From Vulcanimicrobiota bacterium (GTDB lineage: Bacteria > Vulcanimicrobiota > Xenobia > Xenobiales > JADMJV01): DNA of 64,000 bases. The position numbers were made by a program, and so were the translations under genes. This document shows positions 1 to 64,000 of the stretch, piece after piece. How positions within the stretch are numbered: position 1 is the stretch's first letter; each line of letters starts with the position of its first letter. The stretch is taken from the NCBI GenBank assembly GCA_050250895.1, contig JBFWNU010000001.1, positions 1,774,884-1,838,883 of the forward strand, in the 5' to 3' direction. Below the pieces are notes generated by a model, which ran no database searches, was not told the origin of the DNA, and saw only the letters and a program-made list of their open reading frames with translations.

Positions 1-280
1 GGTGGGGCGGAATGTTCGACTCCATCGGCAAGACGGTGGCCGACGCGGCCAAGCAAGCAGCCGAGGCCAAATCGAACGAACCGGTCAAAGTGACCAACCC
101 GGCTCCGGCCGAGCCGCCCACCACCAGTGGCGGTTGGTGGGGCGGAATGTTCGACTCCATCGGCAAGACGGTGGCCGACGCGGCCAAGCAAGCAGCCGAG
201 GCCAAATCGAACGAACCGGTCAAAGTGACCAACCCGGCTCCGGCCGAGCCGCCCACCACCAGCGAGGGTTGGTGGGGCGA
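1..280 (+). repeat. 135-bp (45-aa) near-perfect coding tandem repeat, at least 2 copies
   Basis: ggtggggcg recurs at 1, 136 and 271; unit WGGMFDSIGKTVADAAKQAAEAK...PPTTS. Confidence 0.95.
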
Positions 281-2939
281 AATCGGTCGCTCGCTGAGTA
301 AGGTTGCGAGCGAGGCGGCGAAGGTGTCTAATCCTGGGGACCTCGCCAAAGCGACTGAGCCCAACCCGGGTGACGGGGCCAAAGTTACCAGTCCTAGCCT
401 GGGTGGGATGTCGCCGATAGACGGCGTGAAGATCAGCAATCCGGGCCTGGGCGGGGAAGCTAAGGTCAGTCCCGCTCCCGGCGGGACTTCCCCGCTTGAA
501 GGCGTAAAAATCAGCAATCCGGGTCTCGGAGGTGAGGCCAAGGTCAGTCCAAGTCCGGGTGGCACGTCTCCGATAGAAGGCGTAAGAATCAGCAATCCGG
601 ACCTCGGCGGTGAGGCCAGGGTCAGTCCGAGTCCGGGTGGCACGTCTCCGATAGAAGGCGTGAGGATCAGCAATCCGGGCCTGGGCGGCGAGGCCAAGGT
701 CAGTCCGGGACCGGGTGGGGTTACCAACCCTGGCAACGTCGACGGGGGAATGGTGACCAGTCCCAACCCTGGTGCGACGACGCCGATAGAAGGTGTTAAG
801 TTCTCCAACCCCGGCGCGGCTGGCGAGGCCAAGGTCAGTCCGGGATCGGGTGGGGTCACCAACCCTGGCACCGTCGACGGGGGAATGGTGACCAGCCCCA
901 GCCCGGGTGGGACGACGTCGGTAGAAAGCGCCAGAGTCACTAACCCCGGGCCCGGCGACCTGGCCAAGGCGACTCCAAATCCCGCTGCGCCGGCGGCGTG
1001 GTCGGCCAGTCCGGGACCGGCCGAGCCCGCCCCAGTGACGACATCCAATTTGGGTTCGGCAGCAGGGGAGAAATGGTCAGCCCCGCCACGAGTCGAGCCC
1101 GACCCCGTGTCTCCTCAGCCGGCTGCGCCCCCTACGGCTCCGGCTAAGGTCGAGGCGCCTCCGGTCGAGACCGCCCCGGTCAAGGCCGAGGCTCCCAGGG
1201 TCGAGGCTGCGCCCCTGAAGGCTTCGGCTGCGGCAAAGATCGAGGCCCCTCCGGTCGAGACCGCCCCGGTCAAGGCCGAGGCTCCCAGGGTCGAGGCTGC
1301 GCCTCCTACGGCTCCGGCTGCGGCTAAGGTCGAGGCGCCTCCGGTCGAGACCGCCCCGGTCAAGGCCGAGGCTCCCAGGGTCGAGGCTGCGCCCCTGAAG
1401 GCTTCGGCTCCGGCCAAAGTCGACGCCCCTCCGGTCGAGATTTCCCCGGTCAAGACCGACGCTCCCAGGGTCGAGGCTGCGCCCCCGCCGGCTCCGGCTG
1501 CGGCTAAGGTCGAGGCGCCTCCGGTCGAGACCGTCCCGGTCAAGGCCGAGGCTCCCAGGCTCGAGGCTGCGCCCCCGACGGCTCCGACTGCGGCTAAAGG
1601 CGAGGCTCCTCCGGCCGAGGTCACATCGACCAGGGTCGAGGTTTTCCGGAGCGAAGCTGGGCCGGTGGCCCCCCAGGCAGGCGCGGCCCGGACCGAGACG
1701 CCGAAGGGGGAGGCGGGTCCTGCCGAGCCAACCACGCGGGTCTCGAGCGTGCCCAGGGCTTCCGATGTGTTGTCTCAGGGAGGCTATCACGACAGCGTTT
1801 TCGAGGATATCAAGCGAGCGACCGAGCAATTGCTGCGGGCCAAGCAGGAGCAGCCTACCCTGGAATCGGCCGTCGGCTCGACGGCGCGTGCCCTGTTTGA
1901 CCAGAAGCTGGAACAACAGCGGGTCGTTGAGGAGCGTCATCAGGCCGAACAGATCCGCCGCGAAGAGGTCAAGCAGGAACAAAAGCAAGAGGCGGTCACT
2001 ACCGAACTCATCCGGGCGGAGCGCCGACGTGAGGCCGTGGCCGAGGCGGTCGTTAGCGAGCGGGCGGCCGTTCAGGCGGCGGCCGAGCAAAAGGCGGAAC
2101 AGAAGGCTGAGGCTCAACAAGCAGCAGCCAGAGTCGAGGCGGCACAAGTCATCGCGGCGGCCGAGGCTGCCCCCGGCGCGGTCGTGGCAGCGGCTACGAC
2201 TCCGGTGGCGACCGCGGGCGAACAAGTTTCAGCCGAGACCGCCGAGGAAGAGAAGAAAGAGGCCGACGAAAGGACCGCGGGCCCGGGGGGCCTTCATCAG
2301 CTGCAGCAGTCCCACCACCAGACCCAGCCACAATCGAGCGCCAGTTCCGCTGCTTCGGCGGTTGATTCGGTGGCCCAAAGCGAGTCGAAGTCCGAAGGAC
2401 AGGGGCAGCGCCGAGCCAGCGGCCAGGAGTCGGCCAAGCAACAACAACATACCCAGCAACAAGGCCAGCATAGCGAGAGTAGCCGGGCCCGGGGGCAGCA
2501 CCAGCGCCAGAAGCAGACGCAGGGAGGGGGTAAGCAGCAGACCGGCGAGACCGACAGTAGTCAACGCTGGCAGAAACTTCGCAACGAAAAGGCCGAGCAG
2601 GCCGAACTCAAGCGCGACGACGACTCGACGTCGGTCGACACCTCTCCCGGTCGTTGCCCGGGCTGCGGAACCGAGCTACCTGAGGCCAATCAGGGCATCT
2701 GCCCCGTCTGCCAGCTCAAGGAAGTGTCACACATCAACGTGGACGCAATCCGACGCGGGGGAGCCCGATTCTTCGTGGTGGCCGATGGCCTGTCGACCTC
2801 GACCCACGCTCAGATGGCCCTCAAGGCCCAGACGGTCGAGCAGCTGTCGAGTCTGCGCTACATGCCCAAACTGCCGTCGCGCCAGCAGCTCAGCCGGGTA
2901 GTCCAGGGCGAAAAACCAGCCGAGCCGGATGAATCTTGA
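3..2939 (+). CDS. Large Pro/Ala/Gly repeat protein with coiled-coil and Q-rich region and C-terminal Zn ribbon; probably 5'-truncated by the window edge
   Basis: Frame is open to the window start (first ATG at 12 lies inside a repeat unit); three tandem-repeat blocks; CPGC-x11-CPVC near the C-terminus. Confidence 0.8.
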   Translation, partial: WGGMFDSIGKTVADAAKQAAEAKSNEPVKVTNPAPAEPPTTSGGWWGGMFDSIGKTVADAAKQAAEAKSNEPVKVTNPAPAEPPTTSEGWWGEIGRSLSKVASEAAKVSNPGDLAKATEPNPGDGAKVTSPSLGGMSPIDGVKISNPGLGGEAKVSPAPGGTSPLEGVKISNPGLGGEAKVSPSPGGTSPIEGVRISNPDLGGEARVSPSPGGTSPIEGVRISNPGLGGEAKVSPGPGGVTNPGNVDGGMVTSPNPGATTPIEGVKFSNPGAAGEAKVSPGSGGVTNPGTVDGGMVTSPSPGGTTSVESARVTNPGPGDLAKATPNPAAPAAWSASPGPAEPAPVTTSNLGSAAGEKWSAPPRVEPDPVSPQPAAPPTAPAKVEAPPVETAPVKAEAPRVEAAPLKASAAAKIEAPPVETAPVKAEAPRVEAAPPTAPAAAKVEAPPVETAPVKAEAPRVEAAPLKASAPAKVDAPPVEISPVKTDAPRVEAAPPPAPAAAKVEAPPVETVPVKAEAPRLEAAPPTAPTAAKGEAPPAEVTSTRVEVFRSEAGPVAPQAGAARTETPKGEAGPAEPTTRVSSVPRASDVLSQGGYHDSVFEDIKRATEQLLRAKQEQPTLESAVGSTARALFDQKLEQQRVVEERHQAEQIRREEVKQEQKQEAVTTELIRAERRREAVAEAVVSERAAVQAAAEQKAEQKAEAQQAAARVEAAQVIAAAEAAPGAVVAAATTPVATAGEQVSAETAEEEKKEADERTAGPGGLHQLQQSHHQTQPQSSASSAASAVDSVAQSESKSEGQGQRRASGQESAKQQQHTQQQGQHSESSRARGQHQRQKQTQGGGKQQTGETDSSQRWQKLRNEKAEQAELKRDDDSTSVDTSPGRCPGCGTELPEANQGICPVCQLKEVSHINVDAIRRGGARFFVVADGLSTSTHAQMALKAQTVEQLSSLRYMPKLPSRQQLSRVVQGEKPAEPDES
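411..720 (+). repeat. 78-bp (26-aa) coding tandem repeat, 4 copies plus degenerate copies to about 950
   Basis: SP(I/L)(D/E)GV(K/R)ISNPGLGGEAKVSPxPGGT repeated. Confidence 0.9.
1141..1612 (+). repeat. 90-bp (30-aa) coding repeat, about 5 copies, arranged as 180-bp higher-order dimers
   Basis: cggctaaggtcgaggcgcctccggtcgaga at 1141, 1321 and 1501; units alternate AAPLKAS and AAPPTAP. Confidence 0.9.
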
Positions 2940-2940
2940 G

Positions 2941-3102
2941 CTAGCCGGCGTACCACTGGAAGAAGCGCAGGGCGGCGCCGAATACCATCAGCAGGGCGAG
3001 AAAGAGAGCTAGACGGTCCAGGAATTCATTGACCTCCTGGCGACGCTTCCAGAGGCGATAGCCCAACACGCCGCCGATGGCCATGAGCAGCAACCACTTC
3101 AT
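2941..3102 (-). CDS. Small membrane protein (53 aa), absent from the ORF track
   Basis: [53 protein letters not shown]; ATGA overlap with the upstream PPIase stop; two hydrophobic segments. Confidence 0.7.
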
Positions 3103-4967
3103 CTGCCAGGCTTCCAGACCTGGCCCGATTCTCCCTGGAGCTCGATCGAGAGCAAGTGGTCGCCGACCTGCAGGCGGTCGACGACCTCCATGCCTTCCTC
3201 CACCTGGCCGAAGACGGTGTAGTTGCCGTCGAGGCGGGGCTGGCGAGAATGGCAGATGAAGAATTGGCTGCCGCCGGTATCTTTACCGGCCAGGGCCATG
3301 CCCACGGTGCCCCGGCGGTAGGGGTGACGGTTGATTTCGCAGCCGATGGTATAGCCGGGCCCACCCCAACCGTCGCTGCGCGGGCAGCCGGCCTGGACCA
3401 CAAAATCGGGCACCACCCGGTGGATCTGATTGCCCGTCCAGAAGCCGCTGGCGGCCAGGTGGGCGAAATTGGCCACCGTGCGGGGTGCATCGGGGCCGAA
3501 GAAAGCAATGACGAACGAACCTTTCTCGGTGGTAATACGAGCTCGGGCCGGCAGTTCGCCACTGCGCAAGACCGGTTCGTGAGGCGCCGCCCCGGGGACC
3601 GTCGGAGCTGGTTGTCCCAGGGCTTTGCGGGCTGCCCCGGCCAGGTTGGCGTCAGCCGATCTGGCCGCTTGTTCGAGGCGGGCGCGGGCCCGGGGGTCCT
3701 TGAGGCTTCCCAGGGCCGTGAGCATGCCCTGGACGGTCTCGCTGTCGTCTTGAGCGGTGAAAAAGTCGATCGCCTCCAGCAGGTCCGGCAACGCCTGCAC
3801 ATCCTGCCAGGTCGCTATAACGTCGGCCGCCAGCGGGGTGAGGGCCAGGTCGCGTTGGCGCAGATAGGTGAGTACGGCCGCGCGCAGGCGAGGTTCTGGC
3901 TTGAATTTGGTGGCCGCCTCGAGGGCGGCTTCGGCCACGCGGCGGTCGGGGTCGTGGAGCAGGCGAACCAGCAGGGGGGTGGCCTCGGGAAACGTGGCCA
4001 GGGCTGAGGCTGTCGCCTTGCGGGTGCGCCAGTCGAGCGCCCGCGAGTGGGCCCCTAGATAGGGCATCGCCTGGGCGCCCAGCACCTGGGCCAGCGCCTG
4101 GGGGTCATCGACCAGCTGCGGTAGAAGCGGCAAAGCCCAGGGGCCAAGCCCGGCCGAGGCGAGCTGACGGACATGGGCAGAGGGGTCGTCCAGGGCTGCT
4201 CGGGTGGCCTCGATGTCTTCGATTCGGGCCAGGGCTTTGGCCGCGGCCGCCCGGATCCTCCACATCTTGTGAGACTGGAGCTTGCGTAGCCCGGGGCCTG
4301 CCTGGGGATAGGTCACGGCTCCGAAATAGCGGGCCGCGCTCAGCCCCATGGCCTGGCGCTCGAGGGCTTCCAGCGCCCTCGGGGCTGCGCCGGCGTCTTC
4401 GGCGGCGGTGAGTGCGTAAAGGGCATTGCGGGCCGTCTCGAGGTCGGGCGAGGCGACCAGCTTGCGCAGGCGGCTGAGACTGGCTTCGTCGACGGCCGGC
4501 AGGTCAGGCCGCGAGCGTTTGCGACGGATTGAATAACGCCCCGCTCCGAGAGCGGCGGTCGAGGCCAGTTCGGGCTCGTCGAGCCAGCCAGGAAGCAGGG
4601 CCAGGGTGTCGGCCCCGCCCATCTTGAGGGCGGCTTCCACCAGCAAGGGCTTGATCACCATGGGGGCCGAGCCAAGCTCGGCCAGCACCTCGGCCTCGGC
4701 GGGTACCTGGCCCAGGGCGAACGCGGCTTCTTCCTGGACCGCCGGCTCGGGGTCCCTGAGGGCTTTGACTAGCAGGGGAATGGCCTTGGGGTTCTGCAGG
4801 CGACCGAGGGCCACCGTTGCCCGCGCTCTGACGGCCGGGTCGGCGTGGTCGAGATAGGTGGTCAGGGGAGGGCCCGGAGGGCGCCGCGAGTGTTCGAGAG
4901 CTTCGATCTCCTCGATGGGACCGGCCCAGACCGGCAAGCTGAGCAGGAGGAGCAGCAGCCACCTCAT
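3099..4967 (-). CDS. Exported HEAT-repeat protein fused to a cyclophilin-type peptidyl-prolyl isomerase
   Basis: Signal peptide [15 protein letters not shown]; HEAT repeats; cyclophilin motifs [34 protein letters not shown]; ATGA overlap with purB. Confidence 0.9.
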
Positions 4968-6337
4968 AGCGAGAGCCGTTCCTTCCAATAGTGGGCAGTC
5001 TCGAGCGCCGCCTGGTGGGCGGGGCCGGTCATAGCCCGGGGCGAGGACAGAGCCTCACGCTGGCGTGGCTCGAGCCTGGCCAGATAGGGGGCCAGTTCGG
5101 GATCGGCGGCGAGTAATTCGGGCAGTTTGCCCGAGGCCAGGGTGAGCAGTCGCACCTTTTCGTGGGCGTCCGGACAGCCCACCGACGACAGCAGCACCTG
5201 AGCTGGACCCGATACCACCTGATCCAGGCCAGCGAGGCGCTCGCTCATGCGCTCTCGCACCACCACCAGGCCGTGCAGGCCGCGGGTGGCCCGTTTGGCG
5301 GCCACCGTCAAGCCCAGCACCAGCCGGGGCAGAAAGCGCGCCGAAGCCGAATTGGTCAAATCGCGCTGATGTTCCGAGATCTGGTCCATGTAGAAGGTCA
5401 TCAGGCTAGGCATGAAGGTCTTCCAGAGACTTTTGATGTTCTCCCAGGTAATGGGGTTCTGTTTGTGGGGCATGGCCGAAGAGCCCACTTGCGATTCGGC
5501 CTTGTAGCTCTCGGCCACTTCGGCGATCTCGCTGCGTTGCAGGTGGCGCAGGTCGTCGGCCAGGTTGGCCAGCACGCCGAAGGCGGCGGTCAGGTGGTGG
5601 AGCACGGCCAGAGCCGGCTCGGGATGGGTGATCTGGGTCGAGGTATGGTTGGGCTCGAGGTCGAGCTGGGCCAGCACCTCGCGTTCGATGGCTCGGGGGT
5701 CGTCAAACAGCAGGCCCATGGCCACATAGGCCCCCACCGCCCCCGAGAACTTGCCGCGCAGGTGACCCAGCGACTCTTCCAGGGCAGTGACACAAAACCC
5801 CAGCCGGTCGAGAATAACGGCCAGGGCGTAACCGAAGGTGATCGGCTCGGCGTATTGTCCGTGAGTGCGGCCGATGGTGGGCGTCTCGGCCTCGCGCTCG
5901 GCCAGCCGCGCCAATTCGGTACAGACTTCGCGCAGGGCCGGCAGGGCGAAGTCGCGTACGCCTTCCCTCAGCCGCATGAGGTGGGCATTCGAGAGGATGT
6001 CGTAGGACGTGGCACCGAGATGAATGAGTGGTTTGACCGGTTCAGGAGCGTAACGCGCCATGCAGTTGACCACGGCCTTGAGGTCGTGGCGGACCCTGTC
6101 GTCTTCGGCCATCAGCTCGTCAGGCGTGATGGAGCGACTGCTCTGGCGCGTCTGTTCGACCAGGTCGGCGGTGAGAAAACCACGGTTGGCCAATACGGCG
6201 AGAAGAGCCAACTCTACCTCGACGCAATGGTCTAGATAAAGTGTGGCATCCGCCATACGTTCGGCCGCGCGCTCGAGAAAGTCGCCACGTAAGTAGCGCG
6301 CGATGAGTGGATCTGGGAGCGAAAGCCTCGATTGCAT
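4964..6337 (-). CDS. purB: Adenylosuccinate lyase
   Basis: [16 protein letters not shown] and [11 protein letters not shown] fumarate-lyase signature; start set at ATG 6337. Confidence 0.92.
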
Positions 6338-6393
6338 CGAGAGCGGTTCGCAACAGTCCAGGGAATTCCTTGGACGATGACAAAGCAGCGGAT

Positions 6394-9294
6394 ATGCCAA
6401 CAACCGCTAATTCCAAGTTCAAAGCCAATGGGGTCGGGGTCGAGGTGGCCCGCGACCGGGTCGTCTGCCGCTGGGAGAAAGACATCCACCAGAAGCTCAA
6501 CTATGCCGACGAAGACCTGGTTCTGAGAATTCTCAAGGGTCTCGAACCGGTGTCGCAGCATCGTATCAATCATCTCTCCCAGAAAGAGCTGGTGCTTGAT
6601 CCGGGCAACTATCGCGTCGAGGTAGCCCGCGCGCATCGTCCTGAAGTCGAGGTTCGTAGCTCGCTCGAGCCGACTCCCTCGGTGACCTGGATTCAGGACA
6701 GCCCCGCCTCTCAGGTGGTGATTTGGAGTCATGTCAATTGGGCCGACGTGCAAGAGCAGGTCGAGCGCATCCACGTTGTCGACTGGGAGACCGAAACCTC
6801 GGTAGCTTTGAAGGTGGTGTGGGAAGGCGACTCCGCCGCCGGACGCAGCGTGCAGTGGCTGCCCGTTCCGGCCCGCGACCACGTCACCCTGATGGGCCGG
6901 GCCGAGCAGGTCGAACTGTGCGTGGTCGACCCCGACACCCACAAGATCTATAAGTCGCTGTTCCTGGCTCGAAAGTTGCCGGTCAGCCCACTCCAGGTGT
7001 TGGCCAACGTTCCCATCGAAGTCCCGGTGCCTGAAGGTTACCTCGGGCTCACGCGGGAGATTATCGAGACCGACACCCTGCAGGTCCGAGCCGAATGGAA
7101 TCTCGGCCGCGACCAGGGCGAGAAGTTTCGCCTGGTGCTCGAGCGCGATGGCCAGGTGGTCAGTCCCAATGAGTGCATGGTCGGCCCTCGGGGCGACTAC
7201 TACTTCCATAGTCTCAAGCCGGGCAACTACGTAGCCAAGCTGTACAAACCCCGTTCCAAGAAGGCGGTCATCGAGTCTTCGGGTCTACCACTGGTAGAGA
7301 TTGGTAACTCTATCACTTTGATGCCGGTCGACGAGCGCCGGGGCTTTGCCTATTGGCACATCGCCGCCGACACCTGGTCGCGTTTGACTGAAAAGCACGG
7401 CGAGTTACTCGGTCGAGTGCGCTGTGTCTTGCGCATCCATCTCGAAGTCGGTGGACGTTTTACTCCTCGCAACGATCTCTCGCGCGAGGTCAACCTCGAC
7501 TCGGCCCGTGACTACTATCTCGACCTGGCTCCTGACCGCACCTATAAAGCGCAACTGGTGGCCAGCATCGATGGAGCCACCGAAGAGGTCTTGACCGAGC
7601 TGTCCAATCGCTGTCAACTCGGCCGCTTGGAGGCCGGTACCAACCCGCTTGAGCACAAATGGCTGCCTCAGCAGATCGAGCATCCTTCCATTCGGCCGAT
7701 GCGGGGGCCGACCGGCATCGCCAAATATTCCATCGGCTATCTGTTGCTGCATCTGCACGCGCACCTACCGTTCGTGCCCGATCCCATTCACTTCGGCGAC
7801 GACAAAGACGCCTGGCGTCCCGTCGGCTATCCCCAGGAATGGTATGCCGAAGCCGTGCGCGAGACCTATCTGCCCCTGCTCTACCTATTCGAACGGCTGC
7901 ATCGCGAAGGCGTCGACTTCAAGCTGTCGATGGACATCTCGCCGCCGGTGGCCGCCATGATGCGCAGCCAGCGGCATGCTGCCGATGTGCTCGAATACCA
8001 TCAGCGATTGATCAATCTGGCTCGTCTCGAGGTCGAACGAACCGCTCGCGAAGAGCCCCACTATCTGGCCCCGGCCGAGATGCACCTGCGCCACCTGCGC
8101 CGCAATCTGGATCTGTTCATGGGCTACAAAGGCGACCTTATCGGGGCCTTCAAGAAGTTTCAGGATCTGGGTCATCTCGAGATCTGCACCTGCGTGGGTA
8201 CCCATCCCATGTTGCCTCTGTGGACGAGCCGGCCCCAGGCCATGCGGGGCCAGATTCTGGCCGCGGCACGCTATCACGAAGAGATCTTCGGGCGGCCCTC
8301 GCTCGGCGTCTGGCTACCCGAGTGCGCCTATACGCCCGGAGTCGAGCCCTACCTCGAAGAAGCCGGCTTTCGCTACTTCTTCTCGGAAGAGCATACCGTC
8401 ACCCGGGGCGATTGTCCGGCCGAATTCTGGGTCAACGCGCCCGTCTATGCCAAAGGCTCGCAACTGGCCATCTTTCCTCGCGATCCCGAGACCGGCAAGC
8501 AGGTTTGGAGCGGTGACGAGGGCTACCCCGGAGACGCCGACTATCTCGAGTTTCACATTCGGGGCGGGCCCTTCAAATACAATCGTATCACCGACCGGCG
8601 TGGCGGGCACAAAGAGCCTTACGTGCCCGAGTGGGCTGACAACAAAGCGTCCAGTCACGCCGGCCATTTCCTGGATTGTCGCAACGCTCGCTTCGAATAT
8701 CTACGCCGCATGATGTGGAAAAAGCCGGTGATAGTGGCTCCCTACGACGCCGAGTTGTTCGGGCATCACTGGTATGAGGGGCCCAGCTTTCTGTACTATC
8801 TGTTCAAGAAGATCCATTACGACCAGAATCAGACCGAACTGATCACTCCCAGCGCCTACCTGGCAGCCAATCCGACCTCCCAGGACATGTACCCGTGCGT
8901 CTCGAGCTGGGGCCACAAGGGTACCTTCGAAAAGTGGATGTATGGCGGCACCTCGTGGATGTATCGGCACGCCCACGAGGCGGCTGACGAGATGGGCAAA
9001 CTGGCGGCTATGGGTTACGACAACGAGATGCAAAAGCGCGTGCTGGCCCAGGCGGGTCGCCAGTTGATGTTGGCCATGTCGAGCGATCTGCCTTTCGTGA
9101 TCTCCAACGGTCACTTCGTGGATCGCATGAAAGACCTGTTCTTCTCGTCGCTGCGAGAGTTCTGGCGTCTGGCCACCGAGTTTCGCAGCCTGCGCGAGGG
9201 CGGTTCGATCGACGAAGATCGGCTGCGTTGTCTCGAACTCGAAAACTGCGTCTTCCCCAACCTCGATCCGAACTGGTTCGCTAATCTAGGCTGA
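6394..9294 (+). CDS. GH57 1,4-alpha-glucan branching enzyme with long N-terminal extension including a DUF4912-like domain
   Basis: HAHLPFV, WLPECAY (nucleophile Glu), PYDAELFGHHWYEG (acid/base Asp); ITLMPVDERRGFAYWHI resembles DUF4912. Confidence 0.88.
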   Translation: MPTTANSKFKANGVGVEVARDRVVCRWEKDIHQKLNYADEDLVLRILKGLEPVSQHRINHLSQKELVLDPGNYRVEVARAHRPEVEVRSSLEPTPSVTWIQDSPASQVVIWSHVNWADVQEQVERIHVVDWETETSVALKVVWEGDSAAGRSVQWLPVPARDHVTLMGRAEQVELCVVDPDTHKIYKSLFLARKLPVSPLQVLANVPIEVPVPEGYLGLTREIIETDTLQVRAEWNLGRDQGEKFRLVLERDGQVVSPNECMVGPRGDYYFHSLKPGNYVAKLYKPRSKKAVIESSGLPLVEIGNSITLMPVDERRGFAYWHIAADTWSRLTEKHGELLGRVRCVLRIHLEVGGRFTPRNDLSREVNLDSARDYYLDLAPDRTYKAQLVASIDGATEEVLTELSNRCQLGRLEAGTNPLEHKWLPQQIEHPSIRPMRGPTGIAKYSIGYLLLHLHAHLPFVPDPIHFGDDKDAWRPVGYPQEWYAEAVRETYLPLLYLFERLHREGVDFKLSMDISPPVAAMMRSQRHAADVLEYHQRLINLARLEVERTAREEPHYLAPAEMHLRHLRRNLDLFMGYKGDLIGAFKKFQDLGHLEICTCVGTHPMLPLWTSRPQAMRGQILAAARYHEEIFGRPSLGVWLPECAYTPGVEPYLEEAGFRYFFSEEHTVTRGDCPAEFWVNAPVYAKGSQLAIFPRDPETGKQVWSGDEGYPGDADYLEFHIRGGPFKYNRITDRRGGHKEPYVPEWADNKASSHAGHFLDCRNARFEYLRRMMWKKPVIVAPYDAELFGHHWYEGPSFLYYLFKKIHYDQNQTELITPSAYLAANPTSQDMYPCVSSWGHKGTFEKWMYGGTSWMYRHAHEAADEMGKLAAMGYDNEMQKRVLAQAGRQLMLAMSSDLPFVISNGHFVDRMKDLFFSSLREFWRLATEFRSLREGGSIDEDRLRCLELENCVFPNLDPNWFANLG

Positions 9295-9699
9295 ACGGCG
9301 CGAGGGCAACAGGCGCAGCACTCCACTGGCGGCCTCGCGGAGTTCGAGGCTCGAGCCGCGGGCCAGCCGCTGGCTCTGGTCTCGCAGCGACTCCCTGGCC
9401 TCCGGAGGCAAGGCGGGATAGACCAGCGGGAGCATGCGCTGCAGGGCTTTGAGGCAATGAAGCTGGGCTGCGCACTGACCGCTTTCGAGACTCTTGAGGA
9501 TGAAGAGATGGCCTCCCTCGAGTTCGAGCAAAGTGATGGCCGCGCGCAGGCCGACCCTGGGCTCGTCGAGCAGCGTCGAGAGCGCCCGCCGGGCTGCCCA
9601 CGAGCGGCTGCGGGCCAGCACTCCAAAGGCCTGACGACATGGTTGAAAACGTCGTTCGGCGCGTAAGCTGTCGGCCAAAGCGATAAATTCTGTCTTCAT
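9286..9699 (-). CDS. Hypothetical helical (HEAT-like) protein
   Basis: 137-aa ORF with SD-like GGAGGG upstream; amphipathic helices. Confidence 0.55.
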   Translation of the reverse strand: MKTEFIALADSLRAERRFQPCRQAFGVLARSRSWAARRALSTLLDEPRVGLRAAITLLELEGGHLFILKSLESGQCAAQLHCLKALQRMLPLVYPALPPEARESLRDQSQRLARGSSLELREAASGVLRLLPSRRSA

Positions 9700-9781
9700 A
9701 GAGCCCTCCAGATTCTCTGCAGAGCATAGTGGACCGAGCTGACTTTAAGCCGACATGCAACGGGCGGATGTGAACAGTTGG

Positions 9782-10765
9782 TTAACTTCGCCTTGTCTCG
9801 GGACGACGCGCAAACCCTCGCCACGAGTTGCGATTGTGCCACCCGATGACCACCTCTTCGAGGCGCGAGAACCACCTGGTGAAGTCGTCCTGGGTCAGGT
9901 AGAACGCGATTTCGGGGTGGAGGTGGTCGTAGACGATGGTCTCGACCTCACGCTGGGGGAAGTCAGCCAGATACAGAATGTAGTCCTGATAGAACAGGCG
10001 CCGTTGGGGAAAGAACCGGTTCAGCGGCCGGTAGATCCCGCGCGCCAGGGCTACGATCACCCAGGCCAAGGCCCAGGCCACGGTCTTGAGCACATGGCGG
10101 GGAAGACGACTGGCCACGTGCTGACGGAAAGGGTTGACCAGATAGATGATCCAGCCGTTGTTTTCGCGACCATAGACCCAGGCCGACAAATGGCCGCCGG
10201 GCTTGACCGTATCGAGCACCGAGCGAAAGCCGCCCTCTGGGTCGGGTAGGTGGTGGAGCACGCCTACCGAGAATGCGTAGTCGAACGTGCCTGGCCGGAA
10301 GGGCAAGCGCATCAGGTCGGCTCGAACCACCTCGATGCCAGGTTGGCGACTGGTAGCCTGCCGGGCCACCTGGCTGGCCGGACCCAGATCGACCCCCACC
10401 ACCAGCCGCGCTCCGAAGCTGGCCGAAGCTAGCAGGTGTCGGCCTTTGCCGCAACCGGCGTCGAGCACCAGCTTATCGCGAAAGAAGTCGGCCTCGACGG
10501 GGCGCAGCCAGTCGAGCAACTGCTGGCGATACAAGTCGCGTTGCTCGTTGTAGTGCTGCCACTGCTCACCGAAGCTGTCAGAGACGCTCTGGCTGGCCGA
10601 GCCGACTTCGGTCAGCATCTGAGGCACGCCTTCGACCACGGGATAGCTCCGACCGCAGCGGCTGCAGTCGAGCTGACCCGATTCGAGATGATCGCCGTCA
10701 AACGAGCATTCGAGCTCGCCCCGGCAGGCTGGGCAGACGAGTATTTCGAGCATTTCGCGACGCAT
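9782..10765 (-). CDS. Class I SAM methyltransferase with N-terminal Trm112-like Zn domain
   Basis: LVCPACRGEL...CSRCGRSYPVVEGVP; VLDAGCGKG; GVLHH; KPGG. Confidence 0.88.
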   Translation of the reverse strand: MRREMLEILVCPACRGELECSFDGDHLESGQLDCSRCGRSYPVVEGVPQMLTEVGSASQSVSDSFGEQWQHYNEQRDLYRQQLLDWLRPVEADFFRDKLVLDAGCGKGRHLLASASFGARLVVGVDLGPASQVARQATSRQPGIEVVRADLMRLPFRPGTFDYAFSVGVLHHLPDPEGGFRSVLDTVKPGGHLSAWVYGRENNGWIIYLVNPFRQHVASRLPRHVLKTVAWALAWVIVALARGIYRPLNRFFPQRRLFYQDYILYLADFPQREVETIVYDHLHPEIAFYLTQDDFTRWFSRLEEVVIGWHNRNSWRGFARRPETRRS

Positions 10766-11056
10766 GGGAACTGCTTCTTGTCCAGAGATTAACATCCTGT
10801 GCATGAAAGTTTTACAGGCTGTTTACATGAAATGTGACAATACAAACACCCGCTTAAACCGATCCCTGGTATCGTCTGAGTATGGCACTGCTCGCAAACA
10901 TCGCGCAAAGCATCGACACCGAGAAGACCTGGGTGAAAATCCGGGTCGGGGCTGGACAATAGCCTTTCTCGCGTCTTTGTAACACGCTCGTAAGACCTCT
11001 AGACACCGCTTCTGTTAGGCTGAAAGAAGCCAACCACAGACATAGAGGCAGAGCAA

Positions 11057-12109
11057 ATGATTCGATTCTCCCCGGCCCAGAGCCAGATCCCCGGTACCCC
11101 AATCTCTCTCAAAGGTGCAACGCCACCCCAGGCGCAAGCCGGCCCTTCGCCCGATCAGTTCGCGGGCTCGATCGAGCCGAGCGAGCAAGCGCTAGCCCCC
11201 GAAGCTTCTAGCAGTCGCAAAGGTTTAGCGGCCGCGGGCATGTTGGCCCTGGCCGCCACCGGTCTGCTGGCCGGCTGTTCGGCCGCGAGCCCCGATACCC
11301 CGGCCGAACCTCCTTCGAGCAGCGTCAGTGTCGACATCGAACTGGCTCACTCCGAGAGCGGATTGGCCGTCGAGATCGTGCCGGTCGACGCCGGGCGCGT
11401 CGACATCCTTCGCCAAACCCAAACCTCGGAAGACGGCAAGACCACCGAGAATCTGCCCTACTCGCCCCTGGGCGTCAATCTCGGTGACGGTCTGTTCTTC
11501 GACTTCAACGGCAACCTTTCGCTGGTTCCCACCCGCGCTTTTGGCGAGGCTCATAGCGGTAGTTTCACTCGGGTCGAGATCGATCCGGCCGGGTGGAACA
11601 ACGAGACCAGCATTAGCATTCGCGACGGTCGCGTGACCGTCAATCCGCCCGGCTTTGGCAACGACACCTCCCTCGATGTGGGTCGCGACGACGTCAAAGT
11701 CGACCCACCAGGCTTCTCGAACGGCTACACCATCTCGCGCAGCGGCAATCGGACCGTCATCGACCCGCCGGGGTGGAACAACGAGATCACCATCACCCAC
11801 GGCTCGAGCGAGATTCGCGTCGACCCTCCAGGATTGGCCAACAGCACCACCATCAGCCGCTCCGAGAATCGCCTCGAGGTCGACCCCCCTGGCTGGGGTC
11901 GTGACCACACGGTGATCACCCGCAGCGGCGGCAAGATCACCATCGATCCCACCGGCTTCTGGAACAGCACCACCATCACCCAGCGCGGCAACCGGACCGA
12001 CTACGACCCGCCCGGCCTCAACAACACGACCTCGGTGACATCCCATGATACCCACACCGATGTCGACCCGCCCGGCTGGAACAACGGCACTACCATCAAC
12101 CACCGGTAG
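11057..12109 (+). CDS. Putative lipoprotein with nine ~20-aa beta-rich DPPG repeats
   Basis: Hydrophobic stretch and lipobox LAGC (Cys74); xxV/IDPPGW/FNNxTTI repeats. Confidence 0.8.
   Translation: MIRFSPAQSQIPGTPISLKGATPPQAQAGPSPDQFAGSIEPSEQALAPEASSSRKGLAAAGMLALAATGLLAGCSAASPDTPAEPPSSSVSVDIELAHSESGLAVEIVPVDAGRVDILRQTQTSEDGKTTENLPYSPLGVNLGDGLFFDFNGNLSLVPTRAFGEAHSGSFTRVEIDPAGWNNETSISIRDGRVTVNPPGFGNDTSLDVGRDDVKVDPPGFSNGYTISRSGNRTVIDPPGWNNEITITHGSSEIRVDPPGLANSTTISRSENRLEVDPPGWGRDHTVITRSGGKITIDPTGFWNSTTITQRGNRTDYDPPGLNNTTSVTSHDTHTDVDPPGWNNGTTINHR
11570..12106 (+). repeat. 60-bp-period degenerate coding repeat (9 units)
   Basis: D/N-P codons recur near 11582, 11642, 11702, 11762, 11822, 11882, 11945, 12005 and 12065. 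Confidence 0.85.
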
Positions 12110-12432
12110 CCGTGGATGAAAACCGCAAAGGCGCTGAGGCGGCAGTGCATCGCGAAGGGTGGGCGCTCGCCTTGGCGAAACCGCGGTGGGTCGCGGAGGA
12201 GTGGGCGTTCGCGATCGGGCAGCCACCGCCGTTTTGAGCATCCCGTTCGAGGTGAAAAATACTAACCCATAAATTCGCCAGGACGCTCACCCCACGCCCC
12301 CCACAACCCTCTCCGTGCCCTCCTGATCTCCGCGGTTGATTTTTCAGGCGCGCCCCACCCACACCGACCGGTGCTTCGACCACGCGCCGAGGGGGCAGTG
12401 TCGCTCGCTCGGCTCGAGCGGTGTTAGGAAGT

Positions 12433-12873
12433 TTATCCGGCCTTCTTTTCCAGACTCTCGATCCTGGCTCGCGCCTCGTCCATTTCTTGCTGCAAGCGCG
12501 CTTGTTCCAACTCCACCGCCGTAACCCGCTGGAGCTGGTCCGTGTCATGGGTTACGAGCATCTCTGTCACCTCGTCAAAACGACAGACGAAGTTGTCAAA
12601 GCGACGCTCCCCTGTGTCAATCCTTTCATTGGTGGCAATCATCACCTGATGGACGTGACCGACGCTTCGATGCATTTCGGCCAAGCCTGTCTGCGTCTGG
12701 GCCAGGGCTCTCTGCATGTCGGCCAAGCCACTTTGGGCCACCTCCAAGCCTTTTTGTAACTGGCCCACTTGCTTCTCGACCGCCTTCATTCCCTCGCTCA
12801 CGCCTCGACGTTCTTCTCGGGCGGCATGTAGTTCGGCTTGGACTTCTCGCAGCTTTTTCTCGATGGGATTCAT
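12433..12873 (-). CDS. Coiled-coil hypothetical protein
   Basis: 146-aa ORF with heptad pattern; TATACT-like -10 just upstream. Confidence 0.7.
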   Translation of the reverse strand: MNPIEKKLREVQAELHAAREERRGVSEGMKAVEKQVGQLQKGLEVAQSGLADMQRALAQTQTGLAEMHRSVGHVHQVMIATNERIDTGERRFDNFVCRFDEVTEMLVTHDTDQLQRVTAVELEQARLQQEMDEARARIESLEKKAG

Positions 12874-13030
12874 AACAGGTTTAGTATAGCGAACGTCGTC
12901 GGCCTAAAACAAGCAGACAAGTCGTGAACCTTTGTCTACGAAAAGTTCGTACAAGAACGTTGTGTTAAAGGGGTTTGCCCCGCGGGTTGGCAGTGGAATG
13001 ACTGAGCACGCCAATTTCTCCGGAGGTTCC

Positions 13031-13855
13031 ATGCCAACGCTCACTTTCGACTGCAGCCACTGGATTTCGCGCGACCGTTACCCGGTTACCGAACTCGATA
13101 GCCCGGCCGGTCAGGCTTTTCTCGAAGACTGCCGCAGCCAGTTTCGCCGGGAAGGAGTGCTCGAGCTCGAGGGCTTCGTGACCTCAGAGTGTCTTGATGC
13201 CCTGGTGGAAGAGTCGACCCGCTACGAGGCGATGGCCTTTCACAGCACCGTCACGGGCAACGCTTATCTCGACCAGGGCGACTCCAATCTGCCGGCCGAC
13301 CACGCTCGCAATCTGACCGAGACCACCACCCTGGGAGTGGTCGCCTACGACCAGCTGCCTGGCGACTCGGTGCTGCGTCGCCTTTACGAGTGGGAGCCGC
13401 TGATGAAGTTCGTGGGAGCGGTGCTCGAGTTGCCGGCCATCTATCGCTATGCCGACCCCATGGGGGCTCTCAACCTGTCGGTGATGACTGAAGGCGAATA
13501 TCTGCGCTGGCACTTCGACCAGAGCGATTTCGTCACGTCGCTGGCCATCCAGTCGGCCGAGCGCGGCGGAGCTTTCGAGTATGTGCCGGCCTTGCGCAGT
13601 GCCGATGACGAGAACTTCGAGGGGGTCAAAGCCATCCTGCAGGGTTCTCGCCAGGGGGTGGGTCTGGTGCCAACCCTGCCCGGCTCGCTGGTGCTCTTTC
13701 GGGGGCGCTACTGCCTGCATCGGGTCACTCCCATCGAGGGCTCGCGCAGCCGCTTGATCGGCTTGCTTTCTTATGACACCGAGCCCGACCGCACCGGCAC
13801 CGACCACCTGCGCCAGATCCGTTATGGGCGCACCACCCCCTACACTCAGGAGTAG
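13031..13855 (+). CDS. Fe(II)/2-oxoglutarate-dependent oxygenase, BesD/HalD-like fold, hydroxylase type (HxD)
   Basis: SD GGAGG; WHFD...GGAFEY...LHRVTP...SRLIGLLSY gives the HxD...H triad and the 2OG-binding Arg. Confidence 0.8.
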   Translation: MPTLTFDCSHWISRDRYPVTELDSPAGQAFLEDCRSQFRREGVLELEGFVTSECLDALVEESTRYEAMAFHSTVTGNAYLDQGDSNLPADHARNLTETTTLGVVAYDQLPGDSVLRRLYEWEPLMKFVGAVLELPAIYRYADPMGALNLSVMTEGEYLRWHFDQSDFVTSLAIQSAERGGAFEYVPALRSADDENFEGVKAILQGSRQGVGLVPTLPGSLVLFRGRYCLHRVTPIEGSRSRLIGLLSYDTEPDRTGTDHLRQIRYGRTTPYTQE

Positions 13856-13858
13856 CCA

Positions 13859-15328
13859 ATGCAGACCATCGAAAACCAGGCCGTGCGCGAATGGGCGCGC
13901 GGTTGGATGAACACGACCCGAGGCGGCTTCGTGGATGGGGCCTGGCTCGAGGGCGGCACGCCCCTGGCCAGCATCAATCCCGAGCACGGCCGCGAGCAGG
14001 CCCACTTTCACGCCACCACCGACCAGCAGCTCGAGCAGGCTGTGGAGGCGGCCAATCGGGCCTTTGCGAGTTGGTCCGGCCTGACCCGCAAAGACCGAGC
14101 GGCTCGCCTGCGGGCCATGGGTGAGGTGGTCCGCTCGCATCGGGCCGAACTGGCCACCCTCGAGAGCCTCGACACCGGCAAGACGTTTCGCGAAGCCTTT
14201 GAAGACGATCTGCCCGACAGTGCCGACATCTTCGACTATTACGCCGGCTGGGTCGACAAGCTGTACGGCGAGACCTGCCCGGTCGAAGAGGGCTTGGTCA
14301 ACTTCACCCGGCACGAGCCGGTGGGGGTGTGTGCCCAGATCGTTCCCTGGAACTTTCCCCTCTTGATGGCCTGCTGGAAGATTGCGCCGGCCCTGGCCAT
14401 GGGCAACACCGTGATCATCAAGCCCAGCGAGCATACCTGCATGAGCCTGGTGCGCCTGTTCGAGTTGCTCGAGGGCGTCTTGCCGGCCGGTGTGCTTAAC
14501 CTGGTGCTGGGCGACGGCCGGGTGGGCGACGCTTTGTGTCGCCACTCTCAGGTGCACAAGGTCGCTTTCACCGGCAGCACGGCCGTGGGGCGCAAAATCC
14601 TGCACGCCGCGGCCGACTCGAACCTCAAGCCCGTAAGCCTCGAACTGGGAGGCAAGTCGCCGGTGGTGATCTTCGAGGATGTCGATCTGAAGGCTTGTCT
14701 TGACCGCTGCTTTCCGGCCATGTTCAGCCACAAAGGCGAAAAATGCAGCGAGCCCACTCGCTTTCTCATCCATCGCAGCCTGTATGCGGCCGCCATCGAG
14801 GACCTGGTCGCCCGGGCCGAGGCGGTGGTCTGCGGCGACCCCTTCGACCCCCACACCCAGCAGGGACCCCAATGCCATCGCGACCACTTCGAGCGGGTGC
14901 TCGATTATATCGAGATCGGCAAAAAAGACGGCGCTCGGCTGGTGGCCGGGGGCGGTCGCCCTCAACTCGAGGGCTTTTTCGTGCGGCCCACCATCTTTGC
15001 CGATGTCACTCCCGAAATGCGCATCTTTCAGGAGGAGATCTTCGGGCCGGTGCTTTGTCTAACGCCGTTTGACCGCGAAGAAGAGGCCATCGCCCTGGCC
15101 AACGCTTCGACCTATGGCCTGGCCGCTGGCGTCTATACTCGGGACGTGTCGCGCGCCCACCGGGTGGCCAACCGCCTCGAAGCCGGCATGGTCTTTGTCA
15201 ATCGCTACGGCTGCTACGACTTCGCCAGCCCCTTCGGCGGCTTCAAGCAAAGCGGCTGGGGCAAAGAGATGGCCATCCATTCGCTGGCCAGCTATACCAG
15301 GCTCAAGTCCATCTGGATCGCCCTTTAG
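13859..15328 (+). CDS. NAD(P)-dependent aldehyde dehydrogenase (betaine/aminoaldehyde-DH-like)
   Basis: PWNFP, FTGST, ELGGKSP, catalytic Cys in GEKC, EEIFGP, PFGGFKQSG. Confidence 0.93.
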   Translation: MQTIENQAVREWARGWMNTTRGGFVDGAWLEGGTPLASINPEHGREQAHFHATTDQQLEQAVEAANRAFASWSGLTRKDRAARLRAMGEVVRSHRAELATLESLDTGKTFREAFEDDLPDSADIFDYYAGWVDKLYGETCPVEEGLVNFTRHEPVGVCAQIVPWNFPLLMACWKIAPALAMGNTVIIKPSEHTCMSLVRLFELLEGVLPAGVLNLVLGDGRVGDALCRHSQVHKVAFTGSTAVGRKILHAAADSNLKPVSLELGGKSPVVIFEDVDLKACLDRCFPAMFSHKGEKCSEPTRFLIHRSLYAAAIEDLVARAEAVVCGDPFDPHTQQGPQCHRDHFERVLDYIEIGKKDGARLVAGGGRPQLEGFFVRPTIFADVTPEMRIFQEEIFGPVLCLTPFDREEEAIALANASTYGLAAGVYTRDVSRAHRVANRLEAGMVFVNRYGCYDFASPFGGFKQSGWGKEMAIHSLASYTRLKSIWIAL

Positions 15329-16807
15329 GTGCGTCACGGCACCTTCTGGCCGCCCTTCGTCTTGTTGGTGGGGGGAGTGGTGGCCACGATGGTCGGTGGC
15401 GCCGATCTGGTGGCCCGTTTGCAGACGGCTGTGCGACTGTGCGTGGCCGGTCTGGCGCCACTTTTTATAGGTACCTCGATGGTGGCCGTGCTGGCCTGCC
15501 TGATCGTCGCTTTCTCGCCATTGGGCTCGCGTCGACTGGGCGGGCCCCAGGCCGAGCGGGTGCTTGCGCCCCTTCAGTATTTTATGGTGGCCCTGTGCAC
15601 CACCGTGGCCGTGGGCATCCTCTTCTGGGCCACGGCCGAGCCGCTCTATCACTTGAAGGCCCCCCCGCTTGGCTTGCAAGAGCATTCACCGGCGGCGGTC
15701 CGCTTTGCCATGGCCACTTTGCTGGTCCACTGGACCCTGATTCCTTACGCCATCTATGCTGTGCCGGCCGTGCTCTTCGCCCTGGTCTTCTACAACCGGG
15801 GCCTCCCCTTTCGCCTGTCCTCGTGCCTGCAGCCGCTGTTTGGGTGGAGCAGCGAGGGCTGGTTGGCCGACCTGGTCGACTCGGTCTGCCTGTTCGCGCT
15901 GGTGGCCGGCATGGCCGCCTCGCTGGGGGCCGGCATTCTCACCCTCTCGGGTGGGGTGGCCCACCTCACCGGGTTGACCAGCGCCTGGCCGATGTGGTTG
16001 GTCATCGGCCTTTTGGTGGTGGCGACCTTCGTGATTTCGGCTGCCTCGGGTCTCGAGCGCGGCATTCGCATTCTCTCGCAGGTCAACACCGTGCTTTTTC
16101 TCGCCATCATCGCCTTCGTGTTTCTGGCCGGACCCACCGCCGCCGAGGTTCGCCTGACCGCGACGGCGGTTTGGGATTTCTTGAGCGGTTTTGTGCGCCG
16201 GGGCCTGCTTCTCGATTTTGCCCCGGGTGACGCCTGGCCCATCGATTGGACTCTGTTCTACTGGTGCAACTGGCTGGCCTGGGCTCCGGTCACGGCCGTC
16301 TTTCTCGGCCGTATCTCGCGGGGCTACACGGTGCGCCAGATGCTGCTCTTTACCTGGATTTTTCCCAGTCTGTTCGTGACCGTCTGGATGGGCGTGCTGG
16401 GGGGCACCTCGGTGGCCTTTGACGCCGACGGCTCGCTCTCGAGGTTGCTGAGCGAGCAGGGCCCCGAAGCGGTCAGCTATGCCATCTTTGCGGCCATGCC
16501 GGCGGCGGGGCTGGTGATTCCGCTGTTTCTGGCCGGGGTGTTCATCTCGTACGTGACCGCGGCCGACTCCAACACCCTGGCCATGGCCGGACTTTGCTCG
16601 ACGGGCATCTCGCCCGATAGCCCCGAGCCGCCGCTCTCGCTGAAGCTGACCTGGGGGGCGGTGGTGGGGGCCGTTTCGCTGGTGATGATTTGCGGGGCCG
16701 GCATCGAAGGGGTCAAGACCCTGTCGAATCTGGGCGGGGTTCCGGCCCTCGGCTTCGAGATGCTGTGCGCGCTGGCCCTGTTGAAGCTGGTCTATGAAGA
16801 TCGTTGA
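15329..16807 (+). CDS. BCCT-family (betaine/carnitine/choline) transporter
   Basis: About 12 TM segments; LFWATAEP, HWTLIPYAIY, WTLFYWCNWLAWAP...GRISRG, TAADS. Confidence 0.9.
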   Translation: MRHGTFWPPFVLLVGGVVATMVGGADLVARLQTAVRLCVAGLAPLFIGTSMVAVLACLIVAFSPLGSRRLGGPQAERVLAPLQYFMVALCTTVAVGILFWATAEPLYHLKAPPLGLQEHSPAAVRFAMATLLVHWTLIPYAIYAVPAVLFALVFYNRGLPFRLSSCLQPLFGWSSEGWLADLVDSVCLFALVAGMAASLGAGILTLSGGVAHLTGLTSAWPMWLVIGLLVVATFVISAASGLERGIRILSQVNTVLFLAIIAFVFLAGPTAAEVRLTATAVWDFLSGFVRRGLLLDFAPGDAWPIDWTLFYWCNWLAWAPVTAVFLGRISRGYTVRQMLLFTWIFPSLFVTVWMGVLGGTSVAFDADGSLSRLLSEQGPEAVSYAIFAAMPAAGLVIPLFLAGVFISYVTAADSNTLAMAGLCSTGISPDSPEPPLSLKLTWGAVVGAVSLVMICGAGIEGVKTLSNLGGVPALGFEMLCALALLKLVYEDR

Positions 16808-17966
16808 AGTGTTGACCAGCCCGGGCTGGGGAGCCTACTACGTCGAGGACCTGGCCGCGTTGCAGGCCCGGCCCACGGCCGAAGTGGACCGTTATCTGGC
16901 CGAGCCGGTCACCCCCTCGTTTCGGCGGGTGCGCGAGCCGGCCGAAGTGCTCTCGGTGGGGTTGCGCCTCGAGGATGGTCGGGTGGCCTGGGGCGACTGC
17001 GTGGGCGTCTCTTATGGCGGCAAGGCCGGGCGCGACCCCGTCTTTCACAGCCAGGCCGCCCAGCTCCCCGAATTGGCCGGGCGCAGTTGGAGCCTCGAAC
17101 AACTGGCCGAACTCGAACTGCCTCAGGCCATCCACTATGGCCTGAGCCAGGCGCTGGTGGCCGCCCAGGCGCTGAGCTGGGGAGTGTCCCAGACCGAGGT
17201 CTGGTGCCGGCTGTTTGACCTGTCCCTGCCCAGCGCCCCGTTGCCCTTGCACGGCTCGAGCGGCAACGCACGCCAGGTCAACGCCGACAAAATGATTTTG
17301 CGCCGGCTGGCTTCGCTGCCCGCCGGCCAGGTCGACGACCTGGAGGCCCAGGTGGGCCACGATGGGCAGCTTTTGCTCGACTATGCCGACTGGCTGCGCG
17401 AGCGCCTCGAGCAACTGGGGGAGCCCGGCTATCGCCCTACCGTTCATCTCGATGTGCACGGTGCGCTGGGCCGCATCTTTGAGGATGACCAGCTGGTGAC
17501 TTTCGTGGCCCGTCTGGCCGATTCCGTGGCTCCTTATCCGCTGCGGCTCGAGAGCCTGGTGGTCGAGGCCAGCCGGCAGGCTCAGATCGAGCGGCTGGGT
17601 CGGCTGAAAGGTCGAGTGGCCGCCGAACTGGTGGTGGACGAGTGGGCCAACACCCTCGAGGACGTGATGGCCTTCGCCCAGGCCGGGGTGGTCGACATGG
17701 TCCACCTTAAGGTGCCCGACCTGGGTAGCTTGCTACACTCGTATCGCGCCGTGGAAGCCTGCCGAGGGCTGGGGGTGAAGACGTTGCTGGGCGGCAGTTG
17801 CATCGAGACCGAAGTCTCGGCCAGGGCCTGCGTGCACCTGGGGCTGGCGGCCCGACCCGATCTGTTGATGTGCAAGCCGGGCATGGGGGTCGACGAGGCC
17901 ATCGTGCTGGTCCACAACGAAATGCAGCGAACCCTGGCCGAGCTCGCCAGCGGGATGTGGCACTAG
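16794..17966 (+). CDS. Methylaspartate ammonia-lyase homolog (enolase superfamily) with divergent active site
   Basis: MKIVEVL, GDCxxVxYxGxAGRDP, HLDVHG, LRLE, LVVDEW, HLKVPDLG, GGSCxET, KPGMGVDE, NEMQR. Confidence 0.88.
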   Translation: MKIVEVLTSPGWGAYYVEDLAALQARPTAEVDRYLAEPVTPSFRRVREPAEVLSVGLRLEDGRVAWGDCVGVSYGGKAGRDPVFHSQAAQLPELAGRSWSLEQLAELELPQAIHYGLSQALVAAQALSWGVSQTEVWCRLFDLSLPSAPLPLHGSSGNARQVNADKMILRRLASLPAGQVDDLEAQVGHDGQLLLDYADWLRERLEQLGEPGYRPTVHLDVHGALGRIFEDDQLVTFVARLADSVAPYPLRLESLVVEASRQAQIERLGRLKGRVAAELVVDEWANTLEDVMAFAQAGVVDMVHLKVPDLGSLLHSYRAVEACRGLGVKTLLGGSCIETEVSARACVHLGLAARPDLLMCKPGMGVDEAIVLVHNEMQRTLAELASGMWH

Positions 17967-18796
17967 CAGTCGATGACTTGATCGAAGCCGATCTCGCCGA
18001 AGGAACGGTCGGTGCGCCGCTTGAGATCCGAGATGGCCTCGGCCAGTTCGCGGCTCACCGACGGTTTGTCGCACAGATGGTGGTAGACGGGCTGGGGCAC
18101 AGCTCGCACCAGCGGCTTGGTGGCCTCGAAGAACTCTTCGGCAGCATAGATCGAGCCGTCCTTGAGCGGGTCGGGAGGGTTGACCAGTTTGATCCAATCT
18201 ACGTCACCGATAGCCACCGGGCCGCCCACGTCCCACTCGATGTAGCGGCCGACCTGCTTGGTTTTTTTCTCCACCAGCAACTTGACCTCGGGCACATTGA
18301 CCCCTCGCCGGCTGTAGCGCCGGGCCAGATCGCCGCGCAACAACATAAATTCCCACATCGCTTCGAGGTCCTCGGAGCGACCCTGATAGACGGCCTTGCC
18401 AGCCTGGGCGGCAGCCCGGTTACGCTCGAACCAATGCGAGAGCAACACCTCGATCGTCGGCTTTTCGACATAAACCGAGCCATCATCGGTGAGCAGGTCC
18501 ATGGACAGACGCAACTCGCGAGCCACGAGGATAGCCACCGGCAAGACTTCGAGCGCGAAGAACGACGGGCGTGGCACCTGGGTCTCGAAAGCCAACCCGA
18601 TCTCGTCGTCGTTCTCGGGAGGGTAGCGCACGAAGCGACACTCTACCGAAGTGTCGACGTTACGGTAGACGATGTGGACTTCATCGCCCTGACGCCGCGG
18701 CGAAGCTAGATTTTCGATTTGCTCGAAGGTTCGGTCGAGCTCTTTGGCTGTGGGCCTTTTACCCTGAGAAGTCAGGTAAAGCAGTTCGAAGAGCAA
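17963..18796 (-). CDS. Hypothetical protein
   Basis: 277-aa ORF, TTG start with AAGGAG SD, globular composition. Confidence 0.75.
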   Translation of the reverse strand: MLFELLYLTSQGKRPTAKELDRTFEQIENLASPRRQGDEVHIVYRNVDTSVECRFVRYPPENDDEIGLAFETQVPRPSFFALEVLPVAILVARELRLSMDLLTDDGSVYVEKPTIEVLLSHWFERNRAAAQAGKAVYQGRSEDLEAMWEFMLLRGDLARRYSRRGVNVPEVKLLVEKKTKQVGRYIEWDVGGPVAIGDVDWIKLVNPPDPLKDGSIYAAEEFFEATKPLVRAVPQPVYHHLCDKPSVSRELAEAISDLKRRTDRSFGEIGFDQVIDC

Positions 18797-18934
18797 ACAG
18801 AATGCTCTCCTTCGTATTCGTATTTCCCGGACGAATGCTGTCAGAAGACTTCGTCCGCTAGCAGCGGATCCCTGCGACGTTTGGGGGACGACCCCACGGG
18901 CAAAATATCAGGTGACATCAAGACAGGAGTAACC

Positions 18935-20245
18935 ATGGCTCGCAAAAAGAAAGCCTCGACCGGCGAACGAGTCGTCATCGTTGACGGCGTAAGAACTCCC
19001 TTCGTTAAAGCCTACACCGACTTCAAAGACATGACGACCGTGGATCTGGCCAAGACGGCCACCCGCGAGTTGCTCGAGCGCACCGAACTCGACCCCGAAG
19101 AAATCGACGAGGTCATCATGGGCTGCGTCCTGCCGTCGGTGCACGCCCCTAACCTGGCTCGCGAAGTGGTGCTTGCCCTGGGTTTGCCCGCCCGTATCGG
19201 TGGCTTCACCCTGGGCCGGGCCTGCGCTTCCAGCGCTCAAGCGGTCATCACCGCGGCCGAGGGCATCCTGGCCGGAGAATACAGCGTGGTCATCGCCGGT
19301 GGCGCCGAGTCGATGTCGAACGTTCCCGTTCCCTACTCGAAGAACGTGGTCGATTCGCTGATGGCCCTGCAGAAAGCCAAGACCATTCCGGGCCGGCTCA
19401 AAGCCTTGACCAGCATCAACCTCGACGCCCTGTTGCCCACGCCGCCCTCCATCGCCGAGTCGGCCACCGGCAAGACCATGGGGCAACACGCCGAGATGAT
19501 GGCGCGCAAGAACAAAATCAGCCGCACCGCTCAGGACGAGTTGGCCCTGGCCAGTCATCAGCGGGCCGCCGCCGCCGCCGAGGCCGGCAAGACGGGGGAA
19601 GAGGTGGTCACCGTCTACCCCGCCCCGGCTTTCTCGCCCGTCGACAACGACAACTTCGTGCGCGGCGATACCAGCCTCGAGAAGCTGGGTGAACTCAAGC
19701 CGGCTTTCGACAAACGCTACGGCACTCTGACCGCCGGCAACTCGAGCGGCCTCACCGATGGTGCCGCCGTGGTGCTGGTGATGTCCGAGAGCAAGGCCAA
19801 AGAACTCGGCTTCGAGCCGTTGGCGGTGGTCAGGTCCTGGTCGACCTGCTCGCTCGACCCGGCCGATCAGTTGCTGCTCGGACCGGCCCTGGCTATACCC
19901 GAGGCGCTCGACAAAGCTGGTCTGGGCCTGGAAGAGATGGATTTGATCGATCTGCACGAGGCTTTCGCCGCTCAGGTGTTATCGGTCACCCAGGCGCTCG
20001 AATCAGTCGACTTCGCCCGTGAGCGGCTGGGTCGCGACGAGCCGGTCGGCAAAATCGACCGCGAGAAACTCAACGTCAACGGGGGCTCCATTGCCCTGGG
20101 TCATCCGTTCGGAGCCACCGGGGCCCGCATGATCCTGATGATGGCCAAAGAACTCAAGCGCCGCAAGGCCAAATACGCCTGCCTGTCGCTATGTGCTGCT
20201 GGAGGGATGGGAACCGCCCTCATTCTGGAAGGAATGGAGAACTAA
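18935..20245 (+). CDS. fadI: 3-ketoacyl-CoA thiolase (FadI type)
   Basis: RACAS catalytic Cys, HEAFAAQ, GGSIALGHPFGATG, LCAAGG; SD AGGAG. Confidence 0.9.
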   Translation: MARKKKASTGERVVIVDGVRTPFVKAYTDFKDMTTVDLAKTATRELLERTELDPEEIDEVIMGCVLPSVHAPNLAREVVLALGLPARIGGFTLGRACASSAQAVITAAEGILAGEYSVVIAGGAESMSNVPVPYSKNVVDSLMALQKAKTIPGRLKALTSINLDALLPTPPSIAESATGKTMGQHAEMMARKNKISRTAQDELALASHQRAAAAAEAGKTGEEVVTVYPAPAFSPVDNDNFVRGDTSLEKLGELKPAFDKRYGTLTAGNSSGLTDGAAVVLVMSESKAKELGFEPLAVVRSWSTCSLDPADQLLLGPALAIPEALDKAGLGLEEMDLIDLHEAFAAQVLSVTQALESVDFARERLGRDEPVGKIDREKLNVNGGSIALGHPFGATGARMILMMAKELKRRKAKYACLSLCAAGGMGTALILEGMEN

Positions 20246-20246
20246 G

Positions 20247-22397
20247 ATGACCGTCAAGGAAAAGCCTACCGCCACTGTTCTGGAGATCGACGAGCGGGGC
20301 GTGGCCCGGCTGGTGCTCGATACCCCCGGCAGCCGCTTCAATATCATCAGCCCTGATGTCTTCCGCGAACTCAACGACCGTTTCGAAGACCTGGCCAACG
20401 ACTCGCGGGTGCGGGCTCTGTTGATCGTCAGCGGCAAGAGTGACAATTTCGTGGCCGGCGCCGACATCAAGACGCTGGCCACCATTACCACCCCCGAAGA
20501 GGGAATGGACATGAGCCTGGCCGCTCAGGGTGTCTTCAATCGGCTCGAGCAACTACCGTTCCCCAAGCTGTGCGCGATTCACGGCGTGTGCCTGGGGGGC
20601 GGCCTGGAGATGGCCCTCGCCACCGACTACCGCCTGGTCTCGGATTCAGACTCGACCCAGCTGGCCTTGCCCGAAGTGCAGATCGGGCTCATTCCTGGAG
20701 CCGGCGGAACCCAGCGTCTGCCCCGTTTGATCGGGCTGCCCGACGCCCTCCAGATGATCCTGACCGGCAAGAAAGTCCGGGCCAGGCAGGCCTTGAAAAA
20801 GGGTCTGGCCGACGAACTCGTGCCGGCCGACATCCTCGAGGAGCGGGCCCTCGAGGCGGCCCTGGAGCTGGCCGACAAAAAGGGTATGGCTCACGACCTC
20901 ATCGAGGGCCGGCAGAAGGGCCTGGCCTCGCGGGTGGCCGAGTCTTTCGGCGTGCGCAACGCCATCTACGCTCAGGCCAAAGCCGACCTTAAAGCCAAGA
21001 CGGGCGGTCACTATCCTGCCCCCTTCAAGGCTCTCGAGTCGGCCAAGACGGCCGTCCGCAAAGACCTCAAGGAAGGTCTCGAGCTCGAAGCCAGGCTGTT
21101 TGGCGAGGCTGCCGCCACCCCCGAGTGCAAGTCGTTGATGAACATCTTCAACGGTACCACCTCGTTGAAGTCCGACAGTGGGCTGCCCGAGAAATCCAAG
21201 GCCGAGCCTCGCCCCGTCAAGCGCATCGCCGTGCTGGGTGGAGGGCTGATGGGTTCGGGTATCGCCACCGTGCTGGCCGATGTCGGTTACACCGTGCGGG
21301 TCAAGGATGTGAGCAAAGAGACTCTCTCAAAGACTCTCAAATACGCCTGGAAGGTCTTCGATAGGAAGGTGCAGCGTAAGCACATGCGGCCCTACGACCG
21401 CGACCTTCGGATGGCTCGCATCAGCCCGACCGTGGAATACACCGGCTTTGGTAAGTCCGACATCGTGATCGAGGCCGTGTTCGAAGACATCGGCCTCAAG
21501 CATCGGGTGCTGGCCGAGGTCGAGGCGGCCGGCAACGACGAGACGATCTTCGCTACCAACACCTCGTCGCTGCCCATCGGCGAGATCGCCAAAGGCGCCA
21601 AGCGGCCCCAAAACGTGATCGGAATGCACTTCTTCTCGCCGGTCGAGAAGATGCAATTAGTCGAGGTCATCGTGACCGATCAGACGGCCGACTGGGTGAC
21701 GGCCACCACCGTCAAACTGGCCAAGAAGATGAAAAAGCACGTCATCGTGGTCGGGGATGGAGCCGGCTTCTATACCTCGCGCGTGCTGGCCGCCTTCTGT
21801 GCCGAGGCGGTGCGGGTGCTCTACGACGGAGCGGGAGTGGCCGAGATCGACAAAGCCATCCACTCCATGGGCTTCCCGGTGGGTCCCATGATTTTGATGG
21901 ATGAGGTCGGCATCGACGTGGTGTCGAAGGTGATGAAGATCATGATGGAGGCCTTCCCTGGACGCTTCGACGCTCCCGACGGCTGGGAGAAGCTGGTCGA
22001 GGGCCGCCAGGGCAAGAAGAACGGCAAGGGCTTTTACACCTATCGCGGCAAGAACAAGGACGTCGACGTCTCGATCTATCAACACCTGCCCGGCGGCACT
22101 AAGCGCAAGAGCTTCTCGGCCGACGAGATGCAGCAGCGTTGCATGTTCGCCTTCCTGAACGAGTCGGCTCTGTGCCTGCAAGAGAAGATCCTGCGTTCGC
22201 CGCGCGATGGCGACATCGGAGCCATCTTCGGCCTGGGCTTTCCGCCGTTTTTGGGCGGTCCGTTCCACTACATGGACCATCTCGGCATCGGTGAGGTGGT
22301 AGCCACCCTCAAGCGCCTGCAAGACCAGCACGGCGACTTCTTCAAGCCGGCCGAGATCCTCGAGAAGATGGCCAAGAAGGGCGAAACGTTCTATTAA
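20247..22397 (+). CDS. fadJ: Fatty-acid oxidation complex alpha subunit (enoyl-CoA hydratase/3-hydroxyacyl-CoA dehydrogenase)
   Basis: FVAGADI, CLGGGLE, LPEVQIG, GGGLMG, NTSSLPI, MHFFSPV, GLGFPPFLGGPF. Confidence 0.92.
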   Translation: MTVKEKPTATVLEIDERGVARLVLDTPGSRFNIISPDVFRELNDRFEDLANDSRVRALLIVSGKSDNFVAGADIKTLATITTPEEGMDMSLAAQGVFNRLEQLPFPKLCAIHGVCLGGGLEMALATDYRLVSDSDSTQLALPEVQIGLIPGAGGTQRLPRLIGLPDALQMILTGKKVRARQALKKGLADELVPADILEERALEAALELADKKGMAHDLIEGRQKGLASRVAESFGVRNAIYAQAKADLKAKTGGHYPAPFKALESAKTAVRKDLKEGLELEARLFGEAAATPECKSLMNIFNGTTSLKSDSGLPEKSKAEPRPVKRIAVLGGGLMGSGIATVLADVGYTVRVKDVSKETLSKTLKYAWKVFDRKVQRKHMRPYDRDLRMARISPTVEYTGFGKSDIVIEAVFEDIGLKHRVLAEVEAAGNDETIFATNTSSLPIGEIAKGAKRPQNVIGMHFFSPVEKMQLVEVIVTDQTADWVTATTVKLAKKMKKHVIVVGDGAGFYTSRVLAAFCAEAVRVLYDGAGVAEIDKAIHSMGFPVGPMILMDEVGIDVVSKVMKIMMEAFPGRFDAPDGWEKLVEGRQGKKNGKGFYTYRGKNKDVDVSIYQHLPGGTKRKSFSADEMQQRCMFAFLNESALCLQEKILRSPRDGDIGAIFGLGFPPFLGGPFHYMDHLGIGEVVATLKRLQDQHGDFFKPAEILEKMAKKGETFY

Positions 22398-23755
22398 TGT
22401 ATCTCGAGCGCTTCTATGACGATAGCCTGGCCCAGGCCAGCTATCTGGTGGGGTGTCAGGCCACGGGCGAGGCTATCGTCATCGACCCGCCCCGCCACGT
22501 GGAGCCTCATCTTGAACGGGCCAAGGCCCAGGGGCTATCCATCGTCGCCGTAACCGAGACCCACATTCATGCCGACTTCGTGTCGGGGACCCGCGAATTG
22601 GCCTCGCGTTGCGGCGCTCGGATGATTCTCTCGGATGAAGGAGACGCCAACTGGAAATACCAGTTTGTCGGGCCCGACGACCGGCTGGTCAAGGATGGCG
22701 ATGTCATCCAGATTGGCAACCTCACCCTCGAGGTGATGCACACGCCGGGCCACACCCCCGAGCATATCATCTTCTTGCTCACCGATCATCCGGCCACCAG
22801 CCAACCGCTCGGAGCCTTCACCGGAGACTTCGTCTTTGTGGGCGATGTGGGCCGTCCCGACCTGCTCGAGAAGGCGGCCGGAGTGGCCAACACCATGGAG
22901 CAGGGCGCTCGCGACCTGTATGCCTCGCTGCAACGCTTTGCCAAGCAGCCCGACCATCTGCAAGTCTGGCCCGCCCATGGCGCCGGCTCGGCTTGCGGCA
23001 AGGCGCTGGGAGCGGTGCCTCAATCGGTCCTGGGCTACGAAAAGATCGCTAACTGGGCCTTCCGATGTAAGACCGAAGAGGAGTTCGTGGCCAGGATTCT
23101 CGACGGACAGCCCGAGCCTCCTCACTATTTCGCCGAGATGAAACGGGTGAACAAGGTTGGGCCGGTCCTGCTCCAGGAGCTGGCCGAACCCGCCAAGCTG
23201 TCCGGCCCGCAACTGGCCGAGAAGCTAGAAGAGGACGAACTGGTCATCGACCTGCGTGGAGCCGAGGCGTTCGCAGCCGGCCATCTCAAAGGAGCCATCT
23301 TCCTGCCGCCGGTGGGCCTGGCTCGTTGGGCGGGCTGGGTGTTGCCTTACGGCCCACCGCTCTTTCTGCTGACCGAGGCTGACCAGGATGTCGATTCTAT
23401 CGTGCGAGCCTTTCGGTCCATCGGTCTCGATCGCATCGCCGGCCTTAGCCAGGAGCTTTCTGGGCCCACCGTAGCCAGTCGCCGGGTCAAACCCGAGCAG
23501 TTGACATCGACCGAGGGATTGCTCGACATCCGGGGATTGTCCGAGTGGAACGCCGGCCACGCCGAGGGCGCCAAGCACCTTCACCTGGGCAAATTGACCG
23601 GCAGTCTCGAAGAGATTCCTGAAAGTCCCACCCTCTACTGCGGGTCGGGCTTACGCTCCTTGATCGGTTCGAGCCTGCTCGAGCGGGCCGGGAAGCAAAC
23701 CACCGATGTCATCGGAGGCTTCGCGGCCATGCGAAGCCTGGTCGCCACGGCCTAG
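22397..23755 (+). CDS. MBL-fold persulfide dioxygenase-rhodanese fusion (CstB/Blh-like)
   Basis: THIHADF, HTPGHTPEH, GDVGRPDL, PAHGAGSACG, two rhodanese-like domains (YCGSGLRS). Confidence 0.85.
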   Translation: MYLERFYDDSLAQASYLVGCQATGEAIVIDPPRHVEPHLERAKAQGLSIVAVTETHIHADFVSGTRELASRCGARMILSDEGDANWKYQFVGPDDRLVKDGDVIQIGNLTLEVMHTPGHTPEHIIFLLTDHPATSQPLGAFTGDFVFVGDVGRPDLLEKAAGVANTMEQGARDLYASLQRFAKQPDHLQVWPAHGAGSACGKALGAVPQSVLGYEKIANWAFRCKTEEEFVARILDGQPEPPHYFAEMKRVNKVGPVLLQELAEPAKLSGPQLAEKLEEDELVIDLRGAEAFAAGHLKGAIFLPPVGLARWAGWVLPYGPPLFLLTEADQDVDSIVRAFRSIGLDRIAGLSQELSGPTVASRRVKPEQLTSTEGLLDIRGLSEWNAGHAEGAKHLHLGKLTGSLEEIPESPTLYCGSGLRSLIGSSLLERAGKQTTDVIGGFAAMRSLVATA

Positions 23756-23825
23756 TCCCACCGTCTGGATAGGAAGGTTTGTTCCCAAAGCGGGTTGAAT
23801 CCCTGCGCCCTGGAGGACGCGAACT

Positions 23826-25475
23826 TTGGAAAGAACTAGTCACCTCAGGGTCACCTATCTCGACGGTGCCAACGACGAAAGACCTGCCGTGACCGTTCCC
23901 GAGCCCGAGCCGCCGCCGTCCTGGGCCGATCTCGAGATACCGGCTCCGGGCAGCCCCGAAGAGGACGAGCTTTTTAGTAAGCTATACCAGCAGCTTCCCT
24001 CTCTGTGGAAGGCGCTGATGACCGATGGGCACGTCGAGCAGACGGTGGTGGTGGTTCCCTCGCTGTCGCTCGACACCGAAGAGTTGCGCAAACTCAAAGG
24101 CGCCAAGCATTATGAAGAGCGCTTGCTCTTTCTGCTGATCTTGCTGAGCCTGCCCAAGACGAGGGTCATTTTCGTCACTTCCGAGCCGATCCACCCTCAC
24201 ATCGTCGACTACTACCTGCAGTTGCTGCCGGGGATCCCCTTCTCGCACGCCCGCCAGCGCTTGACGATGTTTGCCACCTATGACTCTTCCTCGAAGTCTT
24301 TGACCCAGAAGATTCTCGAGCGACCCACCTTGATTCGCCGCATTCGCAAGGCCGTGGGTGGGGCCAAGAATACTCACCTGACCGTGTTCAACGTCACTCC
24401 CCTCGAAAAGAGCCTGTCGGTCGCCCTGGGCATCCCCTTGCTCGGCCCCGATCCGGCTCACCTTCACTACGGCTCCAAGAGCGGCTGCCGCAAGCTCTTC
24501 AAAGACGCCGAGGTTCCTCTGCCCGACGGCATGGAAGACCTCAAGAACGAAGAAGAGATCTTTGCCTCGATCCTCGAGTTGCGCCGTCGCCACGAAGGGC
24601 TCAAGCGAGTGGTCATCAAGATCAACGAAGGGTTTTCGGGGGAGGGCAACGCCATCTTCCACATGTCCCACATCGAAGGCGCCAAGAATGACGACGAGGC
24701 TCTTGAACTCCTGCGCGAGATGGTGCCCAAACACGCCCGCTATCAAGCTCCCGGGATGGACTGGGCGGGCTTTCTCAAGAAATTTCGCGAGATGCAGGGC
24801 ATTGTCGAGGTCTTCATCGAGGGTGACGAAAAGGCTTCGCCCTCGGTGCAAATGCGCATCACTCCACTGGGTGAGGCCCAAATCATTTCGACCCACGACC
24901 AGGTCCTGGGTGGGCCCGACGGTCAGGTCTTCGTGGGCTGCAGCTTTCCGGCCCTGCCCAGTTATCGGCCTCAGTTGCACGAAGCCGGCCACATCATCGG
25001 CGACAGACTGGCCAGGGCCGGTGTGATCGGGCGTCTCTCCATCGACTTCCTGGCCGTGCCCAACGGCAAGGACTGGGACATGTACGCCGTCGAGATCAAC
25101 CTGCGCAAAGGCGGTACGACCCATCCTTTCCGGACTTTGCAGTTCTTGACCGGCGGCCGCTACAACCCCGAGACCGGCCTGTTCCACTCGGGCTCGGCCA
25201 CCCCCAAGTATTACTTCGCCTCCGACAATCTCGAGTCGGAGAAATACAAGGGCTTGTTGCCCGAGGATTTGATCGACATCGTCACCTACACCGGCCTGCA
25301 CTACACCACCTCCACCAACACCGGCGTGGTCTTCCACATGATCGGGGCCCTGTCCGAGTTTGGCAAGATCGGCGTCACCTGTGTGGGCGATTCCCCCGAA
25401 GAGGCCGAGAAGCTCTACCAGAAGACGCTCGAGACCCTCGACTGGGCGGCCGGCACCACCGAGTGGATTGTCTGA
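23826..25475 (+). CDS. ATP-grasp peptide ligase PGM1-related protein
   Basis: VVVPSLS, HYEERLLFLL, GSKSG, NEGFSGEGNA, STHDQ, EINLRKGGTTHP, TGVVFHM. Confidence 0.82.
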   Translation: MERTSHLRVTYLDGANDERPAVTVPEPEPPPSWADLEIPAPGSPEEDELFSKLYQQLPSLWKALMTDGHVEQTVVVVPSLSLDTEELRKLKGAKHYEERLLFLLILLSLPKTRVIFVTSEPIHPHIVDYYLQLLPGIPFSHARQRLTMFATYDSSSKSLTQKILERPTLIRRIRKAVGGAKNTHLTVFNVTPLEKSLSVALGIPLLGPDPAHLHYGSKSGCRKLFKDAEVPLPDGMEDLKNEEEIFASILELRRRHEGLKRVVIKINEGFSGEGNAIFHMSHIEGAKNDDEALELLREMVPKHARYQAPGMDWAGFLKKFREMQGIVEVFIEGDEKASPSVQMRITPLGEAQIISTHDQVLGGPDGQVFVGCSFPALPSYRPQLHEAGHIIGDRLARAGVIGRLSIDFLAVPNGKDWDMYAVEINLRKGGTTHPFRTLQFLTGGRYNPETGLFHSGSATPKYYFASDNLESEKYKGLLPEDLIDIVTYTGLHYTTSTNTGVVFHMIGALSEFGKIGVTCVGDSPEEAEKLYQKTLETLDWAAGTTEWIV

Positions 25476-26535
25476 GCTTCCGCTAGAAGGCGTTCGCGTT
25501 CTCGATCTCTCGCGGCTGCTGCCGGGCCCTTTCGCGACCCTGCAGCTGGCCGACCTGGGAGCCGAGGTGATCAAGGTCGAGAGCCCCACCCGGCCCGATT
25601 ATTTGCGTTTTCTCGAGCCCTATGTCGAGGACCAGAACGTGGCCTTTCGCCTGGTCAATCGCGGGAAGAAGAGCGTGATCATCAACTTCGAGACCGAGGC
25701 CGGGGCGGCTCTGGTGCGTCGCCTGGCGGCTACCTGCCAGGTGGTGATCGAGTCTTTTCGCGCCGGCTTTCTGGGCCGCTTCGGTCTCGATTATGCAGGC
25801 TTGGCCGACCCTGGTCTGATCTATTGTTCGCTCACCGCCTACGGTCAGTTTTCGGCCCGGGCCGCTCATGACCTGAACTCCTTGGCCGTGACGGGGCTGG
25901 CTGACCTGTTGGCGGGGCCGGAGGGTCCGGTGGTTCCTAAGGTTCAGTTGGCTGACATCACCGGGGGGTTGACTGCCGCTAACGCCATACTGGCGGCCCT
26001 GGTGGCCCGCGCTCGCACCGGCAAAGGGCGTTATCTCGATGTGAGCATGGCCGATGCGGCCTACCACCTCACGCTGCTTTCGTCCGAGTCGGCCCGTCAC
26101 GGGGTCGATTCGTTCCACGGCGGGGCCCTCGACGGGCGGGCCCGGTTCTATCGCTACTATTGCTGTGCCGACGGCAAGTGGCTGGCGGTGGGGGCCATGG
26201 AAGACAAGTTCCGGCAGTTGCTGGTCGAGGCCCTGGGCAGCGACGACCCGGGTCCGGTCCTGGCCAGTCGCGAGCGGGCCCACTGGGTCGAGGTACTCGG
26301 TCCCCTGGATGCTTGTGTAGAACCGGTGCTCTCGGCCGAAGAGGTGCTCGAGTCGCAATGGTTTCGTCAGCGTTTTTCGGCCGACCATCTGCCCGGCCTG
26401 CTCGAGGCTAGCTACCCCGGCCGCGGGGGGGCGGCCTGCCCGCCGGGAGTCCATACCGCGGAGCAGCTTTTGGCTCTGGGAGTGAGCCAGGCCGAGTTCG
26501 AGAGACTGGTCGCCGAGGGCGTGGTGGCCGGGTGA
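25468..26535 (+). CDS. Family III CoA-transferase (CaiB/BaiF, alpha-methylacyl-CoA racemase-like)
   Basis: PLEGVRVLDLSRLLPGP...LADLGAEVIKVE, NRGKKS, AHDLN, LAD. Confidence 0.88.
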   Translation: MSELPLEGVRVLDLSRLLPGPFATLQLADLGAEVIKVESPTRPDYLRFLEPYVEDQNVAFRLVNRGKKSVIINFETEAGAALVRRLAATCQVVIESFRAGFLGRFGLDYAGLADPGLIYCSLTAYGQFSARAAHDLNSLAVTGLADLLAGPEGPVVPKVQLADITGGLTAANAILAALVARARTGKGRYLDVSMADAAYHLTLLSSESARHGVDSFHGGALDGRARFYRYYCCADGKWLAVGAMEDKFRQLLVEALGSDDPGPVLASRERAHWVEVLGPLDACVEPVLSAEEVLESQWFRQRFSADHLPGLLEASYPGRGGAACPPGVHTAEQLLALGVSQAEFERLVAEGVVAG

Positions 26536-26627
26536 AGTTTACATCTGCCCATCGAGATCGTCGCCTCGGCGTCGTCTCGAGGGTTAATCTAAGGGCACAA
26601 ATCGCGAATCGAAAGGATCCCCCCAAA

Positions 26628-26933
26628 ATGTCGAAACTGTATCCCCTGTTTTTGAGCCTGTTGTTGCTGGGCGCCGCCCAGGCCGATGTTGTCTATGAAG
26701 TCGGCAGTAAAGCCGAGGCCGATCTCAAAGTTTATGTCACCGATAACCCCGCTGAGGCCGACCTGAAGGTGTTCAAAGTATCCACCCAGGACCAGGCCAA
26801 CAAGCCTGGCCTATGGTACTTCACCGAATACAAGGGCCAGGCCGACCGCAAGATCTACTTTGTGCAATACAAGCAAGAGGCCGACCTCAAGATTCGTTGG
26901 GTCGACAACAAAGGCATGGCCGGCAAGCGCTAG
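26628..26933 (+). CDS. Small exported ADLKV-repeat protein (DUF6150-like)
   Basis: Signal peptide ending AQA; four ADLK/ADRK-V/I repeats and GLWYF. Confidence 0.75.
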   Translation: MSKLYPLFLSLLLLGAAQADVVYEVGSKAEADLKVYVTDNPAEADLKVFKVSTQDQANKPGLWYFTEYKGQADRKIYFVQYKQEADLKIRWVDNKGMAGKR

Positions 26934-26987
26934 TTCTCGGGCGGGACCTGGGCCCGGGCCTGGGCGATGCCGTGAGAACGATCTCGA

Positions 26988-27560
26988 TCACAGGATGCCC
27001 TCCAGTTCGAGCATGAAGCCGGGTAGCACCGGGTCGCCTGATAGTTGAGCCGGTTCGCTCACGACCTCGGCTTCATGTCCGGGGCGAAAGACTTCGACAG
27101 TCTTTCGGCTCGGGTCGAGCAACCAGCCCAGGCGGGCGCCGTTGTCGAGGTATTCCTGCATCTTCGCTCGAGTGGCCGCCAGTGAGTCGCTGGGTGACAT
27201 CAATTCGACCACGAAGTCAGGGCAAAGCGGGGGGAACTTCTGTCGTTGTTCCGGGGTCAGCGCTTCCCAGCGGGAACGCTCGACCCAGGAGGCGTCCGGT
27301 CCGCGTTCAGCCCCGTTGGGCAACAGAAAGCCGGCCGATGAGTCAAAAGCCACCCCGGTTCCGTCGGCTCTGGCCCACAGGACCAGGCGACAGGTCAATA
27401 AAGCGTTGCGTTCGCTGGTTTCTCCGCCGGTTGGGGTCATGATCTCCAGGGCTCCACTGGCGGTTCTTTCGATCTTCAACCAGGCGTGCCTCTGGCAGAA
27501 CTCAAAGAATTCGTCCTCGGTCCAGGCTACGAACGGTTGCAGGTCGAGAGTGATCGTCAC
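26988..27560 (-). CDS. Uma2 (DUF820) restriction-endonuclease-like protein
   Basis: FDSSAGF.LPNGA, PDASWV, CPDFVVELMSPSD, KMQEYLDNGARLGWL. Confidence 0.92.
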   Translation of the reverse strand: MTITLDLQPFVAWTEDEFFEFCQRHAWLKIERTASGALEIMTPTGGETSERNALLTCRLVLWARADGTGVAFDSSAGFLLPNGAERGPDASWVERSRWEALTPEQRQKFPPLCPDFVVELMSPSDSLAATRAKMQEYLDNGARLGWLLDPSRKTVEVFRPGHEAEVVSEPAQLSGDPVLPGFMLELEGIL

Positions 27561-27602
27561 TCTAACTAAATTGGCATTACTGGCGGAGCAGTCCTTTAGG
27601 GC

Positions 27603-28062
27603 CTAGGTAAAGAAGTCGAAAGCCACCCGGTTAGCCTCGGTGTCGTAGACGGCCGTGCACTCTGGGGCCGCGCCGAGGTTGATCACGTAACGGTCGGCCG
27701 GCAGGTCGAAGACCGGTCGGTTGCGGGCTTTGAAGAAGCCTAGCTTCTGACCGTTCAGGTCGTGGACCGCTACGCTCGAAGTCGCTATGGACGGCCAGAA
27801 AGTCGGCCTCTTCCAGGGTGACGGGCAGCCGCGCCAGATACTGGCGGGCCAGCTCGGGCAGGCCCATCAGTTCGAAATCCCAGCGGTCGTGGTTGCCGCA
27901 GACCGCGAGATGGGGGCGCAAGAGTTCGATGCATTCAGGCACTCTCGGCCCGCCCGCGACATCGCCCAGAAAGACGATCCGGTCGACCCCGTCAAGGCTC
28001 GCCAGGGCTCGGCGCAGCGCCTCGAGGTCGCCGTGAACGTCGGTGAGAAAGCCGTAGATCAT
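27603..28062 (-). pseudogene. Calcineurin-like metallophosphoesterase, frameshifted with an apparent internal deletion
   Basis: DVHG, LGD, GNHD and AVHS in the first frame; the C-terminal part (...RYVINLGA...AVYDTE...FDFFT*) is in another frame; span of 460 nt; GHTH motif absent. Confidence 0.7.
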
Positions 28063-28415
28063 CCTCGATCGCGCTGGAAACGCTCGATGAGCCGGTCCAC
28101 GAAAGTCAGGATGTCGGCCAGCGCTTCGTCTTCCACCGCCTGTGAGCCGGTGAGGTCGGTCTGGAGGTGACTCGCGGCCACGGTGACACGCAGGCCTCGG
28201 GTGGCCACAGTCCGGCCCTGCAGGGCCACTCCGTCGCAGATTAGCCAGAGGACCGAATCTTGGCTAGGCGCCATTTGGAGGGTGGCCGCGCAAGCGAGCA
28301 TCTTGCGCTGGCCGCACCAGAGATGGGCCAATTCTTCCTCGGGTCGTGGGGACAACTGTTGCTCCAGTCCTGGCTTGGAGAGCAGGTCGCGCAGACTGCG
28401 GCCGGTACGATGCAC
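28059..28415 (-). CDS. Hypothetical protein (start uncertain)
   Basis: 118-aa ORF with ATGA coupling to the downstream gene; in frame with the upstream kinase after its TGA. Confidence 0.45.
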   Translation of the reverse strand: MHRTGRSLRDLLSKPGLEQQLSPRPEEELAHLWCGQRKMLACAATLQMAPSQDSVLWLICDGVALQGRTVATRGLRVTVAASHLQTDLTGSQAVEDEALADILTFVDRLIERFQRDRG

Positions 28416-28469
28416 CGTCCGCCAGCCCTCGGGCTCGTCGAGTTCCCCTCTGACTCGGCTCCTCAGCGG

Positions 28470-31400
28470 TCAACCGCCTGCGAGCAGGGCATCGAGGGCC
28501 TGATCGAGGCGTTCGAGTTCCTGCTTGAGGCGTTCGCCCTCAGCCGGCTCCAGTTGGCCCGCCCGAGCTTGTTCCGCCAGGCGGTCCAGACACTGCTCGA
28601 CCGTGCTGGCGCTAAAGGTCGCCAGACTGCCGCGCAGGGTGCTGACGCCTCTGGCCACGGCGTCGGGACGCCCCTCGGCTAGACCGGACTCGATGGCAGC
28701 CAACTGCGGATCCCGACTGCCTCGATAGATGCCGACCAGCAGCTTGAGATTGTCGAGGTTGCCCCCGACTCGCGCCATCAAAGTCTCTCGATCGACGACC
28801 TCGTCGATGACGACCTCGCCGCTGGGCAGCTCGAACCAGAAAGTGCTGCCTCTCCCTTCCTGGCTGTCGACTCCGATGCGGCCCTCGTGCTTTTCCAGGA
28901 CCAGCTTGCAGAAGGTGAGCCCCAGGCCCGATGAGTAGGCCCGACGCTTCTTGCCGGTCTCGACCTGGGCGAACTTCTCGAAGATGGTCTCGCGCATGTC
29001 GGCCGGCACACCCGGTCCACAATCGATCACTTCCACCCGCGCCCGGCCTGGCAGCCGAGCCAATCGGACCCGCACCGCCTGATCGGCCGGGGTGTATTTG
29101 AGGGCGTTGGAGATCAGATTGGCCATCACCCGCCGAATGAGGTTTCCGTCGCAGGCCACCACTACGGGCTGGGGCGCCTCCAGCCGCACTTCCCAGCCGG
29201 GAAGACCGCCGATGATCCGCGCTTCGTTGCGGGCTAGCTCGACCAGATCGCATTCTTCCATTTCCAGGGGCAGCTCGTCTGACTCGAGACGACTGGTGTC
29301 GAGGATAGCGCTGACCATCTCCACCAGTAGATTGGATAGGGCGGCGATCTGCTCGATGAAATTGAGTTGGGTCTGGTTGAGTCCTTCGCGATGGGTCTCT
29401 CGCAACAGTCGGGCAAATCCCATAATGCCGGTCAGGGGAGTGCGCATGTCGTGGACCAGCATATGGGCCAGACTGTCGCGCAGCTCCTCGAGCCGTTGCA
29501 ACTGCTCGAAGCTCTGCTGCAGCTGGTCGTAGAGTTTCTTGGAGCGGGCCGCGTTGCGCACCCGCAAAGCCACCTCGCGAGGGTCGATAGGCTTGGTGAT
29601 AAAGTCGTCGGCCCCAGCCTCGATGCCCACCAGGCGATCACTTTGCTCGTCGAGGGCCGTTACCAGCAGCACCGGAATCTGACGAGTGGCAGGCTGCCCT
29701 TTGAGCACGCGGCAGGTAGCAAAGCCGTCCATCCTCGGCATTAGCACGTCCATGAGAATCACGTCGATGGGGTGGCGACCCACCATATCGAGAGCCTCTT
29801 CGCCGTGACTGGCCTCCAACAGGATGTGTCCGTCGGGGCGCAAGGCCGAGCAGGCAATCAGGCGGTTGCCAGGATCGTCATCTACCACCAGCACGGTGGC
29901 CGGTTCGGCTTCCAGAACGGCCAGCGGCAGGTCGCTGGTGGGCCGTCCACTGGCCTGACCGAGGGCTTGCTCGACCAGGCGGCACTGCTCGCTCAGGCTC
30001 TCGAGCACCGGCTCGAGTCCGGTCAGGGTCGCGGCCTTGCCGGCCTGTTCGAGGCGAGAAGCGACTTCGGCCGCTTCTTTGGCTCCGAAGTTGAGGAAGT
30101 TGCCTTTGAGAGAGTGAGCCGTGCTGCGCACGATGTCGGCCTTTCCCTCCGAAAGAGCCTGGCGCAGTTCGGCCAACTGGCCGGGGTAACGCTCGGCAAA
30201 CATGTCGGCCAGGATGCGCAGGTTCTCTTGCGAGCCTACCCTTTCGATCAGGGCCTCGACCGACAGCATTTGGCCGGTCTGTCGCCGGGGGGCGGCTTTG
30301 GGTTCGGGAGCCAGGAGTTCGTCGGGCAGCAGTTCGCGCAGGGCGCGCAGCAGGCTGGCCTCGTCGATGGGCTTGGTGAGATAATCGTCCATTCCGGCGG
30401 CCAGGCAGCGTTCGCGATCCCCTTTCATGGCATGGGCCGTCAGGGCGATGATCGGGGTCTTGGGCCGGTGCTTTTCGGTCTCCCAGGCTCGGATGACGGT
30501 GGAGGCCTCGATGCCGTCCATGTGGGGCATCTGCACGTCCATCAAGATGACATCGTAGTTGCGGGATTCGGCCATGGAGACGGCCTCGCGTCCGTGGGAG
30601 GCCACCGAAACTCGGTGACCCTGACGCTCGAGCAACATGGTGGCCAGCCGCTGGTTGATTTCGTTGTCTTCGGCTAACAGGATGTCGAGCGAACGAAGCC
30701 TGGCCTGGGCTGCCTCCTCGCTGCGTGCCGGAGCCGGCTTTTGCTGCTGCATCTGCAGGCCGATGGCCTTGAGAATGACGTTGAACAGTTCAGACTGGTT
30801 GATGGGCTTGGTGAGGTGAGCGGTGATTCCCAGGCTGCGACACCGCTCGGCGTCACCCTTAAGGCTCGATGAAGTCAACATCATGACCACGGCCCGCGAG
30901 GCGGCCGTCATCTTGTTGTATTCTTCGACGGTCTCGAACCCGTCCATCTCGGGCATGTGGGCGTCGCTGAGCACCAGTTGAAAAGGCTCGCCCAATTCGT
31001 TGGTTCGGGCCACCGCGTCCAGCGCCTGGCGGCCTCCCTCGGCCAGGGTAACGATCATTCCCCAATGGGTCAACATCTCTTGGAGCAGCCGCCGGTTGGT
31101 GGCATTGTCGTCGATCACCAACACCCGCAAGCCTCGCAAATCGGCTTGTAAAGGATGGAGTTCGTCGAGCTCATCGTGCAATCCGAAAACTCCCGTGAAG
31201 CGGAAGACGCTGCCCTCACCCGGATGGCTCTCGACCCAAATCTGGCCGCCCATCATTCCGACCAGTCGGGTGCAGATGGTCAAACCCAGCCCGGTGCCTC
31301 CGTAAAGTCGGGTCATGGAGCTGTCGGCCTGGGAGAAGGCCTGGAAAATGGACTCTTGTTTGTCGGGCGGAATGCCGATGCCGGTGTCCGAAACCGAGAA

Positions 31401-32051
31401 GCGCAACACGGCCGTCTCGTCCTGGCGCTCGACCAGCTCGGCCCGCACTACGATCTCTCCTTGTTTGGTGAACTTCACCGCGTTACCGACCAGGTTCAGA
31501 ATCACCTGGCGTAAACGAACGGGATCGGCCACGATGCCGTCGGGCACGTTAGTGTCGACATGGCAGGAAAGCTCCAGGCCCTTCTCGTGAGCCTGGATGG
31601 CCACCGCCTTGAGAGCTGCATCGAGCAAGTCGCGAAGGTTCAGGGGAACGGGGTCAAAGTCGAGCGCTCCGGCCTCGATCTTCGAGAAGTCGAGCACATC
31701 GTTGATGACATCGAGCAACGCGTCGGCCGAGACGTGGACTGAATTGAGGTACTCTCGCTGAATGGGAGAGAGGTCGGTCTCGAGGGCCAAGCGGGTCATG
31801 CCGATGATGCCGTTCATCGGCGTTCGAATCTCATGGCTCATGTTAGCCAGAAACTGGCTCTTGGCCCGGCTGGCCTCGAGAGCCTGATCCCGGGCTTCCT
31901 CCAATTCTCTGGTGCGTTCGGTCACCCGAGCCTCGAGATTCAGATTGGCCTCGTAAAGCAGGCGAGTTTTTTCCTCGGCCAGGGCTTCGGCCTGTTTGCG
32001 TGCCGCCCGTTCGCGTTCAAATCGCCGGTTGAGGCGTTCGACATCGCTCAT
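28470..32051 (-). CDS. Cytoplasmic hybrid histidine kinase: HisKA-HATPase-REC-REC-HPt-REC-HisKA-HATPase-HPt(degenerate)
   Basis: [28 protein letters not shown]; REC Asp in LSDAHMP, LMDVQMP and LMDVLMP; AHSLKG; [23 protein letters not shown]. Confidence 0.92.
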
Positions 32052-32587
32052 GCCCGAGTCAGCTCGAATCTCGAGGAAGTGTTGTCTTCATCAAGGTTGT
32101 GGCGCGCAATCTGTATGTTTTCGCTAAAGTGATCCACACAGCCCTTGATCAGACCCTCAGCCAGATCGGCGAAAGGGCGACTGGATTTGTAGGTCATGAT
32201 CAACTTATCGGGGGCCGGGCGTTCGATAGCAAACGAAGGCAGTTCGGCGTCGGGATAGAGCTTTCGAACTTCGACGTGAATGTAGTCTTCTACCCGATTG
32301 AGAACGTCGAACGAACTGGTAGCTCCCTCAAAAAAAGTCGGGTAGGCCACTGCAAATCTACCCATCAGGTGGTGACCGAACACCTTGAGCAGGTCGGGCA
32401 CCGGGGTGCTCGAGATTTCGCTGAGCTTGACCACCATGCGCACCATCTCCTGGTGGTCGTAGGTGCCGAGCGAAGTGTAGACGCCACCCGACTCGAGCTC
32501 ACACTCGTCGAGGATCTGGTCGGCCGTGTCGGCCCCCATCTTCTCCTCAACCATTTCTAAGAATTCTGTGAATACGATGCCTTTCAT
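32048..32587 (-). CDS. H-NOX (heme NO-binding) domain protein
   Basis: MKGIVF, proximal His in [15 protein letters not shown], YxSxR (YKSSR); ATGA coupling to the kinase. Confidence 0.92.
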
Positions 32588-32706
32588 GTCCCCTCCAAAT
32601 TCCGGGATGCCCCCAGCGCTTTGGAATTTAGACGTTGATTCACTGACTCCCCCTCAGAAACGAGCGCGAGAGGGAGTGAGGGCTGCTCCCACGAAAAGAT
32701 CCGGGC

Positions 32707-33261
32707 ATGGCGAGTCATGGGTGGGGTTACTCGACAGCCCTCGCAGTTGTGGGCCTTTGTTGTCTTCTCCTTGGCGTTCTGGTGGCAGCGGGCCCAGATT
32801 ATCTCTTCGTTCTCTTTCGACAACCCGTCCCTCAAGCCCGTCCCGTCACGGTCGGGTGTAAGTCGAACTTGAAAAATGTGGGCACGGCCCTGGAAATGTA
32901 CGAGAGCGATTTCAAGGTATACCCCGACCGGCTCACATTGCTGACACCAAACTATCTAAAGACGATTCCCACTTGCCCTGCCGCCAGCAGGGATACCTAT
33001 TCGGCTAGCGCCGAAATGGCGCCGGAGCATTACACGGTGATGTGTGCCGGCCGTAACCATCCCGGCTATCGGGTCTTAGGCCTGGAGGAGAATTATCCCC
33101 GCTGCACCGATGTCGGGGGGCTGACGGTAGCCACGGAGGCGCATGAACAAGCCCTTCGCTTGGCTGAGCGACGGGCAAAGCTCAAGGCCATGGGCCTCGG
33201 CTTGGGCGCCGTATTACTCGGGTTGGCTTTGCTAGGCCAGCCCGGGGTTAGACGTTCCTAA
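32707..33261 (+). CDS. Membrane protein with pseudopilin/GspG-like soluble domain
   Basis: N- and C-terminal hydrophobic segments; CKSNLKNVGTALEMY...YP..L..LTPNYLKTIPTCP. Confidence 0.65.
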   Translation: MASHGWGYSTALAVVGLCCLLLGVLVAAGPDYLFVLFRQPVPQARPVTVGCKSNLKNVGTALEMYESDFKVYPDRLTLLTPNYLKTIPTCPAASRDTYSASAEMAPEHYTVMCAGRNHPGYRVLGLEENYPRCTDVGGLTVATEAHEQALRLAERRAKLKAMGLGLGAVLLGLALLGQPGVRRS

Positions 33262-33388
33262 CGCTGGCGGAGGCTCGTGGCTGCGAGCGCGCAACGGGCT
33301 TTTCCCGTTCAGCCTCGGGACCGAACTTTCCCGACCGGGCACCCCCTCGGGGCTAGGTGGTGACGACCCAGCGTTGAATCATAGCTGG

Positions 33389-33964
33389 GTGACGCACTTG
33401 AAGAACCGGGGCTTGGCGCCCTTATTCATAGGGCTGGCGATCGTCGCCCTTTTGCTGGTTGCCCTCTTGGGCGTGACGGTCATTAGCTGGATCAGCTATT
33501 CCAATGGCGAGATTGCGCTGCGCAAACAGGTCGAGGCCCAGCAGAAGCAGTGCGAAATCGTCTTCGACCAGACCTGGAAGACCATCAGCCAGCAGGCCCA
33601 GATCGCAGACCGCCACAAAGAGGCCTTTCGAGAGATTTTCGTCGGCATGACCGAAGCCCGGTATGAACAGTCCAGGGGTCAATTGATGTCGATGATTCAA
33701 GAGTCCAACCCGAAATTTGACGCCTCGCTGTTCGAGAAGTTGATGAACACCGTCGAAGCCCAGAGAGCCAACTTCGCTCGCGAGCAGAAGAAACTGATCT
33801 CGCTAGCCCAAGAGCACGAAGCCATGCTAGAGAAGTTTCCGGGCAGCTTGATTCTGGCCAATCGCAAGCCTGTCGACATTAGATTGGTGACCTCTTCGCA
33901 CACCCAGGAAGCATTCGACACAGGCAAGGACGACGACGTCGAACTCTTTCCTGAAAAGAAATAA
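33389..33964 (+). CDS. LemA-like membrane-anchored helical protein
   Basis: N-terminal TM, SYSN, coiled coil, NPKFD, R.NF...Q, FPGSLI; start 33374 or 33389. Confidence 0.6.
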   Translation: MTHLKNRGLAPLFIGLAIVALLLVALLGVTVISWISYSNGEIALRKQVEAQQKQCEIVFDQTWKTISQQAQIADRHKEAFREIFVGMTEARYEQSRGQLMSMIQESNPKFDASLFEKLMNTVEAQRANFAREQKKLISLAQEHEAMLEKFPGSLILANRKPVDIRLVTSSHTQEAFDTGKDDDVELFPEKK

Positions 33965-33966
33965 GC

Positions 33967-35097
33967 GTGTTTTTCGTCTGGCTTGCGCTGCTTTGGCCCG
34001 TGTTGTTCGCGGCGCTGGGCCTGCTCTTTAGCAAGCGGCTGACCATTGCCGAGTGGGCGGGTCTGGTGGGCTTACCGATCCTCCTGCTGGTGCTCAGCCA
34101 GCGACTGCTCCACAGCCACCTGGTGCGGGACCTCGAGTATTGGGGAGGCTTCGTGAGGGTGGCCGAGTACTACGAGCCCTGGAATGAAAGGGTGAGTTGT
34201 AGCCACACCATCGAGTGCCGACACCTCGACGAGGATGGCGAACCGATTCACACCGACGACGGCAAAGAGCACGCCTATGATGTCGACGACCACCCGGCTT
34301 ATTGGGAGATCATCGACTCAAACAACCTCACGGTCACGATCGATCGTTACACCTACGAGCGTTTGGCACGTAAGTTCGGCCCGGGAAAATTCGTCGACCT
34401 GCATCGAGACTACCACAACCTCGACGGGGATAAGTACGTCATCACCGGTAGCGCCGAGCCCGACCAGCTGGAAGCAGTCACAACCGAGCACAGCTACGAG
34501 AATCGTATTCTCGCCTCTCGCAGTGTCTATCGTTACGAAGAGGTGGAGCCAGCCGACTACGGGCTGTTCGACTATCCCAAGATCACGGGGTTCTATCAGT
34601 GCCCCGCCCTGCTCGGGGTCGAGGACCGTCAGGCCAGCCGTGCCCTCGATAGCTGGAATGCCCGGCTGGGCCCTCCCAAACAGCTGCGTTTGATGGTGCT
34701 GGTGTTCGTGGATAAGCCGCGGGAAGCGGCCCTGGAGCAAGAGGCCTACTGGCAGGGGGGGAACAAGAACGAGTTCGTCGTCTGTGTCGGGGTCGACGCT
34801 CAGCGGCGCCCGCAGTGGTCCCACGTCTTCAGCTGGACCGAAGTCGAAGAGCTCAAGCTCGAGGCCCGCGACCGGGTGATGCAACAGCCTGATGAGCCGC
34901 TCGACCTGGTGGCCCTGATCGATTGGCTGGGCCAGAACGTGGGCGAGAGGTTCGTGCGCAAATCGTTCTCGGATTTCGCGCATTTGGCCGTCGAGCCGCC
35001 CCTGTGGGCCATTCTCTTGATTCATGCGCTGCTCTTCGGTTTCTCTCTGGCCTGGTTGGCGTGGTCGGTCCTCAATCAATACAGCCCGCCCGAGTAG
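33967..35097 (+). CDS. Membrane protein with a TPM-like extracytoplasmic domain
   Basis: Two N-terminal TMs and one C-terminal TM; YWQGGNKNEFVVCVG, VFSWT, FVRKSFSDF. Confidence 0.6.
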   Translation: MFFVWLALLWPVLFAALGLLFSKRLTIAEWAGLVGLPILLLVLSQRLLHSHLVRDLEYWGGFVRVAEYYEPWNERVSCSHTIECRHLDEDGEPIHTDDGKEHAYDVDDHPAYWEIIDSNNLTVTIDRYTYERLARKFGPGKFVDLHRDYHNLDGDKYVITGSAEPDQLEAVTTEHSYENRILASRSVYRYEEVEPADYGLFDYPKITGFYQCPALLGVEDRQASRALDSWNARLGPPKQLRLMVLVFVDKPREAALEQEAYWQGGNKNEFVVCVGVDAQRRPQWSHVFSWTEVEELKLEARDRVMQQPDEPLDLVALIDWLGQNVGERFVRKSFSDFAHLAVEPPLWAILLIHALLFGFSLAWLAWSVLNQYSPPE

Positions 35098-35173
35098 GAT
35101 GCCCCTCGCTGGGATGCCCCGCACCTATCCCGAAGTCGGGAGGGCCACCCGAGGGCTCGTCAAACCCGAGAAG

Positions 35174-36022
35174 ATGACCCTTCTGTCCCGTCCCCCCGAC
35201 CCCAGCGACCCCAGTTTGGGACCCGTTCACGCCGTCGTGTCCCTGGTGGTGGAAGGGGCCTGCCCGGTGCTGCGCCAGACCGTCGAGACATTCCAGCAGC
35301 AGCACCCCGGGAGAGTCCGGGTCGTTTTCACCAGACCTCACCTTCGGTCTGCCCTCTATCTCAACAACCATCAGCTCGAAGCCGATCAGCTCGAAGAGCG
35401 AGCCAGGCTCTGGCTAGCCCCGGTCAGCCCCGATTGGACGGCCCTGTTTTCGGTCTCGCGGCGCGGCTTTCTGGGCGCCTCGGTGGGGGCAGGCCTGGCC
35501 TTGATGCTGCTCGGGGGCTTGAGTTCCCGTCCGGCCACTGCGGCCGAATCCCCGCTTGACGAAGCTCACCAATCCAAGATTCGCGTCAGGGTCAACGCCA
35601 AAGACCATGAATTGACCGTGGACAACCGCACCACCGTGTTGTCGATGCTGCGCAACCAGTTAGGTTTGCACGGCACCAAGCTCGGCTGCAACCACGGTCA
35701 ATGCGGTGCCTGCACGGTGTTGCTCGAGGGTCAGCGGGTCAACTCGTGTCTGTTGCTGGCCGTCCAGGCCAACGGTCGCACCCTGACCACCATCGAAGGG
35801 CTCTCGCAAGCGGGACTTCACCCCCTGCAAGAGGCCTTCATTCGCCATGATGGCTTTCAGTGTGGCTACTGCACTCCTGGGCAGATCTGTTCGGCGGTGG
35901 GACTGATGAATGAAGGCAGGGCACATACTCGCGCTCAGATTCGCGAAGCCATGAGTGGCAACATTTGCCGTTGCGGGGCCCATCAGGGGATTATCGATGC
36001 TATCAGCGAGGTCGTATCATGA
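35174..36022 (+). CDS. paoA: 2Fe-2S subunit of an aldehyde oxidoreductase (PaoA/YagT-like) with internal Tat motif
   Basis: SRRGFLG; GTKLGCNHGQCGAC, FQCGYC, GNICRC. Confidence 0.8.
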   Translation: MTLLSRPPDPSDPSLGPVHAVVSLVVEGACPVLRQTVETFQQQHPGRVRVVFTRPHLRSALYLNNHQLEADQLEERARLWLAPVSPDWTALFSVSRRGFLGASVGAGLALMLLGGLSSRPATAAESPLDEAHQSKIRVRVNAKDHELTVDNRTTVLSMLRNQLGLHGTKLGCNHGQCGACTVLLEGQRVNSCLLLAVQANGRTLTTIEGLSQAGLHPLQEAFIRHDGFQCGYCTPGQICSAVGLMNEGRAHTRAQIREAMSGNICRCGAHQGIIDAISEVVS

Positions 36023-37008
36023 ACCCCTTCGAGTATCAACGAGCTGAGGATGCAGCCTCGGCCGTGACGGCTGTGCGCGAACGCCAGGGGGCAACCTTTC
36101 TGGGCGGGGGAACGGCCCTGGTCGACTTGATGAAGGAGGGCGCCGAGTTGCCCACGAGGCTGGTCGACGTCAGTGCCCTTGGCTCACTCGAGGTCACCCG
36201 GGATGGAGAGCAATTGGTGCTGGGGGCGGCCGCGTCGAATACGGCGGTGGCCTATTCCGGGCTGGTCGAGCAACATTTTCCGGCCCTTTCTCAAGCCATT
36301 CTCTCGGGAGCTTCTCCGCAACTGCGCAATCGGGCCACGGTGGCCGGCAACCTGATGCAACGCACTCGCTGCCCCTACTTTCGCGGTAACGGTTTTGCCT
36401 GCAACAAGCGCAAGCCGGGCTCGGGGTGTGCCGCCCTGGAAGGCTACAATCGTTACCACGCCGTGCTGGGGGTCAGTCCCAGCTGCATCGCCGCCCATCC
36501 TTCTGATCTGTGTGTGGCCCTGATGTTAAGTCAAGCCAGACTCGCCGTCGAAGGGGTAGGCGGCTCCCGCCAGCTCGGCCTGGAAGAACTCTATCGGCTG
36601 CCGGGCAAGACTCCCTGGCTCGAGCACAACCTGGCCGACCACGACCTGATTCGCGAGGTGCGCTTTCGGGCCGAACCCCTGCTGCGCCATTCGATCTACC
36701 TCAAAGTGCGTGACCGAGCTTCTTACGCTTTCGCCCTCGTGTCGGTGGCCGCCGCCGCCAGCTTCGAGGGCGATACGCCCAGCCAGCTGCGAGTCGCTCT
36801 GGGTGGGGTCGGAGCCGTGCCATGGCGGGCCCGCCGCATCGAAGAGGGCCTGCTCGGCAAACCCCTCAGCCAGGCGGCGGTGGACGCGGCCGTGGCCGAA
36901 GAGTTCGCCTCGGCCAGCCTGCGAGAACACAACGCCTTCAAGTTCGCCCTGACCAAGCGGGCTGTCTGGCGGGCGCTCAGCCAGTTGCTCAAAGGAGCCC
37001 CGTCGTGA
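36019..37008 (+). CDS. paoB: FAD-binding subunit (PaoB/YagS-like) with 4Fe-4S insert
   Basis: LGGGTALVDLMK, ASPQLRNRATVAGN, RCPYF...CNKR...GC...CIAAHPSD, KVRDRASYAFA. Confidence 0.85.
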   Translation: MNPFEYQRAEDAASAVTAVRERQGATFLGGGTALVDLMKEGAELPTRLVDVSALGSLEVTRDGEQLVLGAAASNTAVAYSGLVEQHFPALSQAILSGASPQLRNRATVAGNLMQRTRCPYFRGNGFACNKRKPGSGCAALEGYNRYHAVLGVSPSCIAAHPSDLCVALMLSQARLAVEGVGGSRQLGLEELYRLPGKTPWLEHNLADHDLIREVRFRAEPLLRHSIYLKVRDRASYAFALVSVAAAASFEGDTPSQLRVALGGVGAVPWRARRIEEGLLGKPLSQAAVDAAVAEEFASASLREHNAFKFALTKRAVWRALSQLLKGAPS

Positions 37009-39140
37009 CGATGATCGGTAGCGACCCCGTCCGGGTTACCGGCCAGGCCAAGGTCACCGGACAGGCCCGTTATGTGGCCGAGTGTGCCCCTCCAGGTTGT
37101 CTGCACGGTCGCCTGGTGGAGGCGACCGTGGCCAGCGGAACCATCGCTAGCCTCGAGACCGGCGCCGCCCAGGCGGTGCCCGGGGTGAAGCTGGTGCTCA
37201 GCCACCACAACTTCCCCCGCCTCAGCCCTCCCAAGCAGAGCCTGGGCATGTGGGAAGAGATCTTGCCCCTGCAGGGCACCGAGATTCACTACGACGGGCA
37301 AGCGGTGGCCATGGTGGTGGCCACCAGCCCGGAAGCCGCCGACCTCGGGGCTCGCGAAGTGCGGGTTAAGTATCAGGCCAGCCCACCCGTCACCGACCTG
37401 ACCAAAGCCGACCTGCAAAAGGCCGAGAAGATGTTCAACCGGCCCATCAATCACAGCTCGGGCCAGGTGGACCCGGCCCTGGTTGGGGCCGCCTTCAAGG
37501 TCGACCAGGTCTACGAGACCCCGGTGACCTCGCACGCCCAGATGGAACTGATCGCCAGCCTGGCCGACTGGACCGACCAGGGACTCACCTTGCATCAGAC
37601 TACCCAGGCCGTCCAACGCACCCAGATGATGATGGCCGAGGTGCTGGGGTTATCGCCCGACAAGGTGCGGGTCCTGTGTCCGTTCGTGGGTGGGGCCTTC
37701 GGCATCAAAGGGTTTCTCGGCCCGGGGGCCTTTCTGGCGGCGGTGGCCTCCAAGCGCACCGGCCGGCCGGTGTTGCTCGAGATGTCGCGTCAGGCCCACT
37801 TCAGCAACGCTGGCCACCGGGGACGCACAGTCCAACGGGTGGTCGTGGGTGCCGACCAGCAGGGAAAACTGGTGGCCCTGCGCCATCAGACCGATACCGA
37901 GACCAGCTTTCGCGCTATGTTTATCGAGACGGCCGGGGCTCCCTCGCTCAAGCTTTATGGAGTGCCCAATCTCGAGGTGAGCCACCGGGTGGCCAGAGTG
38001 AACCGCACCACTCCCTGTCCGACCCGGGGGCCGGGCGAGACGCCAGGTACCTTCGCCCTCGAGTCGGCTATCGATGAGTTGGCTCACCAGGCCGGCATCG
38101 ACCCGGTCGAATTTCGCCTGCGCAACGACACGGCCACCGAGCCGGCTTCGGGCAAGCCTTATTCGACCCGAAACCTGGCCGAGTGCCTACGCACCGGTTC
38201 ACAGCGATTCGGTTGGGGCACCAAGCCCGACGTCGAGGGTTGGCTGGTGGGTCACGGAGTAGCCGCCGGGGTCTTTCCGGCTCATCGTCGACCCGCCAGT
38301 TGCCGGGTCGTGATGGCGGGACAGGGCGCGATCAAAGTGCAGGCGGCCACCCACGATCTGGGCACGGGGGCCTATACGGTGATGACCCAGGTGGCTAGCG
38401 AGTCGCTCGAGTTGCCTTTAGAATCGCTGGATTTTGAGCTGGGAGACTCGGCTTTGCCTGAGGCCCCGATTACGGGTGGTTCGTCGACCACCGCCTCGGT
38501 GGCGCCAGCCGTGCAAGCGGCCTGTCTGGCTGCCCGCCAGGAGCTGCTCGAGCGGGCTGCCAAGAAGTGGGGGGTTCAACCCGGCGAGCTGACCTATGCT
38601 CAGGGAACCATCCGCGGGGGGCCGGGTCAGCTCGGTTGGCGAGAGCTAGTCAAAGAGACTCCGCTGAGCGTCGAACGAGCCACCAACTCGGATCAGGACG
38701 ACAGATTCGCTTATTCCTCGTTCGGAGCCCACTTTCTCGAAGTGCTGGTTGACCCCGACCTGGGCATCGTGCGGGCTCACCGCCTGGTCAGCGTGTTCGA
38801 CATCGGCCAGGTGGTCAACCCGCGCACGGCCGCCAGCCAGATCTATGGCGGGGCCATCTATGGCCTGGGCATGGCGCTGATGGAAGAGATCAACTATGGT
38901 CCCGACGGACGCATCGCCACCCGCAACCTGGCCGACTATCACGTGCCGGTGCATCCTGACATTCCGGCCATGGAGGTGGTTTTCGTAGGCCAGCCCGATC
39001 TGGCTTTCAACCCCATTGGCTGTCGGGGGGCCGGCGAAATCGCCACTACCGGCATCGCCGCGGCCGTGGCCAATGCCGTCTTTAACGCCACCGGCAAGCG
39101 GATCCGCAGCCTGCCCGTCACCCTCGACAAGCTACTCTAG
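37005..39140 (+). CDS. paoC: Molybdopterin-binding subunit (PaoC/YagR-like, xanthine dehydrogenase family)
   Basis: KVTGQARY, VGGAFG, RGPGE, DLGTGAYT, GGSSTT, GAGEI, TGKRIRSLP. Confidence 0.85.
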   Translation: MTMIGSDPVRVTGQAKVTGQARYVAECAPPGCLHGRLVEATVASGTIASLETGAAQAVPGVKLVLSHHNFPRLSPPKQSLGMWEEILPLQGTEIHYDGQAVAMVVATSPEAADLGAREVRVKYQASPPVTDLTKADLQKAEKMFNRPINHSSGQVDPALVGAAFKVDQVYETPVTSHAQMELIASLADWTDQGLTLHQTTQAVQRTQMMMAEVLGLSPDKVRVLCPFVGGAFGIKGFLGPGAFLAAVASKRTGRPVLLEMSRQAHFSNAGHRGRTVQRVVVGADQQGKLVALRHQTDTETSFRAMFIETAGAPSLKLYGVPNLEVSHRVARVNRTTPCPTRGPGETPGTFALESAIDELAHQAGIDPVEFRLRNDTATEPASGKPYSTRNLAECLRTGSQRFGWGTKPDVEGWLVGHGVAAGVFPAHRRPASCRVVMAGQGAIKVQAATHDLGTGAYTVMTQVASESLELPLESLDFELGDSALPEAPITGGSSTTASVAPAVQAACLAARQELLERAAKKWGVQPGELTYAQGTIRGGPGQLGWRELVKETPLSVERATNSDQDDRFAYSSFGAHFLEVLVDPDLGIVRAHRLVSVFDIGQVVNPRTAASQIYGGAIYGLGMALMEEINYGPDGRIATRNLADYHVPVHPDIPAMEVVFVGQPDLAFNPIGCRGAGEIATTGIAAAVANAVFNATGKRIRSLPVTLDKLL

Positions 39141-40519
39141 CTCAAAACCATGCTCTGAGCCCGGTGCTGGCCCACCGAAAGCACCCTGACGGGAGCACCG
39201 GCCAGCTCTTCCACCCGGCGAACATAAGCCAGGGCCGCCGGGGGCAGGTCTTCGAGAGTGTCCACACCTTCCAACGAGCCGAAGCCTTCCATCTCTTCAT
39301 AGACGGGCTCGCAATCGTCGAGATGGTGGGCGCGGGCGGGAAAGCTCTGCAAGAACTTGCCCTGATAGCGATAGCCGGTGCAGATCTTCAGGCTGGGCAT
39401 GTGGCTGAGCACGTCGAGCTTGGTCAAAGCCAGGCCGTTGAGCCCCGACAGGCGCACGGCGTGGCGCACCGCCACCATGTCGAGCCAGCCGCAGCGGCGC
39501 GGACGGCCGGTAGTGGTGCCGTACTCGTGACCGGCCCGACGAATCCAGCTGCCCATCAAATAGTCGTCGCCACCGGCCGCCCGTTGTTTTTCGGCCTGGC
39601 TGAGTTCGGGCAGCGAGGTGCCCGGCTCGACGCTGTCTTTGGCCTTGATCTCCTCGTAGGTGCCCAGTTCGCCGGGAAACGGCCCTTCGCCGACCCGGGT
39701 GCCGTAGGCTTTGACCACACCCAGCCGCAGCTCGGGCAGCACGAAATTGCCGCTGCCCAGATGGCAACCGGCCATGCTCACCGACGACGAGGTCACGAAG
39801 GGATAGGTGCCCCAGTCGAGATCGAGCAGCGATCCCTGGGCGCCCTCATACATGAAGCCTTTGCCCTCACTGTTGAGGCGGGCGATCAGGTCGGCGGTGT
39901 CGGTGACCTTGTGGCGAAAGACCTCGGCGGCAGCGAAGGTTGCCTCGAGCACGGCTTCGAGGTCGATGGGCTCGAGTTCGTAGAGCCGGGTCAAGAGGCG
40001 ATTTTTCTCGGCGCCGACCTCGCGCAGGCGGGCGGCGAAGTGGTCGCGGTCGATCTGCCCGTGCTCATCGACCAGATCGCCCACCCGCAAGCCGCGCCGG
40101 CTGGCCCGGTCTTCGTAGCAGGGACCGATGCCGCGAGCGGTGGTGCCGATCTTACCGCCCAGATGGGCGTCCAGGCGCTTGTGCCACGGCATGACCAGGT
40201 GGGCCCGGTCGCTGATAAACAGGTTGTCGCAGCTGACTCCGCGCGAGCGCAGGCTGTTGATCTCTTCGACCAGAGACATCGGTTCGATCACCACCCCGGC
40301 GGCCACCACGTTGGTGACTTGAGGATGCAAGATGCCCGACGGGATCAAGTGCAAGGGATACTTGCCGTCGTCGAGCACGATGGTGTGGCCGGCGTTGGCT
40401 CCGCCGTTATAGCGCACCACCACGTCGATGTTGGCCCGCTCGACCAACAGGTCGACCACCTTGCCTTTGCCCTCGTCGCCAAACTGGGCACCTACTACTA
40501 AAAAGCTCTTGGCGTCCAT
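39137..40519 (-). CDS. purA: Adenylosuccinate synthetase
   Basis: GAQFGDEGKGK, GGANAGHT, IGTT.RGIGP, GTYPFVTSS, EYGTTTGRPRRCGW, TKLDVL. Confidence 0.97.
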   Translation of the reverse strand: MDAKSFLVVGAQFGDEGKGKVVDLLVERANIDVVVRYNGGANAGHTIVLDDGKYPLHLIPSGILHPQVTNVVAAGVVIEPMSLVEEINSLRSRGVSCDNLFISDRAHLVMPWHKRLDAHLGGKIGTTARGIGPCYEDRASRRGLRVGDLVDEHGQIDRDHFAARLREVGAEKNRLLTRLYELEPIDLEAVLEATFAAAEVFRHKVTDTADLIARLNSEGKGFMYEGAQGSLLDLDWGTYPFVTSSSVSMAGCHLGSGNFVLPELRLGVVKAYGTRVGEGPFPGELGTYEEIKAKDSVEPGTSLPELSQAEKQRAAGGDDYLMGSWIRRAGHEYGTTTGRPRRCGWLDMVAVRHAVRLSGLNGLALTKLDVLSHMPSLKICTGYRYQGKFLQSFPARAHHLDDCEPVYEEMEGFGSLEGVDTLEDLPPAALAYVRRVEELAGAPVRVLSVGQHRAQSMVLS

Positions 40520-40530
40520 CGTGTCTCCTC

Positions 40531-41217
40531 TCAGCGAGCCAGCTGCCGCAGCAGGGTCTCCATCCGCGCATGGGGGTCGCGGAAGTGTTCGACATAGTCT
40601 TCCATCGACAGGCCGATGACTTTGAGGGCCTCGGCCCGGCCATAGACTGCGTCGATGTCGACCTTGCGCACCTTGGTGGGGCTGGGCAGATCTTTGTAGC
40701 TCAAGAAATAGTGGACCAGACGATCGAGCAGCCCTTCGGGCAGCCCGGTCACGTCGGTAACCTCGCCAAATACGGCGTCGCCGTGCATGACGGCGATGAT
40801 CTTGTCGTCGGACTCGTTGGAATCGATCATGCGGATACCGCCGATGGGAGTGGCCGTCACCAGCAGGTCGCCGTGGGAGATGCTGCGCTCAGAGAGCACA
40901 CAGATGTCGATGGGGTCACCGTCGCCCTTGATGCCCTCGCGACCGCTCTGTTGCGAGCAATACTCACCGATGCGCGCGCCACAGTAGGTTCGAGGAATGA
41001 AGCCGTAGAGCGACGGGCACAGGCTCGAGAACTTCTGAGGTCGGTCGAGCTTGAGATAGCCAGACGGCTTGTCGATTTCGTATTTGACGGTGTCGGTGGG
41101 CACCTGCTCGATGAAAGCCGTGACCGTGGCCGGGGCCTCAGGACCCGGATTGACTCCGTGCCAGGGGTGGGGCTTGAAGAAGAGCCCCATCAGTTCGCGA
41201 AGTTCAGACTGCTCCAT
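40531..41217 (-). CDS. ppa: Family I inorganic pyrophosphatase
   Basis: HPWHG, KYEIDK, YGFIPRT, DGDPIDI, DDKII. Confidence 0.92.
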   Translation of the reverse strand: MEQSELRELMGLFFKPHPWHGVNPGPEAPATVTAFIEQVPTDTVKYEIDKPSGYLKLDRPQKFSSLCPSLYGFIPRTYCGARIGEYCSQQSGREGIKGDGDPIDICVLSERSISHGDLLVTATPIGGIRMIDSNESDDKIIAVMHGDAVFGEVTDVTGLPEGLLDRLVHYFLSYKDLPSPTKVRKVDIDAVYGRAEALKVIGLSMEDYVEHFRDPHARMETLLRQLAR

Positions 41218-41219
41218 GC

Positions 41220-42740
41220 TTACATCCTGAAGATATTGGTTCCGCCTTCGCGTTGCGACTCGACCGACTGGCGCTCGACCTGGACGGTCTCGTAGAACTC
41301 GCGAAGCGACGCGCTGCCACACGACGAGATGGTGCCTTGCAGGGCTTTCATGTCGCGGGGAAGGTTCTTGTGCAGGCTGCCCTTATAGAGCACATAGCCT
41401 TCTTCGCCTTCGATGACGAAGGTGCGGGGATCGTCTTGCTGATAGCGGCGCACGTTCTTGGCCCGGGGAGAGGCCTCGCCCCAATAGGGTTTGACCGTGA
41501 CGGCCACCTCGGTGACCTGGCCCGAGAACAGCACCGGCAAACGTTTTTGGAACGAGGCGGTAGGGCTCTCTTCGAAGGCTGCGAAGAACTTGCCCATCAT
41601 GATGACGTCGGCTCCCATGGCCAGGGCCACGGCCATGTCGCCGGTCGACTCGATGCCGCCGTCGGAGACGATGGGCACATAGCGGCCCGTCTCGTGGAAA
41701 TACTCGTCGCGGGCCTGGGCCAGGCTATAGACGGCGGTGGCCTGGCCGCGGCCGATGGCTTTCACCCGGCGGGTGGTGCAGATCGAGCCCGAACCGATGC
41801 CCAACTTGACCGCGTCGGCGCCGGCCTCGACCAGAAAGCGAAAGCCCTCACGGTCGACCACGTTGCCGGCCACCACCGGCACGCCCAGCTTTTTCAGGTC
41901 TTCGACCGTCTCTTTCATATAGACCGAGTAGCCATCCGAGGCGTCGATCACCAGCACGTCGGCTCCGGCCTCGACCAGGTCCCGAGCGCGTGAGCGGTCC
42001 TCGGGATGGGTCGAGACGGCGGCCGCTACCCGCAGGCGTTTCTGCTCGTCGACCAGCGCTCCGGGAAATTTGTGAGCATGCTTGATGTCGCGGAAGAAGA
42101 CCACCGAGCGCAGCAGCCCGTCGTCATCGATGACCGGCAGCACGCCGATGCCGGACTCGAAGATGAGGTCGTTGGCTTCGCTCAGTGTCAGACCGTGGCG
42201 GCCGACCACCAGTTTGTCCATTCCGATCATGCGCTCGCGCACTTTGCAGTCGAGGTCTTTGGAGGGATGGTATTTCTTCTCGGTGATCAGGCCCTCGAGT
42301 TTGCCGGCCGCGTCGACCACCGGAAAGGTCGAGTAGCCGTGGCGTCGTTCGAGTTCGATCAGGTCGCTAATGGAAGAGTCGGCGCCCACCGTGATGACCC
42401 TGTCGACGAAGCCCGATTTGAAGCGCTTGACCGACTTGACGTGCTCGAGTTGGACCTCGCGCGACACGTTGCCGGCCGGAATGACGGCCAAGCCACCGTG
42501 CTGGGCCAGGGCGATGGCCAGGGTATCGCCCGAGACCGACTCCATGGCCGCGCTCATCAGCGGAATGCCCAGCTTCATATCGTGGGAGATGCGCGTCTCG
42601 AGCGTGACTTCGCGGATGTCGGTCTCGCGGCGGGTGCAGCGGGGAAGTAGAATGTATTCGCGGAACGTGGTGGAGAGCTCACCGGTGAACTTCTCGACGG
42701 GGGAATGCAAAGCTTCGACAGGTTTTTTCACGGTATCCAA
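41220..42740 (-). CDS. guaB: IMP dehydrogenase with CBS pair
   Basis: [36 protein letters not shown]; TTG start with GAGGTG SD. Confidence 0.93.
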
Positions 42741-42797
42741 GGCGTCACCTCGGCCAGCCCTTTCGTTACGGGGTTTGACTCCCCTTCCGCTAACCCG

Positions 42798-42826
42798 TTG
42801 ACATCCCCGGGCTGCAATGGTAGCAT
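42798..42826 (+). promoter_or_regulatory. Sigma70-type promoter of tRNA-Ile
   Basis: TTGACA-N17-TAGCAT with extended -10 TG. Confidence 0.75.
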
Positions 42827-42840
42827 AGGCCCTACCTCAC

Positions 42841-42917
42841 GGGGTTATAGCTCAGCCGGTTAGAGCGCATCCCTGATAAGGATGAGGTCCGTGGTTCGAG
42901 TCCACGTAACCCCACCA
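42841..42917 (+). tRNA. tRNA-Ile(GAT)
   Basis: Acceptor GGGGTTA/TAACCCC, anticodon arm CATCC-CTGATAA-GGATG, TTCGA T-loop, encoded CCA. Confidence 0.96.
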
Positions 42918-42918
42918 C

Positions 42919-42950
42919 AAGCTCCCCATCCTGGGCGGGCTTTTTTGTTT
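42919..42950 (+). terminator. Intrinsic terminator after tRNA-Ile
   Basis: AGCTCCCCA...TGGGCGGGCT hairpin followed by a T run. Confidence 0.65.
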
Positions 42951-42953
42951 GGC

Positions 42954-42982
42954 TTGACCGTGAGGGCTTCTGGTGCTAGAAT
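42954..42982 (+). promoter_or_regulatory. Sigma70-type promoter of tRNA-Ala
   Basis: TTGACC-N17-TAGAAT with extended -10 TG. Confidence 0.75.
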
Positions 42983-42993
42983 CCTATCTGCCC

Positions 42994-43069
42994 GGGGCCA
43001 TAGCTCAGCTGGGAGAGCGCCTGCCTTGCACGTAGAAGGTCGTCGGTTCGAATCCGACTGGCTCCACCA
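42994..43069 (+). tRNA. tRNA-Ala(TGC)
   Basis: GGGGCCA/TGGCTCC with G3:U70, anticodon loop CTTGCAC, GGTTCGAATCC, CCA; anticodon stem has a C-A mismatch and a G-U pair. Confidence 0.94.
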
Positions 43070-43075
43070 CCCCCG

Positions 43076-43102
43076 AAAACCGCTTCAACAGGCGGTTTTT
43101 TT
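43076..43102. terminator. Bidirectional intrinsic terminator
   Basis: AAAACCGC-loop-GCGGTTTTTTT between tRNA-Ala and the convergent gene. Confidence 0.8.
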
Positions 43103-43111
43103 GTTGACGCT

Positions 43112-43777
43112 CTAGGTGCAGTTGCTGCAGCAGAAGTACTCATCCTGGGTCGGAGTGTAGGTAAAGCCTCCGCACAGAGTCACATCGAGCTGACTGGCAT
43201 TGGGTCGAGCGATGGCGCAATTGACGTTGACCGAGGCCGGCTGAGCTGCGCTGAAGTCGACGCAGATCTGAAAATCAGCGCTGTCGGTGGCACATGACGC
43301 CGATTCGGGCAAGCGACCGGCGCTGCAAAAGCAACTGCCATCGCAGGCGCCAGGGTTGCAGCAGCACCTGCAGGTGGTGGCGGCGTTCGGGCAGGGGAGG
43401 CAGGGGGTGGGATCGTCTCCGCAGTCGAAGGTGCAGCCACTCGAGGCCGCCGCCGGTTGGGGCAGGGCCACGGTGGCAATGACAGGCAGAGCAGCCACTT
43501 TTCCCCACCGCGCGAGGAATTCGCGTCGACCTAACGGGGGTGAGTCGCTCTCTTCGAGCAGGCCAAGTTTCTGAAACTCGGTCACAGCCAGGGCCACCGT
43601 ATCAAGCTCTAGAGCCTCGGCCATCCCCAGGCACGATCCGTCACAAGCTCTGAACACCTCGGCCGCGCTAGCGTTCAGACTGTGAACCTGGTGATTGTGC
43701 GGGTCAAAAACCAGTAGTTCGTCACCCACCTGCGAGAAAACCAAAGCCGCTTTGCGTTGGGGCATCCGTCGGTCCAT
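43112..43777 (-). CDS. PqqD/RRE domain fused to a twin-Arg leader and Cys-rich C-terminus
   Basis: VGDELLVFD...HSLNASAAEVFRACDG...GLL (PqqD); GRREFL; LPVIATVALPQPAAASS; 18 Cys afterwards. Confidence 0.8.
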   Translation of the reverse strand: MDRRMPQRKAALVFSQVGDELLVFDPHNHQVHSLNASAAEVFRACDGSCLGMAEALELDTVALAVTEFQKLGLLEESDSPPLGRREFLARWGKVAALPVIATVALPQPAAASSGCTFDCGDDPTPCLPCPNAATTCRCCCNPGACDGSCFCSAGRLPESASCATDSADFQICVDFSAAQPASVNVNCAIARPNASQLDVTLCGGFTYTPTQDEYFCCSNCT

Positions 43778-43932
43778 GGGTCTAGGGTAGGGTCAACGTG
43801 TGTCGAGAGGCAGTGCAAGCGTGTAAAAAGTGTGTCCGTCCCGCCACCTCGGAGCGGACGTTGACTTCCGTCACTGTTCCTGATTGTGCCAGGGGCTAGA
43901 CTAGCTCCATCACCGAAAGGAGTCCAACCAGA

Positions 43933-44613
43933 ATGCTCATCGACAACTGCTACGGGCGCCAGCCCTTTCGCCCCGTCTACTGCCGCCATTTCGCGGCGCC
44001 GACGCCGCCCATGCTCGACACCTTCACTCCGAGCGACCCCTTGGCCGTGGCCCCCACCCTGGTGCTGCTGCCCCAACTGGTGGCCACCGCCCCTCCGCGC
44101 CGACGTCCCCAGTTCACGGGCTTTGCCCCTCGACCCCAACAGCTCTACCTCGACGACGCCGTCCATCTCAATAATACCCGTCGCCAGCTCGAGGGTTGCG
44201 AGTCCGTCCAGTTGGCGACCAGTCTCAAAGGGGTCTATTCCCGGCAGCTGATCGGCCGGTTGCCCGGCTTTCAAGACCTGCGCCACCTGCGCGAGACCAA
44301 TAACGGCCAGAACAATCTGTGCGCGAACTTCGTCTCGGCCATCCTCGAGAAAACCCAGGGTTTGAAGGGCCACTATATCAGTGTGCCACGGCTCGAGCGG
44401 GCCCTCAACGAGCAGGGTTGGCACCCGGTGGCCCGCGGCCAGGCGCGACCGGGAGATGTCTGGCTCAGCGACGGCCATGTCGAGCTGGTCAGTCGTGAAG
44501 GCGGCACCCACACCATCGGCAGCAACAATCTGCCCGGCCAGGCGGTCCAGCGGGTGTCCGAGCGGGCCAAGCCGCCGGGGCGCGGGCGCTACTACACTCG
44601 CAGGACCCTTTAG
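43933..44613 (+). CDS. Putative papain-fold (CHAP/NlpC-P60-like) peptidoglycan amidase
   Basis: SD AAAGGAG; CANFVS, GW..V...RPGDV, GHVELV, IGSNN. Confidence 0.65.
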   Translation: MLIDNCYGRQPFRPVYCRHFAAPTPPMLDTFTPSDPLAVAPTLVLLPQLVATAPPRRRPQFTGFAPRPQQLYLDDAVHLNNTRRQLEGCESVQLATSLKGVYSRQLIGRLPGFQDLRHLRETNNGQNNLCANFVSAILEKTQGLKGHYISVPRLERALNEQGWHPVARGQARPGDVWLSDGHVELVSREGGTHTIGSNNLPGQAVQRVSERAKPPGRGRYYTRRTL

Positions 44614-44635
44614 CACTCATGCCAAAAATGGCAGA

Positions 44636-45883
44636 GTGAGCGAGCTGGAGCGCTATCTCTCGGCCCAGAAGGCGCTGGGTAACCGAGATTCCCAGGGTTT
44701 CTTCACCCTCGACCAGGGTCGGGCCCTGGCCAAGATTCGCGAGTATCAGCTGGCTTCGCCCCACGAGTTCATTCTCAAGTTGGTAGCTTCGGCGGTCGCC
44801 GCCGGGGCTACCTATTTTCATATCGAGCAGTCGCGAACTCGCCTGTTGATCGAGCGCGACGGCCGGGCTTTGACCTTTGACGAGCTGTCGAACATCTTTT
44901 CGGCGGTGCTGGTGAGCCAGGCCAACCCCGAGGTGGCGGCGGTCCGCGAACTGGCTGTCGGGCTCAACGGGGCGCTCCATTTTCGACCGCGCTGGGTGCA
45001 GGTGATCTCTTCGTGCGAGCACGGCTCGGTCCGGCTGCGCCTTGATGGAAATCAGCTGACCGTCGAGCGCTTCCAGGGGGCAACCCACCAGCGCGAGTTT
45101 CAGGGCTTCGGTTTGGAAGAAGACTCGGTGGACCGGACCTATTTCGAGCTGGAGGGCATGCAGCGTTCTCCCCTCGAGTTGCTCAAAGGAGTCGTCCAGG
45201 GGGCCGGAGAGATCGTGGCTCTGCGTCAGCGAGCTGCCCTTTGTGGACTGAAGGTCAAGCTCAACGGCGCCCCCCTGGATCTGACCCCCGATCTGGGCTC
45301 CCCCCTGATCGTTACTCGCAGCGGCAAGCCCGGGGTGCGCTTGCCGAAGGTGCGGGTCAAGGCGCCGGTGTTGAGTTCCACCTTCGAATTTCCTGAGGCC
45401 GATTATTGCTGGCTGGCCCTGCAACCCAGGCCCGACAGTCAGGTCGAGGTGGTGCTGCACGGCGTGGTTTATCCGGCTCGCTTGAAGTATGCCTGTTTTG
45501 GCCTGCAGGCCATCGTCAGCGTGCCCGGCCTCTTGACCGACCTGAGCGGCTCAGCCGTGGTAGAGAACCCGGCCTTCGAGGCCGTGCTCGAGACGCTTTC
45601 ACACCAGATCGACGGGCTGGTGACCCGACTGACGGCGGGTCTGGAGCGATTGGCTATCGAGTCGCGACTCGAGGCCACCGACCTGCTCGACCACTACGCG
45701 ATCAATTGTGTCGAGAACGGCCAGCCCGAGCGAGCCGAGGCTATCTTCAAACGGCTGCGGGCGGTGCGCACCGGCGCGCTGACGGGACGCTACGACATGG
45801 CCGAGCGCTTTGCCCGCTGGTCGCGCCACTATCGCGACCGCGGCGTGGCCAGCGAAGCCTCTTACTACTACCGCGGGCTCTAG
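44636..45883 (+). CDS. Hypothetical protein with a degenerate HSP90/GHKL-like N-terminal domain
   Basis: GFFTLD...AKIREYQL...ILKLVASAVAAGA...DG...ELAVGLNGA. Confidence 0.55.
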   Translation: MSELERYLSAQKALGNRDSQGFFTLDQGRALAKIREYQLASPHEFILKLVASAVAAGATYFHIEQSRTRLLIERDGRALTFDELSNIFSAVLVSQANPEVAAVRELAVGLNGALHFRPRWVQVISSCEHGSVRLRLDGNQLTVERFQGATHQREFQGFGLEEDSVDRTYFELEGMQRSPLELLKGVVQGAGEIVALRQRAALCGLKVKLNGAPLDLTPDLGSPLIVTRSGKPGVRLPKVRVKAPVLSSTFEFPEADYCWLALQPRPDSQVEVVLHGVVYPARLKYACFGLQAIVSVPGLLTDLSGSAVVENPAFEAVLETLSHQIDGLVTRLTAGLERLAIESRLEATDLLDHYAINCVENGQPERAEAIFKRLRAVRTGALTGRYDMAERFARWSRHYRDRGVASEASYYYRGL

Positions 45884-48072
45884 TCGTAGGCCGAACGGTA
45901 GCGCACCTGGCCCCACACGGGATAGCCGCGATCGCCTTTTTGAAGAAAATCGGCGGCGAAGGTCAAGACGCGCTTTTTGTCCTGGCTGAAGCTGACTTCG
46001 TGGATCACAAACTCGCCCGACTCGTTAGAGCTGGCTCGACCGTCGCCCGAGAAGCTCAGGCGAGGCCCGCGCCAGTCGTAGCGGTCTCGGCCGACCCTAA
46101 AACGACCCGGACGAATGGCCTTCTCGCCAGCGGAAAAGGTGATGTTATACCACGAGTTCTCGGCCGTTTGAATGCTGATGTTGACCCCCCGCGGGCTCTT
46201 GCCGTCGTAGCTGTAGCTGGGGTTGACCTTGATGGTATCGTGGCGTGGGCTCCAGTTGATCTCGCGACCCTGTCCCACCCACTCTTGCTCGTGCGAGCTG
46301 AGAATGTAGATGCCGGTGTGCGACCCGCCCGAGCGCCGAGCCGGTGGAAATTGGAAGTCGGCCGACATCAACTCGGCCCGGTCGACATGCTCGAGATCGG
46401 CCTGTTTGTAGGTGGCCAGTCGGGTCGCATAATCTTTGTTGCCGGGGGCCAGTTCTGAGGCCCGGGCGGCCTCTTGAAAAGCCTGGCGGTAGTCCTTCTG
46501 AAGATAGGCGGCCTTGGCTCGCACGGTGGCTAGCGCCGCTAGCTCTGGCTTGTTCTTGCCCACCAGACGACCCGCGTCGTTGGCGATCGCGACGGCCCCG
46601 GCGTAGTCAGCCGACACCAGGGCTTGCTGGGCCTGACTCAGCAGCTCGCGAGTGGACTCGAGCTTGAGAGCGGTGATCTGAGCCTCGAACCCTTTAGGGT
46701 CGGGTAGGCCCCTTGCCAGTTCTTTGGCTTCTTTGAGTTCTTCGAGCCCCGCGTCGATCTGGCGCTGGCTGAACGCTTTGGTGGCCGCCTTGAGGTGGGC
46801 CTCGGCGGCCAACTGGGTCAGTTCGGCTACCCGGGCCTCGACCTCGGGCGCGTCCGGGCGCTCCTTCTGAAGTTGCCGGTAGAGGTCCAGAGCCTCGTCG
46901 GGCCGCCCGGCCGATTCGAGCACGGCCGCCTTGTAGACGCGCGTCTCGAAGCTAGACTCAGGCAAGCTGTCCTGCAGCTTCTCGACTTGTCCCAGCCGGG
47001 TCAGGGCCACTTCGTGATCACCCGCCTGGTGGGCGGTGCGGGCCCGGCTAAAGAAGTCCTCGATGTAGGCAGGCCGCCGCGGTTTATCGAGCTTGAGGAT
47101 CCAGGTGATCGTCTGGTCGTAGTGAGCTTGCTGGTCGTGGACCTCGATAAGTTTGGTCACCGCACTGATGCGACCCGGCTCGTTCTCATCGCGCTGGGCC
47201 AGGGTTACGGCCACCTCGAGCTGGGCTTCGGCCTCGCTAAAGCGGCGCCCGGCCAGGGCCTTCTCGGCCGCCTGCATCTGCAGGTCGAATGGCCGGGTGG
47301 TGGCCAGTTCGGTGGGGCCACCACGGTTGACCAGCGAGGCCATCAGCGGCGGTAGAATCGCTAGCGCCGCCACGGTCACCAAAACGACGCTGAGGGCCAG
47401 GGCTATCCGGCGCCGGCTGGTCCGCCGGGCCTGAGCGCGAACGTCGTCTCTTTCTTTGAGCCGGCTGAGGTTGTGCTGGGCCCGTCGGATAGCCTCTTGA
47501 ATCTCGGGGTCGGTCCGCCCGGGCAGTTGCTCGAGCTTGGCCAGCAGGGGCTGGGCTTGTTCGGCCGTGTCGACCTGGCCGGTCGCGTTGCAGAGGGTCC
47601 GGGCACAGGCTCTCTGCATCGGCAGTGAGTCGCGAAAGCTGGGCAGTGCTTCGATTTCGGTAGCGGCCTGGGTCAACTCGGCCGCGTCGGCTTCGCGGGC
47701 AGTGCAGCGAAAGAGAGCGCTGGCTCGCGACTCTTGCATCTTCAGAGAGGCTCCATAACCTGATAGCTGGCTAATCGAGGCTGCAACCCCCAGGCCCTCA
47801 CGAGTGCTTTCGACGTGACCGGCGGCGACCGCGAGGGCGGCTGCCAACGCTTCTCGGTGCTCAAGTTGGCAGCCAGCGAGCTGATTGAGGCGGGTCATCA
47901 GGTTGGCGGCGTTGAGAGCGGTTTCGACGCGCTCGGCCAACTGCAGCAGGGTGTCGCGATAAAGCGCCTCGTCGGGCTCGGATTGGTTGGCGATGGTGTC
48001 GGCAATCTGCAGGCCGCTGGCAAAGTCGGTTGCCTCGACCGCCTGCCTGGCCAGTTCCCCGGGACTGCTCAT
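45880..48072 (-). CDS. Single-pass membrane TPR-like protein with C-terminal beta domain
   Basis: Helical repeats, TM after RRRI, TPR-like AAVLESAGRPDEALDLY, beta-rich C-terminus. Confidence 0.75.
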   Translation of the reverse strand: MSSPGELARQAVEATDFASGLQIADTIANQSEPDEALYRDTLLQLAERVETALNAANLMTRLNQLAGCQLEHREALAAALAVAAGHVESTREGLGVAASISQLSGYGASLKMQESRASALFRCTAREADAAELTQAATEIEALPSFRDSLPMQRACARTLCNATGQVDTAEQAQPLLAKLEQLPGRTDPEIQEAIRRAQHNLSRLKERDDVRAQARRTSRRRIALALSVVLVTVAALAILPPLMASLVNRGGPTELATTRPFDLQMQAAEKALAGRRFSEAEAQLEVAVTLAQRDENEPGRISAVTKLIEVHDQQAHYDQTITWILKLDKPRRPAYIEDFFSRARTAHQAGDHEVALTRLGQVEKLQDSLPESSFETRVYKAAVLESAGRPDEALDLYRQLQKERPDAPEVEARVAELTQLAAEAHLKAATKAFSQRQIDAGLEELKEAKELARGLPDPKGFEAQITALKLESTRELLSQAQQALVSADYAGAVAIANDAGRLVGKNKPELAALATVRAKAAYLQKDYRQAFQEAARASELAPGNKDYATRLATYKQADLEHVDRAELMSADFQFPPARRSGGSHTGIYILSSHEQEWVGQGREINWSPRHDTIKVNPSYSYDGKSPRGVNISIQTAENSWYNITFSAGEKAIRPGRFRVGRDRYDWRGPRLSFSGDGRASSNESGEFVIHEVSFSQDKKRVLTFAADFLQKGDRGYPVWGQVRYRSAYD

Positions 48073-48108
48073 AGGCACTTTTTCGACGAGCGCCGGTCGG
48101 GTGCCTCG

Positions 48109-48570
48109 TCAGGCTTGACTTTGAGCCGGCTCGTTGCGACCCTCGAATACCATCAGGATGACCAGAATGACGATGCCAACCGTAATGCCAGAATCGGCCA
48201 GATTGAAGACGGGCCAGATCTTGAAGTCGAGAAAGTCGACCACGAAGCTGTGGCGGATCCGATCCAACAGATTGCCCGCCGCCCCTCCCAGAATGAGGCC
48301 GAAGGCATAAGCGTGAGGCAGCGTGAGGTCCTCGGTCGAGCGGATGGCATAAAGCAGGCCGATGGTGATGACAATGCCGAAAATGATGAACAGGTGGTTG
48401 TGCCCGGTCATGAAGCTGAAGGCTCCACCGGTGTTCTCTGAATAGGTGAGGGCCCAGCCGCCGGGCATCTCGATGCTGCCGAGGGGGCGAAGCCAATGCA
48501 AGGCCGCGAGTTTGGAAAGCTGGTCGACCAGAAAGACGACCAGCGCCAGAACCATCAGGCGCACGCGCAC
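48109..48570 (-). CDS. lspA: Lipoprotein signal peptidase II
   Basis: DQLSK, NTGGAFS, GGAAGNLLDR, VVDF, WPVFNLADS. Confidence 0.95.
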   Translation of the reverse strand: MRVRLMVLALVVFLVDQLSKLAALHWLRPLGSIEMPGGWALTYSENTGGAFSFMTGHNHLFIIFGIVITIGLLYAIRSTEDLTLPHAYAFGLILGGAAGNLLDRIRHSFVVDFLDFKIWPVFNLADSGITVGIVILVILMVFEGRNEPAQSQA

Positions 48571-48571
48571 G

Positions 48572-48808
48572 CTAGTCGTCCTCGGCCTCTCCCAGTCTGG
48601 CCAGTTGTTTCTTGACCAGTGAAACCACGCCATCTTTGACCTGGCGGCGCTTGTCGCTTTCGAGCTGGTGAAAGAGATAATACACCAGCAACGAGCCAAC
48701 CGCCCCGACCAGGGCCACCCCCACCAGCTTCTCGGGAGCATAGGGGTCGCCCATGTCGTCGTCGAGTTCGATGACTTCTACTTCGCTTCTATCGAGGGGG
48801 TCGTCCAT
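48572..48808 (-). CDS. Small single-TM hypothetical protein
   Basis: SD AAGGAG; acidic N-terminus, one TM, amphipathic C-terminus. Confidence 0.75.
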   Translation of the reverse strand: MDDPLDRSEVEVIELDDDMGDPYAPEKLVGVALVGAVGSLLVYYLFHQLESDKRRQVKDGVVSLVKKQLARLGEAEDD

Positions 48809-48846
48809 TTGATCTCCTTGTTGGCCCTGTCCTTCCGGCCCTGGCC

Positions 48847-49173
48847 TCACTTTACCTCCAGCTCGAGGTAGCCCTGATAATGCTCGGCAAGTTGGCTGAC
48901 GGCGGCCGCAAAGCTCTCGAGCAGCAACTGGCTGGCGGCCGCCTGCTGCGGGTTCATCGGCTCGTGGAGAATCAGGTGAAATACACCGTCGTCAGCACTT
49001 AGCTCGGCCGGCAGCCGGGCAATCTCCGAAAACGCGATGCCCAAATAGCCGACCAGGGCCGAAACCCCGGCGCAGACAAGGTCGAGGCCCTCGTCGTCAA
49101 AGCCGGCGTGGCCATGGCAACGAACCTCTTGGATAGCGCCTTGTGGACTTCTTCTCAGCTGGATCTTGACCAT
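48847..49173 (-). CDS. prp: Ribosomal-processing cysteine protease Prp (YsxB)
   Basis: GHAG...DLVCAGVSAL catalytic His/Cys; lies downstream of rplU. Confidence 0.88.
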   Translation of the reverse strand: MVKIQLRRSPQGAIQEVRCHGHAGFDDEGLDLVCAGVSALVGYLGIAFSEIARLPAELSADDGVFHLILHEPMNPQQAAASQLLLESFAAAVSQLAEHYQGYLELEVK

Positions 49174-49230
49174 AAACTGGATGAGGCACACCTGGGTGTG
49201 CCTCATTCTCGGCAGGTTCTCGAAAAGCGA

Positions 49231-49542
49231 TTACTTGGCCGAAATGTCCTTGATGCGCAGGGCAGTGTAGTGCTGCCGGTGGCCCTTCTTGACGCGATAG
49301 CCTTTGCGCTTCTTGTATTTGAAGACGATCACTTTGCGAGTGCGGTGCTGCTCGACAATCTCGGCCTCGACACTGGCGCCCTCGACGTAAGGGGTGCCCA
49401 CCTTGATGGCGTCACCCGAAACCATCAGAACCTTGCCCAGGGTGACGGTGCTACCGATCTGCCCCTCGAGGCGATCCACACGGACGGTTTGTCCGGGGTT
49501 GACTCTATACTGTTTGCCCCCGGTCTCGATCACGGCGTACAT
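49231..49542 (-). CDS. rplU: 50S ribosomal protein L21
   Basis: MYAVIETGGKQY...KKGHRQ.YT; SD GGAGG. Confidence 0.98.
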   Translation of the reverse strand: MYAVIETGGKQYRVNPGQTVRVDRLEGQIGSTVTLGKVLMVSGDAIKVGTPYVEGASVEAEIVEQHRTRKVIVFKYKKRKGYRVKKGHRQHYTALRIKDISAK

Positions 49543-49573
49543 CCTGAACCTCCGATGAAAAATTAGCCCCGCG

Positions 49574-49602
49574 AGCTTATCACAACCCCCCGAGGCTGTC
49601 AA
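49574..49602 (-). promoter_or_regulatory. Sigma70-type promoter of rplU
   Basis: TTGACA-N17-TAAGCT with extended -10 TG on the minus strand. Confidence 0.7.
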
Positions 49603-49749
49603 CGTTAGTTTCGGTCGGGCCCCCCGCCACCCCGAGCGAATGCGACGATGTGGCAAGTTGATGATTCGCACCTGCTGAACTCGGGGTATGCCACTCTAAC
49701 ACCTTGCGCTCGCCCAGGAGTTCGCGCGCCGCGGGCTGAAGTCGCGACC

Positions 49750-50511
49750 ATGAGAAAAGGATACCTTTCAATGGCTCTCCTGGTCGCGACTTTGTTGGCA
49801 CTCCCCGCCCAAGCCCAACATCTCGGCACCATCGGCAAGGAGGTCCCAGGCCAGATTGGTGTATACGAGGTGAGATTGGAAGCAGGCGCTGCCCTGAAGC
49901 GCGGAGACATCGTGAGCATCGACCACGGTGGGAAGCGTGCCGGCGAAGCGGCTGTGCTCAGTGTCGAGTCCACCTCGGCCCAGGTCACCCTGCGTGGGGT
50001 CTTCGACGTGTCCCCAGGGGATCCGGTGGCCTTTGCTCGCTCCCCTCAGGCCTTAACCTCAGGCGCGTCAGCACAGCTTGCGCCGGGGGCGATTCCGGCC
50101 GGATTCGCCCGCCAGGACGATGGGAGAGGATGTGCCTACGGCATTCCGCCAGGTTTGACGCAAAAGGCCGAGCACGAATGGGGCCGCGGCAGCACGAAAT
50201 CTGGCCTCTTTAACGTTAGCGTCGCTCAAACCCTTGAGGCCAACCGCGACTACAAGAGCAATCTTGTCCAGGCTAAGGCGGCGGCCGACCACTACGGCGG
50301 GACCGTGGAGGAGGGGAAACTCCACTTTGGCGGAGTGGAATACAAGATGATCCGGGTGGAGACCCCCGTGAAGCCACCGAAGATATGTGGTGATATCCAG
50401 ATGTATGTGTTCACTCCCGAGCACACGTTTGTCGTGGAGGCGATGTTCGCAAACCAGAGCGACAGGAACACCGCAGCCCAGTTCATCAACTCCTTTAGCA
50501 TCACCCCGTGA
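49750..50511 (+). CDS. Exported hypothetical protein
   Basis: Signal peptide MRKGYLSMALLVATLLALPAQA; two beta-rich domains. Confidence 0.75.
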   Translation: MRKGYLSMALLVATLLALPAQAQHLGTIGKEVPGQIGVYEVRLEAGAALKRGDIVSIDHGGKRAGEAAVLSVESTSAQVTLRGVFDVSPGDPVAFARSPQALTSGASAQLAPGAIPAGFARQDDGRGCAYGIPPGLTQKAEHEWGRGSTKSGLFNVSVAQTLEANRDYKSNLVQAKAAADHYGGTVEEGKLHFGGVEYKMIRVETPVKPPKICGDIQMYVFTPEHTFVVEAMFANQSDRNTAAQFINSFSITP

Positions 50512-50610
50512 GCCCGGGCCCTGGTCTTGGACGAGCCTCCCGAGGAGCGATAAGAATCGACGACCTTCCCATTCGAGCCTCCATGCTTTGCGGGCACCCT
50601 TTGCCCGGCG

Positions 50611-50640
50611 TTGACGCAGAGCAATTCAAGAGGCTACAAT
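50611..50640 (+). promoter_or_regulatory. Sigma70-type promoter
   Basis: TTGACG-N18-TACAAT, 10 nt before a GTG start. Confidence 0.6.
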
Positions 50641-50650
50641 ATCTGCAGTT

Positions 50651-50878
50651 GTGAATCCGGACATCCGCGCAGAGTATCAGCAGCAGATCAACGAGCTTTT
50701 TCGTCTGGCCGACGAGGCCGAGTCCTGCGCTCGCATCATGCGCCAGCAAGCCGAGCGCTTCCAGGAGTCCCTCGATGACGGCTCCATCACCGAAGAGGCT
50801 CTCAAGTCGATGATGGAAGAACGCGAGAAGTGGACGTTGCGCTCGGATAGTCTGCGGGTCACCGACAGTCTGATGTGA
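50651..50878 (+). CDS. Small helical hypothetical protein
   Basis: 75-aa ORF directly after the promoter; typical codon usage. Confidence 0.65.
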   Translation: MNPDIRAEYQQQINELFRLADEAESCARIMRQQAERFQESLDDGSITEEALKSMMEEREKWTLRSDSLRVTDSLM

Positions 50879-51018
50879 TCTTCTGACTGTAATCTCTGAA
50901 TCTATCCTCGATGAGTAGAGGAAGCCGTGGCTCAGGTCTCGAAAATGCGTGAGAATTTTTCAACATTTCGGTGACCGAAATTCAAATATTGTCGCCGTAA
51001 CCGTAAGGGGTTCTCGAG

Positions 51019-52275
51019 ATGGCCAGGATGGAAGTGCTCACCGCCGTCGATATTGGCACTAGCAAGGTGACCTGCATTATTGCCGAGGCGGATAGCCGTG
51101 GCGAAATCGAGGTCGCGGGTTGGGGGGTGTGCCCTTGTTCCGGGCTACGCAAGGGCGCCCTGGTCGATCCCGAACAGACTACGGCTGCCATCGAAGCGGC
51201 CGTCACCGAGGCCGAGCGTAAGGCCGGCTATAACGTGACCAACGTGCACTTGAGTTTGACCAGCGAGTATCTCAACTCGCTATCCAGTCACGGCGTGTGG
51301 GCTGTCTCCAATCAAGAGAACGAGATTGCTCCGGCCGACGTGCGCAAGGCTGTCGACGCCGCCAAGATGGTCGGTATCCCATCCGACCGCGAGATTATCC
51401 ACGTCGTTCCCCGTGGCTTCACTGTGGATGGGCACAACGGTATCCGCAATCCGGTCGGGTTGTCGGGTCTGCGGCTCGAAGTCGATACCCACGTGGTGGC
51501 GGCCAGTTCTGCCTATCTTCATAACATGTGCAAGTGCGTCCAGCGAGCTTCGCTAGAGATCGAGGAGGAGGGCCTGGTGGCCAGCCCCATCGCCTCGGGT
51601 CTGGCCGTGTTGACCGAAGAAGAGCGCAAGTTGGGCACGGCTATGATCGACATCGGTGCCGGCACGGTCGACCTTTCGGTCTATTGCGATGGCGAGATCG
51701 GGCACTCGGCCATTTTGCCGGTAGCTGGCGACCTCTTGACTCACGATCTGGCCAGGTTCTTTCGTATTCCTCCCAGCCAGGCCGAGAAGCTCAAGCTCGA
51801 GAAGGGTATCGTAGCTCCTTCTTATCTTAATTCCGATGAAGAAGAGCGCGACACGGAAACCATTGAAGCGGTTTCCCTTTCGGGTGAAGAATCCGTGGAG
51901 GTGTCGCGCTTCGAGATGGCTCAAGTGCTCGAGGCTCGGTTGCTCGATATCCTGGAGTGGGTCGGGCGCGAGCTCAAGCGGGCCGAGCAGCTCGGCCTGG
52001 TCGTCACCAGTCTGGTGATGACCGGCGGCACCTCTCAATTGCCCGGGTTGGCCAAGTTGACCCATCGCGAATTGGACATCCCTTGTCGCGTGGCCGCCCC
52101 ATGCTATCCCGCCGGGCTGCCCCAGGAGCTGGCTTCTCCGATTTACTCCACCGGCGTCGGGCTGTTGCTTTATTCGGCCTCGCGGACTCTGCTGCCAGGC
52201 GAACATGAGGTGGGCCCTTCCACCATGAAGGTATTCCTCGGGCGGGTCGGTCGGTGGTTGGCTGAAGTGTTCTAG
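51019..52275 (+). CDS. ftsA: Cell division protein FtsA
   Basis: AVDIGTSKV, GLRKG, NPVGLSGLRLE, IDIGAGT, AEKLK, TGGTSQLPG, C-terminal amphipathic helix. Confidence 0.95.
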   Translation: MARMEVLTAVDIGTSKVTCIIAEADSRGEIEVAGWGVCPCSGLRKGALVDPEQTTAAIEAAVTEAERKAGYNVTNVHLSLTSEYLNSLSSHGVWAVSNQENEIAPADVRKAVDAAKMVGIPSDREIIHVVPRGFTVDGHNGIRNPVGLSGLRLEVDTHVVAASSAYLHNMCKCVQRASLEIEEEGLVASPIASGLAVLTEEERKLGTAMIDIGAGTVDLSVYCDGEIGHSAILPVAGDLLTHDLARFFRIPPSQAEKLKLEKGIVAPSYLNSDEEERDTETIEAVSLSGEESVEVSRFEMAQVLEARLLDILEWVGRELKRAEQLGLVVTSLVMTGGTSQLPGLAKLTHRELDIPCRVAAPCYPAGLPQELASPIYSTGVGLLLYSASRTLLPGEHEVGPSTMKVFLGRVGRWLAEVF

Positions 52276-52277
52276 GC

Positions 52278-52778
52278 GTGCGCTGTCCCTATTGCGACTC
52301 GCAAGAGAACCGGGTGCTCGACTCCCGTCTCACTGATGAGGGCTATTCCATCCGGCGCCGGCGCGAGTGTCCGCAGTGCAGTCGTCGTTTCACGACCTAC
52401 GAGCGGTTCGAAGAGTCTTTGCTTATGGTACTCAAAAAGGATCGCCGCCGCGAGAAATTTGACCGCGCCAAGATCTTGAGGGGGCTGGTGCGAGCCTGTG
52501 AGAAGCGGCCCGTGTCCGGCGTCGAGATCGAAGAGTTGGTGGGGGCTGTCGAGCTGCAATTTCGCAATCAGGGTTTGGGCGAGGTCTCGGGCGAGCAGAT
52601 CGGCGAGCAGGTGATGGAGCGGCTACGCAGGCTGGATGAGGTAGCCTATGTCCGCTACGCTTCGGTCTATAAAGAGTTCAAGGATGTCAGCCAGTTCGTC
52701 GAAGAACTCAAAGTGCTCGACGCCATGAGAGGAACGAAGGCTGGGGGGGATGGCCCGGGGCGCGATGATTCAGAGTAG
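52278..52778 (+). CDS. nrdR: Transcriptional repressor NrdR
   Basis: RCPYC...VLDSR...RRRREC..C..RFTTYE; ATP cone; VAYVRYASVY. Confidence 0.96.
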   Translation: MRCPYCDSQENRVLDSRLTDEGYSIRRRRECPQCSRRFTTYERFEESLLMVLKKDRRREKFDRAKILRGLVRACEKRPVSGVEIEELVGAVELQFRNQGLGEVSGEQIGEQVMERLRRLDEVAYVRYASVYKEFKDVSQFVEELKVLDAMRGTKAGGDGPGRDDSE

Positions 52779-52912
52779 CCTCAAGAAATTATAAATGCAC
52801 CCCGGGCCAGACCCCTAGTTTACACTTGGGTCACCGAGCCGGTCAAGCCACAAAAGGAATGCAACCGGGAGGGGTGGAACGTGGCCGCTTACCCTGCTCA
52901 CTGGAGGGGCCA

Positions 52913-53731
52913 TTGCTGGCAAAAAAAATTGAAGAAGCGGTGGCGGCGGTTCGGCAACGTAGTGACGTGGTTGCCCATGCCGGCGTGATTCTAGGCTCAG
53001 GTTTGGGTCGCTTCGCCGACGAGGTGGAAGAAAGCGTTTCTATCCGCTTCGAGGATATCCCGCATTTCCCCGCCAGCACCGTATCGGGTCACGCTGGCGA
53101 ACTGGTGCTCGGCAAGTTTCACGGCCGGGGCGTGGCCGTCATGCGGGGGCGCGTTCACTATTATGAGGGCTACTCCATGCAGGAGATCACCTTTCCCGTT
53201 CGGGTGATGCGCGCCCTGGGGGCGGGTCTGCTGTTCGTCACCAACTCTTGTGGCGGCTTGCATCCCAAGTTTTTGCCAGGCGATCTGATGCTGATCGCCG
53301 ACCATATCAACATGATGGGCGACAATCCGTTGATTGGTCTCAATGATGAGCGTCTCGGGCCGCGCTTCCCACCCATGTCGCGGGCCTATGACGCCGACCT
53401 CCGCAAGTTGGCTCACGACGTGGCCTGCCATAACGGCATCAAGCTGCAAGAGGGGGTCTATTGCGCGCTCTCGGGGCCGAGCTACGAGACGCCAGCGGAG
53501 ATTCGCTTCTTTGAACGGATCGGAGCAGACGCGGTCGGAATGTCGACCGTTCCAGAGGTGATCGTGGCCAAGCACGCCGGCATGCGGGTGGTTGGTATCG
53601 CTTGTGTCACCAATGTGCTCCATCAGGGGCCCTCCAACGATACCCACGAAGATGTGCTCGAGGCTGCCGCCGGGGCCAGCACTCCGCTGCTGACTCTGGC
53701 TAAAGGCATTTTGGAACAGATGCCTCAATGA
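52913..53731 (+). CDS. punA: Purine-nucleoside phosphorylase (trimeric type)
   Basis: ILGSGLG, GHAG, GRVHYYEG, GPSYETPAE, VGMSTVPE; TTG start with GGAGG SD. Confidence 0.92.
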   Translation: MLAKKIEEAVAAVRQRSDVVAHAGVILGSGLGRFADEVEESVSIRFEDIPHFPASTVSGHAGELVLGKFHGRGVAVMRGRVHYYEGYSMQEITFPVRVMRALGAGLLFVTNSCGGLHPKFLPGDLMLIADHINMMGDNPLIGLNDERLGPRFPPMSRAYDADLRKLAHDVACHNGIKLQEGVYCALSGPSYETPAEIRFFERIGADAVGMSTVPEVIVAKHAGMRVVGIACVTNVLHQGPSNDTHEDVLEAAAGASTPLLTLAKGILEQMPQ

Positions 53732-55032
53732 ATCCGGTTGCCCTGATTCGCCACAAGCGGGACGGGAAGGCCCATACCCGCGAAGAGATTCAGGCGATCG
53801 TGGATGGGATTGTCGACGGTTCGATGGATAGTTATCAGACGGCTGCCTGGCTGATGGCTGTCTGGTTTCAGGGGATGACCGACGAGGAGACGGGCTGGTT
53901 GACCCAGGCCATGATCGATTCGGGCGACACGGTCGACCTGAGTTCCATTCCCGGTATCAAGGTCGACAAGCATTCGACCGGAGGAGTCGGGGATACTACC
54001 ACGCTGGTGTTAGCGCCTCTGGTTGCGGCGGCCGGTGCCAAGGTGGCCAAGATGTCGGGTCGGGGGCTGGGGCATACAGGGGGCACCCTCGACAAGATGG
54101 AGGCGGTCGGTCTGTCGGTCGACCTGGATAGTCAGCGTTTTCTGCAGCAAGTGCGCGACCTTGGGGTGGCGGTCATCAGCCAGACCAAGAAATTGGTGCC
54201 GGCTGATGGAATTCTCTATGGCTTGCGCGACGTGACGGCAACGATTGACTCGGTGCCCCTCATCGCCTCGTCGGTCATGAGCAAAAAGTTGGCTTGTGGG
54301 GCCGATGCGATTTTGCTGGATGTCAAGTTTGGCGACGGAGCCTTTATGCCCGACCTCGAGTCGGGCCGACGCCTGGCCCACTGCATGGTCGCTATCGGTA
54401 ATCGCCTGGGGCGGCGTGTTCGCGCGGCCCTTTCAGACATGGATTGTCCGCTCGGGACCCATATCGGCAACGCTCTGGAGTTTCGCGAAGCGATCGAGAT
54501 TTTGCGGGGTGAGCACGGCGACTCGGCCCTGGCCAGGGTCGCTCTTGAGCTGGCTGCACAGCTGGTGTTCATGGCGGACCTGACCGACGATCTCGAGGCG
54601 GCCCAGGCCCGCGTGCGCCAGTTGGTAGAGGATGGCTCGGCCCTCAAGCGCATGCGCGAATGGATCGCCGCCCAGGACGGCGACCCCAACATGGTGGACG
54701 ATCTCGGGCTGTTGCCGAAAGCTGCCGAGTGCGAGATTCTGACAGCCGAAGCGGCCGGCTTTGTGACCCGGATGCAGGCTCGCCAGATTGGGGAGGCGGC
54801 CATGGCTCTGGGAGCTGGGCGAGTGCGCAAAACAGACCCCGTCGATCCCGCGGTGGGAGTGGTCTTGTTGGTCGAGCCGGGGCAGACGGTAGAAAAGGGG
54901 CAGCCTCTGGCTGAGCTCCACTCCAACGATTCCAAACGGACGAGCCAGGCCCGGCAGGCCTTGCGAGAAGCTGTCGCTATCGGCAAAGAGGCCCCGCCGC
55001 CCAGGCAGTTGATCCGCGAGTTTATCGGCTGA
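53728..55032 (+). CDS. pdp: Pyrimidine-nucleoside/thymidine phosphorylase
   Basis: DKHSTGGVGD, KMSGRGLGHTGGTLDK, SSVMSKK, LGAGR. Confidence 0.94.
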   Translation: MNPVALIRHKRDGKAHTREEIQAIVDGIVDGSMDSYQTAAWLMAVWFQGMTDEETGWLTQAMIDSGDTVDLSSIPGIKVDKHSTGGVGDTTTLVLAPLVAAAGAKVAKMSGRGLGHTGGTLDKMEAVGLSVDLDSQRFLQQVRDLGVAVISQTKKLVPADGILYGLRDVTATIDSVPLIASSVMSKKLACGADAILLDVKFGDGAFMPDLESGRRLAHCMVAIGNRLGRRVRAALSDMDCPLGTHIGNALEFREAIEILRGEHGDSALARVALELAAQLVFMADLTDDLEAAQARVRQLVEDGSALKRMREWIAAQDGDPNMVDDLGLLPKAAECEILTAEAAGFVTRMQARQIGEAAMALGAGRVRKTDPVDPAVGVVLLVEPGQTVEKGQPLAELHSNDSKRTSQARQALREAVAIGKEAPPPRQLIREFIG

Positions 55033-55253
55033 GCGAGGCGGCGTTCCCTCCCTAAAAAGGATTCCCTCTGGCGATCGCCGAATTTTTCCGACAAGAACTG
55101 CTGATGCGTCGAGACAGACGTGACTGATTGTCCTGCGGCCGCCGGGGTGAGGCTTTCGGCCCCCCGATTTGTATAACTACCTTCTTACGCGGCAGGCGGA
55201 GACGTAACTGGGTTCGGCCCACGGCACTTCGAAATTTTTTACCGAGGTAGAAT

Positions 55254-57176
55254 ATGTCTCGTTACCGAGCCGTTCGCGGCACCTTTGACCTACTGCCAGA
55301 GCAGTTAGGGGCCTGGCATCATCTTGAGCAGGCAGCTCGACGCCTTTCCCACAACTACGGCTATGCCGAAATCAGGACCCCACTCTTCGAAGAAGCTGAG
55401 CTTTTTACCCGGGGTATGGGAGTATTGGCCGGCATCGTCGAGCGAGAGTTGTGGACCTTTCATGACAAGTTCGGCAAAAAACTCGCCCTGAGGGCCGATA
55501 TGACCACGGGAGTGGTGCGGGCCTTCCAGGAGCACAAGGGTGAGGCCGAAGGCCAACCTTTCAAAGTCTTCTATCTGGCACCCGTCTTTCTTCTGGGCAA
55601 GGATTCTGAGGAAGGCAGTCGCCAATCTCACCAGTTCGGAGTCGAGGCTATCGGTTCTGACAACCCGGCTCTCGACGCCGAGATGGTGGCTCTCGCTTCA
55701 GCCTTCTGCAACGAGATCGGGCTGGAAGGCCACAAGGTCGAGTTGAACTCGCTGGGTGGAGATAAGTGCCGTCCCCTCTATCACAAAAAGCTCAAAGACT
55801 ATTTCACTACTCATCAGAACGAGTTGTGCGCCACGTGCAAACGCAAGTTCAAAGCCCATCCGGCCTGGGTGCTTTCTTGTGAAGATCCCGCTTGTGTGGC
55901 CCTTTCTCAGGTCGCTCCCACCATCTATGGAATGCTCTCGAGCGACTGTAAGGCACACTTCAATACCCTCAAAGAGTATCTCAAAGAACTCGATATCAAC
56001 TTCGAACTCAATCCCCGAGTGGTGCGAGACCTCGAATACTACAACCGAACCGTGTTTCAGATTCGTTGCGGCGGCAAAGTGGTGGCCTTCGGCGGTCGTT
56101 ACGACGGCCTGGTCGAGGCTCTGGGGGGTAAGGCTACCCCTGGAGTGGGTTTTGCCGTCAATATCGAGACTGCTATCGACGTCTTGGGCAGCAACGCTAG
56201 AGAAGAAGATGTCGAGGGTCTTCAGGTCCTGCTCGACCCCGAGGGTCCAGAATCGACCAAGGTGATGGTGCCTGTCCTGGCCAGGCTGCGCCGAGCCGGA
56301 GTTCGCGCGGAGATGCGCTACGGACGCAGCGGCGCCGCTCTGCGTAAAAGCGCCCGCATCGTGGTCAAGCTCAATGAAGCCAACGCTTTTCGCGGTCACG
56401 CTATGCTCGAGGACTCGGAAGGCAGCGGCGACAAATTGCCGGCCGGTCGCCTGGGCGAGAAACTGTTGGCCTATCTCGGCGTAGACGAAGACTCTGGTAG
56501 CGGGGGCGGTTCTGATCGAGGTGGACGGCGCAAACTGTCGCGTCGTCCCCGCAAAGGGCGCGGAGAAGAGCGCGAGAGGGACCGCGACCGTGACAGGGAC
56601 CGTGACAGAGACCGAGACCGTGACAGAGATCGTGACCGTGACAGAGATCGTGACCGTGACAGAGACCGAGACCGTGACCGGGATCGCGACAAAGACCGTG
56701 ATCGAGACCGGGATCGAGACAAAGACCGTGACCGCGACAAAGACCGCGACCGCTCGCGTTCACGGGGCGGTCGGTCGAACGAGGCTGCCAACGAGCAGCG
56801 GGAACGGCCCGACGAGGATGAGGGACGTCGGCGCAAGCGCGGCCGTCGCCGCAAACAGGCCGAGGAGGAAGGTCGTCGCCCCGACGAACCAGCCGCTCCC
56901 CCGCGTCGCCAGGCCGAAACCGAGAAGGCATTCATCCCCTCACTGATGTTGGCCAATGTCGACGCCGAGCCGCTGCCGCGAGCCCCGCGTCCCAAGCCGA
57001 GCCGTCGTGATGAGCCGGCTTCAGAGCATGTTCCCGAGATGACCTCGGGTTTGAGTTGGTCGATCATGCCGGCCGCGCCGGCTCGCGGTGAAGGGAAGGA
57101 AGACTCGCCGTCGGGCGATAATTCCCGCCGGCGCAGCCGCTCCCGAAGCGCTGCTTCGAAGGAATCCGAAGAATGA
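55254..57176 (+). CDS. Histidyl-tRNA synthetase-like protein with degenerate catalytic motifs and Arg/Asp-rich C-terminal tail
   Basis: RGTFD, YGYAEIRTPLFE, HQFGVE, VRDLEYYNRTVF and GGRYDGL give the HisRS fold; motif-2 and motif-3 Arg absent; about 230-aa low-complexity tail. Confidence 0.8.
   Translation: MSRYRAVRGTFDLLPEQLGAWHHLEQAARRLSHNYGYAEIRTPLFEEAELFTRGMGVLAGIVERELWTFHDKFGKKLALRADMTTGVVRAFQEHKGEAEGQPFKVFYLAPVFLLGKDSEEGSRQSHQFGVEAIGSDNPALDAEMVALASAFCNEIGLEGHKVELNSLGGDKCRPLYHKKLKDYFTTHQNELCATCKRKFKAHPAWVLSCEDPACVALSQVAPTIYGMLSSDCKAHFNTLKEYLKELDINFELNPRVVRDLEYYNRTVFQIRCGGKVVAFGGRYDGLVEALGGKATPGVGFAVNIETAIDVLGSNAREEDVEGLQVLLDPEGPESTKVMVPVLARLRRAGVRAEMRYGRSGAALRKSARIVVKLNEANAFRGHAMLEDSEGSGDKLPAGRLGEKLLAYLGVDEDSGSGGGSDRGGRRKLSRRPRKGRGEERERDRDRDRDRDRDRDRDRDRDRDRDRDRDRDRDRDRDRDKDRDRDRDRDKDRDRDKDRDRSRSRGGRSNEAANEQRERPDEDEGRRRKRGRRRKQAEEEGRRPDEPAAPPRRQAETEKAFIPSLMLANVDAEPLPRAPRPKPSRRDEPASEHVPEMTSGLSWSIMPAAPARGEGKEDSPSGDNSRRRSRSRSAASKESEE
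56580..56753 (+). repeat. Coding 6-bp repeat, about 29 Asp-Arg/Lys dipeptides
   Basis: GACCGT/GACAGA/GATCGT/GACCGA/GACAAA units with mixed synonymous codons. Confidence 0.95.
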
Positions 57177-57637
57177 ACAAGACCGTCGAGTTAACCCGTC
57201 AATTGGCCGAGATCGCGAAAGCCAACGACCTGGCTGAGTTGGAATTTCAAGAGGGCGACGTGCGCATTCACATCGTGCTCGAGACCGAGGCTGCTGTCGC
57301 GGCAGCCGTGCCGCAGGTGGTCCTGGCTCACGGTCATCCGATGGCGGGGCCGGCCCCGGTGGCTCAGGCGCCTGCCGCCGAGCCGGCGGCACCGGCGATC
57401 GAGGGTGATACCATCGACTCGCCCCTACCCGGGGTCTTCTACCGCGCTTCCCGACCCGGAGCCCCGGCTTTCGTCGAGGAAGGGCAACAGGTTGCGCCGG
57501 GTCAGACGCTGTGTATTGTCGAGGCGATGAAGCTGATGAACGAGATTTCAGCCGAACGCCCCGGCAAGATCATGAAGATCCTGGTCGCCAACGGCGATGC
57601 CGTCGAAGAAGGCCAACCCCTCTTCGTTATCGCGTGA
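57173..57637 (+). CDS. accB: Acetyl-CoA carboxylase biotin carboxyl carrier protein
   Basis: SPLPGVFYRA, IVEAMKLMNEI biotinylation motif, Ala/Pro linker; ATGA overlap with the HisRS-like gene. Confidence 0.95.
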   Translation: MNKTVELTRQLAEIAKANDLAELEFQEGDVRIHIVLETEAAVAAAVPQVVLAHGHPMAGPAPVAQAPAAEPAAPAIEGDTIDSPLPGVFYRASRPGAPAFVEEGQQVAPGQTLCIVEAMKLMNEISAERPGKIMKILVANGDAVEEGQPLFVIA

Positions 57638-57694
57638 GCAGGGAGCGCCGACGCTGTCGGCGAGCAGAGGAGCCGTGCGCTTCGCGCGGAGCTT

Positions 57695-57767
57695 TCGGCC
57701 TGCGGCCGACAGGGAGCGCGGCTGACGCCGCTAGAAGTTCTTTCCGGAGGGAGCGGCAGCGACCGAC
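57695..57767 (+). repeat. REP/MITE-like intergenic repeat, copy 1
   Basis: tcggcctgcggccgacagggagcgcggctgacgccg...cggagggagcggcagcgaccgac matches the reverse complement of 61056-61129. Confidence 0.85.
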
Positions 57768-57899
57768 GCTCCTTTCCCGCCAGCCAAAAACGAGCCGTTT
57801 CCTTGAAATATTTTCAGAAGTGGCCCTTGTTCGGCAGGATGGAACGATCCCCAGGGTTAAGGCTTTCATACACACTTCGCGTAGTGGAAAGCAGGGTAG

Positions 57900-60062
57900 A
57901 TGTTGGTATTCGGCCGCCTTGGCAAAAGGGTCAAGAACATCCTCGGTAGAGATTTCGATCTGGAGGGGCTCACCCAGGCTCGACGTCAAGAACGACAGGG
58001 TTTGACGATCGAAGACGAAGAGCTGTATTGCCTTCTCCGGCCGGCCACGGCCGCCCTCGAAAAGGCCCGCACCGAGGCCGGGCGCGGCGAGATGGGTGCG
58101 GCTGCTCAGGCTTTGTCCGAGCATTTTTGCGAGCGGGTGCGGCCGGTCGTGTTCGCGCACCAGGCTCACGGCGCGGCGCTGGTTCCTCAGTTTCGCGAGA
58201 ATCGCCACCTTTGGAAGGCTTTGCTGGTTGCAGCCGAGCGGGCCATGAGCCACGAGTTCACCCCACTCGAGGGCGAGCCATTCAGCTTCGGGACTTCCAT
58301 CGATTGGTTCAGCGACTTTCAGGGGCGCTCCTGGATTTTCGGGCACGTGGCCGACCTGCAAGACCGACTCAAGCGTGAGAGTCTCGACGGCATGGGCCCG
58401 GTCGAGCGCACCTGGGACTTCAATCGGCACGGCCACTTTGTCGACCTGGCCCGGGCCTACTGGCTTAGCCGTCAGGAGTCGCTGGTGGGAGAATTCCTGG
58501 TCCAGGCTGCCGATTGGGCCGAACGAAATCCTTGCATGGGCGGCATCAACTGGCTCTGCCCGACCACCAACGCGGCGCGCGCCGTCAACTGGCTGGTAAG
58601 CTTTCATTTCATGCTGGGCTCGCCCCAGTTGCGCGGCGAACCCACCGTGCGCTTGTTGCGCCAGTTGATCCTCCACGGTGCGATTCTCAACGATTGCCTG
58701 CTGATCCGGCGCAAGAAGGGTCGACTGGCCATGGCCAGCGCCCTGACCATGCTGGCTTTGAGTTTCCCCGAGTTGACCTGTGCGCGTCGCTGGCTCGAGG
58801 TGGGCACCGCCTTTTTGCTCGATACTATCGACCGCGATTTCGAGGATGGGGGCTTTCATCGTTCGGGCTCGTCGGCCCGCCACCGTGAGGCGGTCGAGTG
58901 GTTGCTTCTGCCGCTGGCCCTCTATCGGCTCAACCGCTGCAGCCCTCCGCCCGGATTGGCCGAAGCGGCCCATCAGGCTGTATCGGTGATGGCTCTGTGC
59001 ACTCCCGCCCACGGGCAGCCCCCTGAGCTGGGAGCCACCTGGGCCAATCAGTTCTTGGGCCGGGGCGTTACCTCGGTGGGCCACACCCGCCGTTTGATGG
59101 CCCTCGGGGCGCTGGTGTGCGAGCGCGCCGACCTGCCCTTGCCGACGGAGTTCCCGGTCGAATTGTTGTGGTGGCTGGGTCCCGAGGCTCAACAACGCTG
59201 GACCCAGCTGCAGGCCACTCCCGGACAGACCCTTTCGGGGGCCTATTCTCAGGCCGGGATAGCCGTGGTGCGCAACCATTGGGAGGGGAATGCCAGCTGG
59301 GCCCTTCTGCGGGGACGGCCGCGGGCGCTCGAGCCCGATCTGATGGCACCCGCTCCGGCCAGTCTGCCGACCCATGACGATTTTCTCAGTCTCAACCTTA
59401 GTCTCGAGGGCGAGCCCGTCCTGCTGGAGCCGGGCGCTCCCGTTGCGCCTGGCTCGGTGCGGATGGCATTTTCTCGGGTCGCCGCTCACTCTTCGCCGCG
59501 AGTGGCTCGCGAGCGAGAGCCTTTGACCCTGGGTCGGTCCGGTGAAGAAGGAGCGACCCTGCGCAAGGTTCCTGAGGGCACCTATCTGGGTGCCTCGCGG
59601 CCCGTCTGGCTCATGCCCGACCGACCCTGGGAATTGACTCGCGAGGTTCTGTTCATGCCGGGCAGGAAGCACATCGCCATTCGGGATCAACTCGACGGCG
59701 AAGGCGAGTTGCACTTTGAGTCCTCGCTTTTGCTTTCATCCCATCTCGATGTTTTGATGCGAGGTGACATGGGCTGCCTGTTGCGAGGTAAGCAGCTGCA
59801 AGCCCGCATTGTTCCCATCTTTCCGACCCGGTTTCGTTACGATCTGGTGCGAGGCTGCGCCAATCCCTTCGGAGGCTGGGTTTGGTCTGGAAAACCGCAG
59901 GGGGTCCATCGACTGCGCTATTTCACGCGGATCGAGGCCCCCTTCACGGTTTATCTCTGGCTGGCCTGGAACCCCAACGACACCAAAGTGCCCCGGGTAG
60001 AAGAGCTTGACCGGTTGTTTGCTCAGGCCCGGCGCGCCCCGGTGCCGGTCGGGGCTCGCTAA
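57900..60062 (+). CDS. Heparinase II/III-family protein (possibly catalytically degenerate)
   Basis: WDFNRHGHF..LARAY, W...NP...GINW, FEDGG, AGIAVVR, THDD.LS, REV. Confidence 0.7.
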   Translation: MLVFGRLGKRVKNILGRDFDLEGLTQARRQERQGLTIEDEELYCLLRPATAALEKARTEAGRGEMGAAAQALSEHFCERVRPVVFAHQAHGAALVPQFRENRHLWKALLVAAERAMSHEFTPLEGEPFSFGTSIDWFSDFQGRSWIFGHVADLQDRLKRESLDGMGPVERTWDFNRHGHFVDLARAYWLSRQESLVGEFLVQAADWAERNPCMGGINWLCPTTNAARAVNWLVSFHFMLGSPQLRGEPTVRLLRQLILHGAILNDCLLIRRKKGRLAMASALTMLALSFPELTCARRWLEVGTAFLLDTIDRDFEDGGFHRSGSSARHREAVEWLLLPLALYRLNRCSPPPGLAEAAHQAVSVMALCTPAHGQPPELGATWANQFLGRGVTSVGHTRRLMALGALVCERADLPLPTEFPVELLWWLGPEAQQRWTQLQATPGQTLSGAYSQAGIAVVRNHWEGNASWALLRGRPRALEPDLMAPAPASLPTHDDFLSLNLSLEGEPVLLEPGAPVAPGSVRMAFSRVAAHSSPRVAREREPLTLGRSGEEGATLRKVPEGTYLGASRPVWLMPDRPWELTREVLFMPGRKHIAIRDQLDGEGELHFESSLLLSSHLDVLMRGDMGCLLRGKQLQARIVPIFPTRFRYDLVRGCANPFGGWVWSGKPQGVHRLRYFTRIEAPFTVYLWLAWNPNDTKVPRVEELDRLFAQARRAPVPVGAR

Positions 60063-60066
60063 AGGC

Positions 60067-60264
60067 CTAGCCGAAGACCTTGCCGGCCTGACGGCGTAGC
60101 TGCAGGCGCTGATAGGTTCCCAGGCGTTCCCAGGCCACCGGGGTGGTTCCCTTCAGGTGAATCTGGCGAACGCCTGGCAGGGGCGGGGTCGGAGAGGGCG
60201 TGGCCGCCGGGGCAGGGGCCAACACCAGCAACACTAGAAGCAGTAGCCAGGGACGCAGGCTCAT
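60067..60264 (-). CDS. Small exported protein
   Basis: Hydrophobic signal WLLLLVLLVLAPAPA; ATGA coupling to the upstream gene. Confidence 0.55.
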   Translation of the reverse strand: MSLRPWLLLLVLLVLAPAPAATPSPTPPLPGVRQIHLKGTTPVAWERLGTYQRLQLRRQAGKVFG

Positions 60265-60872
60265 GGCCATAGCTCACCTCCGTCGGTGTCGCGCAGTTCG
60301 ATGGCCTGACGCTCGAGTCCACTGCCTTTTTCGACCAGGGCTAGCACCAGGTCGACGCGAGTCTGGTCGAGCGGCTGGGTCAGCTGGATCAGGACGGAGA
60401 CTTTTTGCTCATCGAGCAAGACCCAGGCGTCTTCGACGCCCTCTACCCCGCGCACGGCCTGGACCAGTTCGCCCTCACTCACCAGTCGATCCCAAAGGGG
60501 TTTTTGGCTCTCGCTGAGCGGAGCCCAGCCTTGCTGTTGAGGTCGCGAGTCTTTGTCGAGGAGCCGGTGAACCGGAAGGTGCACCAGAGCGAGCTGAGCT
60601 CGGATCTGGGCTTGCTGGTCGGGAGCTACTCGCAGATTGCGAGTGGTCTCGTCGAAGACATAACGATAGCCGAGTTCGTCGAGTCTGGCCATTACCTGGT
60701 GGAGATCGGACTCGTTGAGTTGATAGGGGAACAGGTCGATGAAGTGTCGAGTGGAGTTGAGATGGATCGCTGCCGCGATCGCCAACGGGCATAGCAGAGC
60801 TATGGCCCATTTGGGCACGTAAAAGCGCAAAGCACTACTCCCTTTCTTGCCCCTTGAACCAATAGCCGCCAC
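60261..60872 (-). CDS. Stand-alone YscJ/FliF ring-building (RBM1-RBM2) domain protein
   Basis: TM, L...L...D...V...L......Y, V........RAQLA...LP, EGEL...V....GVEDA.V, SVLIQL, LV.....GL....I...D..G. Confidence 0.7.
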   Translation of the reverse strand: MAAIGSRGKKGSSALRFYVPKWAIALLCPLAIAAAIHLNSTRHFIDLFPYQLNESDLHQVMARLDELGYRYVFDETTRNLRVAPDQQAQIRAQLALVHLPVHRLLDKDSRPQQQGWAPLSESQKPLWDRLVSEGELVQAVRGVEGVEDAWVLLDEQKVSVLIQLTQPLDQTRVDLVLALVEKGSGLERQAIELRDTDGGELWP

Positions 60873-61055
60873 AGCTGTCCAAAAGGCACGGTGAACCCTC
60901 GGGCCGGTCCCGTTGTCATGTTTCAGACCGGCACATGTTCAGGGTAGTTTCCGCGTATTACGTTTTTATTGTCGAGATGCTACAGAAATGTTACAAGCTT
61001 GGACAGGGAGGGCTCGCTTTGCTCGCGAGAGGAGTTCTCGCTGCGCTCGAGGGAT

Positions 61056-61129
61056 GTCGGTTGCTACCGCTCCCTCCGAGAAAAGACGTCTACGGCGTCA
61101 GCCGCGCTCCCTGTCGGCCGCAAGGCCGA
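61056..61129 (-). repeat. REP/MITE-like intergenic repeat, copy 2
   Basis: Inverted copy of 57695-57767 with a few substitutions and indels. Confidence 0.85.
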
Positions 61130-61171
61130 GGTCTCAGCCAAGGCTGCTCCCTGTCGACGCGCAGCGTCGAC

Positions 61172-62596
61172 CTACAAGGGGTCGGGCCAGGTGGCCAGGA
61201 TTTTGACCACATGGTCTTCGAGTTCGATGGCGTTCCAGGTGCCCTCGATGTGGTTGACCAGCACCGAGAAGGCGATGGTCTGGCCGTAGGAGCTGACCAC
61301 GTAGCCTGACAATCCCGAGTGCCCTTTGAGGGTGCCGGTCTTGGCCCGAACCACCATGCCGTTGAGGCGGTAGCGCAGGGTGCCTTCGCCGCCGGCTGGC
61401 AGGCTGTCGATGTACTCTTGCCCCAGGGGGTGTTCCCACATGGCGCAGAGCACGTCGACCAACTGGCGGGGGCTGATCCGGTCGAGTTCGGACAGGCCGC
61501 TGCCGTCGTACATCTTCAGTCCGCGGGAGTCCATGCCGCGCTGCTCCAAGAACTGCTTGACGGCGGCTTCGCCCGATTCGGCGGTGCCATAGCCGGTCAG
61601 TTGGCGTCCGGCTGCCTTGAAGATGTGTTGGGCGAAGAGGTTGTCGCTTTCGCGATTGGTCTGGCGCACCAGCTTGATCAGCGGAGGAGAGCGAAACTGA
61701 GCGAAAACCGTGAGGCCGCTGAGGGGGGGGCGTTCGCCCTCGGGAAGCAGCTTCAACTTGCCGCGCACATCGATGCCGCCTTTCTCCAACATCTTGAGGA
61801 AGGCTCCTCCGGTGAAGCGGGTGGGGTTATAGATGGTCAGGCTGCGCTGCACTCCGCCGCTGGCGTCGCCTTCGACGGTGATGCGGTCTTCGCCGCGCTT
61901 GCGGTCGACCCAGACCGAACCGCCCCCCGGCCGGAGTTTGCTGCTAAAGGAGAGCGACGTGGTGGAAGGGTCGGTGCTGATGCCTTTGTTGCTGATGTTG
62001 AGCTGGACCAGATTGGCATTGAGCGAGAGGGCTCCTACCGGGGCCGCGTAGCTATCGAGTAGATAACGATCGAACCAGCCGCGCCCGAGAAACTCGCGGT
62101 CAAAAGCCGAATCGTCGGCGATGACGTCGCCATTCACCGCCTTCACTCCCAGCTTCTTGAGTTCGCGCACGAAGAACGAGAACGGTTCGGTGCAGGGCTG
62201 ATTGTAGGGGTAGCAAAAGGTGGGGTCGCCCGAGCCTCGCAAGATCAGGTCGCCAGGGATGACTCCCTGACCGTCGGGTTTAGGGCCGATCACGCGGGTC
62301 TCGAACCGATAGTCTTCGCCCAGCAAATCAAGGGCGACGGCGGTGGTCACCAGTTTGAGGTTCGAGGCCGGAATCATCGGCTCGTTGCCGTTCTGGTTAT
62401 AGAGCACGCGCCCGGTCTTGACCACCTTGATGTAGATGCCGACGTCAGCCTCTTCCAGGCCAGGGCGTGAACGCACCGCCTGATAGAGCTTCTGTTTGAG
62501 CTCGGCGGCCGAAGTGGGCGGCTGTGCGCCGGCCGGAAAAACGAGCATGATGGCGAACAGAAGCATCAGAGGAAGACGTATGGGGAACCTGGTCAT
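61172..62596 (-). CDS. dacB: D-Ala-D-Ala carboxypeptidase/endopeptidase PBP4 (peptidase S13)
   Basis: Signal peptide; SxxK (PASNLK), SDN, DGSGLS, KTG. Confidence 0.93.
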   Translation of the reverse strand: MTRFPIRLPLMLLFAIMLVFPAGAQPPTSAAELKQKLYQAVRSRPGLEEADVGIYIKVVKTGRVLYNQNGNEPMIPASNLKLVTTAVALDLLGEDYRFETRVIGPKPDGQGVIPGDLILRGSGDPTFCYPYNQPCTEPFSFFVRELKKLGVKAVNGDVIADDSAFDREFLGRGWFDRYLLDSYAAPVGALSLNANLVQLNISNKGISTDPSTTSLSFSSKLRPGGGSVWVDRKRGEDRITVEGDASGGVQRSLTIYNPTRFTGGAFLKMLEKGGIDVRGKLKLLPEGERPPLSGLTVFAQFRSPPLIKLVRQTNRESDNLFAQHIFKAAGRQLTGYGTAESGEAAVKQFLEQRGMDSRGLKMYDGSGLSELDRISPRQLVDVLCAMWEHPLGQEYIDSLPAGGEGTLRYRLNGMVVRAKTGTLKGHSGLSGYVVSSYGQTIAFSVLVNHIEGTWNAIELEDHVVKILATWPDPL

Positions 62597-62640
62597 AATG
62601 AATATTATTCAACTCCGCGACCGTTGGACCCCTCCCTGGC

Positions 62641-63525
62641 GTGGAACGATTTAAGCGATACGCCTCATATTTTCCCCGGATGCTCCAGGAATACATCGAA
62701 GACGATGGTCCCTTTCTGGCCGCGGGTATCGCTTTCTATGCCTTTTTCTCGCTGTTCCCGCTGGTCATGGTGTCGGTGGCCGTGTTGGGCCACTTCTGGA
62801 AGGGCGAGCAGGCGCTGGACTACACCCTGGCCCTGTCGGCGAACTTCTTGCCGGCTGATATGGTCTCGTTTTTGGGCAGCAGCCTGGCCGATGTGCTCGA
62901 GGACCGGCATACGCTGGGAGTCACCGGTGTTTTGATGTTGTTGTGGTCGGGTCGTCAGCTCTTTCGCGCCATGGAGTTGAGCTTGCACCGGGCCTGGGAC
63001 ATTCCCAACGAGCGCTCCTTCCTGACGGGAAATCTGCTGGCCATGACCCTCGTGCTGCTGTGCGGTGCGGTGGTTTTCACGGTGGGTTGGGCTTCGGCCG
63101 TGCTCAACTGGATCCATGTCATGCTGTTGCGGCTGCCGATTCAGAATATCGCAGGCATTTCGCTCGATCAGGCTAGCTTTTGGGTGTGGGTCCACTCCTG
63201 GATCGTGGTGCCGCTGGCCACCACCTTGATCTTCCTGCTGCTTTATGTGATTTTACCCAGCCGCCAGGTGCCGGTGATGCACGCCGTGCCAGGCGCTTTC
63301 TTCTCGGCGGTGGCCTGGAAGATCTCTTGCTGGATCTATCTCGAATTCATCGTCACCCTGGGCTCGCGCAACGCTCTTTATGGTTCGGTCTGGACCATCG
63401 TCGGCCTGATGGTCTGGCTCTATATCGAGGCCAGCGTATTCTTGTTGGGCGCCGAGCTGGTCTTCGTCATTTTGCGCACTAAGGGTGGTCGCAAGTCTTC
63501 TGGAACTCGCCCATCAAAGTCGTAG
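62641..63525 (+). CDS. YihY/virulence factor BrkB family membrane protein
   Basis: AAGIAFYAFFSLFPL, LYVILP, YGS....V.LMVWLY......L.GAEL. Confidence 0.9.
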   Translation: MERFKRYASYFPRMLQEYIEDDGPFLAAGIAFYAFFSLFPLVMVSVAVLGHFWKGEQALDYTLALSANFLPADMVSFLGSSLADVLEDRHTLGVTGVLMLLWSGRQLFRAMELSLHRAWDIPNERSFLTGNLLAMTLVLLCGAVVFTVGWASAVLNWIHVMLLRLPIQNIAGISLDQASFWVWVHSWIVVPLATTLIFLLLYVILPSRQVPVMHAVPGAFFSAVAWKISCWIYLEFIVTLGSRNALYGSVWTIVGLMVWLYIEASVFLLGAELVFVILRTKGGRKSSGTRPSKS

Positions 63526-64000
63526 CGTAGCTGCCGGCCGGCAAGCTGAATTCCAGAGTCAGGTCGCGGCCTTCGCACTGGTAGTGAAATTCGTCGAGCG
63601 GCAGGCGTTGGCGACGTCGGCTGCCGGGCGCCGAGACGCGGCGAAAGTCCTCCAGCTTGACCCCCTCCTGAGCCAGCAGTTCTTGCTCGAGGCGGTGGCT
63701 TTCGGCTGCGGCCGCGAACATCTTGTAGCCAAAGATCGGGCCGGCCGGAGAGACCTCGAAGCGGTCCAGCCGAGGTTGGTCGGCGGCCGGATCCGTTGAC
63801 ACGAACAACCCGCCCTGGGGCAGGTGGCCCAGCACGTCGCCCTCCAGCACCGTGGCGAATTGTCCGCGTTCGATCCTCTCGGCCAGAAGACGGTTGAAGA
63901 GGGCGGATTGATACGCGTTGACGAGCAATTCACGCTGGTTGCGTCGGGCCTTGCCGCGACCCAACACCAGCGACTTGCCTCGCTCGGCGTTATCGCCCTC
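63479..64000 (-). CDS. truD: tRNA pseudouridine(13) synthase, 3' part only (gene runs off the window)
   Basis: AYQSALFNRLL, GD, G.RR, FSLPAGSYATT. Confidence 0.88.
   Translation of the reverse strand, partial: EGDNAERGKSLVLGRGKARRNQRELLVNAYQSALFNRLLAERIERGQFATVLEGDVLGHLPQGGLFVSTDPAADQPRLDRFEVSPAGPIFGYKMFAAAAESHRLEQELLAQEGVKLEDFRRVSAPGSRRRQRLPLDEFHYQCEGRDLTLEFSLPAGSYATTLMGEFQKTCDHP

Follow-up and report, generated by a model that had tools for sequence, protein, structure and literature searches.

A conserved four-gene module that probably converts a methylated-nitrogen osmolyte to fumarate and a methylamine

Introduction

Within a 64,000-nucleotide stretch of a Vulcanimicrobiota bacterium genome (the window), four consecutive genes encode an Fe(II)/2-oxoglutarate (Fe/2OG) oxygenase, an aldehyde dehydrogenase (ALDH), a BCCT-family carrier and a lyase resembling methylaspartate ammonia-lyase (MAL). 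The module that they form is conserved and uncharacterised. Its probable role is to take up an osmolyte with methylated nitrogen, to convert this by oxidation into a methylated aspartate and, with a re-purposed methylaspartase-like enzyme, to cleave the product into fumarate and a methylamine. Here we describe the genes and the active sites of the lyases, follow the module across genomes and metagenomes, and weigh the pathway that we favor against its alternatives.

Organization of the operon

The four genes are co-directional, with 3 nt between the first two, none between the second and third and 14 nt of overlap between the last two (Table 1), in agreement with the tight coupling (gaps of 3, 0 and -14 nt) described in an earlier, sequence-only reading. 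The ORF listing opens the first frame at 12932 or 13031; since a GGAGG ribosome-binding site at 13021-13025 precedes the ATG at 13031, we take gene 1 to be 274 aa long. The best reading of the gene content is a single catabolic operon that would serve an imported quaternary-ammonium osmolyte. Neither a sigma-70-like consensus nor an Rfam riboswitch was found in 12300..18900; the sole Rfam match in this interval is a chance snoRNA match within the BCCT gene (E 0.22).

Table 1. Operon features, in window coordinates
Feature	Position	Strand	Basis
Divergent gene upstream of the leader	12433..12873	-	ORF map
Leader, presumed promoter region	12874..13030	+	between divergent upstream gene and gene 1
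Gene 1, BesD/HalD-fold Fe(II)/2-oxoglutarate oxygenase, 274 aa	13031..13855	+	PF23169
Gene 2, NAD(P)-dependent aldehyde dehydrogenase, 489 aa	13859..15328	+	PF00171
Gene 3, BCCT-family secondary carrier, GTG start, 492 aa	15329..16807	+	PF02028
Gene 4, MAL-like enolase-superfamily lyase, 390 aa	16794..17966	+	PF07476 + PF05034, TIGR01502

The oxygenase, dehydrogenase and carrier

BesD/HalD enzymes are both the best fold match and the only Pfam match of gene 1 (HalD profile, 44.7 bits against a cut-off of 26). The best 40 Foldseek ranks for its AF2 model (pLDDT 94) are BesD/HalD family members throughout, headed by HalD, HalB, BesD and a lysine hydroxylase at 14-20% identity (TM 0.65-0.74 with target-length and 0.57-0.67 with query-length normalisation). 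Apart from this low identity, gene 1 differs from the halogenases of the family in its metal triad, H161/D163/H230 (WHFDQ, CLHRV), and this HxD...H motif, as opposed to the halogenase HxG/A...H, marks it as an enzyme of the hydroxylase/oxygenase type and not a halogenase; H161-F-D163 and H230 are invariant across 46 aligned homologues. Its company also differs, in that gene 1 partners lyase, ALDH and transporter genes and no biosynthetic ones. BesD-family enzymes attack C4 or C5 of an α-amino acid anchored by an Arg, and R83 of HalB is such an Arg, binding the substrate carboxylate (PMC10041140, available portion); in a low-identity phmmer alignment R83 falls on R93 of gene 1. The oxygenase is single-copy in the genome and none of its 561 homologues bears a functional name. 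Its chemistry may be either C4 oxidation or N-methyl removal.

Gene 2 matches the general ALDH profile at 556.8 bits and, among 42 ALDH models, scores highest against betaine-aldehyde dehydrogenase (BADH, TIGR01804; 521.5 bits, under the cut-off of 668.6), so that BADH supplies its nearest profiles. Against the same model, full-length ALDHs of other module loci reach 606-693 bits and ALDHs adjoining canonical-signature MAL genes 228-274 bits. BCCT carriers transport substrates that include glycine betaine, choline, carnitine, DMSP and trimethylamine (TMA). Gene 3 covers positions 2-484 of the 485 in the BCCT profile (385.5 bits) and falls under the cut-off of every NCBIfam BCCT equivalog; its solved relatives span 188-140 bits (TMA transporter 188, BetP 185, choline BetT 172, DddT 162, CaiT 145), so that the TMA, betaine, choline, DMSP and carnitine carriers appear about equidistant from it, with no clear winner.

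A remodelled MAL active site

Gene 4 shares the fold and Pfam domains of canonical MAL (MAAL_C 260.4 bits, MAAL_N 109.8 bits) at ~40% identity, and scores 361.6 bits against TIGR01502 (equivalog cut-off 286.15). Aligned to the CtMAL and CaMAL structures, its signature in CtMAL numbering is S73 H170 S172 A194 D238 E273 D307 H329 K331 L356 S360 C361 M384. The Mg ligands D238/E273/D307, the base K331 and the α-carboxylate contacts T360(S)/C361 (S335/C336 in gene 4's own numbering) are retained, and all are invariant in 13/13 module-linked MAL-like lyases. This retention makes an enolate-based anti-elimination beside a carboxylate very likely.

What has changed is the remainder of the site (Q73S, Q172S, H194A, Q329H, F170H, Y356L, L384M), such that neither the enolate-stabilising H194/Q329 nor any residue of the methyl pocket F170/Y356/L384 is kept. 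In MAL, Q172 and, via a water, Q73 bind the substrate amino group (PMC7241714, in the part available); both are Ser in gene 4, and among the 13 module-linked lyases position 73 holds S, A or V and position 172 holds S, with a single M, and Gln occurs at neither. Position 194 is H/A/Q. As judged from the alignment, the amine and alkyl pockets are remodelled and gene 4 is not an ordinary methylaspartase. Its setting differs as well: canonical MAL belongs to glutamate fermentation or the methylaspartate cycle, gene 4 to a transporter/oxygenase/ALDH operon. True MAL is paired with glutamate mutase, which provides its methylaspartate, and the profile of the mutase E subunit (PF06368), the one subunit searched, had no match in this 99.64% complete genome, nor any over cut-off in 14 control genomes, which thus include no positive control. 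The sequence-only reading had set this homologue apart from true MAL and had noted the missing mutase, and the replaced residues and the genome-wide search agree with it on both counts.

We propose that gene 4 is an N-methylated-aspartate (methyl)amine-lyase. Removal of Gln73 by engineering (MAL-Q73A) admits alkylamines and yields N-substituted aspartates, and in the aspartase superfamily EDDS lyase is a naturally occurring amine-lyase for N-substituted aspartates (PMC7586795, available portion); the lyases of the module appear to be equivalents of these two in nature. Those parts of the MAL literature that were accessible hold no description of a natural MAL with an opened amine pocket.

Recurrence of the module and exchange of its parts

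The module occurs in 5 of 80 MAL loci from genomes and in 8 of 80 oxygenase loci from metagenomes, in both sets only with the gene 4-type signature. A BCCT gene adjoins the lyase in all five of the MAL loci with that signature, as do ALDH and oxygenase genes where the contig allows, and the BCCT/ALDH/oxygenase set is found in 0/55 canonical-signature and 0/16 Anaerolineae-type loci among the 80. Because unrelated MAGs and contigs from metagenomes contain the same gene set, the arrangement goes beyond chance; this neighborhood is conserved from one phylum to another and goes with the lyase signature. The co-occurrence across taxa that the sequence-only reading had proposed checking is therefore present, and its view of the genes as a conserved, apparently catabolic set for an onium compound taken up from outside is supported.

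The lyase itself is exchangeable. Beside the 80 metagenomic oxygenases lie 8 MAL-like lyases, 45 aspartase-like lyases (Lyase_1) and 15 formaldehyde-activating enzymes (Fae), with none of these at 12 loci, 10 of which end ~0.8 kb or less from the oxygenase. In 45 loci, then, an aspartase-like lyase has non-orthologously displaced the MAL-like one, and the ALDH and BCCT genes look orthologous across the two types, with ALDHs at 606-693 bits and BCCTs at 380-460 bits in both alike. The onium-type importer was exchanged too, at one locus (L099), where an ABC ATPase and an OpuAC-permease stand in the place of the BCCT. ALDH is not adjacent in 33/45 aspartase-type loci and is thus not obligatory, which counts against the route proposed below; the gap could be covered by successive oxidations that the oxygenase carries out itself or by an ALDH gene located elsewhere, an admittedly ad hoc explanation.

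The displacing partner (~390-430 aa, lacking the C-terminal part of the profile) is closest to aspartate ammonia-lyase (AspB, AspA), a family absent from the window. It scores 314-459 bits against aspartase NF008909, under the cut-off of 510, and 228 bits against 1J3U, with fumarase as second-best profile. In AspB the amine is contacted by N142 and H188, the α-carboxylate pocket consists of T187, M321, K324 and N326, and the positions T187, K324 and N326 had to be made hydrophobic to shift the enzyme to monocarboxylate substrates (PMC11744663, in the part available). Every readable partner replaces T101 (I/V/F), N142 (A/S) and H188 (C) and retains T187, the SS of the GSS loop and N326, and likewise K324 except for a Q in L105. 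The resulting amine site is apolar (I/A/C), in contrast to the hydrophilic one of EDDS lyase (PMC7586795, same portion). Hence the alignments show the amine-binding residues lost in two unrelated lyase scaffolds and both carboxylate sites kept, and the retained sites indicate an aspartate-type dicarboxylate as the likely substrate. To our knowledge, every known member of the aspartase-like lyase's superfamily acts on a succinyl-type dicarboxylate.

Fae-linked oxygenases and the Anaerolineae sister family

At the 15 Fae loci it is the Fae gene, in place of a lyase gene, that adjoins the oxygenase. Against TIGR03126 (cut-off 118) two examples reach 146 and 142 bits, most of the loci belong to one oxygenase clade, and Fae was seen with a lyase in 0/15 Fae loci and with an ALDH in 0/80 oxygenase loci. 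Fae-linked and lyase-linked oxygenases differ at three consensus columns, all conservatively. Fae partners of such similar oxygenases suggest that the family releases formaldehyde, by N-demethylation and not by C4 oxidation, and so weigh against the proposed route, which does not account for the link.

Non-pyrrolysine MttB-family proteins are corrinoid-dependent, oxygen-free quaternary-amine methyltransferases. Their genes, found neither in the window nor in the aerobic module, lie within 7 kb in 15/16 loci of an Anaerolineae MAL-like family, the nearest MAL-like family to gene 4, as compared with 1/55 canonical loci, and this neighborhood points to a shared quaternary-amine substrate class. 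With a Zn-ADH in 5/16 and a Mo aldehyde oxidoreductase in 6/16, the Anaerolineae loci resemble an oxygen-free parallel in which an alcohol on a quaternary amine would pass through the aldehyde to the acid.

Proposed pathway and its alternatives

From these observations we infer a substrate, the carbon that the oxygenase attacks and a leaving group. The BCCT carrier would import homoserine betaine (N,N,N-trimethylhomoserine), either as the free compound or after its release from betaine lipids; the BesD-like oxygenase would oxidise C4 to an aldehyde, from which the BADH-like ALDH would form N,N,N-trimethylaspartate ("aspartate betaine"); and the MAL-like lyase, with its Mg site and Lys base pulling the C3 proton, would expel the methylated amine, giving fumarate and TMA. 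In general form, from a quaternary amine through an N-methylated aspartate to fumarate and a methylamine, we consider this scheme reasonably probable. The sequence from homoserine betaine through aspartate betaine to TMA and fumarate is the best explanation as a whole, held at a little under even confidence, and the homoserine betaine/TMA version of the general route is, if anything, more tentative still. Several features speak against it: the amine pocket of the MAL-like lyase is a small, polar one (Ser/His) without an aromatic cage, position 194 varies, gene 2 lies under the BADH equivalog cut-off, and we know of no natural occurrence of aspartate betaine. The earlier outline of oxidation to a carboxylate followed by elimination of TMA survives as the favored one; hydroxylation followed by carboxylate formation requires an additional alcohol-to-aldehyde step, which only the Fe/2OG enzyme could supply.

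The Fae link bears on a competing scheme, unlikely in our judgment but the strongest of the alternatives, in which the oxygenase is an N-demethylase that turns an aspartate-type betaine into N,N-dimethyl- or N-methyl-aspartate and formaldehyde, and the lyase releases fumarate and di- or methylamine; the ALDH (or Fae elsewhere) would clear the formaldehyde, or the ALDH would form the betaine acid from its aldehyde. Fae that is true by NCBIfam beside 15/80 oxygenases, the identity of the conserved residues in Fae-linked and lyase-linked oxygenases, and the mutual exclusion of Fae and ALDH, as expected of alternative formaldehyde sinks, all suit this scheme, as do the pairs of MttB demethylase and MAL-like lyase in Anaerolineae, a direct parallel, and the TMA transporter as top solved BCCT relative, ahead by just 3 bits. 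Against it, the ALDH is BADH-like and of no known formaldehyde dehydrogenase type, the aspartase-like partners lack polar amine contacts and better fit N-H-free TMA than di- or monomethylamine, and Fae never accompanies a lyase and sits mostly in one clade, perhaps through a single evolutionary event. An amine-capture form, in which the lyase joins imported methylamine to fumarate and the oxygenase demethylates the product to aspartate, would be thermodynamically weak at environmental amine levels by our own estimate.

Ectoine, which is derived from aspartate and is a BCCT/Opu substrate, would also employ all four genes: C6 hydroxylation would open the ring to N-acetimidoyl-aspartate semialdehyde, the ALDH would form N-acetimidoyl-aspartate, an N-substituted aspartate that fits the enlarged amine pockets, and the lyase would release fumarate and acetamidine. 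We regard this as improbable, since an amidinium leaving group should favor polar or acidic contacts where the aspartase-like pocket turns apolar, the ALDH would be obligatory yet is not nearby in 33/45 aspartase-type loci, and neither the Fae link nor the sister family's MttB link is accounted for.

Lower still stand two schemes that we rate as very improbable. The sequence-only reading had the lyase act on beta-alanine betaine or DMSP, giving acrylate and TMA or dimethyl sulfide; onium importers are present and enolase-superfamily chemistry permits this in principle, but both compounds are monocarboxylates and both scaffolds keep their α-carboxylate residues (S360/C361; T187/K324/N326), so the alignments disfavor this chemistry. 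Carnitine, hydroxylated at C4, would yield TMA and malate semialdehyde, which the ALDH would oxidise to malate for dehydration to fumarate by the lyase; this uses all four genes, mirrors the Acinetobacter operon of CntAB, malic-semialdehyde dehydrogenase and BCCT, and suits fumarase as second-best profile of the aspartase-like partner. By our own stereochemical reasoning, however, L-carnitine leads to D-malate, whose configuration is the wrong one for descendants of L-aspartate lyases; a hydroxyl leaving group needs no apolar enlarged pocket, the ALDH would be obligatory, and the Fae and MttB links go unexplained. Finally, that gene 4 is an ordinary methylaspartate ammonia-lyase beside unrelated genes by chance, as its TIGR01502 score and the name of its relatives in the sources would have it, is scarcely credible given its replaced amine-binding and methyl-pocket residues, the lack of a match to glutamate mutase E in the genome and a context conserved across phyla and coupled to the signature.

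Significance

Known routes from quaternary amines to TMA comprise the CntAB carnitine oxygenase operon, the CutC choline lyase and ergothionase, the last of which eliminates TMA from an α-N-trimethyl amino acid. They resemble the module in combining a BCCT-type importer, an oxygenase or lyase and an aldehyde dehydrogenase to give TMA and a C4 acid, and differ in their enzymes, which belong to the Rieske, glycyl-radical and aromatic-amino-acid-lyase families; we know of none with an enolase- or aspartase-superfamily lyase. It is conceivable, though rather doubtful, that the module lyases are the first trimethylamine-lyases of these two superfamilies, carrying out a Hofmann-type elimination on aspartate betaine in the missing catabolism of homoserine betaine and of the head group of DGTS betaine lipids. 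If so, together with the BesD-like oxygenase and ALDH they would constitute that missing catabolism, and a previously unrecognised aerobic source of TMA and fumarate, to which an MttB-linked pathway in Chloroflexota would be the anaerobic counterpart.

Homoserine betaine is reported to be the main compatible solute of Trichodesmium (bioRxiv 10.1101/2021.03.10.434842, available portion) and to be among dissolved reef metabolites (PMC11166142, available portion); among the titles and abstracts listed for papers mentioning the compound, none deals with its degradation. Were the module to degrade it, the genes would be markers of a new route by which algal and cyanobacterial betaines become volatile methylamines. 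The proposal, if true, would also provide two C-N lyase scaffolds whose amine pockets are open by nature, where enzyme engineers have needed mutation to create such pockets (PMC7586795, same portion), and a function for a 561-member "hypothetical" Fe/2OG family. Even with another substrate, the double non-orthologous displacement, of lyase and of importer, gives a clean handle on the chemistry.

Architecture of the operon

The operon is a real, conserved and uncharacterised gene set. What is new is the substrate specificity of enzymes that belong to known families, and the four-gene module is likely to be a new pathway. Its genes encode a HalD/BesD-like Fe/2OG oxygenase, an aldehyde dehydrogenase (ALDH), a BCCT carrier and a lyase resembling methylaspartate ammonia-lyase (MAL). 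In the ORF map the first two gaps measure 3 nt and 0 nt and the last two genes overlap by 14 nt, the arrangement that the sequence-only reading had described, and a GGAGG site precedes the ATG at 13031. An Rfam scan of 12300..18900 returned no riboswitch or RNA leader, its sole match being a chance snoRNA (E 0.22); a promoter scan gave 0 promoter-like sites, and terminator-like sites numbered 8 against 5.7 expected, with none at the operon end.

Features of the operon, its surroundings and the associated loci (L013-L033, MAL loci on genome contigs; L104-L171, metagenome oxygenase loci)
Feature	Location	Strand or position	Source
Oxygenase, gene 1	13031..13855	+	ORF map
ALDH, gene 2	13859..15328	+	ORF map
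BCCT carrier, gene 3	15329..16807	+	ORF map
MAL-like lyase, gene 4	16794..17966	+	ORF map
Upstream neighbour	12433..12873	divergent from operon	ORF map
Downstream neighbour	17963..18796	convergent with operon	ORF map
Trm112-domain/methyltransferase fusion	9782..10804	-	
350-aa ORF	11057..12109	+	
Thiolase, fadJ and metallo-beta-lactamase/rhodanese genes	18719..23755	+	
Oxygenase + Fae loci	L136, L141, L146, L149, L153, L154, L160, L161, L163, L165-L167, L169-L171		metagenome contigs
Esterase-like gene	L104, L106, L109-L111, L113, L115-L120, L122, L124, L125, L128, L130, L137	upstream of oxygenase	
Esterase-like gene, example	L110:6854-7903		
528-aa ORF	L126:11822-13408	after ALDH	
Sister-family loci	L013-L016, L018-L020, L022-L024, L027-L029, L031, L033	MAL-like gene ~8001-9400 in most	

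Gene 1 is a PF23169 HalD-like Fe/2OG protein (Pfam, 44.7 bits); with the iron triad H161-x-D163...H230, invariant in 46 homologues, it belongs to the hydroxylase type and is no halogenase. The AF2 model of the protein (pLDDT 94) best matches HalD, HalB, BesD and a lysine hydroxylase, with TM scores of 0.65-0.74 by target length at 14-20% identity; the ESM Atlas yielded nothing for it beyond 'HalD/BesD family' clusters, and the clusters of 10 homologues carried no product names. For the ALDH, betaine-aldehyde dehydrogenase is the top of 42 NCBIfam models (521.5 bits, under the 668.6 cut-off). Gene 3 is a full-length BCCT carrier (Pfam), and gene 4 contains both MAL domains (Pfam) and scores 361.6 bits against TIGR01502 (NCBIfam; cut-off 286.15).

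Active site of the MAL-like lyase

In an alignment with the CtMAL and CaMAL chains of known structure, with the key positions tabulated in CtMAL numbering, gene 4 retains the three Mg ligands (D238/E273/D307), K331 as the base, and both alpha-carboxylate contacts (Ser in place of T360, and C361). Its substitutions are Q73->S, Q172->S, H194->A, Q329->H, F170->H, Y356->L and L384->M. Passages of a published MAL study place the substrate amino group on Q172 and, through a water, on Q73, the enolate on H194 and Q329, the C1 carboxylate on T360 and C361, and the methyl group in a pocket of L384/F170/Y356 (PMC7241714). The amine, enolate and methyl-pocket residues are thus replaced, and gene 4 is no ordinary MAL. 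Q73A alone, according to an extract from a second study, lets MAL take alkylamines and yield N-substituted aspartates (PMC7586795). All 13 module-linked MAL-like proteins share D/E/D/K and S360/C361 without variation; they have S, A or V at position 73, S at 172 (M in one case) and H, A or Q at 194.

Recurrence of the module

A glutamate mutase elsewhere in the genome, which the sequence-only reading had named as evidence that would tell against it, was sought through the E subunit in the assembly that contains the window (9.5 Mb, 99.64% complete); this family was not found there, in a search for which 14 named genomes gave no positive control. Apart from gene 4, the same genome gave only a weak enolase-superfamily match to MAL. 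In a survey of 61 genomes (this one and 60 relatives), a gene 4 homologue is absent from all 15 genomes of the same family, and copies 38-42% identical occur in nine genomes of another family of the same order, eight with the canonical signature of ordinary MAL residues and the ninth truncated. A close oxygenase homologue was found only in the genome of the window among a 301-genome sample of its phylum, where the module is therefore patchy; three other genomes of that sample have oxygenase homologues 35-39% identical.

A MAL scan with one genome per species returned 80 loci, five of which (L021, L025, L026, L030 and L032, labelled Bdellovibrionota, Myxococcota, Pseudomonadota or 'bacterium' MAGs) have the signature S/A73-S172-H329-L356. 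BCCT adjoins the MAL-like gene in all five, as do ALDH and a HalD-like gene wherever the contig extends; the BCCT/ALDH/oxygenase set occurs in 0/55 canonical-signature and 0/16 Anaerolineae-type loci. The co-occurrence across taxa that had been proposed as a check is hence observed, in these five genome loci and in the MAL-type metagenome loci described below.

A second lyase in the same slot

Metagenomes scanned with an alignment of the oxygenase yielded 80 loci. The partner is a MAL-like lyase in 8, a Lyase_1 (aspartase-like) protein directly downstream in 45, and a formaldehyde-activating enzyme (Fae) in 15. The remaining 12 have none of these; in 10 of them the contig breaks off about 0.8 kb or less from the oxygenase, and L147 and L156 have long flanks yet no partner. 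ALDH is present in 8/8 MAL-type and 12/45 aspartase-type loci, BCCT in 5/8 and 2/45, respectively. MAL-type and aspartase-type modules seem to share an orthologous ALDH: full-length module ALDHs score 606-693 bits, against 228-274 for ALDHs adjoining canonical-signature MAL genes. At L099 an ABC ATPase and an OpuAC-domain permease directly follow the ALDH in place of BCCT; these belong to another class of importers that take up betaine-type solutes.

The Lyase_1 partner is nearest to aspartate ammonia-lyase (NF008909, 314-459 bits, under the 510 cut-off; 228 bits against AspB 1J3U). In every readable copy T101, which we take to have a role in AspB, is replaced by I, V or F, N142 by A or S, and H188 by C (AspB numbering); T187, the GSS loop and N326 are retained, as is K324 in all but one. 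A published AspB study names N142 and H188 as the amine contacts and T187, M321, K324 and N326 as the alpha-carboxylate pocket, and relates that AspB was redirected to monocarboxylates by making those pocket positions hydrophobic (PMC11744663). Two unrelated fumarate-forming C-N lyases thus fill the same slot, each keeping both carboxylate sites and losing its polar amine contacts. This shared residue pattern is the strongest evidence on the lyase substrate, which would be an aspartate with a bulkier, less polar nitrogen substituent. The general idea of the sequence-only reading, import and oxidation of an onium compound followed by elimination, is right, and the lyase substrates that it offered are probably wrong, because the retention of both carboxylate sites in both scaffolds argues against beta-alanine betaine or DMSP.

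A sister family in Anaerolineae and Chloroflexota

The nearest sequence relatives of gene 4 form a family of ~460 aa in Anaerolineae and Chloroflexota (40-50% identity), with the signature A/E73, H170, Q172, H194, mostly Q329 and mostly F356. Its loci have, in 15/16 cases, at least one MttB-family gene no more than 7 kb away, full-length and uninterrupted by an in-frame stop, and often a second copy; among canonical loci the count is 1/55 (L077). Non-pyrrolysine MttB homologues methylate or demethylate no pyrrolysine-type substrate but act as methyltransferases on quaternary amines, among them glycine betaine, proline betaine and carnitine, so the whole non-canonical MAL clade is tied to quaternary-amine metabolism. 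The sister loci also carry a Zn alcohol dehydrogenase (5/16), a molybdopterin aldehyde oxidoreductase (6/16) and a 261-aa protein that is conserved but matches no Pfam family (7/16). They look like a quaternary-amine pathway of anaerobes in which a C-N lyase takes part, one whose alcohol-to-aldehyde-to-acid enzymes are oxygen-independent.

Proposed route and alternatives

We propose that an imported quaternary amine is converted to an N-methylated aspartate, with homoserine betaine as the simplest natural precursor; past the gene identities, every step is one that we infer. The BesD-like oxygenase would oxidise the C4 carbinol of homoserine betaine to the aldehyde or, alternatively, act on the C4 ether carbon of the deacylated head group of the betaine lipid DGTS; the BADH-like ALDH would then form aspartate betaine, and the MAL-like lyase would split this into trimethylamine and fumarate. 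The BesD family is reported to attack C4/C5 of an amino acid gripped by its carboxylate (PMC10041140), and R93 of gene 1 aligns with the carboxylate-anchoring Arg of HalB.

The best-placed rival is that the oxygenase may be an N-demethylase, an aerobic MttB analogue releasing formaldehyde, with the lyase freeing di- or monomethylamine and ALDH or Fae serving as the formaldehyde sink. The Fae-linked loci bear on it directly. In these 15 loci, which have neither lyase nor ALDH, a genuine Fae (146 and 142 bits in two examples; TIGR03126 cut-off 118) replaces the lyase, and in a quick tree, the only version made of the oxygenase family, most of them group in a single clade that branches among the aspartase-linked ones. 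The Fae-linked consensus differs from the lyase-linked one in 3 columns, conservatively changed, and this near-identity, together with the Fae pairing, suggests that the oxygenase family may release formaldehyde; it implies that at least the Fae-linked clade does so. Against a demethylase in the lyase modules stand an ALDH that resembles a betaine or amino-aldehyde enzyme, an aspartase-like pocket without a hydrogen-bonding partner for N-H, and the co-occurrence of Fae and lyase in 0/15 loci. Ectoine and carnitine routes each use all four genes but leave the apolar pockets, the Fae link and the MttB link unexplained.

As to the fate of the trimethylamine of our aspartate betaine route, DUF1989 (PF09347), a proxy for TMAO demethylase, was not found in the genome of the window, which says nothing on trimethylamine use. 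In the main text of open-access papers, we found nothing that joins BCCT, ALDH, aspartate ammonia-lyase and 2-oxoglutarate, that combines terms on N-methylaspartate, methylamine and lyase, or that pairs MttB with methylaspartate ammonia-lyase; the titles and abstracts found on homoserine betaine deal with its occurrence or synthesis and not with its breakdown. A haloarchaeal genome comparison mentioning methylaspartate ammonia-lyase and BCCT was judged unrelated from its excerpt.

Other genes observed

In one metagenome clade a conserved Cys-rich esterase-like gene with a GWSNG motif lies directly upstream of the oxygenase/aspartase-like pair. Its one family match, to alpha/beta-hydrolases, falls short of the threshold (PF10503, 20.7 bits vs 23), and two compared copies are 85% identical; because its loci are closely related to each other, they are weak evidence for a functional link to the oxygenase. 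A TetR-family regulator precedes the oxygenase in the ALDH-containing aspartase-type modules L126 and L133, and the 528-aa ORF of L126, with no Pfam match, could be an unrecognised transporter. Two candidates were rejected as artefacts of reading frame: a '9-locus ABC transporter' cluster, which came from reading the ALDH gene in another frame, and an oxygenase-Fae fusion in L171, where an overlapping frame was spurious and the genes merely lie side by side.

Within the window, the 350-aa ORF has no Pfam or NCBIfam match and, in BLAST output, 'PPG(W/F)(N/S)N' segments every ~30-40 residues; its product may be secreted or exposed at the surface and built of repeats. The ORF has no relation to the module at other loci, and was rejected as a counterpart of the esterase-like gene, to which it is unrelated. 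Downstream of the operon lie a fadI-like thiolase, fadJ (877.7 bits, cut-off 869) and a metallo-beta-lactamase/rhodanese fusion resembling persulfide dioxygenase; these and the Trm112-domain/methyltransferase fusion appear ordinary.

Near-canonical MAL follows an ALDH in 3/3 loci of Paraburkholderia and Bradyrhizobium (L043, L053, L063), with Q73, Q172 and H194 kept and with Y170 and V356. Wider flanks, annotated for L043 alone of the three, contain a GMC oxidoreductase upstream and a family III CoA-transferase and an HpcH/citrate-lyase-like aldolase downstream, and the annotated flanks of L063 contain LysR and AsnC regulators. These gene contexts suggest a route of the mesaconate/citramalyl-CoA type that has nothing to do with glutamate mutase.

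Follow-up and report, generated by a model that had tools for sequence, protein, structure and literature searches.

To our knowledge, the MAL (methylaspartate ammonia-lyase) subgroup of the enolase superfamily has so far been treated as having a single function. The closest described enzymes are the MALs of C. tetanomorphum and C. amalonaticus (EC 4.3.1.2; structures 1kcz and 1kko), which have the fold, two-domain architecture, Mg ligands, Lys base and C1-carboxylate contacts in common with the protein described here, P0001. According to the accessible text of PMC7241714, Q172 binds the amine in MAL and Q73 contacts it via water; the Q172A and Q172N replacements cause severe harm to Km or activity, and the T360S variant of CaMAL shows wild-type-like kinetics. 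In the engineered variant CtMAL-Q73A (3zvh), made for secondary-amine products, the Gln73 side chain was removed and the amine pocket opened; it takes linear and cyclic alkylamines and handles N-alkyl aspartates, in agreement with the earlier note on this DNA, which had stated that Q73A accepts bulkier amines (PMC7586795, available part). The same part of that paper reports no quaternary leaving group, and describes CtMAL H194A as still a usable catalyst.

Two other systems resemble the locus in part. The reaction that we propose for P0001 (N-substituted aspartate to fumarate and amine) would match the overall reaction of C-N lyases of the fumarase/aspartase superfamily, whose fold is unrelated to P0001 and whose mechanism is metal-free. 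Argininosuccinate lyase and adenylosuccinate lyase release fumarate from N-substituted aspartates. EDDS lyase is also among such C-N lyases (PMC7586795, in part). At the level of the operon, the logic is like that of the L-carnitine operon of A. baumannii (BCCT transporter Aci1347, CntAB, MSA-DH and D-malate dehydrogenase; accessible part of PMC11353897), with an onium importer, an aldehyde-making oxygenase, an aldehyde dehydrogenase (ALDH) and one enzyme sending an unusual acid to central metabolism. However, the A. baumannii oxygenase is of the Rieske type and that of our cassette Fe/2OG-dependent, MSA-DH relies on Arg-based substrate binding, and the last enzyme there is a decarboxylating dehydrogenase, whereas P0001 is an enolase-superfamily lyase. 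Neither a Rieske nor a D-malate dehydrogenase gene was found in the cassette.

A separate clade of MAL homologues with a remodelled pocket

The gene of P0001 and its pocket codons lie as follows in the window (the whole stretch of 64,000 nucleotides that was analysed):

16794..17966, plus strand: MAL-family (enolase-superfamily) lyase P0001, clade B/C, remodelled substrate pocket; 390 aa, ATG to stop
17010..17012, plus strand: S73 codon, replaces amine-binding Q73 (phmmer alignment; role of Q73 from PMC7241714)
17250..17258, plus strand: H153-G154-S155 codons, replace F170-A171-Q172, methyl pocket and amine-binding Gln (alignment; PMC7241714)
17322..17330, plus strand: A177-G178-Q179 codons, replace H194-A195-L196, enolate/C4-carboxylate contact and R-specific base (alignment; PMC7586795)
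17451..17459, plus strand: codons of D220 (Mg ligand D238, kept), V221 and H222 (replaces Y240) (alignment)
17550..17552, plus strand: E253 codon (Mg ligand E273, kept) (alignment)
17637..17639, plus strand: D282 codon (Mg ligand D307, kept) (alignment)
17703..17711, plus strand: H304-L305-K306 codons, Q329 replaced by His and catalytic base K331 kept (alignment; PMC7241714, PMC7586795)
17784..17801, plus strand: codons of L331 (replaces Y356), then G333-G334-S335-C336 (T360 replaced by Ser, C361 kept; C1-carboxylate contacts) (alignment; PMC7241714)

P0001 has the full-length MAL architecture (Pfam MAAL_N 1.3e-31, MAAL_C 1.7e-77) and scores 361.6 bits against TIGR01502, above the curated equivalog cut-off of 286.15. 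Using phmmer, we obtained E-values of 2e-67 for the C. tetanomorphum MAL 1kcz and 1.1e-76 for the C. amalonaticus MAL 1kko. The AF2 model (mean pLDDT 76.6, pTM 0.79) recovered four MAL structures as the top Foldseek hits (1kko, 1kcz, 3zvi and 3zvh; TM 0.78-0.80, identity 34-37 %), with further enolase-superfamily structures ranking below them at TM of about 0.5-0.6. By this model, P0001 has the architecture of the MAL subgroup, a capping domain and a TIM-like barrel whose strand ends carry the metal ligands. The pLDDT drops below 50 at residues 72-83 and 157-181, which are pocket loops, and the geometry of the pocket was therefore not taken from the model.

Residues were mapped on the phmmer alignment, which is gap-free through residue 87 and has traceable offsets thereafter. 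The earlier note had aligned P0001 by eye to C. tetanomorphum MAL, and its residue claims are borne out by the alignments to 1kcz and 1kko. The Mg ligands D238, E273 and D307 (D220, E253 and D282 in P0001), the S-specific base K331 (K306) and C361 (C336) are kept, and all motif strings that it quoted (VSY, LHGS, LPA, HLDVHG, LRLE, VDEW, HLK, GSC) are present in the translation. All six replacements that it listed were recovered as well. The amine-binding residues Q172 and Q73 are S155 and S73 in P0001, the enolate/C4-carboxylate partners H194 and Q329 are A177 and H304, and the hydrophobic 3-methyl pocket F170/Y356/L384 has become H153, L331 and M359. The C1-carboxylate contacts T360 (O-gamma) and C361 (NH) are present as S335 and C336. 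Besides A171, which is G154, we identified changes absent from the earlier note: Y240 to H222, L196 to Q179, Y356 to L331, T360 to S335 and N362 to I337. Compared with the two described MALs, P0001 thus differs at Q73, Q172, H194, Q329, F170, Y240 and Y356; CtMAL-Q73A lacks the side chain at position 73, where P0001 has Ser, and the P0001 clade also replaces Q172, Q329 and Y240.

To see how frequent these residues are, we compared 73 full-length homologues from loci L003-L093. Position 73 is Q in 64 of them (4 S, 4 T, 1 A), position 172 is Q in 69 (4 S), position 194 is H in 72 (1 Q), position 329 is Q in 66 (5 H, 2 N) and position 356 is Y in 64 (4 L, 3 F, 2 I). No variation was seen at the Mg ligands or at K331 (73/73 and 120/120 homologues). 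Ser at both amine-binding positions occurs in four homologues only (L022, L026, L028 and L029), all of them in a gene cassette of the P0001 type, so these changes are uncommon among bona fide MALs, whereas the earlier note had counted a common occurrence there as refuting its claim. Its inclusion of L384M among the pocket changes was correct as to presence, but the residue is not distinctive: M384 (5/73) and likewise S360 (29/73) also occur in ordinary MALs, and L384M and T360S therefore carry no weight.

In a tree from a quick search, the S73/S172 clade lies on one side of a branch with an SH-aLRT of 98, apart from the canonical MALs (support 100), and the P0001-type pocket is found in at least about 15 of the 149 50%-identity representatives listed. 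Alignment, tree and homologue frequencies agree that the substrate pocket is rebuilt, as the earlier note had claimed, and that this marks the whole clade. Within it, position 194 varies (H, A or Q), while the K331-side base and the S360 and C361 contacts are invariant. The sister clade A consists of Chloroflexota proteins of about 460 aa (support of the A+B/C branch 100). It shares H240, S360, A310 and other clade markers with P0001 and is also linked to methylated-amine metabolism, but it keeps Q172, H194 and Q329, has A or E at position 73 and carries an insertion. In 3/3 loci examined, clade A lies among MttB-type methylamine methyltransferase operons, whereas P0001 stands beside BCCT, Fe/2OG and ALDH genes. 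In L020, the clade A enzyme is adjoined by a gene of the BKACE family, which we take to include the dehydrocarnitine cleavage enzyme.

We conclude that P0001 belongs to a clade of its own within the MAL subgroup, as yet uncharacterised, and, from its residues, predict that it is not a working methylaspartase. The clade keeps the machinery for proton abstraction next to an Mg-bound carboxylate (D238/E273/D307, K331) and the contacts to a second carboxylate (S360/C361), and has lost the residues that hold the NH3+ and 3-methyl groups.

A mobile four-gene cassette

The lyase is the last gene of an operon in the order hydroxylase, ALDH, BCCT transporter, lyase:

13031..13855, plus strand: BesD/HalD-family Fe(II)/2-oxoglutarate oxygenase (Pfam HalD 1.4e-11; HalB 7u6i alignment; orthologue alignment)
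13859..15328, plus strand: NAD(P)-dependent aldehyde dehydrogenase, 489 aa (Pfam Aldedh 4e-167; closest to betaine-aldehyde dehydrogenases)
15329..16807, plus strand: BCCT-family transporter, 492 aa (Pfam BCCT 3.9e-115; overlaps the lyase start by 14 nt)
12016..17967, no strand: 5.95-kb segment without counterpart in the same-genus genome G001, comprising a 146-aa minus-strand ORF (12433-12873) and the four-gene cassette

A 3-nt gap separates the first two genes, the second and third abut, and the 14-nt overlap couples the lyase translationally to the transporter. ALDH and BCCT genes accompany the lyase in 5/5 S73/S172-pocket loci among the 160 examined, and the hydroxylase in 4/4 whose contig reaches far enough (that of L029 ends too early). 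The four-gene set recurs in at least five loci from other phyla, one of them from a metagenome (L095), giving at least six instances with the P0001 locus included, and no gene beyond the four is common to the cassette loci. In the sister species G001, 104 bp take the place of the 5.95-kb segment (in a blastn comparison, positions 5944 and 6049 of L174 pair with positions 17968 and 12015 of the window). The cassette is self-contained and horizontally mobile. Neither an integrase nor convincing repeats, direct or inverted, were found at its borders. The Rfam scan of 10500-19500 returned a single sub-threshold snoRNA-like match and no riboswitch that would name a ligand, the scan for promoters and terminators gave sites no more numerous than in shuffled sequence, and the region of the window from 26 to 64 kb contains housekeeping genes and no methylamine genes.

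Glutamate mutase E (PF06368) was not found in the 99.6%-complete genome. As a positive control, PF06368 lies directly upstream of a canonical-pocket MAL in 5/5 same-order genomes. The missing mutase argues against a methylaspartase role, as do the separate position in the tree, the gene context conserved across phyla and the replacement of Q172, Q73 and Q329 together, given that Q172A and Q172N are so damaging in the accessible part of PMC7241714. A genuine 3-methylaspartate (or aspartate) ammonia-lyase standing by chance beside unrelated genes would explain the equivalog score, the MAL fold and the retained Mg ligands and K331, and the loss of H194 alone would be tolerable, judging from CtMAL H194A (PMC7586795, in part), but we regard this as extremely unlikely.

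The oxygenase ORF is open from TTG 12932, with ATG 13031 as the likely start (Atlas record and sequence). Its product scores 44.7 bits against PF23169 (cut-off 26), although the resemblance to solved members is weak (E 3e-4 for HalB 7u6i), and a profile search of the PDB gave weak C-terminal matches to WelO5-type enzymes and nothing else. Its H-F-D aligns with H-W-G of HalB and, as D in the HxD motif marks hydroxylases and G halogenases, we read the product as a hydroxylase, not a halogenase. In 5/5 orthologues the second His is kept, as is an Arg that aligns with Arg83 of HalB. In HalB this Arg holds the carboxylate of the substrate, and those BesD/HalD enzymes that have been characterised modify amino acids at C4 or C5 (both from the available part of PMC10041140).

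The ALDH scores 521 bits against TIGR01804, under the cut-off of 668.6. Its catalytic loop is an unusual K-C-S; in 6/6 orthologues the catalytic Cys is preceded by Lys and followed by Ser. In ALDH7A1, Arg301 and Thr303 hold the distal carboxylate (PMC11362210, in part), and by this precedent the ALDH probably yields a diacid, in keeping with the retained S360/C361 site of the lyase. The aromatic residues F170, W177 and Y459 are of the generic kind, and none of them separates the candidate substrates. With generic F170/W177 and a score under the BADH cut-off, the enzyme gives no pointer to a positively charged substrate.

The BCCT transporter matches NCBIfam models below their cut-offs in all cases. 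Alignments with BetP and a TMA transporter show that most TM4/TM8 aromatic residues are kept, with two tryptophans of the BetP box lost (W194 to Y/H/C, W373 to N/V/I), which does not separate the candidate substrates either. BCCT proteins are mostly importers, and this counts against biosynthesis in the reverse direction, in which the lyase would add an amine to fumarate and the resulting N-substituted aspartate would be processed or exported. Moreover, the ALDH and hydroxylase, unaccompanied by any other tailoring or ligase gene, look catabolic, and the cassette has no conserved biosynthetic partner. Although MAL reactions run in both directions and serve for hydroamination (PMC7586795, available part), we hold biosynthesis to be very unlikely here.

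Candidate substrates and reactions

The lyase probably carries out the last bond cleavage in the degradation of a compound that may be of the betaine type. We tentatively favour, as quite possible if short of probable, that the hydroxylase and ALDH convert an onium compound, once imported, to an L-aspartate substituted on its nitrogen (most likely the trimethyl betaine), which the lyase splits to fumarate and amine. The transporter would import a zwitterionic or onium four-carbon compound with a substituted nitrogen on C2, our first guess being homoserine betaine or its DGTS-derived glyceryl ether and our second ectoine. The hydroxylase would oxidise the gamma carbon (C4) to an aspartate-semialdehyde derivative, and the ALDH would convert this to N,N,N-trimethyl-L-aspartate, or to N-acetimidoyl-aspartate in the case of ectoine. 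In the lyase, the new carboxylate would sit on Mg2+, K306 would abstract the proton at C3, and C2 would lose its bulky nitrogen group (E1cB elimination), with fumarate and trimethylamine (or the amidine) as products.

Several observations count for an N-substituted aspartate. Catalytic residues kept alongside replaced specificity residues support a lyase with an altered leaving group, the invariant K331-side base together with the variable position 194 favours an L-aspartate-like stereochemistry at C2, and the setting of clade A among MttB methyltransferases argues for a nitrogen-bearing substrate. The alkylamines taken by Q73A and the missing glutamate mutase point in the same direction, as do the tight and conserved cassette, the C4/C5 chemistry and conserved Arg of the hydroxylase family and the diacid expected from the ALDH. 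Against it stand the loss of W194 and W373 of the BetP box, the ALDH score under the BADH cut-off with generic F170/W177, and the unusual nature of primary-alcohol oxidation by an Fe/2OG enzyme. We also know of no report of N,N,N-trimethylaspartate as a natural metabolite. Trimethylammonium is usually bound by an aromatic cage; what P0001 has gained in its pocket are polar residues (S73, S155, H222, H304, Q179 and H153) and none that is aromatic or acidic. The larger leaving group proposed in the earlier note therefore stands in part: it fits the coupling to BCCT, the conserved Fe/2OG and ALDH genes, the MttB context of clade A and the absence of glutamate mutase, but the polar pocket speaks against trimethylammonium and would suit a hydroxyl (D-malate from carnitine) or amidine leaving group at least equally.

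The hydroxyl case corresponds to a D-malate dehydratase in an Fe/2OG carnitine route. BCCT would import L-carnitine, the hydroxylase would attack C4, the carbon beside N+, to give trimethylamine and malic semialdehyde, the ALDH would produce D-malate and the lyase fumarate, making the cassette a non-orthologous counterpart of the cnt operon of Acinetobacter. This gives a reason for a fourth enzyme, and the A. baumannii operon shares the logic down to a dedicated D-malate enzyme (PMC11353897, in part). Diacid recognition (S335/C336) is kept where amine recognition is lost, the His/Ser-rich polar pocket suits general-acid help for a hydroxyl leaving group, and the K-C-S loop fits a carboxylate-bearing aldehyde. 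However, the C2 configuration is opposite to that of L-aspartate, so that with K331 as the sole invariant base a syn elimination or a re-seated substrate would be needed, and conservation is lacking at position 194 on the opposite face. Moreover, the ALDH has W and S at the sites tentatively equated, by offset from the catalytic Cys, with the substrate-binding Arg166 and Arg284 of MSA-DH (PMC11353897, in part), and the tie of clade A to methylamine methyltransferases points to nitrogen-bearing substrates. We consider this route unlikely.

Equally to be weighed is a lyase acting in the first step, on an imported mono-carboxylate with a beta leaving group, since enolase-type chemistry requires no more than a single carboxylate, a hydrogen on its alpha carbon and a leaving group at the beta position (accessible text of PMC7241714). 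It could eliminate trimethylamine from beta-alanine betaine, or convert carnitine to crotonobetaine independently of CoA, in which case hydroxylation at C4 would come next and 4-oxobutenoate would then be oxidised to fumarate. The BCCT context agrees with this, and the BKACE gene beside the clade A enzyme in L020 is a mere hint of carnitine-type chemistry. Yet the second-carboxylate contacts S360 and C361 are invariant in the clade, beta-alanine betaine would yield acrylate, for whose handling the cassette has no conserved gene, and the roles of the hydroxylase and ALDH become less obvious. A first-step role thus seems improbable to us.

Returning to the N-substituted aspartate, its most specific form is that the P0001 clade is the first in the enolase superfamily to release trimethylamine, by splitting N,N,N-trimethyl-L-aspartate into this amine and fumarate, and the cassette the missing aerobic route for homoserine betaine or the head group of DGTS betaine lipids, which we put forward as possible but rather doubtful. 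The fate of that compound is stated to be unknown in the accessible part of a preprint (10.1101/2021.03.10.434842). In the literature searched, with subscription journals outside its scope, MAL is not tied to trimethylamine or betaine, nothing links ectoine with acetamidine, and no such cassette is described for homoserine betaine catabolism.

Consequences for the MAL family

As its members pass the equivalog cut-off, pipelines will call the whole clade methylaspartate ammonia-lyase. This is a concrete case of systematic mis-annotation, of a clade that lacks every amino- and methyl-recognising residue and the glutamate mutase partner. Two further clades of the MAL subgroup, at the least, have a conserved gene context, and in both of them it is linked to nitrogen compounds of the methylated or onium kind. 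A natural enlarged amine pocket would interest MAL engineers working on N-substituted aspartates. The cassette is compact and readily testable, with three soluble enzymes and a transporter, and may reveal a new route for betaine-type solutes; if the trimethylamine reading is true, it would also be a new microbial source of trimethylamine.

The lyase and its altered substrate pocket

16794–17966 (+): P0001, a methylaspartate ammonia-lyase (MAL)-family protein of 390 aa, single ORF from ATG to stop

P0001 contains both Pfam domains of MAL, MAAL_N (1.3e-31) and MAAL_C (1.7e-77), and scores 361.6 bits against the NCBIfam equivalog TIGR01502, above the curated cut-off of 286.15. The best structural matches of its AF2 model (mean pLDDT 76.6, pTM 0.79) were all MAL entries (1kko, 1kcz, 3zvi and 3zvh, TM 0.78–0.80), with other enolase-superfamily members ranked behind them at TM of about 0.5–0.6.

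We mapped the residues by phmmer alignment of P0001 to 1kcz and 1kko, which is gap-free before residue 87 and has traceable gaps after it. The alignment agrees with the earlier note that the catalytic residues are retained (D238=D220, E273=E253, D307=D282, K331=K306 and C361=C336, reference MAL numbering first) and that the substrate pocket is changed at Q73 (S73), F170 (H153), Q172 (S155), H194 (A177), Q329 (H304) and L384 (M359). It also revealed A171->G154, Y240->H222, L196->Q179, Y356->L331, T360->S335 and N362->I337. As described in PMC7241714, the MAL enolate at the C4 carboxylate is stabilised by Mg2+, H194 and Q329, K331 abstracts the C3 proton, the amino group is bound by Q172 and, through water, by Q73, the C1 carboxylate is held by T360 (O-gamma) and C361 (NH), and the pocket for the methyl group is made up of F170, Y356 and L384. 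T360S is close to wild type in the same source, and Q172A and Q172N are badly impaired. A second source names K331 as the S-specific and H194 as the R-specific base and reports a broad amine scope for Q73A (PMC7586795).

Residue frequencies were taken from 73 full-length homologues cut from loci L003–L093, among the matches listed. In this set position 73 is Q in 64, S in 4, T in 4 and A in 1; position 172 is Q in 69 and S in 4; position 194 is H in 72 and Q in 1; position 329 is Q in 66, H in 5 and N in 2; and position 356 is Y in 64, L in 4, F in 3 and I in 2. S73 and S172 occur together in L022, L026, L028 and L029. Since M384 is present in 5/73 and S360 in 29/73, no meaning can be attached to L384M and T360S. 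The earlier note had allowed that its changes might be common among MALs; this holds for L384M, an ordinary variation, and not for S73 and S172, which are rare (4/73 each). Further divergent pockets on long branches, e.g. T73/Y170/N329/I356, were seen in L045 and L055 (Acidobacteriota), L086 and L091.

Clades of related pockets

Among the best 120 proteins from a large protein collection, the only close relatives of P0001 were P0002 (87 % identity) and P0003 (85 %), which share its pocket except for C at 73 and L at 384 in P0002. We call the group of the window lyase clade C. Clade B (7 of the 120, about 405 aa) has the pocket S73/Q170/G171/S172/H194/H329/L356. Most of the remainder belong to clade A (about 460 aa), with A/E73, H170, Q172, H194 and Q329, and several of its proteins are named as Anaerolineae or Chloroflexi MAGs. 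Q172 and Q329 are both kept in 108/120 proteins, and 107/120 have A or E at 73.

A quick IQ-TREE search was run on 66 rows: 15 of clades B/C, 18 of 107 of clade A and 25 of 64 canonical MALs, the latter two chosen at random, and 8 ungrouped. Clades B/C fall on one side of a branch with SH-aLRT 98, clades A and B/C group together with support of 100, and the canonical MALs stand apart from both (100). Because pocket residues served to define the groups, all that can be read from the tree is that these residues track descent. Clades B/C are set apart from clade A and canonical MALs by S73, S172, Q196, H329 and L356, and share H240, A310, S274, K77 and some others with clade A. No gained aromatic or acidic residue was found in B/C among the clade-separating positions.

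In a library of 50%-identity representatives the MAL family has 246 members at E<=1e-30; G171, S172 and H329 occur together in about 15 of the 149 listed. Position 194 is H, A or Q within these, and all eight A194 rows among those listed have H170.

The cassette and its mobility

The lyase is the final gene of a packed string, with successive spacings of 3 nt, 0 and a 14-nt overlap, preceded by:

13031–13855: BesD/HalD-family Fe/2OG oxygenase (PF23169, 44.7 bits, cut-off 26)
13859–15328: aldehyde dehydrogenase (ALDH; best NCBIfam match betaine-aldehyde dehydrogenase, BADH, 521 bits, below the cut-off of 668.6)
15329–16807: BCCT transporter (BCCT match 3.9e-115)

We ran tblastn with the window proteins over the 160 loci listed by two collection scans (80 genome, 80 metagenome). 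The lyase adjoins ALDH and BCCT genes in L022, L026, L028, L029 and L095, and among the 160 exactly these five have the S73/S172/H329 pocket. The hydroxylase is present in all four with sufficient contig, L029 starting inside the ALDH gene. The records are Bdellovibrionaceae, Deltaproteobacteria (placed in Myxococcota), Pseudomonadota, Bdellovibrionota MAGs and one metagenome contig; in L028 and L029 the lyase precedes BCCT. When the flanks were compared all against all, no fifth gene proved to be shared. Elsewhere, a family-III CoA-transferase flanks the MAL homologue in L030, L069, L079, L113, L118, L151, L152, L162 and L170; the pocket is canonical where read (L030, L069, L079), and L151, L162 and L170 have H at 329.

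The flanks of the same-genus genome G001 align up to window position 12015 and again from 17968, two bases past the lyase stop, enclosing 104 bp in G001 versus 5,952 bp in the window. In 15 same-family genomes nothing nearer to P0001 than other enolase-family proteins turned up. Eight of 400 further sampled genomes of the phylum, all eight from one family, contain a MAL homologue at E<=1e-60, and the pocket is canonical in 7/7 MALs readable at full length (L006 left out). We saw no integrase and no convincing repeats at the borders. The cassette is a mobile unit in this genome.

Several neighbouring genes were recorded:

3099–4988 (-): HEAT-repeat protein fused to a cyclophilin domain
6307–9294 (+): 995-aa GH57 branching-enzyme-like protein with a long N-terminal extension (DUF4912)
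11057–12109 (+): 350-aa ORF without Pfam match, with 60-nt (20-aa) repeats and a recurring Asp-Pro-Pro-Gly-Trp-Asn-Asn motif, just upstream of the cassette; sister-genome synteny breaks inside it
12433–12873 (-): 146-aa coiled-coil-like ORF (weak MscS_porin match below cut-off), within the 5.95-kb stretch that the sister genome lacks and not conserved in other cassette loci
23826–25475 (+): BesA-like ATP-grasp ligase (NF042917, 144 bits, far below the cut-off of 750), another Bes-pathway-like protein in the vicinity of the HalD-like gene
25360–26535 (+): family-III CoA-transferase

The last two come after fadI/fadJ and an MBL-rhodanese gene; the BesA-like protein is not conserved with the cassette.

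A search of the source genome (99.6 % complete) for glutamate mutase E (PF06368) gave no match, and the same search placed it directly upstream of MAL in 5/5 same-order genomes with canonical MAL. The source genome is thus predicted to have no methylaspartate supply, and that P0001 is a true MAL is scarcely credible.

A possible route to fumarate

The hydroxylase has H-F-D aligned to H-W-G of the halogenase HalB, a second His, and an Arg aligned to HalB Arg83, all invariant in five orthologues. With this H-F-D and second His the enzyme should hydroxylate. Arg83 is described in PMC10041140 as binding the substrate carboxylate, and for the characterised family members covered there the site of attack is C4 or C5 of lysine or ornithine. 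The ALDH catalytic loop, His-Lys-Gly-Glu-Lys-Cys-Ser-Glu-Pro, is invariant in 6/6 cassette orthologues, Lys-Cys-Ser included, unlike the usual Gly-Gln-x-Cys. The human enzyme ALDH7A1 uses Arg301 and Thr303, on either side of its catalytic Cys, to hold the distal carboxylate of aminoadipate (PMC11362210). By analogy, the cassette aldehyde probably carries a carboxylate and the ALDH product would be a diacid, in agreement with the S360/C361 site conserved in the lyase. Elimination as a first step on a mono-acid, e.g. beta-alanine betaine or carnitine, seems unlikely to us. The transporter keeps W189, Y197, W374 and W377 of BetP but not W194 and W373.

With a transporter, three enzymes and no other conserved gene, the pathway should end in a central metabolite; a biosynthetic role of the lyase is very improbable. 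A substrate X-CH2-CH2-CH(N-R)-COO- would receive its hydroxyl at C4, which is where the family usually acts when carbons are numbered from the carboxylate, and the product would collapse to, or already be, an aspartate-semialdehyde derivative, which the ALDH would convert to an N-substituted L-aspartate. The lyase would then place the new carboxylate on Mg2+, take the C3 proton with K306 and expel the nitrogen group, for which Q73S, A171G and Q172S would have made room, leaving fumarate. One candidate substrate is homoserine betaine, or the corresponding glyceryl ether derived from DGTS lipids, with trimethylamine as leaving group; another is ectoine hydroxylated at C6, with acetamidine.

A close functional parallel is the carnitine operon of A. 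baumannii, with a BCCT transporter, CntAB, MSA-DH yielding D-malate and D-malate dehydrogenase (PMC11353897). An Fe/2OG version of that route, with the lyase acting as D-malate dehydratase, would account for a pocket that is polar and rich in His; however, the C2 configuration it requires is the opposite one, and the cassette ALDH is without the arginines named for MSA-DH in that source (by an inferred mapping of the positions), so we consider this version improbable. The route through an N-substituted aspartate is the best explanation from these sequences, though we hold it tentatively because polar residues rather than an aromatic cage make up the new pocket, and because trimethylaspartate is not known as a metabolite. 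Our literature searches, mostly outside subscription journals, turned up neither a link between MAL homologues and betaines or trimethylamine nor a description of a homoserine-betaine pathway; according to a 2021 preprint, what becomes of homoserine betaine is not known (10.1101/2021.03.10.434842).

A nitrogen leaving group is favoured because the stereochemistry then matches L-aspartate with the sole invariant base, because BADH is the family that the ALDH matches best, and because clade A points to N-methyl compounds. In all three annotated loci of clade A (L017, L020 and L024, Chloroflexota homologues) the lyase, at about 10000–11400, lies among one to three MttB-family methyltransferase genes. 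Its other neighbours are an Orn/DAP decarboxylase and a Cys/Met-type PLP enzyme in L017, a BKACE enzyme and a class-III aminotransferase in L020, and an ABC peptide/opine-type importer and a molybdenum hydroxylase in L024. The MttB genes beside clade A suggest that both non-canonical clades are tied to methylated-amine chemistry.

What the first reader, a model, noticed from the sequence alone, without database searches (positions are those of the whole stretch)
55254..57176. Probable pseudo-synthetase: HisRS paralog lacking ATP-binding residues, fused to an Arg-Asp mixed-charge tail
Motif 2 FRxERP...RQF reads FLLGKD...RQS, so the invariant Arg and the adenine-stacking Phe are lost. Motif 3 GxER reads NIET, LRPEGT reads LRADMT and RGLDYY reads RDLEYY. 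The ORF is intact, keeps a degenerate anticodon domain, has no neighbouring hisG (unlike typical hisZ) and is translationally coupled to accB. Inference: a non-catalytic tRNA/His-binding or regulatory protein, possibly RNA- or condensate-associated.
Basis: partly seen in the sequence, partly recalled or inferred. Interest (0 to 1): 0.78.

Follow-up and report, generated by a model that had tools for sequence, protein, structure and literature searches.

The report
Displaced, inactivated HisRS with charged tail
This gene is the lineage's original histidyl-tRNA synthetase, which lost its ATP-binding residues after a second synthetase took over, yet has been kept under strong selection with a new disordered, charged tail carrying conserved short motifs, so it now probably does a non-catalytic job that is still unknown.

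Summary
Window 55254-57176 (+) is an intact 640-aa ORF with a full bacterial HisRS fold (AF2 pLDDT 92; TM-score 0.90 to PDB 4e51). The class-II motif-2 Arg is Leu, the adenine-stacking Phe is Ser and the motif-3 Arg is Thr, while most histidine-pocket residues remain.

The 99.6%-complete genome has a separate canonical HisRS of a different type, and a long-form HisG that needs no HisZ.

The gene is not a recent duplicate. It descends in place from the phylum's ancestral bacterial-type hisS, still in the ancestral hisS-accB locus. In 151 sampled genomes the degenerate form occurs only where the second-type HisRS is present. On a tree it sits inside bacterial HisRS, far from HisZ.

About 65 homologs share the same substitutions. 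Core dN/dS is 0.02-0.13, as low as the working HisRS.

All carry a 140-445-aa net-positive disordered tail with a basic patch and two conserved short motifs at fixed spacing. The Arg-Asp repeat itself is peculiar to this genome.

Function is unassigned. The best guess is a histidine- and/or RNA-binding regulator or scaffold. I rate it a new variant of a known kind (aaRS-derived pseudoenzymes).

The parts
55254..57176 (+). Whole ORF, 640 aa: HisRS-derived pseudoenzyme with C-terminal disordered tail
55254..56213 (+). Class-II catalytic-like core with HisRS insertion domain (residues 1-320); motif 1 (residues 37-54) and the insertion-domain Cys residues are conserved
   Evidence: AF2 pLDDT 92.3; Foldseek 4e51_A TM-score 0.90; invariant columns
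55488..55505 (+). LRADMT, in place of LRPEGT (Glu to Asp; Thr kept)
55572..55655 (+). Degenerate motif 2 (residues 107-134): Arg to L113, Phe to S125. Loop net charge is about 0 against +3 in canonical HisRS. R123, Q127 and E131 are kept
56016..56057 (+). HisA motif RDLEYY (R258, Y262 and Y263 kept; Gly to Asp, Asp to Glu)
56091..56174 (+). HisB motif GGRYD kept; motif 3 G.ER reads NIET (Arg to T306)
56214..56477 (+). Anticodon-binding-domain fold (residues about 321-408), diverged in sequence
   Evidence: no Pfam HGTP_anticodon hit; AF2 beta-alpha-beta topology at 325-407 with pLDDT about 87-95; Foldseek alignment spans 419 columns
56520..56564 (+). Conserved basic patch GGRRKLSRRPRKGRG (R425, L428 and R430 nearly invariant in the family)
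56568..56768 (+). (RD)n / (KD) mixed-charge run, residues 439-505. The DNA is an imperfect tandem repeat at 56580-56752. It is genome-specific in sequence
56922..56957 (+). Tail motif 1, EKAFIPSLMLAN (family pattern KA[FI][IV]P[SA][LF].LG; P562 invariant)
57048..57071 (+). Tail motif 2, GLSWSIMP (family pattern L[NS]WSI.P; W602 and S603 invariant). It is the only tail segment with raised pLDDT (block 601-610 mean 66)
57173..57637 (+). accB (biotin carboxyl carrier protein, 154 aa), start overlapping the stop as ATGA. Ancestral neighbour of hisS in this phylum

Best explanation
SHOWN. The gene descends in place from the phylum's ancestral bacterial-type hisS. In the window's class a second, distantly related HisRS (about 25-30% identical, fully canonical) is present, and that one presumably charges tRNA-His. 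Relieved of that role, the old gene was not lost. It acquired a long disordered, net-positive, mixed-charge C-terminal tail; copies in sister orders of the same class already have such a tail. In the window's order it then lost the two universal class-II ATP-binding arginines and the adenine-stacking Phe. Core and tail remain under purifying selection.

INFERRED. The protein can no longer form histidyl-adenylate. It keeps the HisRS dimer scaffold, most histidine-pocket residues (D82, T84, Q127, E131, R258, Y262, Y263, GGRYD) and an anticodon-binding-domain fold. The acceptor-end-binding motif-2 loop has lost its positive charge, while a basic patch and a cationic tail were added.

MOST LIKELY MECHANISM (inference, roughly 35-40%). 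It is a ligand-sensing or RNA-associated adaptor. The dead core binds histidine and/or the tRNA-His anticodon arm. The tail binds RNA non-specifically through its basic patch and cationic low-complexity region. The two short motifs, held 40-60 residues apart, recruit an unidentified partner. The stated confidence is for the shown part plus 'non-catalytic, selected function'.
For: Motif losses; all 65 long homologs share them, and 55 of 55 canonical HisRS keep the standard residues. Canonical HisRS elsewhere in a 99.64%-complete genome. Fold: AF2 pLDDT 92.3, pTM 0.86; Foldseek 4e51_A E 4.6e-40, TM-score 0.90.

Phyletic pattern in 151 sampled genomes. In the window's order (39 genomes besides G000), the second-type HisRS matches in 39 of 39 (38 at E<=1e-113) and the long degenerate gene in 37 of 39 (35 at E<=1e-85). 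The four weak or missing cases are G046 (90% complete), G080 (72%), G094 (78%) and a contig-end fragment in G084. All 4 same-class genomes have both types. Of 107 genomes in other classes, 102 have only the bacterial type, 5 have only the second type, and none has both.

Tree (careful): paralogs 100/99; paralogs plus same-class tailed copies 99/98, inside bacterial HisRS 100/100. Ancestral synteny: accB lies directly downstream in 18 of 30 order loci and in 10 of 15 loci outside the order, most of them canonical hisS.

Selection: core dN/dS 0.024-0.127 in 5 pairs, against 0.037-0.271 for the working HisRS in 3 pairs with an unsaturated dS (the fourth was saturated); tail 0.13-0.275. For G000/G088, core dN 0.211 against 0.212 for the working HisRS and 0.66 for the tail.

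Tail: net positive in 60 of 65, median 220 aa, 45% charged; both motifs in 48 of 65, spaced 40-60 residues apart. The motif pair is unique in the genome. Motif-2 loop charge: median 0 against +3. The only other RD/RS-rich protein in the genome is Rho, an RNA-binding protein.
Against: No biochemical data exist: loss of activity is inferred from residues whose roles I recall from the E. coli and T. thermophilus HisRS structure literature. Neither histidine nor tRNA binding was tested, and the neutralised motif-2 loop argues against normal acceptor-stem binding. In the small-genome family f2 (genera g4, g5, g7) the histidine pocket is also degraded (VPDVECYN, GGRCD, FGVGAVG), so histidine sensing cannot be the family-wide function. 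No partner for the tail motifs was found. The tail motifs are missing or different in 17 of 65 members. A strictly alternating (RD)n run is a well-mixed polyampholyte, which need not bind RNA or form condensates. No expression data are available.
Confidence: 0.72

Rival explanations
1. It is still an active, second HisRS that binds ATP in an unusual way, for example using tail or other arginines in trans. It might serve a special condition or act as a resistant isozyme.
For: It scores above the NCBIfam hisS equivalog cutoff (298.4 against 286.75). It keeps R258, Y262/Y263, GGRYD, Q127 and E131, and the whole fold including the anticodon-binding domain. tRNA-His keeps G-1:C73. Duplicated aaRS isozymes are common (PMC9437257, passages read).
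Against: The motif-2 and motif-3 arginines are universal in class-II synthetases (recalled knowledge), and both are lost in 65 of 65 family members, together with the stacking Phe. The motif-2 loop is neutral or acidic. Further decay in family f2 is compatible with continued selection only if catalysis is not the selected function.
Confidence: 0.07
2. It is a HisZ-like allosteric subunit that regulates ATP phosphoribosyltransferase, or another enzyme, in response to histidine.
For: It has the HisZ-type profile: ATP-site arginines lost and the histidine pocket largely kept. HisZ mediates histidine inhibition of HisG (PMC9437257 passages; PMC9734150 abstract).
Against: TIGR00443 scores 151 against a cutoff of 271.65. 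The tree separates it from verified HisZ at 100/100. The single HisG is the long form with its own HisG_C regulatory domain and lies on another contig. HisZ has no charged tail.
Confidence: 0.05
3. It is a relic with no function of its own as a protein. The reading frame is kept only because translation through it drives the translationally coupled accB.
For: The ATGA overlap with accB. The hisS-accB adjacency is conserved across the phylum.
Against: Selection for translation alone would not hold amino-acid sequence at dN/dS 0.02-0.13, equal to the essential HisRS. It would not conserve new family-specific motifs such as FLLGKEGE..SRQS and RD.EYY, or invariant P562, W602 and S603 in the tail. 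Five genomes of other families in the phylum that carry only the second-type HisRS have lost the old gene outright. In the 5 wider f2 loci the long gene is kept without accB nearby.
Confidence: 0.04

Closest known systems
Bacterial histidyl-tRNA synthetase (HisRS; TIGR00442; PDB 4e51, 1qe0, 1kmm, 4rdx)
   Same: Direct evolutionary descent (tree). Same three-part fold: catalytic core, insertion domain and anticodon-binding domain. 30-33% identity to solved structures. Same genomic position next to accB as canonical hisS in sister classes. The HisA Arg/Tyr-Tyr, HisB GGRYD and motif 1 are kept.
   Different: The motif-2 Arg, the adenine-stacking Phe and the motif-3 Arg are replaced. The motif-2 loop is neutralised. 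A 232-aa disordered tail has been added. A different HisRS is present in the same genome.
HisZ, regulatory subunit of short-form ATP phosphoribosyltransferase
   Same: A HisRS-derived bacterial pseudoenzyme that has lost adenylation and keeps a histidine-responsive role (PMC9437257, passages read).
   Different: An independent origin: separate clades at 100/100. Below the HisZ model cutoff. No short-form HisG partner. This protein keeps a full anticodon-binding-domain fold and has a charged tail.
HisRS-like domain of the eukaryotic kinase GCN2
   Same: A catalytically dead HisRS-like module, followed by a C-terminal region used for ribosome or RNA association, that senses uncharged tRNA (abstracts of PMC11606652 and PMC4335047 seen in the listing; the basic nature of the GCN2 C-terminal domain is recalled).
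   Different: GCN2 is eukaryotic and fuses the module to a kinase effector. Here there is no effector domain, only short motifs in a disordered tail. No homology beyond the shared HisRS ancestry was shown.
Arg-rich mixed-charge (RD/RE/RS) low-complexity domains of eukaryotic RNA-processing proteins, and the disordered insertion of some bacterial Rho factors
   Same: Composition only. The tail matches the NELF-E RD region, protein Red and a CC1-like splicing-factor model through low complexity. This genome's Rho carries an RD/RE/RS-rich insertion.
   Different: These are compositional matches, not homology. No RNA binding or condensate formation was tested. The exact RD repeat is absent even from the same-genus homolog.

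Membership tests
Histidine--tRNA ligase (functional HisRS, TIGR00442 equivalog) | Profile score above the curated cutoff | tested here: met
   298.4 bits against 286.75, a narrow pass. The genome's other HisRS scores 353.1.
Histidine--tRNA ligase (functional HisRS, TIGR00442 equivalog) | Class-II motif-2 arginine and adenine-stacking Phe (the ATP alpha-phosphate and adenine contacts; residue roles recalled) | tested here: not met
   L113 and S125 in the query. The Arg is lost in 65 of 65 family members and kept in 55 of 55 canonical sequences.
Histidine--tRNA ligase (functional HisRS, TIGR00442 equivalog) | Class-II motif-3 arginine (G.ER) | tested here: not met
   NIET (T306). Lost in 65 of 65 family members.
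Histidine--tRNA ligase (functional HisRS, TIGR00442 equivalog) | HisRS-specific HisA (R-G-L-D-Y-Y) and HisB (GGRYD) histidine-pocket motifs | tested here: inconclusive
   R258, Y262, Y263 and GGRYD are kept, but Gly to Asp and Asp to Glu in HisA, and Glu to Asp in LRPEGT. Binding was not assayed.
Histidine--tRNA ligase (functional HisRS, TIGR00442 equivalog) | Anticodon-binding domain | tested here: met
   The fold is present in the AF2 model at residues 325-407, and it is aligned to solved HisRS over 419 columns. The Pfam HGTP_anticodon HMM does not detect it.
Histidine--tRNA ligase (functional HisRS, TIGR00442 equivalog) | Histidyl-adenylate formation and tRNA-His charging | not testable with these tools
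   Needs ATP-PPi exchange and aminoacylation assays.
HisZ (ATP phosphoribosyltransferase regulatory subunit, TIGR00443) | Profile score above the curated cutoff | tested here: not met
   151.2 against 271.65. True HisZ from the same phylum score 295-313.
HisZ (ATP phosphoribosyltransferase regulatory subunit, TIGR00443) | Groups with HisZ on a tree | tested here: not met
   The HisZ clade (100/100) is separate. The query sits inside bacterial HisRS (100/100).
HisZ (ATP phosphoribosyltransferase regulatory subunit, TIGR00443) | Co-occurs with short-form HisG lacking the C-terminal regulatory domain | tested here: not met
   The single HisG carries HisG_C (5.2e-23) and is on contig C2.
GCN2-type HisRS-like sensor domain | Fusion to a protein kinase and pseudokinase | tested here: not met
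   Only tRNA-synt_His and a weak tRNA-synt_2b hit in Pfam; the tail is disordered.
aaRS-derived pseudoenzymes (general kind) | Enzyme fold retained, catalytic residues lost, purifying selection maintained, working enzyme present elsewhere | tested here: met
   fold; residues; selection; other HisRS.

The most novel reading that the evidence does not exclude
A free-standing bacterial counterpart of the GCN2 HisRS-like sensor. The dead synthetase core reads histidine or uncharged tRNA-His. Through a eukaryote-style Arg-rich mixed-charge disordered tail and two docking motifs, it couples that signal to an as yet unknown partner or to an RNA-protein assembly. That would make it a third, independent recruitment of HisRS as a signalling module, and a rare bacterial case of a conserved mixed-charge tail carrying short linear motifs.
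Probability: 0.15. Interest if true: 0.8.

Novelty: new variant of a known kind. Interest (0 to 1): 0.62.

Why it matters
Synthetase-derived pseudoenzymes are few and instructive. The 2022 review I read lists HisZ as the only HisRS paralog, and my three other literature searches found only HisZ and the GCN2 domain, nothing on this family.

This case captures the whole path of a displaced essential enzyme within one phylum:
- intact enzyme in sister classes;
- tail gained and the HisA motif altered in sister orders of the same class;
- ATP site lost in the window's order;
- deep decay with frames of about 900-1000 aa in small-genome lineages;
- outright loss in five genomes of other families in the phylum that carry only the second-type HisRS.

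That makes it a natural series for studying how an essential enzyme is repurposed rather than lost.

It also matters for annotation. The protein passes the NCBIfam hisS equivalog cutoff and is named 'histidine--tRNA ligase' in public records, so these genomes wrongly appear to have two working HisRS.

A conserved cationic disordered tail with fixed-spacing short motifs on a bacterial protein gives a concrete handle for finding the partner by pull-down.

Tried and rejected
FtsZ C-terminal-peptide mimicry by tail motif 1, prompted by ftsA lying 3 kb upstream: this genome's two FtsZ proteins end in EPAIFRR and LPAIWRR, which do not match FIPSLMLA convincingly. Dropped.

A tRNA-His identity switch as the cause of the replacement: the single tRNA-His (GTG) keeps a genome-encoded G-1, C73 and CCA. 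Rejected.

A shared docking tag: both tail motifs occur together in no other open frame of at least 80 aa in the genome.

Tail-to-core docking: complex prediction with core residues 1-412 against tail residues 548-625 gave 'no answer' (score 0.01 against a mark of 0.32). This is not evidence either way.

The full-length AF2 model shows only a local pLDDT rise at residues 601-610. I could not inspect contacts.

Expression: the look-up of sequencing runs listed no RNA holder and only two DNA runs, each holding a 0.05 share of words.

Cis-regulatory RNA or promoter: the Rfam E-value scan of 54900-58000 gave two hits, both below the gathering score and judged to be chance. The sigma-70 scan found no sites, and terminator-like sites were not above the shuffle expectation.

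The ESM Atlas search on the tail gave only hits below 0.8 and compositional, low-TM matches to eukaryotic RS/RD-rich proteins. This is a lead at most.

dN/dS on the closest pair to the window (G000/G088) has a saturated dS, so closer pairs elsewhere in the family were used instead.

Extra domains in the 730-1015-aa family members: I only read the sequences by eye; no Pfam scan of them was run.

Supplementary files of papers were not consulted.

Not done: the search of protein representatives, viral or metagenome contig scans, and any assay.
Full report
WHAT IS THERE. Window 55254-57176 (+) is an uninterrupted 640-aa ORF with a GAGG ribosome-binding site 9 nt before the ATG. Residues 9-306 match Pfam tRNA-synt_His at 1.7e-42. 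NCBIfam hisS (TIGR00442) scores 298.4 bits, only just above its 286.75 cutoff, while hisZ (TIGR00443) scores 151.2 against 271.65. The best solved relatives are bacterial HisRS, led by 1qe0 at 1.3e-66.

- FRYERPQ..GR.RQF reads FLLGKDSEEGSRQS (L113, G115, S125).
- G.ER reads NIET (T306).
- LRPEGT reads LRADMT.
- RGLDYY reads RDLEYY.

Still present are R123, Q127, E131, T84, R258, Y262, Y263, GGRYD, motif 1 and the insertion-domain cysteines. The functional roles I attach to these residues (ATP phosphate contacts, adenine stacking, histidine pocket) are recalled from the HisRS structural literature, not derived from any call.

FOLD. With a 62-sequence alignment, AlphaFold2 models residues 1-420 at mean pLDDT 92.3 and pTM 0.86. 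The model includes a complete anticodon-binding-domain topology at residues 325-407, although Pfam's HGTP_anticodon model does not detect that domain. Foldseek places the model on bacterial HisRS over its whole length: 4e51_A at E 4.6e-40 and TM-score 0.90 over 419 columns. Archaeal and eukaryotic HisRS score lower, at TM-score about 0.7-0.76.

THE GENOME HAS ANOTHER, CANONICAL HisRS AND DOES NOT NEED HisZ. The assembly is 9.5 Mb in 17 contigs and 99.64% complete. It has a second hisS hit at C1:741106-742374 scoring 353 bits. That protein has an intact motif 2 (WRGERPQEGRFREF), RGLDYY, a motif-3 Arg and a Pfam-detectable anticodon domain. The single hisG lies on contig C2 and carries the HisG_C regulatory domain, so it is the long form. 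tRNA-His has the normal bacterial G-1:C73 pair and an encoded CCA.

A CONSERVED FAMILY. A search of 5.8 billion proteins with residues 1-400 returned 65 proteins of 382-860 aa (64 of them at least 554 aa; one is a 382-aa partial) at 44-76% identity. Below these, identity drops to ordinary HisRS of about 420 aa at 38-48%. Where sources name the long proteins, the labels are Eremiobacterota, Vulcanimicrobiota, Xenobia, one Armatimonadetes and one Nitrosotenuis MAG, always as 'histidine--tRNA ligase'. All 65 share the same losses, and they share new conserved motifs in their place (consensus FLLGKEGE..SRQSHQFG and RD.EYY). All 55 canonical sequences keep the standard residues.

WHERE IT CAME FROM. 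I searched 150 genomes sampled across the phylum, plus G000, with both HisRS types.
- Window's order (39 genomes besides G000): the second-type HisRS matched in 39 of 39 (38 at E<=1e-113). The long degenerate gene matched in 37 of 39 (35 at E<=1e-85). The weak or missing cases are G046 (90% complete), G080 (72%), G094 (78%) and a contig-end fragment in G084.
- Same class, other orders: all four genomes have both types.
- Other classes (107 genomes): 102 have only the bacterial type, 5 have only the second type, and none has both. One of the 102, G127, is flagged unpublished and enters only this tally.

Motif inspection along this series shows a progression:
- Sister classes have canonical motifs and no tail.
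- Same-class family f4 keeps the motif-2 and motif-3 arginines, has already altered HisA (HGLNYY, HNLGYY, NALGIY), and already has an R/E/D/A-rich tail.
- The window's order has lost both arginines.
- The small-genome family f2 (genera g4, g5, g7) shows further decay (VPDVECYN, GGRCD, FGVGAVG) in frames of 730-1015 aa.

TREE. A careful IQ-TREE analysis used 55 rows and 425 columns under LG+C20+F+G4. The order's paralogs have support 100/99. Together with the same-class tailed copies they form a clade at 99/98, inside bacterial-type HisRS (100/100). That clade is separate from the second-type HisRS (100/99) and from HisZ (100/100). Three of the six HisZ rows were scanned against TIGR00443 and scored above its cutoff. 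One row, G090, has a long branch (1.56) and its exact position is unsure.

SYNTENY. accB lies immediately downstream of the gene in 18 of the 30 order loci fetched. The other 12 were too short, were fragments, or had the ORF running off the end. accB also lies immediately downstream of the bacterial-type hisS in 10 of 15 loci from outside the order, most of them canonical genes of about 420-440 aa. Of the remaining five, 3 lack it and 2 are cut by contig ends. None of 5 wider f2 loci has it. So the ATGA overlap with accB is inherited gene order, not a clue to the new function. The window's gene is the ancestral hisS in its original place.

SELECTION. Between G000 and its same-genus relative, dS is saturated. 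Even so, dN of the core (0.211) equals that of the working HisRS (0.212), is below accB (0.258), and is far below the tail (0.66). In five closer pairs elsewhere in the family:
- core dN/dS is 0.024-0.127;
- tail dN/dS is 0.13-0.275;
- the second-type HisRS gives 0.037, 0.271 and 0.199 in three pairs, with dS saturated in the fourth.

The dead enzyme is therefore as constrained as the live one.

THE TAIL. AF2 predicts residues 409-640 to be disordered, with pLDDT of about 40-53. Across the 65 family members the tail has a median length of 220 aa (range 140-445), is 45% charged, and is net positive in 60 of 65. Composition varies (R/D, R/E, R/S and K/S mixes). The (RD)n run of this genome is encoded by an imperfect tandem repeat, and it is absent from the same-genus homolog. 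It is nevertheless the strongest mixed-charge segment in the genome. The only other RD/RS-rich protein is Rho.

Three islands are embedded in the tail and conserved:
- a basic patch right after the anticodon domain (query 423-437; R425, L428 and R430 nearly invariant);
- motif 1, KA[FI][IV]P[SA][LF].LG (query 557-568; P562 invariant);
- motif 2, L[NS]WSI.P (query 599-606; W602 and S603 invariant).

Both motifs occur together in 48 of 65 members, 40-60 residues apart, and in no other open frame of this genome. Related W-containing motifs appear in the same-class f4 tails. Motif 2 is the only tail segment with raised confidence, a block mean pLDDT of 66 with a two-residue beta bridge.

The motif-2 loop, which in canonical HisRS is basic (median net +3), is neutral here (median 0).

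HOW IT PROBABLY WORKS. Shown: an ancestral essential enzyme was displaced by a second HisRS, kept for a long time, lost its ATP-site residues and gained a selected tail. Inferred: it cannot adenylate histidine. My preferred mechanism (about 35-40%) is a dimeric adaptor with three working parts. The core still binds histidine and/or the anticodon arm of tRNA-His. The cationic tail and basic patch bind RNA. The two fixed-spacing motifs recruit a partner.

The decay of the histidine pocket in family f2 argues that histidine sensing, if real, is not universal in the family. Rival readings (active isozyme, HisZ-like subunit, translated spacer for accB) are each contradicted by a specific result given under the rivals.

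COMPARISON AND NOVELTY. The protein works like the known HisRS-derived pseudoenzymes, but it is a member of neither. It fails the HisZ model, clade and partner tests, and it lacks GCN2's kinase. A 2022 review of aaRS duplications lists HisZ as the only HisRS paralog (PMC9437257; matched passages read, including part of Table 1). Searches for HisRS paralogs and pseudoenzymes, for Eremiobacterota/Xenobia with synthetases, and for HisRS-like/HisZ terms found nothing on this family. For most listed papers I saw only the listing or abstract; for PMC11484240 I read matched passages, which do not concern HisRS. I rate it a new variant of a known kind.

LIMITS. All functional statements are inference from sequence, models and comparative genomics.

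Noticed in passing
G000:C6:15588-17312 (outside the window; locus L094 589-2313): The Rho termination factor carries an RD/RE/RS-rich acidic-basic insertion between Rho_N and the RNA-binding domain. It is the only other RD-repeat protein found in the genome-wide mixed-charge scan.
   Followed up: partly
window 51019-52778: The ftsA-like ORF (418 aa) is followed directly by an nrdR-like ORF, not by ftsZ. I named both from the translations alone; neither was scanned against any family library. The genome has two FtsZ homologs elsewhere, at C6:6064-6987 and C1:883513-884439, with different C-terminal peptides (EPAIFRR and LPAIWRR) and long Pro/Ala/Lys-rich linkers.
   Followed up: partly
window 57900-60062: accB is followed by a 720-aa heparinase II/III-like protein (Pfam Hepar_II_III_N 5.8e-17 and Hepar_II_III_C 1.9e-05), not by accC. 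So the usual accBC pairing is absent here.
   Followed up: no
loci L036-L065 and L096-L101 (second-type HisRS): The second-type HisRS of the window's order (N-terminus SGFPEWLP) is only 34-39% identical to the second-type HisRS of families f4, f5, f11, f17 and f18 (N-terminus KGFRDYLP). It sits on a stem of 1.09 substitutions per site, and their common node has only 78/59 support. This could mean one acquisition followed by rapid change, or two separate acquisitions.
   Followed up: partly
loci L081-L085 (family f2, genomes of about 2-3.5 Mb): In these small genomes the homolog is 730-1015 aa. Its far C-terminus is rich in Tyr/Asp/Ser (for example YSDYMKYY-type stretches) followed by an RS-rich end, a different low-complexity flavour from the window's tail. 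accB is not adjacent.
   Followed up: partly
window 52826-55032: A purine-nucleoside-phosphorylase-family gene (PNP_UDP_1, 1.3e-56) and a pyrimidine-nucleoside phosphorylase (Glycos_transf_3 plus PYNP_C) lie directly upstream on the same strand. A 221-nt gap before the HisRS-like gene holds no recognisable promoter or Rfam element.
   Followed up: partly
public annotations of homologs P0011, P0013, P0023, P0035, P0041 and others: Because the family passes the hisS equivalog cutoff, source databases name these proteins 'histidine--tRNA ligase' or 'histidyl-tRNA synthetase'. This is probably a systematic misannotation.
   Followed up: yes
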